A stretch of 32,771 nucleotides of DNA from IMG/VR virus record IMGVR_UViG_3300032167_000022; one strand, written 5' to 3'. The position numbers were made by a program, and so were the translations under genes. The notes below the pieces were generated by a model. The model did no database searches. It was not told the origin of the DNA and worked only from the letters and a program-made list of their open reading frames with translations. How positions within the stretch are numbered: the first letter of the stretch is position 1; the number at the start of each line of letters is the position of its first letter. This document shows positions 1 to 32,771 of this stretch, piece by piece. Source of the DNA: a virus.

Positions 1-8
1 ATTTGTTT

Positions 9-68
<60 letters not shown>

Positions 69-74
69 CTCTCT

Positions 75-281
75 TTATCTCGGACAATAACCGACCCACA
101 TGCCCCATCCGGTAATCGTAAATCTTTTATTGCTCATTCTCTTGATGTTTGCGTGAAGTGTCTCACTTGCTTCATCAAACATTTCAAAAGGCTTATACCC
201 GAGCGGTTCGTCTGTTTCAAAAGTTCTTGACATAATGTATTCGGTATCCTTATAGCGGAATGCAATCGTAACAGTTCTCAT
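75..281 (-). CDS. early hypothetical protein (68 aa), standard code, stop TAA
   Basis: Complete ORF with a conserved upstream UTR (agaaagagagataaaaaATG) behind promoter P1. Confidence 0.5.
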   Translation of the reverse strand: MRTVTIAFRYKDTEYIMSRTFETDEPLGYKPFEMFDEASETLHANIKRMSNKRFTITGWGMWVGYCPR

Positions 282-339
282 TTTTTATCTCTCTTTCTAC
301 GGTTTTTATTGAGGTTGTCCGTTCCTCTGTTCTGTATAT

Positions 340-368
340 ATTATACCACACTTTTGCGTATTTGTCAA
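340..368 (-). promoter_or_regulatory. early promoter P1: TTGACA, 17-nt spacer, TGgTATAAT (extended -10) on the minus strand
   Basis: tgtcaa at 363-368 and attata at 340-345 on the plus strand give TTGACA and TATAAT in reverse complement. The spacer is exactly 17 nt with TGg before the -10. There is an AT-rich UP-like region upstream. Confidence 0.7.
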
Positions 369-400
369 TACCTTTTTGAAAATTTATTTATGAATTTTTT

Positions 401-434
401 GTTAAGAAAAAAAGCTGTTTATAAAACAGCTTTT
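401..434 (-). terminator. rho-independent terminator (possibly bidirectional) for gene 631..419
   Basis: Stem aagctgtt/aacagctt with a 5-nt loop, followed by TTTTTTTCTT on the minus strand. The stop codon of the gene lies inside the hairpin. Confidence 0.55.
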
Positions 435-631
435 AATCTATAACAACAAATTCCATCTTCATTTTTTCTTTCAACTGCGTTATGCTTTTCCAAATGCCAC
501 AGGAAATCATTAACAATACCAACATCACTAAAGAATGTTGTACATCTTGCGATAAGATACATTTTTGACTTCCATTCATAAGACAATTCTTCTGCTACCT
601 TTGCCATAATTTCACTCATGCGATTTTCCAT
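419..631 (-). CDS. early hypothetical protein (70 aa), stop TAA
   Basis: ORF behind P2 with RBS agaaagaggtaaacaaaATG. Confidence 0.55.
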   Translation of the reverse strand: MENRMSEIMAKVAEELSYEWKSKMYLIARCTTFFSDVGIVNDFLWHLEKHNAVERKNEDGICCYRLKAVL

Positions 632-689
632 TTTGTTTACCTCTTTCTACCGTTCTTTTGGGCTTCCGGTTTTCCTCTTGTCTATATAT

Positions 690-718
690 ATTATACCATA
701 CTTTTACGCATTTGTCAA
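690..718 (-). promoter_or_regulatory. early promoter P2 (TTGACA-17-TGgTATAAT)
   Basis: tgtcaa at 713-718, attata at 690-695, spacer 17 nt. It is near-identical to P1. Confidence 0.7.
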
Positions 719-735
719 TAGGTTTTTGAAAATTT

Positions 736-775
736 CTTAAAAAAATTTTGAGAGGGTTTTCGGGAACCCTCTCGC
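736..775 (-). terminator. hairpin gagagggtt-ttcggg-aaccctctc downstream of gene 1102..785
   Basis: 9-bp stem with a 6-nt loop. The minus-strand tail is AAAATTTTTTT. The stem is related to the hairpin at 47-68. Confidence 0.4.
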
Positions 776-784
776 TTTAATTAA

Positions 785-1102
785 CTAAAATGTTGCTTCG
801 TTCTGTAAAATGTGCCTGCGCTTTTGTATATTCTTTTTGATTACGTTTGATAACCATTGCGGCGTATTGTTGTAAGTCACATAATTAGCCTGCTTATATT
901 CTGCTATGTACATTGTGATTATCATGCCTTCTTCGTCCTTGACTATCAGAACGCCTGTGTCTGTCAAGCAAGATACTGTCGGTGTGGTGGATGAATGGCG
1001 TTTAAATACGATGTTGCCATATCCAATAGTAGTGGCGATGTAAGCCACGCGGTCAAGGCGGTCTGCGCGCAGATGGTGGGAGATGTTTACTCTTTCAGTC
1101 AT
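785..1102 (-). CDS. early hypothetical protein (105 aa); the stop codon is TAG
   Basis: The ORF track extends to 1180, but its first 26 residues are translated promoter/UTR (CGIIYTE is tgtggtataatatatacag). The real start is the ATG at 1102, preceded by aaagaggtaaataaaATG. The stop at 785-787 is TAG, followed by ttaattaa. Confidence 0.55.
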   Translation of the reverse strand: MTERVNISHHLRADRLDRVAYIATTIGYGNIVFKRHSSTTPTVSCLTDTGVLIVKDEEGMIITMYIAEYKQANYVTYNNTPQWLSNVIKKNIQKRRHILQNEATF

Positions 1103-1151
1103 TTTATTTACCTCTTTCTTTTGGAAGGTGTGTTGTTTTCTTTCTGTATAT

Positions 1152-1180
1152 ATTATACCACATTTTTGTGTATTTGTCAA
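1152..1180 (-). promoter_or_regulatory. early promoter P3 (TTGACA-17-TGgTATAAT)
   Basis: tgtcaa at 1175-1180, attata at 1152-1157, spacer 17 nt. Confidence 0.7.
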
Positions 1181-1204
1181 TAGTTTTTTGAAAATTTATT
1201 TATG

Positions 1205-1244
1205 AACTTTTTGTAAACAAAAGGTACTGCTTTTCAGCAGTACC
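1205..1244 (-). terminator. rho-independent terminator for gene 1491..1234
   Basis: Stem ggtactgc/gcagtacc, then TTTTGTTTAC on the minus strand. The TGA stop of the gene sits in the loop. Confidence 0.6.
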
Positions 1245-1491
1245 CGCGTCTCATGATTTTCCTTTTTTCTGTTCCGATTATGCGGCAAGCTAACCGCACT
1301 GCGTGCCTGCGCTGGATTCTGATGCTTGCGCTTACCTCTTTGTCGTGCATCCAGTTGTCAAGGGCATCGCGCAATTCCATACGCTTATCTACCAATCTTC
1401 CCCAAATTTCATCATATCTTTCGTCGTAGGGGATGCGGTCAAGCGCATTGTTAATAAGGGTGATTCGGGTGATAGTGTTGATGATTTTCAT
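1234..1491 (-). CDS. early hypothetical protein (85 aa), stop TGA
   Basis: The real start is the ATG at 1491 (cat at 1489-1491 on the plus strand) after the conserved UTR with GAGG RBS. The upstream part of the track ORF is translated promoter. Confidence 0.55.
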   Translation of the reverse strand: MKIINTITRITLINNALDRIPYDERYDEIWGRLVDKRMELRDALDNWMHDKEVSASIRIQRRHAVRLACRIIGTEKRKIMRRGYC

Positions 1492-1551
1492 TGTTTTATC
1501 TCTCTTTCTTTTGGAGGGTGGCTCATTGACTCTCTCCCTCTCTCTGTATAT

Positions 1552-1580
1552 ATTATACCACATTTTAATAGATTTGTCAA
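1552..1580 (-). promoter_or_regulatory. early promoter P4 (TTGACA-17-TGgTATAAT)
   Basis: tgtcaa at 1575-1580, attata at 1552-1557, spacer 17 nt. Confidence 0.7.
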
Positions 1581-1671
1581 GGGGTTTTTTAAACTTTTTT
1601 CAAGAAATTTTCTTGGGGAAAAGCACCTGCGCATTTGGGAGTTTACTAACCCTTTCCCCCTTGACATATAT

Positions 1672-1700
1672 ATTATACCATACTTTGATTGAAAAGTCAA
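1672..1700 (-). promoter_or_regulatory. early promoter P5 (TTGACT-17-TGgTATAAT), in tandem about 120 bp upstream of P4 with no gene between
   Basis: agtcaa at 1695-1700, attata at 1672-1677, spacer 17 nt. Only about 80 nt of non-coding sequence separate it from P4. Confidence 0.6.
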
Positions 1701-1882
1701 TAGGTTTTTGAAAATTTATTTGTAAACAAAATATGAACTAATTTCGGGATACTGCTACCGAACAAATGTTTGTGCCTTACTTTAACAATTTATCACTTTA
1801 CCATACTAAAGCGCGAATTCGGGCCCCCACTACACCTGTCGTATGGAACGGATTGTTAAAACTTTAACAAGCGCATCCAGTA

Positions 1883-1913
1883 GACAAAAGAAAGATGGAG
1901 ATTACTCTCCATC
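1883..1913 (-). terminator. rho-independent terminator for gene 2060..1902
   Basis: Stem gatggaga/tctccatc with a 4-nt loop, followed by TTTCTTTTGTC on the minus strand. The TAA stop is in the loop. Confidence 0.6.
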
Positions 1914-2060
1914 TGTCAGATTCATTGCTATTACGAACATGTTCCAGTCTGCGTGCTGTGGTTCGCTCGTGTTGTTGTCTGCGATAATGTCAAGGTAGCT
2001 TACACCTGCCCAAATAGCAAGGGCGATTAAAATGGCGTTGATGGCTTTAAGAATTTTCAT
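1902..2060 (-). CDS. early small membrane/secreted peptide (52 aa: MKILKAINAILIALAIWAGVSYL...)
   Basis: ATG at 2060 after the conserved UTR. It has a hydrophobic N-terminal segment. The upstream part of the track ORF is translated promoter. Confidence 0.5.
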   Translation of the reverse strand: MKILKAINAILIALAIWAGVSYLDIIADNNTSEPQHADWNMFVIAMNLTDGE

Positions 2061-2118
2061 TGTCTTTGTATCCTTTCTTTGAGAGGGTTTGTTTTTTCTT
2101 TTCCCTTTCTCTATATAT

Positions 2119-2147
2119 ATTATATCATATTTTAATAGATTTGTCAA
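2119..2147 (-). promoter_or_regulatory. early promoter P6 (TTGACA-17-TGaTATAAT)
   Basis: tgtcaa at 2142-2147, attata at 2119-2124 with tca after it, spacer 17 nt. Confidence 0.7.
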
Positions 2148-2204
2148 TAGTTTTTCTTCAATTTAATTGTAAACGATTTATTAACATCGTTAAAACTTTA
2201 ACAA

Positions 2205-2245
2205 GCGCAGGCATTAGATAAGCAAGCATTTGTGATGCTTGCTTA
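2205..2245 (-). terminator. long imperfect hairpin (about 14 bp) downstream of gene 2473..2252
   Basis: tagataagcaagcat-ttgtg-atgcttgcttaatcta. There is no clear T tract on the minus strand. Confidence 0.35.
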
Positions 2246-2251
2246 ATCTAT

Positions 2252-2473
2252 TCACGCGAGACAAGCGTACAGAGTGAACTTCCTTTCTTCTACTTTGATG
2301 ATGCCTTCATCAGCCATCTCGCGCAGTACGTCAATCACGCGCAGACCATCGCCATTATAGCCCTTGATACCTGCTCTTGCCATAATGGTGTAGTAGGGAA
2401 GCCATTCAGCCATTACCGCATTTCTATTCTGAATCTTGTTTCTAATGTTCATCTTGCTTACGTTGATACCCAT
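2252..2473 (-). CDS. early hypothetical protein (73 aa), stop TGA
   Basis: ATG at 2473 (cat at 2471-2473) preceded by aagaaagaggtaacacaaATG. Confidence 0.55.
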   Translation of the reverse strand: MGINVSKMNIRNKIQNRNAVMAEWLPYYTIMARAGIKGYNGDGLRVIDVLREMADEGIIKVEERKFTLYACLA

Positions 2474-2546
2474 TTGTGTTACCTCTTTCTTTTGGTTGTT
2501 TTTGTTTTGTGCGCTCTCTGTCGCGCTCTTGTTTCTTTCTGTATAT

Positions 2547-2575
2547 ATTATACCACATTTTTGTGCATTTGTCAA
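2547..2575 (-). promoter_or_regulatory. early promoter P7 (TTGACA-17-TGgTATAAT)
   Basis: tgtcaa at 2570-2575, attata at 2547-2552, spacer 17 nt. Confidence 0.7.
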
Positions 2576-2660
2576 TAGGTTTTCGCAATATTTTTTTATT
2601 AACTTTTTATGAACATCGTTAAAACTTTAACAAACTCATACCACTGGACTACCAACAGCA

Positions 2661-2695
2661 GACAAAGAAAAGATGTGAGGTTTTACCCTCACATC
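2661..2695 (-). terminator. rho-independent terminator for gene 2859..2689
   Basis: Stem gatgtgagg/cctcacatc with a 6-nt loop, followed by TTTTCTTTGTC on the minus strand. The TGA stop is inside the hairpin. Confidence 0.6.
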
Positions 2696-2859
2696 CATCC
2701 AAGCTCTGCGCTTACTTCATTGAACTGCTCTTCATTGACATCGTACTCTACGTACTTTCTGCCATTCTCTTCGTAGAAGAAGAAGTTGCGCATCTCTACT
2801 CTGCCGCTTTCATAAATTTCATTAAACCACGCTTCACTCGTTGCTACTGTAATCATCAT
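2689..2859 (-). CDS. early hypothetical protein (56 aa, MMITVATSEAWFNEIYESGRVEMRNFFFYEENGRKYVEYDVNEEQFNEVSAELGWM)
   Basis: ATG ATG at 2859-2854 after the conserved UTR. The track ORF start at 2937 is translated promoter. Confidence 0.5.
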   Translation of the reverse strand: MMITVATSEAWFNEIYESGRVEMRNFFFYEENGRKYVEYDVNEEQFNEVSAELGWM

Positions 2860-2919
2860 TTTTTTAATCTCTCTTTCTGCCTTTCTTTTGGGCTTCAGGC
2901 TTTCCTCTGTTCTGTATAT

Positions 2920-2948
2920 ATTATACCACACTTTCATGGATTTGTCAA
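2920..2948 (-). promoter_or_regulatory. early promoter P8 (TTGACA-17-TGgTATAAT)
   Basis: tgtcaa at 2943-2948, attata at 2920-2925, spacer 17 nt. Confidence 0.7.
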
Positions 2949-3038
2949 GGGGTTTCGCAAAATTTTTTTATATTTTTTTTGTAAACAGATTATGAACATT
3001 GTTAAAAACTTAACTTACAAAGTTGGGAGAACTTTGCA

Positions 3039-3227
3039 CTTTAGTATGGTAAAGCGTTAATACATCGTTAAATCTTTAACAATCTCGCTGCCACCAAGCT
3101 CTACAAATGTATGTTAATTTTTTAACAATCTCGCTGCCGCAGCTCTACAAATGTATGTCAATCCAATTGCAGAGATTCGCTGAACTATGCAAATACTTTA
3201 ACGCTTTAGCACTTTACCATACTAAAG
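3039..3227. repeat. structured non-coding element: an inverted repeat (cactttagtatggtaaagcg at 3039-3058 and ctttaccatactaaagt at 3211-3227) flanking two tandem copies of about 40 bp (3076-3115 and 3121-3158)
   Basis: Direct reading shows an IR arm of 17-20 nt and near-identical direct repeats tttaacaatctcgctgcc..gctctacaaatgtatgt. A third copy of the arm (ctttaccatactaaag) sits at 1796-1811. Confidence 0.6.
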
Positions 3228-3269
3228 TATTCGCTACATTAGAGCGAGAGGGTTTGTACATAGTTTGTT

Positions 3270-3405
3270 AATAGTTTATTCACAATTAAATGTTAACAAA
3301 TTATTTACAATTTGTTCATAATTTGTTCACAATTATAGGAAATAAATTGTTAACAGTTTGTTCACAATTTGTTCATAAAAAATTTACAAATTGTTTACAA
3401 TTGCG
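3270..3405. repeat. iteron cluster: TTCACAATT three times, TGTTCATAA twice, TTTACAA(A)TT three times and TTGTTAACA twice; candidate replication origin or multi-site operator
   Basis: Short AT-rich direct repeats counted in a 135-bp non-coding stretch with no ORF. Confidence 0.5.
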
Positions 3406-3437
3406 AAAAACGGCTCGCTTCAGCCGCCAGCGAGCCG
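3401..3437 (-). terminator. rho-independent terminator ending the 4860-to-3648 minus-strand operon
   Basis: GC-rich 9-bp stem cggctcgct/agcgagccg with a 9-nt loop, followed by TTTTTCGCAA on the minus strand. Confidence 0.65.
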
Positions 3438-3576
3438 AGGAATGACAGGGTGCGATTATAGGGTTGCGCGTAGTCCTGGAAAAATCCGACAATAGGTTTT
3501 GTATAGTAGAGGGGGGTGGTTTTCGTGAAAAATTTTTTTTGAATTTGATAAAATGATTTGGTCTGGACAAAAATCC

Positions 3577-3650
3577 CCTAAAGTCATTTTTTAATTTCAA
3601 ATTACGAGAAACCCTAAAGTCATTTTGTAATTTCAAATCACGAAAAATCA
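3577..3650. repeat. two tandem 36-bp direct repeats (ccctaaagtcatttt.taatttcaaat.acga.aaa)
   Basis: Direct reading. These repeats are what generate the spurious 92-aa ORF 3373..3651 (LKLQNDFRVSRNLKLKNDFRGF). Confidence 0.6.
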
Positions 3651-3782
3651 ATCCTTCTTCTTCCTATTACGTTTAGGTTTTTCTCCCCAAATAGCCTCAT
3701 AAATTAAACTTGTACCTTTATTAGTAGCTTTCTGTCTTCTACTTTTTGCCATACTTCCCAAAATTCCACTCGGTTTTTTCAT
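3648..3782 (-). CDS. small, very basic protein (44 aa: MKKPSGILGSMAKSRRQKATNKGTSLIYEAIWGEKPKRNRKKKD), translationally coupled
   Basis: Its ATG overlaps the TAA of the upstream gene (TAAAATG), and GGAGG lies 8 nt upstream. The ORF track does not list it because it is under 60 aa. Confidence 0.35.
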   Translation of the reverse strand: MKKPSGILGSMAKSRRQKATNKGTSLIYEAIWGEKPKRNRKKKD

Positions 3783-3783
3783 T

Positions 3784-4218
3784 TTAATTCCTCCATCCAC
3801 AACATCCTTCCGTACCGCAAGCGTCGCATTGCGCTTCTACTTCACTTTTACAAGGTCTCCAATCTTCCACAGATTTCTTTGCGCTTTCTTCTTTCATATA
3901 TTTATCCCTATACTCAACAAATTCATCCCAGCCGCATTCATTAAAAATTTTAGTTGCTATAAATAATTCCCGCATACTATTATAAAAATGATATTCCTCC
4001 GGAGGAGGTTTAATTTCATTAGTCCTTACAAGTTTCCATCCTTTTACTTTCTTTCCAAATAATTCAGTTTCTGTTTCAACACCTTTAAACTCTTTATAAC
4101 TATAAGGATTTTTAATTCCATTAGCTTGCGCGTACTCATTAAATTCCATTTCATAAATAAGTATTGCCGCACTCACACCACTTATAACAATAGGTTCGTT
4201 AAAATCTGTCATCATCAT
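3784..4218 (-). CDS. early hypothetical protein (144 aa) with a C-terminal Cys cluster (CKSEVEAQCDACGTEGCCGW)
   Basis: Complete ORF with a TAA stop, in an operon behind P9. Confidence 0.55.
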   Translation of the reverse strand: MMMTDFNEPIVISGVSAAILIYEMEFNEYAQANGIKNPYSYKEFKGVETETELFGKKVKGWKLVRTNEIKPPPEEYHFYNSMRELFIATKIFNECGWDEFVEYRDKYMKEESAKKSVEDWRPCKSEVEAQCDACGTEGCCGWRN

Positions 4219-4249
4219 CCCATCCTTCCGGCATAAAAATATCTAAAAT

Positions 4250-4342
4250 CTATACTAACAAATTATTAAAAACTAAAATGGGGCCGCCCAGTATAAAGAC
4301 CGCATAAATAGCCCATTTAGCTCCTTCATTTTCAATCTTCAT
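4250..4342 (-). CDS. possible small hydrophobic peptide (30 aa, MKIENEGAKWAIYAVFILGGPILVFNNLLV) in a 187-nt intergenic gap; stop is TAG
   Basis: ATG at 4342 with a weak RBS. Support is only the ORF and the unusually long gap. Confidence 0.2.
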   Translation of the reverse strand: MKIENEGAKWAIYAVFILGGPILVFNNLLV

Positions 4343-4404
4343 AATTTCATCTAAATAATTACTAAACATTAAAAATGAGCAAATCATCCATCCAATAATA
4401 ATAA

Positions 4405-4797
4405 TTAAAGCTCCCACACGAATGTACCATCCTTTAATTTATAAACATTAGCATGTAAGTTAATAGCTTCTCCACCTTCAAAATCATATTCTTTTAAATT
4501 CTTTTCTTCCAAAACTTCTTTTAATACTAAACTATCTTTTGGTAAACATAATGTAACTCCAATAACATTATGGTCATCATACATAGAAGTATCAACTATA
4601 TTATATTGCGCTTTTTCATTAATAACATTTACTGAAGTTACTAAAGTAACATCATTATATTCTTCAACAATTAATTTTTTCATTCTATCTCTTAATGAGC
4701 GTGAGCTATCTTTTCTTTCAATAACAGCAATAATAATTGTTACAATTATCATACCCGCAGTTACAATTCCCAATAATAATAAAGCATCTAAAAACAT
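4405..4797 (-). CDS. early membrane-anchored protein (130 aa; N-terminal TM helix LLLLGIVTAGMIIVTIIIAVI)
   Basis: ORF with RBS ttgaggtgcgcaaATG behind P9. Stop is TAA. Confidence 0.55.
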   Translation of the reverse strand: MFLDALLLLGIVTAGMIIVTIIIAVIERKDSSRSLRDRMKKLIVEEYNDVTLVTSVNVINEKAQYNIVDTSMYDDHNVIGVTLCLPKDSLVLKEVLEEKNLKEYDFEGGEAINLHANVYKLKDGTFVWEL

Positions 4798-4831
4798 TTG
4801 CGCACCTCAATTTTTTTTATTTTCTATATAT

Positions 4832-4860
4832 ATTATATAAAAAATTTTTAAAAAAGTCAA
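4832..4860 (-). promoter_or_regulatory. early promoter P9 (TTGACT-17-TATAAT) for the 4797-to-3648 operon
   Basis: agtcaa at 4855-4860, attata at 4832-4837, spacer 17 nt. Confidence 0.6.
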
Positions 4861-4878
4861 TAAATGCCTTAATGAAAT

Positions 4879-4907
4879 TTGACAAAAGAAAAATTTTATG
4901 GTACAAT
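4879..4907 (+). promoter_or_regulatory. plus-strand promoter (TTGACA-17-TGgTACAAT), divergent from P9 and heading the structural/packaging module
   Basis: TTGACA at 4879-4884, TACAAT at 4902-4907 preceded by tgg, spacer 17 nt. GGAGG and an ATG lie 29 nt downstream. Confidence 0.6.
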
Positions 4908-4935
4908 ATAAGTATAAAATAACTGGAGGTAAAAA

Positions 4936-5994
4936 ATGGTTAAATTAGATTATTCTTTACAAACTCCAGAAGAAAGAGTTAAATTAGTAGAATAGATTTT
5001 AGCCGAGGACCCAAACCCCAGTGAAAAATATTCAGAAGTATTGGCTGACTATTTAATTCTTTGTATGGAGAAACAAGAAAGAAAAGAAAAGAAAATTCTT
5101 ACTGAAAACCGAATGGCGACAGTAAATAAAAGAGAAACTTCTTATGAAGGTCTTGTTTCCCAATTAGAAAATGGCGAAGATGGTATATATAATTTAATGT
5201 CAGATAATAAATAGTAGATTTTTCAACCAAAAGTAACAATAACAAAAAAAGATTTAGAAGAGATTCCTGATTTGCGCCAATTGCGCGACGCCATAGAAAT
5301 CTGGGAGGCAAAACTAAAAACCGCCGAAGGAAAAGATGCTTTTACTATTAAAAAAGCTTTAATTGAATTGCGGAAAGACCAATATATTATTAAAAATGCG
5401 TTCAGATGCCCTGTTGAATTAAATAAGATTACTCGCTCAAAATCTTATATTAAATTAGATGATACAACTTGCGAATTTGATGATGATGGATATCCTATTC
5501 CTTCTGGAATTTCATTAATGAATCCTGAAGTTGTTTCAGCAATTTTATGTAATTATTCAAAATTAAAGCAAGATAGTTGGGATTATTTTGAAGGAGATAC
5601 TTGGTATCTTATGAATGATTTTGACCATTTGAGTAATGTGGCTTTAAAAGAATATCCATTATATGAACGATTAGTTGATTTAAAAATTGATGGACTTTAG
5701 AATGCGGATATCCAAATAAAATTAGAAGAAGAATTTGGAATTAAACATAGTCTAGAATATATATCTAGTTTATGGCGTAATAAAATTCCTAAATTAATTG
5801 CGTCAACTGCGGAAGATGAATTTTTAGATTGGTATTATTTAGAAGTTGAAAAAGGAAAATATAAAAAATGTAGTAGATGCGGACAGATTAAATTAGCTCA
5901 TAATAAATATTTTAGCAAGAATAAAACAAGCCGAGATGGCTTTTACAGTATTTGTAAATGCTGCCGGAATGCTAAAACAAAGAAAGGAGAATAA
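4936..5994 (+). CDS. first gene of the plus-strand module, about 352 aa, 4 in-frame TAG; C-terminal zinc-binding motif CSRCGQIKLAHNKYFSKNKTSRDGFYSICKCC (zinc ribbon or HNH-like?)
   Basis: RBS GGAGG, ATG at 4936. Frame 1 is continuous to the TAA at 5992-5994 if TAG is read as sense; it includes a TAG TAG doublet. The ORF track fragment 5272..5700 is in the same frame. Confidence 0.5.
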
Positions 5995-5997
5995 TTT

Positions 5998-7191
5998 ATG
6001 CCTGACCATTATTATTGTGAAAAATGTAATAGAACATTAGCAGCTGAAGAATTTTATACTTCAAATAATTTAGAAAAATATCCTAATGATGGTAAGTTAA
6101 ATCAATGTAAAAAATGTATTACAATGCATGTAGATAATTGGAATCCAGACACTTATCTATGGATTTTACAAGAAGTTGATGTCCCATATGTTCCAGAAGA
6201 ATGGGATAAACTTATGACATCATATATTAAAGACAATAAAAAAATTACAGGTATGACTATTTTAGGTAGATATCTATCTAAAATGAAATTAAAACAATTT
6301 AGAGAATATCGTTGGAAAGACAACGAATTTATACAAAATTTAAAAAATAAAAAAATTGAAGAAACAATGAAACGTTAGGGATATAGTGCGGTTGAAATAG
6401 CAGAAGCTATTAATAAATCAACCTTTACTATGCCTGTGGAAGAATTGCGCGAACCAGAACCTAAAGCAATTGGCTCTCAAGTGGAAGAAGAACCTGAAGA
6501 TTATTTTGCTAAATAGTCTGGTGCTGATGACTCTTTCTTTGATGATGATTTAACAGAAGAAGATAGAACATATTTAAGATTAAAATGGGGAAAAGCATAT
6601 AAACCAGAAGAATGGATTAAACTAGAACAACTTTATAATGAAATGATGGAATCTTATGATATCCAAACCGCAGGTCATATTGATACTTTAAAATTAATTT
6701 GTAAAACCTCATTAAAAGCAAATCAATTAATTGATATTGGTGATGTAGAAGGATTCCAAAAAATGAGTAAAGTTTATGATAACTTAATGAAGAGTGGTAG
6801 ATTTACTGCGGCCTAGAATAAAGCAGAATCTGGTGAGTTTGTTGACTCTATTGCTGAACTAGTTGAAATATGTGAAAAAGAAGGTTTTATTCCTAGATTT
6901 TATACAGATACACCAATGGATAAAGTTGATGAAACTTTAGCTGATTTAAAAGGATATACACGCACATTAGTCACTGAAGAAATGAATTTAGGTAATTTAA
7001 TTGAAAGTGCTGTTAAAGAAATGGCTAAGCAAGAAGCAAAAGAAGAAGATGAAGATGTTGAAGATGAACTTGATTTAGATGAAATTGAATAGTTAAAAGA
7101 TGAAGATTTTGAAGATTATAATCAATTTTTAGATGAAGATATAGAAGCTGACGCGGATTTCTTAAAGCAATTAACTAATGAGGGTAATTAA
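5998..7191 (+). CDS. about 397-aa protein with an N-terminal Cys4 zinc ribbon (CEKC...CKKC) and an acidic C-terminus, immediately upstream of terminase; candidate small terminase subunit or DNA-binding protein
   Basis: RBS aaaggagaataatttATG. Frame 1 is continuous through 4 TAG to the TAA at 7189-7191. The assignment rests on position and the zinc ribbon only. Confidence 0.45.
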
Positions 7192-7193
7192 TT

Positions 7194-8936
7194 ATGGCTT
7201 TATAGGATTTATTAAATTTATCTGAACAAAGAAAAAAAATTGGTTTATCTGAAGAAAGAGTAAATGCTATTATTCCAATAGTGCGTCAATACATTGCCTT
7301 TTGGAGAGAATATCCTGATATGTTTGTGGATTTTCTAGTTAGAGGTAATAGAACTGAAATAAAAGATGGCGAATTTAAATTTTATTTTTATTAGCGAGTA
7401 TTTTTGCGTGCGGCAATGCGACATCAGTATCTGTACGCAGTATTTCCTCGCGCCTATTCAAAATCATTCTTATCAGTAATGGTGTTAATGTGTAAATGTA
7501 TTTTGTATCCTCGTTGCAAATTGTTTGTTACTTCTGGAGGTAAGGAACAAGCTGCTGGTATCATTAAAGAAAAAGTTCAAGAAATTTGTACTCTTATTCC
7601 TGCGTTTAAAAATGAAATAGACTGGACAAGAGGTAAAACTCTTGAAGGAAAAGATTATTGTAAATATGTTTTTACAAATGGTTCATATTTTGATAATATC
7701 GCAGCGAGAGAAAGCTCTCGTGGTAAACGTCGTCATGGTGGTTTAATTGAGGAATGTGTTGGTGTTGATGGTACTATTCTTTCTGAAGTAATTATTCCTA
7801 CAATGAACGTTTCTCGTATGTGTATGGATGGTTCAACGCATCCAGAAGAATAGTTAAATAAGTCATAGATTTATGTAACTACAGCTGGATGGAAAAATAC
7901 ATTCCCTTATGATAAGCTCATTCAATTACTAGTATGGCAAATTGTTAAACCAGAAAAATCTATGATACTTGGTGGTACATATCGTATTCCAGTATTAGTT
8001 AAATTACTTGATAAAAACTTTATCCGTGATTTAAAAATGGATGGTACATTTAATGAGATGTCTTTTGACCGTGAATATGAAAGTAAATGGTCTGGTTCGG
8101 TTGAAGATGCTTTCTTTAATTCAGAAGTTTTTGATAGAAATAGAATTTTAAAATAGCCTGAATATGAAGCATCAGGGCGCTCAAGCAAATCTAGTTTTTA
8201 TATATTATCTGCGGATGTTGGTCGTAAAGGTTGTGATACTGTAGTATGCGTATTTAAGGTAACACCATAGCCGCAAGGCTCTTCCATAAAAACTTTAGTA
8301 AATTTATTTACTTTATCAGATGCGCATTTTGAAGATTAGGCTATTAAATTAAAAAGATTATTTTATAAATTTAATGCTCGTAGATTAATAATTGATGCTA
8401 ATGGTATGGGTATTGGTTTATTAGATTATTTAGTAAAGCCTCAAATTGACCCAGATACTGGCGATACTTTCCCTGATTTTGGTGTTTATAATGATGAAGA
8501 AGGATATTATAAAAAATATAGAACAGTAAATTGCGAACAAGATGCTGTTTATCAAATAAAAGCAAATGCTCCTATAAATACTGAAGCTCATGCTAATGCG
8601 CGTTCTCAATTATCTTCTGGAAAAGTTAAAATGCTTATAGATGAACGTGTGGCAAAAGTTAAATTAATGGGAACAAAATTAGGTTAGAATATGAAGCCTG
8701 AAGAAAGGGCAGAATATTTAAAACCATTTACTTTAACTTCCATATTAAGAGAGGAATTAATGAACCTTCGTGAAGAAAATGAAGGTGTTAATATTATACT
8801 TAAATAGGTAAACCGAGGGGTTAGAAAAGATAAATTTTCTGCCTTTGAATATGGTCTATATTATATTAAACAAGAAGAAGATAATAAAAAGAAGAAAAAG
8901 AAATTTAATGCTAAAGAGTGGATGTTTTTAAGTTAA
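7194..8936 (+). CDS. terL: terminase large subunit (about 580 aa, 9 in-frame TAG)
   Basis: RBS gagggt. The translation gives FYFY*RVF aligned with the T4 gp17 Y-Q-R adenine-binding motif, a deviant Walker A (PRAYSKS), YVTTAGW (motif III), and nuclease-domain aspartates (ILSADVGRKG, LIIDANGMGIGL). It ends at a TAA. Confidence 0.8.
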
Positions 8937-8948
8937 GGGGGGAGATAA

Positions 8949-9305
8949 TTGCGGGCATCTCGTGGTGAAATCAAAATAGAAGAAATTTTGACAGAAGCAG
9001 AATTACATTTTAAAATGGAATATATTTTTCCAGATTTAAAAAGTCCAAATGGTCGTCCTTTGAGATTTGATTTTGTTGTTTTTGATGATGATGGAAATAT
9101 TGATTTTATTATTGAATATTAGGGAAAATAGCATTATGAAGCTAGTCAAAAATTTGGTGGTAAAAAAGGTCTTTATCAACAACAATATAATGATAATCAA
9201 AAAAGAAGATTTTGTGCTTTACATGATTTTAAATTAATTGAAATCCCTTATACAGATGAACATCTTATTACTTATGATTATTTAATGCATTTAGCAGGAT
9301 ATTAA
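8949..9305 (+). CDS. DUF559/Vsr-like small endonuclease-fold protein (about 118 aa; RFDFVVFDDDGNIDFIIEY*GK*HY)
   Basis: Frame 0 ORF after RBS aagggggga. I propose a TTG start at 8949; the alternative is the in-frame ATG at about 9012. The motif resembles the DUF559 consensus (lvIEvDG.qH). Confidence 0.45.
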
Positions 9306-9322
9306 GTAAAGGAGGTGGAATT

Positions 9323-10936
9323 TTGGATAATAAAGAATTAACGCGAAATGAACAAATTCATGCTAAAGGTTTTAACATTGATGGCGGATATAGAGATTAT
9401 GCTTGTATAGATAGTGAGACTGACTTTAAACGTATAAAAGTTGGAGTTAAGCAATTAGATGACGCAGTTTTAAATTTAGGTTCATTAAAATCTTGTTTGC
9501 CACCAAACCATAAATTCGCAGATAAAAAATATATCTTTAAAATGATTATGGATAGAAATATAGAAGAATTGAGAAATATATCTAATTTCTATTATAATAT
9601 GAATGGTATATATGAAAGAGTTTGTAATTATTTCGCTTAGTTATATAGATATGACTGGTATGTTGTTCCAGAAGTAATTGATGATAGTATTAAAGAAGAT
9701 AAAATATTGAAAGATTTTTCTAAAGTGCTGAATTATTTAGATAATTCATATGTTAGAAAAATTTGTCAAGATATTGCTTTAGAGATTATGAAAAATGGAT
9801 GTTATTATGGATATCTTGTTCCAAGTTCAGATAGCATTATTCTACAACAATTGCCGATTGAATATTGCCGCTCTCGCTATAGCGTCGCAGGAATGCCAGC
9901 CATTGAATTTAATATGAAATTTTTTGATACGTTTAGAGATATGAATTATCGTTTAAAAGTATTAAATTTATTTCCCGATGAATTCAAAAAAGGTTATTTA
10001 CTTTATAAGCAAGGAAAATTACCCGCTGAAGTGTAGGGAGATAGTAGTGGTGGATGGTATTTATTAGATACAGATAGTGCTGTTAAATTTAATTTTAATG
10101 GTAGTGATATTCCTCCATTTGTAAATGCTATTGGGGCTTTATTGGATTTAGATGCTGCTTAGGATTTAGACCGTCGTAAGTAGATGTAGAAATTGTTAAA
10201 AATTATTGTTCAAAAACTTCCATTAGATAAAAATGGTGATTTAATTTTTGATGTAGATGAAGCAAGAGATATTCACAATAATGGTGTATAGATGTTAAGA
10301 CGTGCTGTTGGTGTTGATGTTTTAACAACTTTTACTGATGTTGATTCAATTGATTTATCTGATAAAAATACATCTACAACAACCGATGATTTGGAAAAAG
10401 TAGAAAGAGCATTATTTAATGCTTTAGGTATTTCTTAGAATTTATTTAATACTGATGGAAATTTATCATTGGAAAAATCTATTTTAAATGATGAATCAGT
10501 AGTGAGAAATCTATTATGTTAGTTTAGTATTTTCTTTGACAAAGTTATTGATAAAAAATATTCAAATGGAAAAAAATATAAATTTAAATTTTATATGTTA
10601 GAAACCACTCAATATAATTATAAAGATTTAGCTAAATTATACAAAGAATAGACGCAAATTGGATATTCAAAAATGTTACCGCAAATAGCTTTAGGTCATT
10701 CTCAAAGCTTTATTTTAAATTCAGTACATTTTGAAAATGAAGTATTACATTTAAGTGAAATTATGATTCCTCCTCTAATGAGTTCAACTATGAGTAGTGA
10801 AGATGTTTTAGGTAATAAAAAATCTACAACTAGTTCCAATTCTAATTCTACTTCTGGAAATGCGGTTGGCCGACCGGAGAAAGCAGATTCAGAAAAAAGT
10901 GAAAAGACAATTCAAAATAAAGAGTCAATGAATTAA
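9323..10936 (+). CDS. portal protein (about 537 aa, about 12 in-frame TAG)
   Basis: TTG start after AAAGGAGGTGG. One frame is continuous, joining track ORFs 9323, 9707 and 10673. It lies downstream of terL and has a Ser/Thr-rich acidic C-terminus. I did not verify family membership. Confidence 0.5.
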
Positions 10937-10947
10937 GGAGGATAATA

Positions 10948-12579
10948 ATGAAACATAAAAGTATTAAATTAGATACAGGAGTTGAATTAATTAATATCAC
11001 TCCTTTTAATCCATTAATTTCTAAATGTTAGATTAAGGTTTGTTATGTAAGTGATGAACCTAACAGAAATAAAAGTATAATTACTAAAGAAGTTGCTAAA
11101 TAGATTGCTAATAGTCTTCCAGGCAGTCCTATTGTTGGTTATTATAACGAACACAAAGAAGACTTTGAAGAACATAATAGAATTATTGAAATTTCAAATG
11201 GATAGTTTAAAATTAAAGATACAACTAGACCATATGGATTTGTTGATTTAGGAGCAAAAGTATGGTTTCAGAAATTTTTAGATGATGATACCACTGAAAG
11301 AGAATATTTAGTAACTGAAGGATGGCTGTGGACTGGTCAATATCCTGAATGCCAACGAGCAATTGATGAAGGAAATAATCATTCTATGGAATTAGATGAA
11401 GATTATTTAAATGCTTTTTGGACGAAAGATAGTAATGGAAAACCTTAGTTTTTTATTATAAATGAAGCAATTATTTCAAAACTTTGTATGTTAGGCGAGG
11501 ATAATGAACCTTGTTTTGAAGGTTCAAATATTACCGCGCCAGATTTAACATTCTCATATGGAGATAATTTTAAAGAACAACTTTTCTCTATGATGAATGA
11601 AATAAAAGAATTATTAAATGAAGGAGGAAAAGAAGTGTTTACTAGATACGCTGTAGAAATCGGTGACGCTTTATGGAGCAGTCTTTATAGCTACCTTGAA
11701 AAAACATATCCAGATGGACAGTATTGTTCTGTATATCGTATTGAAGGTATTTATGAAGAGAATGGTCAAAAGTTTACTATTCTTCAACATCGTGCTGATT
11801 TAAAATATTTCCGTTTAAATTTCTCTTTGGATGAAAGTAATGGATTTGTTCCATCAGACACTTTTGTTGAGGTAACAAAGACTTATACTCCATCTGAACA
11901 GCCTCAGTTCGCTTTGGCTGATATTGAAGCTTATGAAGCTGAATATGCCTCAAATCAGAAAAATTCTTCTGAAGAAGAGGACAAAAATGATAAAGATGAA
12001 ACAAACAATTCTGATAATAATTCAGAAGGTGAAAAAGCACCTGAAGATAATGAAACTTTCGCAAAGAAAGATGATGAAGAGGAAGAAAAATGTCCTAAAT
12101 GCGGCAAACCTGTAAAGGAATGCGAGTGCGAGGATGAAGAAGAAGAGGATAAGAAAAAGAAATATTCTCTTGAAGAAATTCCTGAATATGTAGAACTTCA
12201 AAATACTTATGCTCAATTAAAGAGTGATTATGATGCTCTTGTACTTGAAAAAGAAAATCTTGAAGCGCAAATTAAACCATTATCTGAATTTAAAGCTAAT
12301 GCTGATAAAAAAGAAAAAGAAGCAATGATTGCTAGTTTCTATATGCTTTCTGATGAAGATAAAGCTGATGTTATTACCAATATTGATACTTATTCTTTGG
12401 ATGAAATTGAAGCAAAGCTTGCTATTATTTGTGTTCGTAACAAGGTTAGTTTTAATCTTGAAGATGATAAAGGTGTTGAAACACCACCTACAACTTATGA
12501 CCTAAACAGTGATGATAATAATGATAATGTTCCTGCTTGGGTTAAACGTGCAATGTCTGTTGCAGAAAATATGAAATAA
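10948..12579 (+). CDS. prohead protease and/or scaffolding protein (about 543 aa: N-terminal domain with 5 TAG, then an acidic coiled-coil C-terminal half with no TAG and a CPKCGKPVKECEC motif)
   Basis: RBS ggaggataataATG. The frame is continuous to track ORF 11488..12579. Its position between portal and capsid and its acidic coiled-coil composition support the call. Confidence 0.45.
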
Positions 12580-12608
12580 TAATAAAAATTTAAAGGAGGA
12601 CATATATA

Positions 12609-13427
12609 ATGTATTCACCTGGAATGGAAAAATGGTTCAAGAATAATTATGCTAGCCAGGCAAAATACGTTCAGTTTGGTTTTGGTCAGGTTGAACCTAA
12701 CCATCTTTCTGCTCAACGTACCGGCCAGATTTATGGCCAATTGCCTGCGGCTGCTGATATTGCTATTTTAGAGCAAGGCCAGTTTGTAAAGTATGACTAT
12801 GCGAAGGGTGTAGTTAATTTTGAGGGTGCTGGCGAATGGATGCTCGTTTATAATGAAATTAAGTTATATCGTGAAAATCAGGCAGATTGCGAATTCGCAA
12901 TGTTAAAAGATAATTATCAGGCTCGTGTTTATAGCCCATTTGGTTACGGTCTTGATAAGGACGGCAATCAGGCTCCTGATATTGTCTGGGACAAACAGTC
13001 TCGTTATTATAATGGTGTTGATGCTGAAGGTAATGACTCCATTACTCTTAATGATAAGACTTATAAGTTTGATGATGTAACTGCTGATGGTACCACTATT
13101 ACTGCTGCTGATGGTACTGAAAAGCATATTTCTGCTGACCCTTATGAGATGAATCTCACTAGTGACCCTTATCATATTGAAGGTCCTTATAAGGAAGCTA
13201 TGATGCCCGAAGGCACCACAATGGTTCCTCGCGTATTTAAGACTAATGTTGGTGATATTTTCACTACTAACACTGTAAATGCTGACACTCTTGCTGTTGG
13301 TGATATTCTTACTCCTGGTGCTAAGGGTATCCTTGAGGTTGGCGAAGGCGATATGAAGTGGCAGGTTGTTAAAGTTTATACAATGCCTGATAGACAGCAA
13401 GGCGTTAAGATTATGCGTATTGCGTAA
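12609..13427 (+). CDS. capsid-associated structural protein (272 aa; decoration or auxiliary capsid protein?), TAG-free, higher GC and different codon usage
   Basis: RBS aaaggaggacatatataATG. Complete ORF; Thr/Gly/Asp-rich. Confidence 0.5.
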   Translation: MYSPGMEKWFKNNYASQAKYVQFGFGQVEPNHLSAQRTGQIYGQLPAAADIAILEQGQFVKYDYAKGVVNFEGAGEWMLVYNEIKLYRENQADCEFAMLKDNYQARVYSPFGYGLDKDGNQAPDIVWDKQSRYYNGVDAEGNDSITLNDKTYKFDDVTADGTTITAADGTEKHISADPYEMNLTSDPYHIEGPYKEAMMPEGTTMVPRVFKTNVGDIFTTNTVNADTLAVGDILTPGAKGILEVGEGDMKWQVVKVYTMPDRQQGVKIMRIA

Positions 13428-13444
13428 GAAAGGAGTGAAGAATA

Positions 13445-14560
13445 ATGGCTTTAGATAGACAAAATTTAGTTGATTTGATGAAGCAGGTAGCAAAAGCTGA
13501 CCCTTCCGCTCCTACTGCTTATGCGTATGGTGATAAGACTCTTAGCTATGATGCTTTAAATGAAACTTTGCGTCAAGAATTAAATGAACTTGCTGGTTCA
13601 TATTCTGACTATCGTGAAAATAAAAATCTTATTTTCGCAGTAATTGAAGAAACTCTTGATGAAGTTCTTCCTAAGAAGGTTGAACAGAAATATGAGCAGT
13701 TTGCTGAAGTTAAGCAGTTTGCTCAAGGTGATAAGCCTGCGTTTCGCCGCAAGGTTGGTTCCAGCAAACGTGCTAAGCAGTTTATTACTCGTGTTGGTTT
13801 AAATGGTATTTATGAAGTATTTAAGCTTGCTCCTAATACCGATGAAGTAATTGAAGTTCGTACTTCTGCTGTCGGTGGAGCTGCTCAAATCGGATTTGAG
13901 GAGTTCCTTGATGGTCGTGTAGACTTCGCAGAAGTTACTCGCATCGTTATGGAGGGTATTGATGAACTTATTTATAAGGAAATCGCGCATGCTCTTAAAG
14001 CTTCTGTAAATCAGTTACCACCAGCAAATAGAGTTGCTGCTCCTGGCTTTGATGAGGCTGCTTTTGACAAACTTCTTACTATTGCTAATGCTTATGGTAC
14101 ACCTACTATTTATTGTACTTATGAATTTGCTGTTCAGATGATTCCATAGGAAGCTTGGAGATATACTGAGGCAATGAAGACTGAGCTTTGGAATACTGGT
14201 CGTCTCGCTTCTTATAAGGGACATAAGGTAGTTATTCTTGAGCAAGGCTTTGAGGATGAAACTAATAGTCGCAAAGTTATTGACCCAGGTTATGTATGGA
14301 TTATTCCTGCTGGCGCTGATAGCAAGCCTGTAAAGGTTGCTTTTGAAGGTCAGACTCTTGTTGATGAATAGGTTAATAAGGACCGTTCTCGTGAAATTCA
14401 GGTTTATAAGAAGGTTGGCGTTGTTGCTATGTTGGCAAATAACATTTGCTGCTATGTTGATACTGCTCTTCTTGGTGACCTTGATACTTGGCATCTTGAT
14501 GGTGTAACCGGTAAGGTTGCTACTTATGATGGCCGTCTTGATGGTTCTTTAAAGGCGTAA
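13445..14560 (+). CDS. major capsid protein candidate (371 aa, only 2 TAG)
   Basis: RBS aaggagtgaagaataATG. It joins track ORFs 13445 and 14174 through TAG. A strong terminator follows it, as is typical for a major capsid gene. The residue pattern is reminiscent of HK97-fold capsid proteins, but this is not verified. Confidence 0.5.
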
Positions 14561-14596
14561 TTAATAATTTAAAATTAAATATATATAAATAAACAT

Positions 14597-14640
14597 GGGG
14601 GAGAATGGGGATGTTCCCCTTCTCCCTTATATTTATTAAT
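14597..14640 (+). terminator. rho-independent terminator after the capsid gene
   Basis: GC hairpin ggggagaatgggga-tgt-tccccttctccc followed by ttatatttatt. Confidence 0.6.
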
Positions 14641-14662
14641 GGAGATAAAGGAGATAAATAAA

Positions 14663-15226
14663 ATGGCAAATAATAAAATATGTTTAGTAAAGAATAGAAG
14701 TGCTGGAATGGTTGTTTATAAAATTCCAGAAGATGGAGTTAGACGTGAATTTCAGCCCGGTGAAACAAAAAAGATTGCGTTTACAGAGTTGGAGAAATTA
14801 ACTTATCAACCTGGTGGACGCACACTTATTGCGAATTTTCTTCAAATTACTGATGAAAAAGTAACTAGTGATTTAAATGTTCATACAGAAGCTGAGTACT
14901 ATATGTCTGAAGAACAAGTTGCTGAATTGATTTTAAATGGTGAACTTGACGCTTTCCTTGATGCTTTAGATTATGCCCCTATTGGCGTAATTGATTTAAT
15001 TAAGCAATATGCTATTTCTCTTCCAATGAATGACTTACAGAAGAGAGATGCTTTATTGAAAAAGACTGGTTTTGATGTGACCAGAGCTCTTGAAAATTTG
15101 CGCAATGAACAGCAAGTTGATAATGCTAATAAGGAAAATGATGCGGCTCCAGCTACTACTTCTAGACGTAGAACAACTACAAATTATAAAGTCGTTAATA
15201 AAACAGAAGAAAGTAAAAGTGAGTAA
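14663..15226 (+). CDS. hypothetical structural protein (187 aa), TAG-free
   Basis: RBS aaaggagataaataaaATG. The track ORF start at 14639 is probably too early. Confidence 0.5.
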   Translation: MANNKICLVKNRSAGMVVYKIPEDGVRREFQPGETKKIAFTELEKLTYQPGGRTLIANFLQITDEKVTSDLNVHTEAEYYMSEEQVAELILNGELDAFLDALDYAPIGVIDLIKQYAISLPMNDLQKRDALLKKTGFDVTRALENLRNEQQVDNANKENDAAPATTSRRRTTTNYKVVNKTEESKSE

Positions 15227-15248
15227 TTAATAGATAGGAGGCGAAGAG

Positions 15249-15917
15249 ATGGCAACACTTTTTGGAAGTGTTTATAATCGCTTTCTTGGAAAAATTACTG
15301 ATGATTTGTATATGGAATTAACCCCAGAAGATACAATTAAGGATTTGTAGAATTTCTTAATTGACGCAATTCCTGGTTTTGAATTTCCACGCATTAATTT
15401 ATTTGATTATAAAATTAATTTACAAATTGTTGATGCTGATTAGCTCGTAGATGATGATTTTATTTTAGGAGCTATTTGGGGAGATATTTCAAATACTGAT
15501 AAATCATAGATTCCTAGTTTTGATGAATTTGCTTCATTACCAGCTAATTTATAGTTTCATGTAACTTGGGGCGAAATACCAGATACATCAAAACCAGATG
15601 TTCCAAAAGTTCTTGTTGATAGGTCTTATTTTACAGCTGAATTAAGTTCTGAAGAAATCAATATTTTAGCAATATTGATGAAACAGGCTTGGGTTTAGCG
15701 TCAAGTTACTTCAATTGAGCATACTCGTATGAAATATAGTGGGTCAGATTTTAAAATGACTTCACAAGCAAACCATTTACAAAAATTATTAAATTTATTG
15801 GAAGAATCTCGTAGAGATTCTCTCCATATGTAGCGTTTATATAAACGAAGAAAAAATGTAAATGGAATTTATCAATCTAATTGGTCTATATTGAGGGATA
15901 CGAGTGCTATTAACTAA
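15249..15917 (+). CDS. head-tail joining region protein (222 aa, 6 TAG)
   Basis: RBS taggaggcgaagagATG. Frame 0 is continuous to a TAA. Confidence 0.45.
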
Positions 15918-16212
15918 ATATGGCTATTATGTGCCACAAGAAGTAATTGACAAAACTGTAAAAAGATTAACAAATTAGCTATGGAAATTAATTCCTATGC
16001 GTGAAAATAATGAAGACTGGCAAAAACAATTGGAAACTGTAATAGTAGAAATTGCGGGTTTAAATGAAATTTTCATTTGCTCGCATTTTTTATAGCTTCT
16101 TAGTAAGCTAGAAGGAATAAAAGTCCAAGATATAAATTTTGAGCTATATAGAAAAACTGTATTTGAATCAATCAGTTTACTTTAGGAGTTAAGCCGTGGA
16201 ATCAGGTTATGA
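15904..16212 (+). CDS. small protein (about 102 aa, 3 TAG), possible GTG start overlapping the upstream gene
   Basis: Frame 1 opens after the TGA at 15892. There is a GTG at 15904 with gaggga 5 nt upstream. It ends in TGA. The start is uncertain. Confidence 0.3.
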
Positions 16213-17269
16213 TTTTAGTGGACGACATTCCTATAGATTATTACAAGGAAGATTAGGAAGCTATGATAAAAGACCATATGACCCCACGCAAACAGACCCT
16301 AAGCTTGATGGTATTGAAAGCTAGTCTATGCGATTGAGGGCACACGGTGGTAATAGATAGCAAGAAAGAATGATAAAAGATAAACGTCGTTCTTTAGATT
16401 AGGCAGTTTGGAATTCATATCAAGCTGCTGAAGTAGTACGTGTAGATGCGGAAAACCGCAAGCCTGTACGTGCTTTGATTAATCCTAATAAATTAAAACA
16501 GGATTATGATGATAAAATCATCTCTATTGGATTTGAATATAATTTTAAATGCGGTGATGTATTTGAATGGTTAGGAACTAAATCTCATTGGTTAATTTAT
16601 TTACAAGATTTAACTGAATTAGCTTATTTCCGTGGAGATATTAGAAGATGTTCTTATGAAATTAATTGGACAGATGAAAATGGAGAACATTCTACATATG
16701 CTGCTATTAGAGGTCCAGTAGAAACAAAAATAAATTATATACAAAAACATGGTATTAGTGTTGACACACCTAATTATTCATTAAATTTATTATTGCCGCA
16801 AACTAAAGAAACTTTAGAATATTTTAAAAGATATTCAAAATTTTATTTGTAGAGTGATGATGAAAATGCTTAGTAGGTATGTTGGAGAGTAGAGGCTATT
16901 GACTGGATTAGTACTCCTGGAATATTGGAGATTAATGCGGTTGAATATTATGCGAATGAGACTGAGGATGATATTGAAAATGGTGTTGTTGGAGGTTTGA
17001 TTGTTAAACCAGAGAATCCTAACACTGAAGAGATTGAAGAAACAATTGTTGGTGAAACATTTATTAAACCTAAAAAAGAATATGAGTTTTAGTTTACTGG
17101 AACCGCAGAACTTAATTGGGTAATAGATAAAAAATATCCTATTATTTATGAAGTAAATGAGGATAATCCAAAATAGATTAAATTAAAATGGGATAGTGCT
17201 TATTCGGGTTAGTTTAATTTAAATTATGGAAATTATGTTAAAACAATTGTTGTTGAATCTTTGTTTTAA
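16196..17269 (+). CDS. head-tail/tail structural protein (about 357 aa, about 9 TAG including a TAG TAG doublet)
   Basis: GTG at 16196 with taggag 5 nt upstream. Frame 2 is continuous through track ORF 16475..16852 to the TAA at 17267. The start could instead be the internal ATG at about 16326. Confidence 0.4.
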
Positions 17270-17298
17270 TATTGTTTAGAGTAAAAGGAGAATTAATT

Positions 17299-17883
17299 AT
17301 GAAATTAGAAACATATACTTGTCCAAAATCAAGTTTTTTGTCAGCAGAAAAAGATATGGCGATTATTACAAATACATTAATTAAAAATGATAATTTGAAA
17401 CGTCTTTTATATTATAATACAAAAGATTGTTTAAATTAGCCAAAACTAACAGAAGATTAGACATTAGGACTTTTTAATAAAAATATTAAATTAGTTCCTA
17501 AACTATATGTTGATGGCTCTGTTTTAACTTATATAATTGTGAGTTTTGATAATTTTACTGCTAATGGTACTAATCCAGAATTTAGAGATAATATTGTTGA
17601 ATTTGATATTATTTGTCATTTTGATTAGTGGCAGTTAAAAGATTTTTAGTTAAGACCATATCGTATCGCTGCTGAAATTGATTCAATGTTTGATGGTTAG
17701 CATTTAACTGGTATAGGCGAGTTAGAATTTTTAGGAGCAAATCAAATTATTTTAACTGATGAATATGCTGGATTATGTTTAATGTATCAAGCAATTCATG
17801 GAGAAGAAGATAAGAAATTCATGCCTAACCCCAATAATGAGCAATAGATGATTGAAAATTTTAATAAAATTTTTAATGAATAA
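17299..17883 (+). CDS. tail/connector-region protein (194 aa, 6 TAG)
   Basis: RBS aaaggagaattaattATG. Frame 1 runs to a TAA. Confidence 0.45.
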
Positions 17884-18608
17884 TGGATAGACGATTAGCT
17901 TTAATGTGCGGAACTGACATTCCAGTTCCCGAATGTTAGGTTACCGTTCATCAACCACTTATTAAAGAAATTGCTTTAATTGGAGAGAAAGATTTTTTTA
18001 CAGGAGTACAAACTTTTTGTATAAGTAAAAAAATGTTCGCATAGGACAAAGGTCTTTTAGAAAATACCAATAATTTTTAGATATTTATGACAATAATGTC
18101 GGAAAAAGAAACAGCCGATAAAAAATTTTCTGTATAGCAAATGGTTCCTTTATTTTTTCCAAATTATAAAATTAATTTTACTCCACGTTCTATAATTCTA
18201 TAGAATAATGGTAAAATAATTACAATTGATGAAAAAAATTTTGAACCTTTGTAGGATGCTATTTCAGAAATTTGTTGTTTAAAGACTGGCCCAATGGATA
18301 CGAATGGTTTTAATCCCGCAGATAAAAAAGCGCAAGAAATTGCGGATAAATTACTGCGTGGTCGGCAACGAGTTGCTGAACAAAAGGGTGAGTCTAATGC
18401 TAGTATATTTAGTCAATATCTTTCAACTTTGACTGTTGGATTAAATTCTATGAGTTTATAGGATTTAATGGAATTAACCATATTTCAAATATATGATTTG
18501 CTTGAAAGATATACACTATTTATTAATTGGGATATAGATGTTCGTTCTCGTTTAGCAGGAGCTTAGCCTGATTCTAAACCAGACAACTGGATGAAAAATA
18601 TCCATTAA
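17883..18608 (+). CDS. tail/connector-region protein (241 aa, 8 TAG), start overlapping the upstream stop (TAATG)
   Basis: ATG at 17883. Frame 0 runs to the TAA at 18606. Confidence 0.45.
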
Positions 18609-18641
18609 AAAATTAATTTTTTATTTAGGAGGTACCCAGAT

Positions 18642-19676
18642 ATGAAGTTCGGTGTACGCGAAATTTGTGATGTCGTACTAAAGGCTAAAGCGCCCCAGAA
18701 GATTGGTAATAAGGTTTTCTACAAGGGTGAGCCTGTTATTTATTTTGATACTTTAAAGACTTCCAGTATGGAAGGTGCTGCTACCACCGTATATGCTCAA
18801 GGTGGTCGTGGTAACTCTAGACTTGTAGCATGGGAAGGTGAAAGAACTGTTACTTTCACAATGGAAGATGCTCTTATTTCTCCTGCTGGATTTATGATTC
18901 TTTCTGGTGCAGGACTTATTGAAGGTTCTAAAGATGTTAAGATTCAAGTCCATGTAGCAGAGCAGACTGACAAGACATATGTTACCAGTGAAGGTGATGC
19001 TTTAATTATTACTGAACAAGTAATTTCTAAAGACCCTGATGCTAGTATCTATGTAATGGTTATGAAAGATGGCGAGATTGAGACCGAGCCTTTTGTTGGA
19101 ACTATTTTAGATGCTGAAGGAACTTTTGAAGCAGTTAATGTCACTGAAAAGGAACAGGCAGAAATCACAGCAGCTATTGCGGCAGGTAGAGCAATTGTAA
19201 TTGAGGATATTGCTGACCCAGCTTATACTCCTAATCCTACTGATGTTACTACTGAGGATGTTGATAGTGGTTATACTGAAAAGATTCGTGGTTTCTACGA
19301 TGGCGCAGTTGTAATGGTTGACTATTATACTGAAAAGGGTAAGGGTGCTCAGCAAATTGAAATTACTCCTGATAAGTTCGGTGGTAACTATTATCTTGAG
19401 GCTTCTACTTTATTCCGTGATACTAATGGTGTAGATATGCCTGCTGAGTTTATTATTCCTAACTGTAAGATTCAGTCTAACTTTACCTTTACTATGGCTA
19501 GTTCCGGTGACCCATCTACATTTACATTTACTATGGACGCATTCCCGGATTACACTCGTTTTGATAAGACCAAGAAAGTTTTGGCTGCTATCCAGATTAT
19601 CAACGAGACTCAGAATGAGGAAGTATATCGTAGCAGAACTATTCATGACCCTGCTCACGATGCTATTTTAGGCTAA
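18642..19676 (+). CDS. major tail (tube) protein candidate (344 aa), TAG-free, higher GC
   Basis: RBS ggaggtacccagatATG. It is immediately followed by a strong terminator and lies upstream of the chaperone and tape measure genes. The composition suggests high expression. Confidence 0.5.
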   Translation: MKFGVREICDVVLKAKAPQKIGNKVFYKGEPVIYFDTLKTSSMEGAATTVYAQGGRGNSRLVAWEGERTVTFTMEDALISPAGFMILSGAGLIEGSKDVKIQVHVAEQTDKTYVTSEGDALIITEQVISKDPDASIYVMVMKDGEIETEPFVGTILDAEGTFEAVNVTEKEQAEITAAIAAGRAIVIEDIADPAYTPNPTDVTTEDVDSGYTEKIRGFYDGAVVMVDYYTEKGKGAQQIEITPDKFGGNYYLEASTLFRDTNGVDMPAEFIIPNCKIQSNFTFTMASSGDPSTFTFTMDAFPDYTRFDKTKKVLAAIQIINETQNEEVYRSRTIHDPAHDAILG

Positions 19677-19681
19677 TTTAA

Positions 19682-19891
19682 ATGATTATCCATTCTAGTA
19701 GAGCTACCAAGCTTGCGCCAGTGGCTTCTCCCAAGCAGCCTGAGGCTCAGCCTAAAGTGGAGAAAAAGCCTGAACGCAGACGTAAAGAAAAACAAAATCA
19801 TATTGAAGTAGCTGAACAGTTACCAGTAGCTGAAAAGGCGAAGAAGATTTTGGAAGAAATAGAAGAAGAAGTTAAAAGTGAAAATGAATAA
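19682..19891 (+). CDS. small charged protein (69 aa) 5 nt after the tail-tube stop; alternatively a frameshift extension of the tail tube protein
   Basis: ORF in the -1 frame relative to the tube gene. There is no clear RBS. Confidence 0.3.
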   Translation: MIIHSSRATKLAPVASPKQPEAQPKVEKKPERRRKEKQNHIEVAEQLPVAEKAKKILEEIEEEVKSENE

Positions 19892-19894
19892 AAT

Positions 19895-19935
19895 AAGGGA
19901 AGAGATAGAAATATCTCTTCCCTTATTTTTATTTA
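19895..19935 (+). terminator. strong rho-independent terminator after the major tail gene
   Basis: 13-bp stem aagggaagagata/tatctcttccctt followed by atttttattt. Confidence 0.7.
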
Positions 19936-19951
19936 AAAGGAGGTTTAAGGA

Positions 19952-21061
19952 ATGAAATTCAATTCATCAGATAATTTATTAAACAAATTAAAGGAAACTA
20001 GTGAAGGAGCAAAACTTGCTAACACCGTTGATGAAATACATAAGTTATTATCTCATATAGGTAATAAAGGGGATGAGACTATAGCTTAGAGGGCTTCTGA
20101 TTTTTTAACTTGGCTTTTATTTAATAAATCTATGAAGAATAAACTTTATCTTAGTGATGCAGTAAGAAATCAGTTATTAGAAAATCCTATAATTTTAGAT
20201 GTAGTTAATTTTTTTAAGCAAAGCTCTTCAACAAGTCAAAATATTCAACAAAATCTTGCAAATTATAATGAAACCTTTTTGGGTGATTTCTACAATCAAA
20301 GAGGTATTACAACTGAACAAATGTTTGTAAAACTTATAAATAATTTTATTGTAAATGGTGAAAAAATTCAACATAGTGGAAATGATTAGGCTACTGTTTG
20401 GTTATCTTCATTAGCAAAATATCTTGTTCAAGAGGGTGCTAATGAATTAGATAACTCATTCAAAAATTTGGTTAATGAATCAAATTTAATTAAAGAAAAT
20501 AGAAAATTACGTTTTGCTTATAGAGATGTAAAAATAGATACAAGGTCTAACAATCCAAATGCAACAATTTAGTTTGGAGTTGAAGATGAAAAATTATAGG
20601 GTGATTTACAAGCTGTATATTCAGTATTTTCTAGTGCAACAATTAAATCCAAAAATGATTTAAAAAATATTGATTTAGAGGAAGTAAATATTTTAAAAGC
20701 ATATTCAGCTTTTATCAATTATGCTCGTGGTAAAATTCCGCAATCAGAAATTAAAAATTTATTTGTTAGATATTATAAAGATAATAATGATGATTTTGTA
20801 CATAATCCATATATAACTTTACATATTAATCATATTATTTCAGTATATGCATTAACTGGTATGGGAACCACATTACAATCAGATTTAAATAGTATGCTTA
20901 AAGGTGCTCGCTATATAGTTGTTGTTGATAATATAAAATAGAAAGTAATTATTCATTCTACTCATGAAATCATTAATAAGATTTTATTAACAAAAAAATA
21001 TAGCAAAAATATAGTGACAAATATTCAATTGAATTTAACAAGCAAAAGCTTGACAAAATAA
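19952..21061 (+). CDS. unknown protein (330-369 aa, 4-5 TAG) inserted between the tail-tube terminator and the chaperone promoter; moron-like cassette
   Basis: RBS aaaggaggtttaaggaATG. Frame 2 is continuous. The last in-frame TAG is at 20939, and the TAA at 21059 lies inside the downstream promoter, so the true C-terminus is ambiguous. Codon usage is AT-richer than in neighbouring genes. Confidence 0.45.
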
Positions 21062-21078
21062 AAAATTTTTGGTATAAT
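21050..21078 (+). promoter_or_regulatory. plus-strand promoter (TTGACA-17-TGgTATAAT) before the chaperone and tape measure genes
   Basis: TTGACA at 21050-21055, TATAAT at 21073-21078 with tgg before it, spacer 17 nt. Confidence 0.65.
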
Positions 21079-21107
21079 AATAAAAAAGAGTTAAAGGAGA
21101 AAATAAT

Positions 21108-21632
21108 ATGGCAAAATTAGCATTTTCAAAACTTGGTTTAAAAGCCAATCAAGAAACTACTGTTATTTAGATTGATGAATACGATGTAGAAATTAAAAAT
21201 TATTTACCTATTAATGATAAGTTAGAATTAATTACGAATGTAATTAATAATTCAATTGATGAACATAATTATATGAATCCTGTTAAAGTAGATATGTATA
21301 CTGAATTGGAAATTGTTGAGAAATATACTAATCTTACTTTTACTGATAAACAGAAAGAAGATATTGAAAAGTTATATGATTTACTTAAAGGAAATGGTAT
21401 TATTTTCAAGGTGTGTAATGCTATTCCAATAGAAGAGATTATGGAATTGCGCAACGCAATTAATCGGTCAGTAGATTCAGTTTATACATATCGTAATTCT
21501 GTGCTTGGTATTCTTGAGACAATTTCTACTGATTATTCAAATTTAGATTTTAATGCTACTGAAATACAGAAGAAGTTGGCAGACCCGCAGAACATGGAGT
21601 TACTTAAGTCTGTATTAACCAAATTAGGCTAA
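21108..21632 (+). CDS. tail assembly chaperone candidate (174 aa, 1 TAG)
   Basis: RBS aaaggagaaaataatATG. The assignment rests on its position immediately upstream of the tape measure gene and its size. Confidence 0.4.
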
Positions 21633-21667
21633 TAATATAACCTATTTTTTTAAAAAGAAATAGGAAT

Positions 21668-21710
21668 AATCGGATGTGAGAGATTGTTCTCACATCCGAT
21701 TTTTTATTTT
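21668..21710 (+). terminator. strong hairpin with a T tract between the chaperone and tape measure genes (attenuator?)
   Basis: 14-bp stem aatcggatgtgaga/tctcacatccgatt followed by tttttatttt. Confidence 0.6.
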
Positions 21711-21743
21711 GAACGAAAAGAGTGAAAGGAGTAATTATATATT

Positions 21744-24700
21744 ATGGCTCAATAGAGATTTGATTTTACATTAGGTATAAAAGCTGATACAAGTCAAGCC
21801 GAATAGAAAATGAATGAGTTGGCTAATTCTTTGAAAAAAATTGCGTCAAATCCTCCATCTTTATTAGATGATTAGGATTTAAAAGATGCTACGAAATCAG
21901 CGCAAGAATTAGAAAAACATTTGTCTAAAGCTGTAAATGTAAATACTGGTAAATTAGATTTATCAAAATTTTCAAAAAGTTTATCCTCTGCTGGATAGGA
22001 TTTAACATATTTTTAGAAAAATTTATCTAAACTTGGCGTAGAAGGTGAGTAGGCATTTTTAAAACTTGCTGAAAATATTGCTATGGCTGAAGTGCCAACA
22101 GTGCGTTTAAATAATCATTTAAAGAATTTTTTAGATGAATTAATTAAAGTCGGACGTTGGCAATTGAGTTCTAATATTATGCACGGACTGTAGGGAGCCA
22201 TTTAGACTGCTTATGGTTATGCGCAAGATTTAAATGAATCATTAACAAACATTAGAATTGTTACTGGTTAGACTACAGATGAAATGGCTAAATTTGCGTT
22301 AAGAGCAAATGATGCGGCAAAAGCTTTAAGTACAACTACTACTAACTATACAGATGCGGCATTAATCTTCTATCAGCAAGGTCTTGCGGAAGATTAGGTT
22401 GAAGAGCGCACAAACACAACAATTAAAATGGCTAATGCTACTGGTGAAAATGTTACAAAGATATCTGACCAATTAACTGCGGTTTGGAATAACTTTGATA
22501 ATGGTACCAAGCCATTGGAATATTATGCTGATGTTATGACTGCGTTAGGTGCGGCAACTGCTTCTAGTACTGATGAAATCGCTGAAGGTATTGAAAAGTT
22601 TGCTTCAATTTCTGAAATGATTGGTTTAAGTTATGAGTATGCGGCTTCCGCGCTTACGACCGTAACAGATGTCACTCGTCAAAGTGCCGATGTAGTAGGT
22701 ACTGCATTTAAAACGATTTTCGCACGTATTTAGGGTTTAAAACTTGGTGATACATTAGAAGATGGTACATCTTTAAATAAATACTCATAGGCTCTTGCTT
22801 CTGTTGGTATTTCTATTTTTGATTAGAATCAACAATTAAAAGATATGGATGATATCCTTGATGAGATGGGCGCTAAATGGTCATTACTTAGTAGAGACTA
22901 GCAAGCTGCGCTCGCGCAAACTGTTGCTGGCGTAAGACAGTACAATCAGCTTGTATCTCTTATGAATAACTGGGATTTCTTTAAATAGAATGTAAATGTA
23001 GCAAAAGGTTCTGAAGGAACTTTAACTGAACAATCAGCTATTTATGAAGAAAGCTGGGAAGCATCTTTAAAGAGAGTTAGAGCTTCTGCTGAAGGTATTT
23101 ATGATAGTTTAATTGATGAAGAATTTTTTATTAAGATTAATGATATTTTTGCTAAATTATTAGAAGGAATTAATGGAGCAATAGATGGTATTGGCGGATT
23201 TGAAGGAATTTTAAAAACTTTAGGTAGTGTATTTATGTCTTATTTTGCTTCTAAAATGCCGAAAGCATTATCAGGCATAAGCAATACTTTTAGTATTATT
23301 ACTGGAAAAGCTTTAAGAGATACTTAGAAAATACAATAGGAAAGTATTAATAGTTTATCTAAAATGCGTCCTGATGCTACTAATGCTGAAAAAATTTAGC
23401 AAGAAGGATTGAAAAAAGTTGCTATTTTAAAGCGTGAATTAACTAATATTTCTAATAAATTAACTGAAGAAGAAAAAGAAGAAAATTAGAATAGAATATA
23501 GCAAACCGCAGATATTTATGCTAATGCTGCTGCCATTGAAAAAGAAGCGGCAGAATTAAGAAAACTTAATGAAGAAAAAATTAAAAGTTCTTCTAATCAA
23601 ATTACAAACGAAGCTTTCGGATTTAGAGAAACTATTGCTGAAGATCAAAATCAAATAAATACATTAAGTTAGATATAGAATAGAACAAAATTAGATGATT
23701 CAAGATTAGATAAAGCTACTTCACGAGTTAATGAATTAACTGAGCAATTTTTTAAATTAAAAGATGCTATGGATGAAGTTATAGAATCTAAACAAATAGC
23801 TTTTGATAAAAAAGATTGGGAAGAATTTTCTAATATGGGAGAATTATTAGATTTTGATAGTAGAGAATCTAAAGAGTATTTCCAATATGTTGGAGAAGGA
23901 ATTGATTAGTTAAAAGCAAAATATATTGATTTTAGAAAACAAGAGTAGTAGTATGAATATTTAAAAAATAAAATAGATATTAATAAAGCAGCTTGGACTG
24001 CTCCTGATTTTAATTTATCTTTGGATGAAGCAAAAAATTCTATTTCACAATATTTAAGACAAATAGATGAATTAAAAAAATAGGGATTTGTTTAGTTAGA
24101 TATAGATACAACAGAGTTGTAGTCAAAATTGAAATCAACTGATGTAACTGTTGAGGATTTACAAAAATCATTTATTTCTTTTTTAAATAATTTATCAAAT
24201 AAAGCTTCAAAAACTTCTACAAGTTTTTCAAAAGATGGCGATAAGATTCATAGTGCATTATTAAAAATTTTAACTCCTTTAATGGGTGATAAAAGTCAAG
24301 CTGAAAAAGCAATTGAAGGTCTGCGCACAAAATTAGCAGAATTAACAGAAGAAGAAATGGATTCTGTTTTACGCACAACTGGAATGTTATCGGAAAGAGT
24401 AGATGAACTTCCAAAACATGCTTATAAAGCCTCAGAAGCTATAATGGAACTTGGAAGTGCTTTAATGTCTTTAAATTCTTTTATGAATTCTGTTAGTAGT
24501 ACTACTCAAATACTTGAAGATAATACTGCTTCTATGGCTGATAAAATAGGAGCTGTTGTTGGAGCAGCTTCTACTGGAATTTTTACTTTTAATTAGACTA
24601 AATAGGCAATGATTGCTGTTGTTGGAGCTGTAAGTAAATTTGCGGGAGCGGCAACTACAGCCGCCAAAAGTGGAGCTGCTTTATCGGGAATTTTAAGTAA

Positions 24701-27700
24701 AGGTTTAGCTGCTATTGGTGGCCCTACAACTTTAATTATTGCAGGTATTACTGCAGCAATAATGGGGTTAGTTGGCTTTTTAGGTACTAAATCAGCTGAA
24801 GCTGAAAAAGAATTAGAAGAAATTGAAAGAAAAACAGAAGAGCTTAATAATAAAATTTCAGAACAGTATACAGAAATTGAAACTAATAATGAATTAATTG
24901 AGTCTTATGAAAAATTATTAAATACTTATAAACTTACAGGTGAAGGAAAAGATTAGCTAGATATAAAAGCTAAAGAATTAGCTGAGGCTTTTAGAATTGA
25001 AGGATCGGCTTTAGCAACTTTAACTGGTTAGTATGCTGATTATGAAAATTTATTAAATAAAGCTAAAAATAAATCTTATAATAATGTTAATGAACAAATT
25101 AATTTAGTCCAAAATAAAAGAAATAGTAGTATAAAAGAATTTAATGATATTATTCAAGCTAAAAAGCATACTGATGATGTTGGGCATATAATGAGTAATC
25201 TTTCTTAGATTTCTTTATTTTCACTTAATGATGTTAATCGTAATTATGGCACTAAAAATGAATCTTCAAACGGAGATATGGCTGCTTTTAGAATTATTGA
25301 TGATTATTTAACAAAAAATAATTTAGGAGAAATTGGTAATAAAAATAGAAAAAATGGTACTATAATGACAGCTGAATTATTAGTTTCAGATATGGAAGAA
25401 GCTGTTAAGTTATTTGAATAGTTAGAAAATGAATTATTACCACAAGTAAAAGCTGTTAGTAACGGTCAAGAGACTAAAGAATTTGAAGAAAAAATTAAAA
25501 GTGCTAGAGAAGTTTTGTCAAAATATGTGGCATCAGATTAGGAATTAAAAGGTTTAGAATTAGCTTATAGTTTTAAAGATAAAGATTTTGAATCATTTGA
25601 AGAATATAATAATTTAATAATTGAAACAGAAAATCGTTTAAAGAGCTGGGGATTTAGTACAAGTGAAATTGAATCTACAATTAATACTGCAATAAATTTA
25701 ATTCCAGATTTAAAAATAAAACAATATGAAGAGTTAAGAGAAGTTGTAGAAACTTTATTATCTAATGGAGCTGGTAAAGGCATTACTGAAGGATTTTTAG
25801 GGCAATTATTTAGTGATGCTGAAAAAGGTGTTGGAATTTATGATAAATTAACTCTCGCTTCTTTAAATTGGTCAGTTTTAACAATTGATAATTGGGAGAA
25901 AGCTGCTAGTGCAGTTTAGAATTATACAAATGCAATTAAAGATGCCACTAATGCTCAAGAATTAAGGGATAGTGCTAAAAATGCTTTATCTTTATTAGAA
26001 GATGGTTTAACTGAAAAAGAAGGCGAAGAGTTAAAAGGACTTATAGATTGGGGTAATGAAGAAAAAGGTATAGTTGAATATACTGAATTCTTAAAAATGA
26101 ACCTTGAAGAGCAAAAGTCCTATTTGGAAGATTTTGCTAATATTAATTTATTTGAAAGATGGACCGATGAAATTCAAACTTCTAAAGATTTAATTGAATA
26201 GCAAAAATTACAGTTAGAAGATACAAAAAAAATATTAAAAAATGATTTATTATCTGTTTTAGATAGTGATGGTAGTTATCAGCAAGGTAATTACAGAAAA
26301 GTTTATGAATTATATGATTTAGATAAATGGTTTGAAAGTGAACAAGCTTTTGTTGATGCAATTTCTAACCCTAAAATGTTAGATAAATTGCTTAATAATC
26401 AAGATTTTCTTATTACTATTGGCATTGATGAAGCTGAACTTATTCAAAATGCTGAAAATACTATTAATTCTGCTGAAGAATCTTTAGAATTAGAATTAAA
26501 TACTACTCCATCTGAACATTCTATAAAATATTTATTAGATGAAATTGAATCTCTTGAAACAGAATTAACAGTTAAAGCAAATACTTTAGAAGCAGATGAA
26601 ATCCTTGATGAATTATTAGATAGACAATATCAATTAGATGTCCATGTTAATGCCGTTTTAGGTCAAGAACTTGATAAAAATTTAGAAAAGATAAAAAGTT
26701 TTAGTGATACTTTATCTCTAATTGGGGAAAATTATTAGGTTAGTGCAGATAATCTTCATGCTTTAGAAGCAGTAATTCCTGGAATTACTCAAAAATTAAC
26801 TGTAAGTCAAGAAGGATTAATTTAGCTTCATAAAACTGAGGCAATTGCGGCAATTGAAAATACTAAAGCAAATACAATTAGTTCAAAAACAAAAATTTAG
26901 AATCGTATTGATGAATTAAATGTAACAAAAACAGCTGCTGAAGCTGCTTAGAAAGCAATTCAAGCTGAAATAGATAAAAACTTAAAAGATGAAGAGACTC
27001 GTACTAATGCTGTTAATAAAATGGCTGAAATTAGAGCCAATTATCAAAAAGCAACTAATGAAGGTGTAGCAGCAGATTATGCTAAAACATCAGCAGAAAT
27101 GTCAGAAGATAGTGATGACAATATGGAAAATGATGTTGAAAATGCTAGTATTTCCACAGCTGCTTATGTAGAAAAATTCATTGCTTTACATGCTAATACT
27201 GAAAACTATAAACAAGAATATTTAAAATTTGTTGAAACTATGCTTTTAGCTGATTAGGCTGCTTTAGCTGGAGATCCTGTAGCTTTAAGTGCTTTATTAG
27301 GTAATGTATAGGCTGTAAAAGATTTAGGTGGTACTGCAGAATAGATTGCTTAGGCAGAATTAGTAGCTAATGAAATGAAATTAACGGCTTCTGAAAAAGG
27401 GCAAGTTATCTAGTATAATGCTGCTATTGTTTAGAATAAAATCAATGATGAAGGCAAATTTGATTTTTCTGGTACGAGAAATGATGAAACTGGAAAAACA
27501 ATAAAAGAATCTGAAGAAACGAAGAGAAAAACAGAAGATTATTTAAATAATTTAGCAAAAGAATATGCAAAATTAAATGAAGATACTGCTAACGAATTTT
27601 TACAAAATCACTATGATTATTATGGTTCAATTATAACTTCTAGTGATGAAGCAATTGCTAAATTAAATATTGATTTAGCTGAAGAAACGGCAGCTCTTAA

Positions 27701-30700
27701 TTCTTTAGATTAGATGATAGTAAATATAAAAAATGGAAAAAGTGCTACCGGAACCTCTTCACAATCTTCTGAAACTTTACAAGAAACAGTTAAAGAACAT
27801 AACCCTTATCAAAATGTTGATAATACTATTGAAGCTATTAATCTAAAATTAGAAGAATAGAAAGCTATAACTGAAAATTTAGAAAAAGGCACTGAAGAAC
27901 ATTTAGCATCTTTAGAAAATGAGCGCTTATTAACAGCAGAAATTGGTAAATATCAACAAGAGAAACTTAATATTGCTGAAAATGAATTAGCTACTTTAGA
28001 ATAGAAATTATCTCAATTTGGAGCAGAATATGACCCATTAACTAGAAAAATTGTTAATTATGATGAAATAGTTAATGCTAAAGCAAGAGAAGTTGATAAA
28101 TTAAATAAAGAACTTGCGGCCGCTTCTGGTCCTGAAAAAGAAAGATTATAGGAGCAAGTAAATGCTGCTGAAAAGCTTTATAATAATGTTAAAGAGTTAG
28201 CTGATGAACATAGCAATACTGTTGATATTATTAATGATACTACTACTGCTTTAAGAGAAAATGGTTAGGCTATTGAAGATAATATAAAAACACAGGAAGA
28301 GTTTAATAAAGAATTACAAAAAGCAAGAAAAGAAGTAGAAAAAACAAATAAAGAAATTCAAGAAACCATTGATAATCTTAAAGATGAAGTAGATATTTAC
28401 CATCAATTAAATCATGAATTAGATAAGTAGAATGAAGAATTAGATAGATTAAGTAAATTAAAAGATTCTTTATATGGTGAAAATCATATAAAAGCAGCTA
28501 AATAGGAATTAGAAGTTGTAAAACAAACATAGAAAACATATGAAGATTTACTTGATACTACATTAGATGACCTTGAAAATGCTATGGGTAAAGCTACTGT
28601 ACATTTTGATACTAAAATTGTATATGATGAAGATGGAGCAATTTTAAATTATCAAGAGTTACAGGAAGAATTAGTTCGTAAAGCTGAAACAGCTGCTAAT
28701 GATTTAACAGCTGCTAACATTCATTCTTTAACACTGCCTGAAGAATAGCGCGAGGAATATTTAAAACCATATCAAGATGCTTATGATAATGCTTTAGCTG
28801 CTTAGAAAGATGGATAGGATGCTATTAATAAAGTTCATGATTTAAGAGATTAGGCTTATAATTATGGACAGCAAGCAAGAGATAGTTTCTATAAAGGTTT
28901 AGACCTTTAGGCTGAATTATGGGATTATAAATTTAATCTTTAGATTGAAATCAATGATAATGATTTGGAAGAATTAGAAAAGCAATTAGAAAAGATTGAA
29001 GATAAAGGCTATGAAATGTCTGAAGCAATAGCTTTAATTAATACAGATTTTAGAAGTCTTTATGAAAATAATTATACATATTTACAAAGTGAAATTGATA
29101 ATTTATAGAGTATGTATAGTGCTGGAGAAATTACAGAAGAAGCATATATAGAAAGATTAAAGAAAATCCAAGAAGAAGCCAAAGAAGCAGCGAATGAACT
29201 TGAAGAACTTGATGAAAAAGTATATGAATATTATGGCATTACATTAGAGAAAGCTAATGAAGAATTAGAATTCTATATCAAGTAGATGGAACATGCAACT
29301 GAGGTATTAGACCACTATAAAAATATTATTGAATTGGTTAATGGTGAATACGATTATGAGCGTTTAGGTATCGTTCTTGAGGGTTAGGCACATAATCTAT
29401 AGAATGAAATGGAAGTTGCTGTTAAATGGTTTGAGACCTTAGATGCGGAAAAAGCTGCAATTGAAGCTGAGTTAGCTAATCCTGGCATATCTGATGAATA
29501 GCGTGAAAAATTAAAAGAAGCTTATGAACCTATTTATGAAGCTTGGATGGAAGCACATGATGAAATGTTATCTAAAACTACTGAATGGGTTGAAGCAACT
29601 AAAGCAGTTATGGAAAATACTATGGCAAAAGCTGCTAGAGATTTAGAGATGTCTTTCACAGATGGCGTAGGTTTTGATGCCTTAAACGATTCTATGGATA
29701 GATTAAATGAATATTCTGATATTTATTTAACTAAAACTAATCAAATTTATGAAGTTCAGAAAATGATGCGTACTGCTCAACAAGCCGCAGATAAAACCGA
29801 CAATGCTTCATCTAAACAGAGATTGAAAGCATTTATGGACGAACTGGGAGATTTACAAGAGAAAAATAAATTAAGTAATCTTGAATTAGAAATTGCGCAA
29901 AAGAAATATGATTTACTTGAAGCACAAATTGCTCTTGAAGAAGCTCAAAATGCTAAATCTACAGTTAGATTACAAAGAGATTCTGAAGGTAATTTTGGTT
30001 ATGTATATACTGCTAATTAGGAACAAGTTGCTGAAGCTGAAACGCAAGTATATGAAGCAGAGCAAGAGTTATATAATTTAGCATTAGAATCTGCCAATGA
30101 TTACGCATAGAAGCGTATTGAATTGCAGCAATCATTATATGACGATTTAGTTGAGTTAGAAGAAAATCGTGTTGCTGGTATGTATGCAACTGAAGAAGAA
30201 TATAATAAAGCTCGTGAATAGCTGATTAAAGAATATAATGATTTATTTATTGCTTATGAGGATTAGTATAATTTAGCAATTGAAGCTGATGGTTATTTAA
30301 GAGTTTAGATTGCTGAAAGACATAATAAACAACAATTATCTGATACTGTTGGATTTTTAGATGAATCCACATAGAATATTCTTGAAACAACTACATTACA
30401 GCAAGAAACATGGATTACTCATTTTGATAATATTTTAGAAAAAACTCGTGGATGGCGTAATGATACCAATAGTGAATATGATTAGTCTGCTATTGATGCT
30501 TCTGAATGGTTAACAGCAACGCAAGGATATTTGAAAACTTGTGAAGATTCTTATAAAACTTGGTAGACTACAGTTACTGAACAAAATAAATATGTTTAGG
30601 AAGCTTTAGTTCATACTCAGGGAGAAACTGATAAATTAACTACTGAAAGTGATGAATTAAAAACAGCTTTAATTGGTGAAGATGGAAATGGTGGTCTTGT

Positions 30701-31664
30701 AAAAGCTCTTGGAGATGAATTATAGAAAGTTAGAGAGTTAATTACAGAATATGCTTTACAAAGTAATGGATTAGATATTTTAGCTGAAAAATATGAATCT
30801 TTAAGAGGTCAAATTGATAGTTTAATTTCATCAATTAATAGTATTCCTGATTGCGCTGAATGGTGTGTAAAAACATATGGAGATGGCGGAATGGGAGGAG
30901 GAGATACTGGAGGTAATTTCCCAGTTGATCCTGACCCAGTTTTTTCATCTGATGATGATGATAGTAAATTTGGTTGTGGTGCTCATACTGCTACAACAGC
31001 AGATGATATTAAAGATACATCAATAACATCAAATACTAATAAAAATTATGCTGTAGAATCTGCTAAATATTGGAAAGGTCAACAAAGTATTGGAGAAGCT
31101 GCTGCTAATTTAGGAATTTCTGTTAGTGAAATGAATAAAATAAATATGGCTTTAGCGGGTTAGACTGAAAATTGGAATGGTACTAAAATTTTCACTGAAG
31201 AATTTGCTGATTAGAATTTATCTGATGATTATGAAAGAACTCAAAAAAGTGGATTTGATGAAATTATTAATAATCAACAATCTGCTGCTAATGTAAATAA
31301 ATGGCTTATAGATGAAGGTATAGCAACTGGTGCCACAGGCATGTATACTGGGGCTTGGGGTCCAGAAGGTAGATTAGCGTTATTGCATGAAAAAGAATTA
31401 GTATTAAATAAAGAAGATACTAAAAATTTCTTACATGCAACCGATATTTTAAGAAGTATATCTGATGTAATAGATTTACAAGCTATGTCAAATCAATTTA
31501 ATACTTTATCTGCTAGTATCTATTCTGGTTCTTCTGGAATATTAGAACAATCAGTTCATATAGAAGCTAATTTCCCGAATGTATCTGATAGGAATGAAAT
31601 TGAAGAAGCGTTTAATAATCTTATTAATACAGCTTCTCAATATGCGAATCGTAAAACTATATAA
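21744..31664 (+). CDS. tail tape measure protein, about 3306 aa, with on the order of 100 in-frame TAG and no in-frame TAA or TGA in the parts I translated
   Basis: RBS aaaggagtaattatatattATG. Frame 0 links nine track ORF fragments (22428, 24129, 24609, 26376, 27021, 29547, 30891, 31341). It carries the TP901-type tape measure core motif (GISIFD*NQQLKDMDDILDEMGAKWSLLSRD*QAALAQTVAGVRQYNQLVSLMNNW), a Gly/Ala-rich membrane segment (MIAVVGAVSKFAGAATTAAKSGAALSGILSKGLAAIGGPTTLIIAGITAAIMGLVGFLG), and long coiled-coil stretches. It ends at a TAA followed by a terminator. Confidence 0.85.
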
Positions 31665-31669
31665 ATTAT

Positions 31670-31702
31670 AGGGGTCTGATAATTCAGACCCCTTATTTTT
31701 AT
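31670..31702 (+). terminator. rho-independent terminator after the tape measure gene
   Basis: Stem aggggtctga/tcagacccct with a 4-nt loop, followed by tatttttat. Confidence 0.7.
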
Positions 31703-31719
31703 TGGACTAGATTTATTAG

Positions 31720-31748
31720 TTGACTTTAGCAAAAAATTAAGTTATAAT
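31720..31748 (+). promoter_or_regulatory. plus-strand promoter (TTGACT-17-TATAAT) for the distal tail genes
   Basis: TTGACT at 31720-31725, TATAAT at 31743-31748, spacer 17 nt. An RBS gaaaggaga and an ATG follow at 31776. Confidence 0.6.
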
Positions 31749-31775
31749 AGAATATGGAGAGAAAGGAGATTGGTT

Positions 31776-32771
31776 ATGTCAAATAAAAATCTTGGAGAAC
31801 AATTGTGTGAAGCTGTTGATATAATTGCTAAAGCAAGAGTTGGCAGTGTAGCATATGACCAAACTATTATATGTACAATAACTAATGATACTTTAAAAGA
31901 TAAAGGTCAATATAAAGTATCAAATGGTTCAGCTGAATTTGATGCTTATACTTCTAATACAGAATATCGTTCAGGAGACAATGTATATGTATCTATTCCA
32001 AGAAATGATTGGAATGAACAAAAATTTATTATAGGTAAATATACTAATAAAGATACTGGTGAATATTTTGTATATCAAAATCCTTTTAATACATTAGTTG
32101 ATATTACTGGCAATGTAATTAATGCTAATGTTCCTACTAATGAAAGTGGATTAGTAGCTAATAATCCTAATGAAGAATATATTATTTTATGGTCTTATAA
32201 TATAAATAATGAGGCTTTACGAAAAGAAAATGGTAATATTTTTAGTGGATATACTAGATTAGGATTACAAGCATCTTTTTAGTCACTTATAAATCCTTTT
32301 AGTTATAAAGAATATGAAAAAAATGATGATGGCAGTTTAAAACGCGATGAAGATGGATTATTAATAGTAAAGAATTAGGCTAATTCAAAAATTATTGATG
32401 GTGAATATGGTTTGCGGCTTCGTTTAAAAGTAACTCAAAACTAGACACTTAGTGAAGTTAAAAATGATGGTGCCGCAAATAAAGAGGTAATTTTTTATCT
32501 AAATACCGCAGATATGAATGGTAATCCATATAATTTTAATAATTTTTTCTAGCAAGAAAAAGTTTTTGATGTTTCTGAATATGAATCAATTCATTCAATT
32601 TAGATTGAATTTTATCAAATTAAAGATTCTTTCATTGATGCTTCTGGATATAAATTACCTTATTTGGATGAATGGGGAAATATAACTGCTCCAAATTTAT
32701 ATGTTAAAGATGTATATTTATGTCTTGGATATGATACTAGCGAGTTTGATGATGAAATGATTAAAGTATAT
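31776..32771 (+). CDS. distal tail protein (Dit-like) candidate, 5' partial, running off the window end; in-frame TAG present
   Basis: The ORF continues in frame 0 through TAG at 32280, 32376, 32442, 32550 and 32601. The assignment rests on its position directly after the tape measure gene. Confidence 0.4.

What the first reader, a model, noticed from the sequence alone, without database searches (positions are those of the whole stretch)
12609..19676. The most highly expressed structural genes avoid the recoded TAG codon and have a distinct base composition
TAG density is about 3-4% of codons in the tape measure, terminase and portal genes. It is 0 in 272 codons at 12609..13427, 2 in 371 in the capsid gene 13445..14560, 0 in 187 at 14663..15226, 0 in 344 in the major tail gene 18642..19676, and 0 in the 363-codon scaffold half of 10948..12579. 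These genes are also visibly more GC-rich. Either suppression is inefficient and abundant proteins are selected against TAG, or these genes were recently acquired from a non-recoded relative. In both cases readthrough appears to be costly.
Basis: seen in the sequence. Interest (0 to 1): 0.6.

Follow-up and report, generated by a model that had tools for sequence, protein, structure and literature searches.

The report
Abundant virion genes avoid recoded TAG
In a gut phage that reads the stop codon TAG as glutamine, the genes for its highest-copy building blocks (capsid, tail tube, scaffold and two capsid-neighbour proteins) are kept almost free of TAG in every related lineage, which fits natural selection treating the borrowed codon as the worst one to translate rather than recent gene transfer.

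Summary
Four genes (12609-13427, 13445-14560, 14663-15226, 18642-19676) hold 2 TAG in 1182 codons, against 151 in 7677 for the other late genes (p=1e-7), and they are GC-richer (0.34-0.41 vs 0.25-0.31). The quoted 3-4% background is too high for tape measure, terminase and portal (1.6-2.4%).

TAG encodes Gln: it aligns with Q in 60% of pairs with standard-code orthologs. All 27 recoded lineages show the same depletion. The depletion is frame-specific (13.8-fold in frame, 1.1-2.0-fold off frame).

Standard-code relatives show the same composition and CAG/AAG/CTT/GGT/CGT preference in the same genes, so the bias does not depend on recoding. A Gln-independent codon-bias index predicts TAG share (rho -0.93). 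TAG is the most counter-selected codon.

Inside the scaffold gene, TAG density falls from 1.29% to 0.23% at a conserved nested start (AAGGAGG-GTG, 11635).

The TAG-free genes are no closer to standard-code relatives than TAG-rich genes, so recent acquisition is not supported.

Best reading: translational selection against an inefficiently decoded codon in high-copy virion proteins. That cost is inferred, not measured. The same effect is known in ciliates, and I found no explicit report of it for phages.

The parts
12609..13427 (+). YonC-position gene (272 codons, phrog_35301) immediately upstream of the capsid gene. It has 0 TAG and is one of the three most strongly codon-biased genes in the window. 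It may be a capsid auxiliary or decoration protein.
   Evidence: Window counts: 0 TAG, 4 CAA, 11 CAG, GC 0.406. Across 27 recoded lineages: 5 TAG in 7444 codons. Gln-independent bias index +0.151. Strong RBS AAAGGAGG. Synteny with VRE9_3 phrog_35301. The AF2 model is poor (pLDDT 54). Its confident C-terminal beta domain gives only weak Foldseek hits (probability up to 0.91, E about 0.2) to small outer-shell chains of the BB1, FCWL1 and T1 capsids.
13445..14560 (+). Major capsid protein gene (371 codons; phrog_4088; Pfam YonB on matching contigs). It has 2 TAG, at codons 235 and 309.
   Evidence: tblastn hits to annotated major capsid proteins of Bacillus phages Kirov and Thrax (24.5% identity, E=6e-11) and to phAss-1 (49%). 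PF27364 YonB. Across 27 lineages: 5 TAG in 9901 codons, with 23 lineages at zero. At codon 235 other lineages have CAG or CAA. Codon 309 is a variable Phe/Tyr site.
14663..15226 (+). YonA-position gene (187 codons, phrog_30998). It has 0 TAG and moderate codon bias. Function unknown.
   Evidence: 0 TAG. RBS AAAGGAG lies before the ATG at 14663. The ENA gene call is 187 aa. Across 26 lineages: 17 TAG in 4804 codons, i.e. 0.35%, an intermediate value. AF2 pLDDT 71 with no significant PDB fold match.
18642..19676 (+). Major tail (tube) protein gene (344 codons; phrog_2729; Pfam YomU_Tube). It has 0 TAG.
   Evidence: PF27173 YomU_Tube on matching contigs. tblastn hits to annotated 'major tail protein' and 'tail tube protein' of Bacillus phages Thrax3, Skywalker and Izhevsk. 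Across 20 lineages: 4 TAG in 6421 codons. Bias index +0.155.
11635..12579 (+). Nested C-terminal product of the YonD-like gene, the putative scaffold. It would be initiated in frame at a GTG (codon 230) preceded by AAGGAGG. It is TAG-free in the window and TAG-poor in relatives.
   Evidence: The motif GGA GGA, 6-9 nt, then GTG or ATG is invariant at the nucleotide level in 31 lineages while flanking codons vary. The start codon alternates between GTG (27 lineages) and ATG (4). Upstream of it TAG is 79 in 6147 codons (1.29%, bias index -0.133). Downstream it is 17 in 7363 (0.23%, index +0.031). Fisher p=2e-11.
10948..11634 (+). N-terminal part of the YonD-like gene, translated only as part of the full-length product. 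It holds all four TAGs of that gene.
   Evidence: TAG at codons 28, 52, 86 and 167. PF27290 YonD_N.
15249..18608 (+). Five interleaved low-copy head-completion and tail-joining genes, including YomW- and YomV-like genes. They are TAG-rich (2.6-3.3% of codons; TAG is 40-60% of Gln codons) and serve as the contrast class inside the finding's span.
21744..31664 (+). Tape measure gene (3306 codons, 78 TAG, 2.36%). This is low-copy contrast class. Its length implies a very long tail and therefore a very high tube-protein copy number.
   Evidence: PF10145 PhageMin_Tail and the ENA gene call of 3306 aa.
7194..10936 (+). Terminase large subunit (9 TAG), homing-endonuclease-like ORF (2 TAG) and portal (9 TAG). 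Low-copy contrast class.

Best explanation
The window is the late structural module of a large SPbeta/phAss-like siphovirus that reads TAG as glutamine.

In this lineage TAG has become a third, AT-rich synonymous Gln codon, one C-to-T transition away from CAG. In low-copy late genes it drifts up to 25-60% of Gln codons.

The proteins needed in hundreds of copies per virion are the capsid protein, the tail tube protein of a very long tail, the internally initiated scaffold, the YonC-like protein, and to a lesser degree the YonA-like protein. In their genes, the same translational selection that enforces a host-adapted codon set (CAG, AAG, GAG, CTT, GGT, CGT, GCT, ACT; avoidance of ATA, GGA, TCA, TTA) also purges TAG, and does so more strongly than for any other codon.

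The higher GC of these genes has two sources. One is this codon preference at third positions. The other is an amino-acid composition rich in Ala, Gly, Val, Thr and Pro at first and second positions. Both are present in the standard-code relatives of this family, so they are independent of recoding.

Shown here: the frame-specific, lineage-recurrent, graded depletion of TAG; TAG=Gln; and the fact that the bias does not depend on recoding.

Inferred: the reason TAG is disfavoured. A phage suppressor tRNA(CUA) must compete with host release factor 1, and may also be scarce. Each TAG would then cost yield through truncated product or slow decoding, and that cost scales with the number of copies made.
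For: - TAG=Gln: TAG aligns with Q in 60% of pairs with standard-code orthologs, against a Q background of 4.1%. Total Gln including TAG is 3.8-4.4% in every gene class and code state.
- Recurrence: across 27 independent recoded lineages TAG per codon is 0.05-0.07% (capsid, tube, YonC-like) and 0.35% (YonA-like), against 0.55-3.5% elsewhere. In 27 of 27 lineages the focal genes are lower than the rest.
- Replication: a distant genus, phAss-1, shows the same pattern, with a capsid gene of 0 TAG, 0 CAA and 15 CAG.
- Frame specificity: 13.8-fold depletion in frame against 2.0-fold and 1.1-fold off frame.
- Mutational supply: CAG, the one-step precursor of TAG, is most abundant in exactly these genes.
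- No persistence: 26 of 28 TAG-bearing alignment columns in focal genes are confined to one lineage, against 51% in other genes.
- A specific codon preference, not a GC shift: AAG is 0.67 of Lys codons in focal genes against 0.11 elsewhere (p=1e-35), while GCG, CCG, ACG and GGG do not increase.
- Independence from recoding: the same preference occurs in the same genes of standard-code relatives.
- Host specificity: the preference runs in the opposite direction for Lys/Gln/Glu in Enterococcus phage VRE9_3.
- Graded relation: the Gln-independent bias index against TAG share gives rho=-0.93, p=1e-7, over 16 genes pooled across 26 other lineages, and rho=-0.65 in the window alone.
- Strength: the log odds shift between the rest and the focal genes is 4.75 for TAG vs CAG and 2.67 for TAG vs CAA. 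Other codon pairs shift by 1-2.7.
- Within-gene switch at the conserved nested start of the scaffold gene.
- Protein identities.
- Suppressor tRNA-CTA genes are present in phAss-1 (PMC10607447).
- RF1 competition limits amber suppression (PMC5465077).
- The same effect is reported in ciliates (PMC10553269).
Against: - No expression, proteomic or ribosome-profiling data exist for this phage. High expression is inferred from homology, virion stoichiometry in general, and codon bias, and codon bias is partly circular as a proxy.
- The functions of the YonC-like and YonA-like proteins are unknown.
- The host is unknown, so the match of the preferred codons to host tRNAs or to highly expressed host genes could not be tested.
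- No suppressor tRNA or release-factor gene lies in the window or in the +-10 kb loci, so the decoding mechanism is borrowed from relatives and from the literature.
- The +4 nucleotide context of TAG resembles that of CAG, and TAG shows no positional bias within genes. There is therefore no independent signature of RF1 competition.
- The window's own capsid gene tolerates 2 TAG.
- crAss-like phages carry recoded stops in their capsid genes (PMC7886860), so the cost is not prohibitive.
Confidence: 0.8

Rival explanations
1. Recent horizontal acquisition: the TAG-free, GC-richer genes were imported recently from a standard-code relative and have not yet had time to accumulate TAG.
For: The family contains both standard-code lineages (5) and recoded lineages (27). 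Gene-to-gene mosaicism is common: pairwise identity correlations between genes are only 0.1-0.5.
Against: - The pattern recurs in all 27 recoded lineages and in phAss-1. This explanation would need the same four genes to be re-imported independently in every lineage.
- Focal genes are no closer to standard-code lineages than other genes. The best-standard/best-recoded identity ratio is 0.89-0.93 for focal genes and 0.87-0.88 for non-focal genes.
- The window's capsid protein is only 81% identical to the nearest standard-code one, whereas its TAG-rich terminase is 85% identical to a standard-code lineage.
- The composition is a property of the orthologs in both code states.
- The TAG density switch falls inside one gene, at a translation start.
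Confidence: 0.03
2. Mutational or compositional by-product: these genes are GC-richer for non-selective reasons, such as local mutation bias or amino-acid content, and an AT-rich trinucleotide like TAG is simply rarer there.
For: Off-frame TAG is somewhat lower in the focal genes: 2.0-fold in frame 2 and 0.029 vs 0.048 per codon in the window. GC1 and GC2 are raised through amino-acid composition.
Against: - In-frame depletion is 13.8-fold, against 1.1-2.0-fold off frame.
- CAA has the same GC content as TAG, yet TAG falls a further 14-fold relative to CAA (ln OR 2.67).
- G-ending four-fold codons are not enriched, while T-ending codons (GCT, GGT, CGT, CCT, ACT, CTT) are.
- The CAG precursor is most abundant in these genes.
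Confidence: 0.04
3. Temporal gating: the TAG-free genes must be translatable before the phage's suppressor tRNA switches the code, so that building blocks accumulate early. TAG-bearing genes (portal, terminase, tape measure, completion proteins) are held back on purpose. TAG absence would then reflect timing, not cost per copy.
For: - The published model holds that recoded stops delay late and lysis gene expression (Borges et al. preprint 10.1101/2021.08.26.457843).
- Early genes on the left arm are TAG-free, and one of them uses TAG as its stop.
- The partition between high-copy and low-copy proteins is also a partition between building blocks and assembly-completing proteins.
Against: - The TAG-free genes are interleaved with TAG-rich genes on one strand, with short intergenic gaps. 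The consensus scan found no promoter in front of them.
- The relation with codon bias is graded rather than binary.
- TAG-free early genes are not consistently codon-biased in the same way (pooled index -0.105, individual genes -0.34 to +0.22), so there are two different classes of TAG-free gene.
- The window's capsid gene carries 2 TAG and would be gated anyway.
- This rival is not mutually exclusive with the best explanation.
Confidence: 0.1
4. Protein-level constraint: TAG is decoded ambiguously or imperfectly, so it is tolerated only at unconstrained sites, and highly conserved proteins therefore lack it.
For: The capsid protein is among the most conserved proteins of the module (78% median identity).
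Against: - Conservation does not predict TAG share (rho=+0.30, p=0.26).
- The YonC-like, YonA-like and tube proteins are among the least conserved (54-60% median identity) yet are TAG-free.
- The terminase (74%) and the homing-endonuclease-like ORF (83%) carry TAG.
- TAG sits predominantly at conserved Gln columns.
Confidence: 0.03

Closest known systems
Reduced use of reassigned stop codons in highly expressed genes of ciliates (Oligohymenophorea sp. PL0344, with Paramecium and Tetrahymena cited for the GC trend; PMC10553269)
   Same: Reassigned stop codons are widely used but less so in highly expressed genes, which are also GC-richer than the AT-rich genome average. The authors offer the same interpretation, translational inefficiency.
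   Different: In ciliates the code change is genome-wide and permanent, with modified eRF1 and no competing host decoding system. Here a virus uses TAG as a sense codon inside a host that still terminates at TAG. The depletion here is close to absolute (0.05% of codons), can be resolved gene by gene, and can even be resolved within one gene.
TAG-to-Gln (code 15) recoded gut phages, with the 'late-gene gating' model (Borges et al. preprint 10.1101/2021.08.26.457843; Yutin et al. PMC7886860; Peters et al. PMC9523058)
   Same: An AT-rich phage with TAG=Gln confined to the late structural module, standard-code early genes, and close standard-code relatives.
   Different: That literature stresses enrichment of recoded stops in structural and lysis genes as a class. 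[quoted passage not shown] Here the highest-copy structural genes are the exception inside the recoded module. In crAss-like phages the capsid gene does carry recoded stops.
Phage phAss-1 / proposed Phassvirus, 'Caudoviricetes code 15 clade' (OQ749652; PMC10607447)
   Same: The same structural module: capsid protein 49% identical, a tape measure of about 3150 aa, TAG=Gln, and three tRNA-Sup(CTA) genes. The paper lists TAG in TerL, portal, tape measure and tail fibre, and by implication none in the capsid gene.
   Different: It is a different genus with higher GC (about 0.42 in this region). The paper does not comment on, or explain, the TAG-free capsid and tube genes.
Classical translational selection on synonymous codon usage in phage and bacterial highly expressed genes (Sharp-Li and Bulmer mutation-selection-drift framework; own knowledge)
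   Same: A specific preferred codon set is concentrated in the genes for the most abundant proteins, rare codons such as ATA are avoided, and abundant proteins use cheaper amino acids.
   Different: The codon under the strongest counter-selection here is a reassigned stop, decoded by a virus-supplied tRNA rather than by the host's tRNA pool.
Nested scaffold genes translated from an internal in-frame start (lambda C/Nu3 type; own knowledge)
   Same: An in-frame internal start with a strong Shine-Dalgarno sequence inside a head-assembly gene just upstream of the capsid genes. The C-terminal part is a coiled-coil, acidic, scaffold-like sequence.
   Different: The N-terminal domain (Pfam YonD_N) was not shown to be a protease, and the internal product has not been demonstrated.

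Membership tests
Code 15 (TAG=Gln) recoded phage | In-frame TAG codons in conserved genes, where reading TAG as sense restores full-length ORFs | tested here: met
   ORF coverage rises from 18.8 kb to 38.0 kb. The tape measure becomes one ORF of 3306 codons holding 78 TAG. The terminase and portal become intact.
Code 15 (TAG=Gln) recoded phage | TAG positions align with glutamine in standard-code homologs | tested here: met
   Q in 60.3% of aligned pairs against a 4.1% background, with E (9%) and K (6%) next. Total Gln including TAG is equal across code states.
Code 15 (TAG=Gln) recoded phage | A suppressor tRNA with anticodon CUA encoded by the phage | not testable with these tools
   No tRNA in the window or in 31 related +-10 kb loci. 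The rest of the roughly 186-kb genome could not be read. Suppressor tRNA genes are present in the relative phAss-1.
Code 15 (TAG=Gln) recoded phage | Early genes compatible with the host's standard code | tested here: met
   Nine minus-strand ORFs at 75-4797 have 0 in-frame TAG in 833 codons. One of them (785-1102) terminates with TAG.
SPbeta/phAss-like giant siphovirus structural module | Conserved gene order: TerL, portal, YonD, YonC, YonB (capsid), YonA ... YomW, YomV, YomU (tube) ... YomO, then a very long tape measure | tested here: met
   Precomputed Pfam families YonG_N, YonD_N, YonB, YomW, YomV_2nd, YomU_Tube, YomO and PhageMin_Tail on contigs that carry an identical copy of the 12609-13427 protein with the same gene order and, in the code-15 gene calls, near-identical gene lengths. 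PHROG-by-PHROG synteny with Enterococcus phage VRE9_3.
[quoted passage not shown] | A specific set of preferred codons, not a uniform GC shift, concentrated in a subset of genes | tested here: met
   RSCU comparison: 15 of 18 amino-acid families differ at p<0.05. T-ending four-fold codons and AAG, CAG and GAG rise, while GCG, CCG, ACG and GGG do not.
[quoted passage not shown] | The biased genes encode the most abundantly made proteins | tested here: inconclusive
   The capsid and tube identities are supported by homology, and the scaffold by the nested start. The YonC-like and YonA-like functions are unresolved. No direct expression data exist.
[quoted passage not shown] | The preferred codons match the host's tRNA pool or its highly expressed genes | not testable with these tools
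   The host is unknown. Clostridia are predicted for phAss-1. Indirect support: the direction of bias differs in Enterococcus phage VRE9_3.
[quoted passage not shown] | The effect is specific to the reading frame and persists across independent lineages | tested here: met
   13.8-fold in frame against 1.1-2.0-fold off frame. 27 of 27 lineages.
Nested internal-start scaffold gene (lambda C/Nu3 type) | A conserved in-frame start codon with a Shine-Dalgarno sequence inside the upstream head gene | tested here: met
   AAGGAGG followed by GTG at 11635. The GGA GGA motif is invariant, and the start alternates between GTG and ATG, in 31 lineages.
Nested internal-start scaffold gene (lambda C/Nu3 type) | A separate C-terminal polypeptide is actually produced | not testable with these tools
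   This needs proteomics or N-terminal sequencing.

The most novel reading that the evidence does not exclude
The late proteome of these phages is deliberately split into two sets. A suppression-independent set holds the bulk building blocks: capsid, tube, scaffold and the capsid-neighbour proteins. A suppression-dependent set holds the low-copy assembly and completion proteins: portal, terminase, tape measure, head-tail joining and tail-tip proteins.

In this reading TAG density acts as a tunable translational attenuator. It would set virion stoichiometry within one polycistronic operon and make completion of particles, but not accumulation of parts, conditional on suppressor tRNA level. TAG would be positively used as a dial in minor genes, not merely purged from major ones.
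Probability: 0.15. Interest if true: 0.7.

Novelty: new member of a known kind. Interest (0 to 1): 0.42.

Why it matters
Stop-codon recoding in phages is usually described as a property of late or structural genes as a class, and is interpreted as a timing switch. This locus and its 80 relatives show a finer rule. Within the recoded module, use of the recoded codon is inversely graded with inferred translation demand, and TAG is the single most counter-selected codon.

That gives a population-genetic estimate of how costly the reassigned codon is compared with ordinary rare codons: a log odds shift of 4.75 against CAG and 2.67 against CAA.

It also has practical consequences. Capsid and tail-tube genes of such phages remain intact under standard-code gene calling. 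This may contribute to the finding that 57% of code-15 phages still yield a capsid-gene call under table 11 (PMC11210395). An intact capsid gene therefore cannot be taken as evidence that a phage uses the standard code.

The coexistence of standard-code and recoded lineages with the same gene set makes this family a good natural system for studying how a code change spreads through a genome.

Tried and rejected
- Pfam-A (local copy), PDB sequence searches and PHROGs gave no function for the YonC-like and YonA-like proteins.
- AF2 models were weak (pLDDT 54) and moderate (pLDDT 71). Foldseek against the PDB gave no significant matches. There was only a weak resemblance between the YonC-like C-terminal domain and small capsid outer-shell chains, which I treat as a hint only.
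- Nucleotide context of TAG, as a signature of RF1 competition: the +4 base distribution after TAG is like that after CAG. The -1 base is more A/T, but that is expected in AT3-rich genes. TAG is evenly spread along genes (KS p=0.22). No independent signal.
- Shine-Dalgarno strength as a second expression proxy: all focal genes have a strong SD, but so do 9 of 15 other late genes, so it does not discriminate.
- The consensus promoter and terminator scans found no dedicated promoter in front of the TAG-free genes. Promoter-like hits are no more frequent than in shuffled sequence.
- tRNA scans of the window and of 31 related loci found nothing.
- Protein conservation as an explanation was rejected (rho=+0.3, not significant).
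- Horizontal transfer was rejected on distance ratios and on recurrence. Formal gene-tree reconciliation was not done, because pairwise identities already show general mosaicism affecting all genes equally.
- Literature searches found no explicit phage report of this avoidance. The library is incomplete, and only the preprint of the Borges et al. study was read.

Full report
**What the window is.** The 32.8-kb window has 31% GC and no tRNA genes. Reading TAG as a sense codon doubles the long-ORF coverage, from 18.8 kb to 38.0 kb. It also produces an uninterrupted + strand array from 4936 to the end of the window, including a tape-measure gene of 3306 codons with 78 in-frame TAG.

PHROG hits identify a portal and, weakly, a large terminase. 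The gene order matches the cultured Enterococcus phage VRE9_3, PHROG by PHROG.

Contigs that carry an identical copy of the 12609-13427 protein, with the same gene order and, in the code-15 gene calls, near-identical gene lengths, have precomputed Pfam hits to SPbeta virion families:
- YonG_N and YonD_N
- YonB, on the capsid gene
- YomW and YomV
- YomU_Tube, on 18642-19676
- YomO and PhageMin_Tail

tblastn links 13445-14560 to annotated major capsid proteins, and 18642-19676 to annotated major tail or tail tube proteins, of large long-tailed Bacillus siphoviruses. It also links the capsid gene at 49% identity to the described TAG-recoded gut phage phAss-1.

The left arm (1-4860, minus strand) holds small standard-code ORFs. 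Each is preceded by a repeated near-consensus TTGACA-17-TGnTATAAT unit, so it looks like an early module.

**The observation.** The counts in the finding are exact:

| Gene | TAG | Codons |
|---|---|---|
| 12609-13427 | 0 | 272 |
| 13445-14560 | 2 | 371 |
| 14663-15226 | 0 | 187 |
| 18642-19676 | 0 | 344 |

In 10948-12579 all four TAGs lie in the first 167 codons.

Pooled, the four genes hold 2 TAG in 1182 codons against 151 in 7677 elsewhere. Fisher p=1.2e-7, and p=3e-8 against CAA+CAG. They are GC-richer at all three codon positions, with overall GC of 0.34-0.41 against 0.25-0.31.

The only inaccuracy is the background rate. The tape measure, terminase and portal carry 2.4%, 1.6% and 1.9% TAG, not 3-4%. 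Only the small genes between 15249 and 18608 reach about 3%.

**TAG is glutamine.** A capsid-protein search of viral contigs returned 80 related loci. Of these, 57 are TAG-recoded and 23 use the standard code. At 90% capsid-gene nucleotide identity they collapse into 27 recoded lineages, counting the window, and 5 standard-code lineages.

Where a recoded ortholog has TAG, standard-code orthologs have Q in 60% of aligned pairs, against a 4.1% background. The sum of CAA, CAG and TAG is 3.8-4.4% of codons in every gene class and both code states. TAG is therefore a synonymous Gln codon, and the finding is a question about synonymous codon choice.

**Selection or recent transfer.** Six results point to selection.

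1. Recurrence. With one representative per lineage, TAG per codon is 5/7444 (YonC-like), 5/9901 (capsid), 4/6421 (tube) and 17/4804 (YonA-like), against 0.55-3.5% in the other genes. In 27 of 27 recoded lineages the focal genes are lower than the rest. phAss-1, a different genus, repeats the pattern, with a capsid gene of 0 TAG, 0 CAA and 15 CAG.
2. Independence from recoding. In standard-code relatives the same four orthologs already have raised GC1 and GC2 and prefer CAG (46-70% of CAA+CAG, against 12-29% in other genes).
3. The focal genes are not closer to standard-code lineages. The ratio of best identity to a standard lineage over best identity to another recoded lineage is 0.87-0.93 for all six genes tested. 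In the window, the TAG-rich terminase is the gene whose best match is a standard-code lineage (85%). The capsid protein is 81% identical to its nearest standard-code homolog and 82% to its nearest recoded one. Mosaicism exists, but it affects all genes alike.
4. Frame specificity. The depletion is 13.8-fold in frame, against 2.0-fold and 1.1-fold in the other two frames.
5. Mutational supply. CAG, the one-step precursor of TAG, is most abundant in these genes.
6. No persistence. The few TAGs that occur in focal genes do not persist. 26 of 28 TAG-bearing alignment columns are confined to a single lineage, against 51% in other genes, where a TAG column is shared by 2.9 lineages on average.

**What the distinct composition is.** It is not a plain GC shift.

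In the window the focal genes prefer AAG (0.67 of Lys codons against 0.11 elsewhere, p=1e-35). They also prefer CAG, GAG, CTT, GGT, CGT, GCT, ACT, CCT and C-ending two-fold codons. They avoid ATA, GGA, TCA, ACA, CCA and TTA. GCG, CCG, ACG, GTG and GGG do not increase. The same preferences appear in the standard-code relatives.

The focal proteins are also richer in Ala, Gly, Val, Thr and Pro, and poorer in Asn, Leu, Ser and Lys (counts). That explains the rise in GC1 and GC2.

In Enterococcus phage VRE9_3 the homologous capsid gene almost excludes AAG, CAG and GAG, the opposite choice for Lys, Gln and Glu. It shares the avoidance of ATA with the window's focal genes. This is the expected behaviour of host-specific translational selection.

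**Graded relationship.** I trained a preferred-codon index only on standard-code relatives and computed it without Gln codons. It predicts the TAG share of Gln codons with Spearman rho=-0.65 in the window (p=0.002). Over 16 genes pooled across the 26 other recoded lineages, rho=-0.93 (p=1e-7). Genes with intermediate index values, namely the YonD-like, YonA-like and YomO-like genes, have intermediate TAG shares.

The shift in log odds between ordinary and focal genes is largest for TAG:

| Codon pair | ln odds ratio |
|---|---|
| TAG vs CAG | 4.75 +- 0.27 |
| ATA vs ATT | 2.74 |
| TAG vs CAA | 2.67 +- 0.27 |
| CAA vs CAG | 2.08 |
| AAA vs AAG | 1.74 |

TAG is therefore disfavoured even relative to the ordinary non-preferred Gln codon, to a degree matched only by ATA.

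**A within-gene control.** In the YonD-like gene an in-frame GTG at 11635 (codon 230) is preceded by AAGGAGG.

Across 31 lineages the GGA GGA motif is invariant at the nucleotide level, although GGA is a disfavoured Gly codon and the neighbouring codons vary freely. The start codon alternates between GTG (27 lineages) and ATG (4). This is the signature of a nested initiation site that produces a C-terminal scaffold-like product.

Upstream of it TAG is 1.29% of codons and 32% of Gln codons, with bias index -0.133. Downstream it is 0.23% and 8%, with index +0.031 (p=2e-11). A change in TAG usage at a translation start inside one gene is hard to explain by transfer or mutation bias. It is what selection on translated copy number predicts.

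**Mechanism, and what is inferred.**

Shown:
- TAG=Gln.
- A frame-specific, recurrent, graded purging of TAG from a defined gene set.
- A codon bias that does not depend on recoding.

Inferred:
- These genes are the most heavily translated. For capsid, tube and scaffold this rests on homology and general virion stoichiometry. A 3306-residue tape measure implies a very long tail and hence several hundred tube subunits. The functions of the YonC-like and YonA-like proteins remain unknown.
- TAG is costly because a phage-supplied suppressor tRNA(CUA) must compete with host RF1, may be scarce, or both. Suppressor tRNA genes are present in phAss-1 (PMC10607447). RF1 competition is the known limit on amber suppression (PMC5465077).

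I found no independent sequence signature of RF1 competition. The context and position of TAG are unremarkable.

A timing explanation, in which building blocks are translatable before the code switch, is not excluded and could act alongside. However, the graded relation, the interleaved operon layout and the 2 TAGs in the window's own capsid gene argue against it as the main cause.

In the phage literature I could search:
- Recoded stops are described as enriched in structural and lysis genes.
- The phAss-1 paper lists TAG in TerL, portal, tape measure and tail fibre without commenting on the intact capsid gene.
- Cook et al. note that a capsid gene is still found under table 11 in 57% of code-15 phages.
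- crAss-like capsid genes do carry recoded stops, so the avoidance is not universal among recoded phages.

I therefore rate this as a well-supported new instance of a known principle in a new setting, not a new kind of system.

**Verdict.** The cost of readthrough is inferred, not measured. Interest is moderate. The result qualifies the prevailing picture that late genes are recoded as a class. It gives a quantitative handle on the fitness cost of a reassigned stop codon. It also matters for how recoded phages are detected.

Noticed in passing
window 321-2998 and 4813-4862 (minus-strand sense): There are 8-9 copies of a 50-90 nt unit holding a near-consensus TTGACA-17-TGnTATAAT promoter plus leader. 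Each sits upstream of a small minus-strand ORF, so this looks like an array of strong early promoters. ORFs at 1234-2937 have GC3 of about 0.5, far above the rest of the window (0.13-0.30).
   Followed up: partly
window 785-1102 (minus strand): This early gene ends in TAG as its stop codon, while TAG is a Gln codon in the late module of the same genome. After the code switch the gene would be extended by 16 codons, to 737.
   Followed up: partly
window 3273-3400: A cluster of 11-nt-periodic direct repeats (TTGTTCACAA/TTTACAA-like, 6 overlapping copies) lies in a non-coding stretch of the early arm. They could be iterons or operator sites. A further 36-nt tandem pair sits at 3576-3647.
   Followed up: no
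window 11614-11637: A conserved nested translation start (AAGGAGG-N7-GTG) lies inside the YonD-like gene. It is invariant across 31 lineages, with GTG/ATG alternation, and implies a separately translated scaffold-like C-terminal protein.
   Followed up: yes
window 21050-21701: A perfect consensus promoter (TTGACA-17-TATAAT with TG, 21050-21078) and a strong 15-bp hairpin terminator (21668-21701) bracket the YomO-like gene 21108-21632. That gene has an intermediate TAG share and a CAG preference, so it may be an independently and highly transcribed unit just before the tape measure.
   Followed up: no
window 19686-19929: A small ORF downstream of the tube gene begins near two consecutive TAG codons (19696-19701). 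It is followed by an 18-bp hairpin with a T-run (19890-19929), which is probably the terminator of the tube-gene transcript.
   Followed up: no
window 9015-9305: A 96-codon ORF between terminase and portal corresponds in position to the 'homing endonuclease' of Enterococcus phage VRE9_3. It is unusually conserved (83% median identity over 79 loci) and carries TAG codons.
   Followed up: no
loci L003-L006, L012-L021, L023-L025, L056-L057, L065-L067, L080 compared with the other L001-L080: Standard-code and TAG-recoded lineages of the same phage family coexist, with the same gene order and comparable divergence. For example, the window's terminase is closest to the standard-code L056. This implies repeated code switching, or recombination across code states, over short evolutionary distances.
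   Followed up: partly
L081 (Enterococcus phage VRE9_3) 5447-12512: In this cultured standard-code relative, the capsid gene almost excludes AAG, CAG and GAG, the opposite choice for Lys, Gln and Glu. It shares avoidance of ATA with the window's focal genes. The direction of bias is host-specific.
   Followed up: partly
window 13445-14560, codon 309: One of the two TAGs in the window's capsid gene lies at a variable site where other lineages have Phe, Tyr, Leu or Glu rather than Gln. It may have arisen from TAT by a single change.
   Followed up: no

What the first reader, a model, noticed from the sequence alone, without database searches (positions are those of the whole stretch)
21744..31664. 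An exceptionally long tape measure protein (about 3300 aa), preceded by a terminator-like attenuator
The single frame from 21744 to 31664 encodes about 3306 residues with the TP901-type core motif, a Gly/Ala-rich membrane segment and kilobases of coiled coil. Using roughly 0.15 nm per residue for tape measure proteins, this predicts a tail near 0.5 micrometre, among the longest for siphovirus-like phages. It is separated from the upstream chaperone gene by a strong hairpin with a T tract (21668-21710), which may throttle transcription or translation of this giant recoded gene. I see no obvious G/GT frameshift slippery site.
Basis: partly seen in the sequence, partly recalled or inferred. Interest (0 to 1): 0.55.

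Follow-up and report, generated by a model that had tools for sequence, protein, structure and literature searches.

The report
Giant TAG-recoded phage tape measure gene
This is a real 3,306-codon tail-length "ruler" gene of an uncultured phage that reads the TAG stop codon as glutamine; its size is normal for its already described phage group, and a conserved transcription terminator sits directly in front of it.

Summary
Frame 21744-31664 has 78 in-frame TAG codons but no TAA or TGA until the TAA at 31662. Reading TAG as sense raises coding density in the window from 29% to 91%. Alignments in conserved contexts show TAG = Gln. The product is one tape measure protein: its TP901-type core scores far above the curated cut-offs, and it is collinear end to end with single-ORF homologues, including standard-code ones. 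It has no lysozyme or peptidase domain and no internal repeats.

The length is not exceptional. The 120 best public homologues are 2,682-3,363 aa, and the published TAG-recoded phAss-1 group has 3,149-3,209 aa. A cultured relative gives 0.156 nm/aa, so the tail should be about 0.5 µm. Thermus phage P74-26 reaches about 1 µm.

The hairpin at 21668-21701 plus T tract is real. It is conserved in seven TAG-recoded relatives, with compensatory changes in 6 of 9 base pairs. It lies in a conserved layout: consensus promoter, 174-aa putative chaperone gene, terminator, tape measure gene, terminator, promoter. The tape measure gene has no consensus promoter of its own, so attenuated read-through is the most likely mode of expression, though this is untested. 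No G/GT frameshift product is possible.

This is a new member of a known kind.

The parts
21744..31664 (+). Tape measure protein gene: 3,306 codons plus TAA, with 78 in-frame TAG read as Gln
   Evidence: stop census; PF10145, PHROG tape measure families, TIGR01760; collinear with homologues of 2,682-3,363 aa; ENA gene callers already call a 3,306-aa product on other contigs of the same phage
22197..23111 (+). TP901-family tape measure core (aa 152-456; PF10145 covers aa 189-396)
   Evidence: both far above the curated cut-offs
24531..24788 (+). Gly/Ala-rich hydrophobic segment (aa about 930-1015), two membrane-like stretches
   Evidence: Kyte-Doolittle windows >1.4; 25% Ala+Gly
31320..31655 (+). 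Conserved C-terminal module (aa 3193-3304), about 65% identical across the clade; no confident globular fold on its own
   Evidence: 35 invariant columns; AlphaFold2 pLDDT 61
21724..21731 (+). Shine-Dalgarno GAAAGGAG of the tape measure gene, 12 nt before the ATG
   Evidence: Read from the sequence; GAGAGAAAGGAG is conserved in relatives
21668..21711 (+). Intrinsic-terminator-like hairpin (15 bp) plus T tract between the 174-aa gene and the tape measure gene
   Evidence: conserved with compensatory changes in 7 genomes; a hairpin plus T tract at the same place in more distant relatives
21641..21664 (+). AT-rich first hairpin just after the stop of the 174-aa gene; its 3' arm is part of the conserved TAGGAATAATC motif
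21108..21632 (+). 174-aa YomO-family protein, putative tail assembly chaperone (1 TAG); no frameshift extension
   Evidence: Precomputed PF27287 YomO; homologue of the EF1 gene that follows the tube gene; weak fold matches to annotated tail assembly chaperones; alternative frames closed
21050..21078 (+). Consensus sigma-70/sigma-A-type promoter TTGACA-17-TATAAT with TG extension, in front of the 174-aa gene
   Evidence: 12/12 match; conserved in L016-L021 and in L003, L004, L006, L007
31670..31703 (+). Terminator-like hairpin (10 bp, 6 G-C) plus T tract, 6 nt after the tape measure stop codon
   Evidence: the equivalent element is present in relatives
31720..31748 (+). Promoter TTGACT-17-TATAAT for the next tail gene (ATG at 31776)
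   Evidence: conserved in L017-L020
19890..19929 (+). Terminator-like hairpin (18 bp) after the tube protein gene and a 69-aa ORF
   Evidence: conserved AAGGGAAGAGAT...ATCTCTTCCCTT plus T tract in relatives
18642..19676 (+). Major tail (tube) protein gene, TAG-free
   Evidence: tblastn to tube proteins of Enterococcus, Bacillus and Lactococcus phages; PF27173 YomU_Tube
19952..21061 (+). Hypervariable 369-aa gene in the slot between the tube-gene terminator and the 21050 promoter
   Evidence: No hit in Pfam, PHROGs, NCBIfam or PADLOC; unrelated to the occupants of the same slot in six relatives

Best explanation
The frame 21744-31664 is one gene. It encodes the tail tape measure protein of a large, low-GC, SPbeta-/phAss-1-like siphovirus of Firmicutes that translates TAG as glutamine (genetic code 15).

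The protein has four parts that can be told apart. There is a TP901-type core near the N-terminus and a Gly/Ala-rich hydrophobic segment. A long helix-rich, poorly conserved middle acts as the ruler; length differences between relatives lie there. The last about 110 residues are strongly conserved and presumably dock in the tail tip. With 3,306 residues it should set a tail of about 0.5 µm, which is ordinary for this clade.

Expression (inferred, not shown): a consensus host-type promoter at 21050 drives the 174-aa YomO-like putative chaperone gene. A conserved intrinsic terminator at 21668-21711 stops most of these transcripts. The tape measure gene has a ribosome-binding site but no consensus promoter, so it is made only from transcripts that read through. 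A second terminator at 31670 and a new promoter at 31720 close the unit.

This would keep the tape measure protein, needed in a few copies per virion, far below its partner and the tube protein. The canonical G/GT frameshift is not involved. In addition, all 78 TAG codons must be decoded, so the protein can accumulate only once TAG suppression is nearly complete.
For: Gene and code:
- 78 TAG, 0 TAA and 0 TGA in frame, against 165 and 519 TAA+TGA in the other frames.
- Coding density rises from 29% to 91% with TAG as sense.
- In conserved contexts TAG aligns with Gln in standard-code relatives in 9 of 21 cases, against a 4.4% background.
- Against the recoded relative L003, TAG aligns with TAG or Gln in 16/26 and 17/23 cases.

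Identity:
- TIGR01760 and PF10145 match far above their cut-offs, and PHROG tape measure families match.
- The gene order matches Enterococcus phage EF1 from terminase to tape measure.
- Homologues of 2,682-3,363 aa are collinear over the whole length.
- Standard-code relatives carry one ORF of 2,870 or 2,931 aa.

Ruler:
- No tandem or internal repeats.
- The extra length relative to P0001 lies in aa about 1726-2194.
- Perkons has a 2,439-aa tape measure protein and a 380.6 nm tail.

Regulation:
- The hairpin plus T tract is present.
- Seven genomes keep 100% pairing, 6 of 9 pairs carry compensatory changes, and 0 of 500 shuffles reach the observed values.
- More distant relatives using the standard or TGA=Trp code have unrelated hairpins plus T tracts at the same place.
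- The promoter before the 174-aa gene is conserved in 11 loci.
- The window's + strand has only three exact consensus promoters, at 4879, 21050 and 31720.
- The terminator and promoter after the tape measure gene are conserved.

Frameshift:
- No frameshift product is possible.
Against: - No transcript or protein data exist. Termination efficiency was not measured.
- The window encodes a sigma-factor-like protein at 4936-5994, and the phAss-1 group is annotated with a Q-type antiterminator. Late transcription may therefore ignore these terminators, or use promoters my sigma-70 scan cannot see.
- No suppressor tRNA was found in the window or in 10 kb beyond its left end. The TAG decoder is therefore inferred from relatives such as phAss-1, which has tRNA-Sup-CTA genes.
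- The chaperone role of the 174-aa protein rests on gene position and on fold matches of E = 0.03-0.5. PDB and sequence searches gave nothing.
- The cultured relative EF1 lacks the terminator and has an extra gene there.
Confidence: 0.6

Rival explanations
1. Insulator rather than attenuator. The hairpins are efficient terminators that confine transcripts started by host RNA polymerase at the internal consensus promoters (21050, 31720). The tape measure gene is transcribed from a distant late promoter by a terminator-resistant polymerase. That could be a Q-type antiterminated enzyme, a phage-sigma holoenzyme, or a YonO-like phage RNA polymerase as in SPbeta.
For: - A sigma-factor-like gene opens the rightward operon.
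- The phAss-1 group is annotated with a Q-dependent antitermination protein.
- The same 'terminator then ribosome-binding site then gene' arrangement also precedes 19952-21061. Several essential-looking genes therefore lie behind strong terminators.
- The structural module carries SPbeta-named families. That SPbeta late genes use the YonO polymerase is my own recollection, not a tool result.
Against: No antiterminator or phage RNA polymerase gene was identified in this window. A 15-bp stem with a U6AU4 tract followed directly by the gene is equally what a leaky attenuator looks like. Either model still makes the terminator the device that sets the tape measure gene apart from its upstream neighbour.
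Confidence: 0.28
2. The hairpin mainly acts on RNA stability or processing. It would be a 3' protective stem for the upstream mRNA, or an RNase cleavage site that uncouples the 10-kb tape measure message, and not a site of transcription termination.
For: The structure is conserved by covariation, which shows selection on pairing but not which process uses it. A second AT-rich hairpin precedes it.
Against: The T tract directly after the stem is conserved in every relative, together with an A-rich stretch before it. That is the signature of intrinsic terminators and is not needed for a stability stem. Stems of 12-15 bp are short for RNase III.
Confidence: 0.08
3. The long frame is not a functional single gene. 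It could be a decayed pseudogene, two adjacent tail genes, or a gene in which TAG is a leaky stop rather than a Gln codon.
For: Table 11 breaks it into fragments of at most 157 aa. No suppressor tRNA is present in the window.
Against: - Only TAG interrupts the frame, 78 times, never TAA or TGA.
- The same pattern holds in almost all + strand genes, which all end in TAA or TGA.
- TAG aligns with Gln or TAG in conserved positions.
- Homologues cover it end to end as single ORFs.
- The same phage was assembled on at least 23 contigs.
- With leaky stops, the yield after 78 codons would be nil.
Confidence: 0.02

Closest known systems
phAss-1 / 'Phassvirus' group, 'Caudoviricetes code 15 clade' (Babkin et al. 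2023, PMC10607447; OQ749652)
   Same: Uncultured siphovirus-type phages found in gut metagenomes, with genomes of about 136 kb. TAG is read as Gln in virion genes, including TerL, portal and the tape measure protein. Their tape measure proteins are 3,149-3,209 aa. They are related to Enterococcus phage EF1.
   Different: Only distantly related in sequence. The tube protein is 53% identical over 57% of its length, and the tape measure core is 34% identical. There is no nucleotide-level match to any deposited phage. Gene order after the tube gene differs in the phAss-1 record. The regulatory layout around the tape measure gene is not mentioned in any passage of that paper that I retrieved with term searches; I did not read the paper in full.
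Enterococcus phages EF1, EF5, H1 and VRE9_1-4 (about 140 kb, cultured, standard code)
   Same: The structural module is syntenic from terminase to tape measure. The tube protein is 39% identical and the 174-aa gene 33% identical. The tape measure protein is 2,675 aa, with homologous core, middle and C-terminal module.
   Different: They use the standard code and have a shorter tape measure protein. Two extra genes lie between the chaperone-like gene and the tape measure gene, and there is no terminator directly upstream of the tape measure gene.
Psychrobacillus phage Perkons (MT325768), with the SPbeta-type structural module as background
   Same: The tape measure core is homologous at 30% identity. 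It is a long-tailed siphovirus, with a measured tail of 380.6 ± 16 nm for a 2,439-aa tape measure protein. The window's genes carry SPbeta-named Pfam families: YomU tube, YomO, YomV, YomW, YonB and YonD.
   Different: Perkons is temperate, uses the standard code and comes from soil. Its tape measure protein is shorter and other genes surround it.
Lambda-type G/GT tail assembly chaperone pair with programmed -1 frameshift
   Same: A small gene in the chaperone position just upstream of the tape measure gene. A device is likewise needed to make much more chaperone than tape measure protein.
   Different: There is no overlapping ORF and no productive slippery site. The ratio-setting element here appears to be transcriptional (promoter plus terminator) instead of translational.
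Thermus phages P74-26 and P23-45
   Same: Siphoviruses with very long tails and giant tape measure proteins.
   Different: Their tails are nearly 1 µm, about twice the length predicted here (PMC10034513). They are unrelated phages of a Gram-negative thermophile and use the standard code.

Membership tests
TP901-family phage tail tape measure protein (TIGR01760 / PF10145) | Core-domain match above the curated score cut-off | tested here: met
   TIGR01760 scores 111.5 bits against 28.8. PF10145 scores 91.4 bits against 33.2.
TP901-family phage tail tape measure protein (TIGR01760 / PF10145) | Location in the tail module, downstream of the tube protein and chaperone genes and upstream of the distal tail genes | tested here: met
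   Synteny with EF1 and with 13 metagenomic relatives
TP901-family phage tail tape measure protein (TIGR01760 / PF10145) | Protein length determines tail length (about 0.15 nm per residue) | not testable with these tools
   Needs electron microscopy. The only calibration comes from the relative Perkons, at 0.156 nm/aa.
TP901-family phage tail tape measure protein (TIGR01760 / PF10145) | Optional cell-wall-degrading module (lysozyme, transglycosylase or M23 peptidase), which many members carry | tested here: not met
   No such domain in Pfam, NCBIfam or PHROGs. No PDB sequence match. The C-terminal model has low confidence. This feature is optional and not required for membership.
TAG-to-Gln (code 15) recoded phages | In-frame TAG in many genes, with genes ending only in TAA or TGA, and coding density restored by recoding | tested here: met
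TAG-to-Gln (code 15) recoded phages | TAG positions correspond to Gln in homologues | tested here: met
   Gln in 9 of 21 conserved-context positions against a 4.4% background. TAG aligns with TAG or Gln in 16/26 and 17/23 cases.
TAG-to-Gln (code 15) recoded phages | Phage-encoded suppressor tRNA(CUA) | tested here: inconclusive
   None in the window or in 10 kb to its left. The rest of the genome was not available. phAss-1 has such genes elsewhere in its genome.
G/GT tail assembly chaperone with -1 programmed frameshift | A slippery heptamer leading into an open -1 frame that extends the product | tested here: not met
   The heptamers at 21137 and 21539 lead into frames closed within a few codons. 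All alternative frames are closed by 21638 or 21667.
G/GT tail assembly chaperone with -1 programmed frameshift | Chaperone fold or family of the upstream protein | tested here: inconclusive
   AlphaFold2 model with pLDDT 79. No PDB match. Only weak BFVD matches, E = 0.03-0.5, to proteins annotated as tail assembly chaperones.
Intrinsic (factor-independent) transcription terminator | G+C-containing stem-loop directly followed by a U/T tract | tested here: met
   15-bp stem, 6 G-C pairs, 4-nt loop, then T6AT4
Intrinsic (factor-independent) transcription terminator | Pairing maintained in evolution | tested here: met
   100% of cells paired, 6 of 9 pairs with compensatory changes, 0 of 500 shuffles as good, slid controls 32-48% paired
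Intrinsic (factor-independent) transcription terminator | Actual termination, and its efficiency | not testable with these tools
   Needs in vitro transcription or 3'-end mapping
Phage 'moron' (autonomous promoter-gene-terminator unit inserted in a late operon) | Own promoter and own terminator flanking one gene | tested here: met
   Promoter at 21050, gene 21108-21632, terminator at 21668
Phage 'moron' (autonomous promoter-gene-terminator unit inserted in a late operon) | Accessory gene, present in some relatives and absent in others | tested here: not met
   The 174-179-aa gene is present at this position in all relatives examined. It has 2,639 homologues.

The most novel reading that the evidence does not exclude
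In this clade the near-universal G/GT frameshift may have been replaced by a transcriptional ratio-setter: strong promoter, chaperone-like gene, leaky terminator, tape measure gene. The tape measure gene also carries 78 TAG codons, while the tube and capsid genes carry none or two. It would therefore be the protein most dependent on the switch of genetic code, so tail assembly, which starts on the tape measure protein, would be gated by that switch.
Probability: 0.2. Interest if true: 0.55.

Novelty: new member of a known kind. Interest (0 to 1): 0.3.

Why it matters
On the headline claim, the main result is a correction. A tape measure protein of 3,300 residues looks extraordinary next to textbook phages. 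It is the normal size in a large, mostly uncultured clade of SPbeta-/phAss-1-like siphoviruses, sampled at least partly from gut metagenomes, whose tails should be 0.4-0.5 µm. A TAG-recoded branch of that clade has already been described.

Two points add something. First, the tape measure gene is bracketed by conserved terminators and lacks a consensus promoter, while its putative chaperone gene has a consensus one. This gives a concrete, testable model for how such phages keep a giant, low-copy protein at the right level without the G/GT frameshift. Second, a gene with 78 recoded stops sets a hard lower bound on suppression efficiency. At 99% per codon the full-length yield is 46%; at 95% it is 2%. 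That makes this gene a sensitive natural reporter of how complete the code switch is during infection.

Tried and rejected
- Megablast of 22.8 kb of the window against deposited phages found no match.
- tRNA scans of the window, 19 related loci and 10 kb beyond the left edge found no tRNA. The TAG decoder was not located.
- Rfam gave nothing at gathering thresholds. Only chance-level hits lie on the hairpin.
- The local Pfam copy lacks the PF27xxx SPbeta families, so the neighbouring genes gave no Pfam hit. Those names come from precomputed annotation.
- A PDB sequence search gave nothing for the tape measure protein. For the 174-aa protein it gave only chance-level matches, with E at least 0.058.
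- The TAG-free C-terminal 149 aa gave a low-confidence model (pLDDT 61), so no fold search was run on it.
- I asked whether the 69-aa ORF at 19682-19891 is a frameshift extension of the tube protein. It is not; its frame opens only at 19682.
- The minimum-energy fold pairs the chaperone stop region with the tape measure start codon, which suggested translational coupling. I rejected this because the pairing is absent in six relatives, where z is about 0.
- A covariance model of the terminator finds only its seven training loci at high score. The hairpins of more distant relatives are therefore analogous in position but not alignable.
- PADLOC on the 369-aa variable gene gave nothing.
- Literature searches for YomU/YomO/YomI and for PMBT10 were uninformative. 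One search for a terminator upstream of tape measure genes found no relevant report.
- TAG identity from EF1 alone was inconclusive at about 30% identity. It became clear only with closer relatives and conserved-context filtering.
Full report

With the bacterial code the region 21744-31664 is a string of short ORFs. In the frame that starts at the ATG of 21744 there are 78 TAG codons. There is not one TAA or TGA until the TAA at 31662-31664.

The two other frames of the same 9.9 kb contain 165 and 519 TAA+TGA triplets. Their longest TAA/TGA-free runs are 117 and 31 codons. The open frame cannot be due to chance.

The pattern holds across the window. Treating TAG as sense raises the share of the window covered by ORFs of at least 150 aa from 29% to 91%. 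Recoding TGA does nothing. All complete + strand genes end in TAA, or once in TGA.

The ATG is preceded by GAAAGGAG (21724-21731). Gene callers of ENA assemblies of the same phage already report a 3,306-aa product here.

**2. What does TAG encode?**

Comparison with the distant cultured relative EF1 alone was inconclusive. I therefore restricted the count to TAG positions whose eight flanking residues are at least 5/8 identical.

- Against standard-code relatives, TAG aligns with Gln in 9 of 21 cases. The background Gln frequency is 4.4%.
- Against the TAG-recoded relative L003, TAG aligns with TAG or Gln in 16 of 26 cases, and in 17 of 23 cases in the reverse direction.

This is code 15, as published for the related phAss-1 group (PMC10607447). 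The phAss-1 record carries tRNA-Sup-CTA genes. I found no tRNA in the window, in the related structural modules, or in 10 kb beyond the window's left end. The decoder of this phage is therefore inferred and not seen.

**3. What is the protein?**

It matches the TP901 tape measure core: TIGR01760 at aa 152-456 with 111.5 bits against a cut-off of 28.8, and PF10145 at aa 189-396 with 91.4 bits against 33.2. It also matches PHROG tape measure families whose profiles are about 2,650 positions long.

The surrounding genes are syntenic with Enterococcus phage EF1. The order is terminase, portal, major capsid protein, tube protein, a 170-aa gene, then the tape measure gene. Precomputed annotation gives the genes SPbeta-type family names: YonD, YonB, YomW, YomV, YomU tube and YomO.

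The 120 best homologues in the public protein collection are 2,682-3,363 aa. They match the query along its length with uneven conservation:

- aa 1-600 are conserved.
- aa 600-1100 are moderately conserved and include the hydrophobic Gly/Ala-rich segment at about aa 930-1015.
- aa 1100-2200 are variable.
- aa 2200-3000 are conserved.
- aa 3000-3190 are a variable linker.
- aa 3193-3304 form a C-terminal module about 65% identical across the clade.

Standard-code relatives have one uninterrupted ORF of 2,870 or 2,931 aa.

There are no tandem or internal repeats. The extra length relative to a 2,964-aa homologue sits mainly in aa about 1726-2194, in the helix-rich middle.

No lysozyme, transglycosylase or peptidase domain was found. 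The C-terminal 149 aa alone give a low-confidence model. My reading, which is an inference, is that this segment folds only within the tail tip.

The 'coiled coil' description is supported only indirectly, by low Pro+Gly content, amphipathic periodicity in 31% of windows, and weak SMC-like hits.

**4. How unusual is the length?**

Most siphovirus tails are 50-200 nm (PMC10034513), so a predicted 0.5 µm tail is long in general terms. Two estimates agree:

- 496 nm at the usual 0.15 nm per residue (PMC10194240).
- 516 nm using the homologous Perkons tape measure protein, which has 2,439 aa for a measured 380.6 nm, or 0.156 nm/aa.

Within its own lineage the length is normal:

- Every one of the 120 best homologues is at least 2,682 aa, and three are longer than this one.
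- IMG/VR relatives have 2,695-2,931 aa.
- Further relatives have 2,682-3,363 aa.
- The published TAG-recoded phAss-1 group has 3,149-3,209 aa.
- The record for any virus is the tail of P74-26, nearly 1 µm.

**5. The hairpin and its context**

The 111-nt spacer between the 174-aa gene and the tape measure gene holds three elements. First is an AT-rich hairpin (21641-21664). Next is a 15-bp stem with six G-C pairs (21668-21701). Last is a T6AT4 tract.

Six further TAG-recoded relatives, fetched through their tape measure proteins, have the same module: TAGGAATAATC, a stem of 12-15 bp at -20 to -28 kcal/mol, then a T tract.

In the alignment of the seven sequences all cells of nine consensus pairs are paired. 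Six pairs show compensatory double changes. None of 500 shuffles reaches the observed values. Sliding the partner by 1-3 columns drops pairing to 32-48%.

More distant relatives also have a strong hairpin plus T tract 40-60 nt before the tape measure ATG. These include standard-code genomes (L004, L006, L007) and TGA=Trp genomes (L008, L009). Their hairpin sequences are unrelated, and a covariance model of the first group does not detect them. The element is thus maintained in place while its sequence turns over. No Rfam family matches it.

The context is equally conserved:

- A perfect TTGACA-17-TATAAT promoter with TG extension lies at 21050-21078, just before the 174-aa gene. It is present in ten related loci.
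- A hairpin plus T tract follows the tape measure stop (31670-31703). After it comes a promoter (31720-31748) and the ribosome-binding site of the next tail gene, in the window and in relatives.
- Another conserved terminator follows the tube gene (19890-19929).
- On the + strand of the whole window only three exact consensus promoters exist, at 4879, 21050 and 31720.
- The roughly 30 nt between the T tract and the tape measure start leave no room for a sigma-70-type promoter.

The simplest reading is that the tape measure gene is transcribed only by read-through of the terminator. Its mRNA would then be a small, fixed fraction of that of the upstream gene.

The main rival is that late transcription is carried out by a terminator-resistant polymerase, and that the terminators only confine transcripts from the internal host-type promoters. 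A sigma-factor-like gene opens the rightward operon. A Q-type antiterminator is annotated in the phAss-1 group. I cannot separate the two models without transcript data.

The hairpin does not occlude the ribosome-binding site. A predicted long-range pairing of the upstream stop region with the tape measure start codon is not conserved, so I dismissed it.

**6. No G/GT frameshift**

The 174-aa gene has two formal X XXY YYZ heptamers, but both alternative frames are closed by TAA/TGA throughout. No extended product is possible. The relatives have the same single gene of 174-179 aa followed by the terminator.

Its role as a chaperone rests on three points:

- its position;
- homology to the EF1 gene that follows the tube gene;
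- an AlphaFold2 model (pLDDT 79, a beta-hairpin plus a helical bundle) whose weak BFVD matches include several annotated tail assembly chaperones (E = 0.03-0.5).

PDB searches gave nothing. The unit of promoter, gene and terminator has the architecture of a 'moron', but the gene is conserved in all relatives and is not accessory.

**7. Recoding load**

TAG supplies 41% of the Gln codons of the tape measure gene, 78 of 190. If each is decoded with efficiency e, the full-length yield is e^78. That gives 46% at e = 0.99, 9% at 0.97 and 2% at 0.95. The protein can therefore accumulate only when suppression is almost complete.

This fits the published idea that recoding delays late genes (bioRxiv 10.1101/2021.08.26.457843). 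By contrast, the genes for the most abundant virion proteins avoid TAG (see the passing observations).

**8. Verdict**

It is wrong about the exceptional nature of the length.

The phage is a new, divergent member of an already described kind: SPbeta-/EF1-/phAss-1-like siphoviruses with tape measure proteins of about 3,000 aa, some of them TAG-recoded. The conserved promoter-gene-terminator-tape measure-terminator-promoter layout is the one element for which I found no description in the papers available here. That rests on a single targeted search. It is an ordinary type of regulation but gives a testable model.

Noticed in passing
window 12609-13427, 13445-14560, 14639-15226, 18642-19676: The genes for the presumably most abundant virion proteins avoid TAG. 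They include the major capsid and tube proteins. They have 2 TAG among 50 Gln codons, against 151 of 378 in the other + strand genes (Fisher p = 3e-8). They also switch their Gln preference from CAA to CAG (p = 2e-12) and have higher GC3. This suggests that TAG is decoded less efficiently than ordinary Gln codons.
   Followed up: partly
window 368-2948 and 4860, minus strand: Nine near-identical consensus promoters (TTGACAAATnCnnAAAAGTGTGGTATAAT) lie here. Most sit just upstream of a small minus-strand ORF that is TAG-free or nearly so. This looks like an early region with one strong host-type promoter per small gene. The promoters at 4860 (-) and 4879 (+) form a divergent pair.
   Followed up: partly
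window 4936-5994 (+): The first gene of the rightward operon matches a PHROG 'sigma factor' family (phrog_5767, E = 9e-49). It ends in a Cys-rich, zinc-ribbon/HNH-like tail and contains 4 TAG codons. A phage sigma factor could redirect late transcription, which bears on how the terminators are read.
   Followed up: no
L003-L009, L016-L021 (relatives): Relatives whose tape measure cores are 52-67% identical use three genetic codes. L004, L006 and L007 use the standard code. L003, L005 and L016-L021 read TAG as Gln (37-94 TAG in the tape measure gene). L008 and L009 read TGA as Trp (17-21 TGA; Trp in 54 of 61 conserved-context positions). Frequent code changes among related phages are already reported in the literature.
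   Followed up: partly
window 19952-21061 (+): The slot between the tube-gene terminator and the 21050 promoter holds a hypervariable gene. The 369-aa product has no hit in Pfam, PHROGs, NCBIfam or PADLOC. It has no BLAST similarity to the 343-568-aa proteins in the same slot of six relatives. Among those six, only two pairs are related to each other.
   Followed up: partly
window 19682-19891 (+): A TAG-free 69-aa Lys/Glu/Pro-rich ORF starts 6 nt after the tube gene stop. Similar small ORFs of 55-82 aa follow the tube gene in L016, L019 and L021. It is not a frameshift extension of the tube protein, because its frame opens only at 19682.
   Followed up: yes
window 7194-8936 (+) versus L002 383-3491: The large terminase gene is intact in the window. 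In Enterococcus phage EF1 the two homologous halves are separated by an HNH homing endonuclease annotated as a phage intron.
   Followed up: no
P0096 and P0107 (tape measure homologues), C-terminal 240 aa: By eye, some homologous tape measure proteins carry an SH3-like insertion (…KGSSVTVKTSATRFTRDGGNGTRM…GWVAKNDLEGF) just before the conserved C-terminal module. The window's protein has a different, unassigned linker there. This was not tested with any tool.
   Followed up: no
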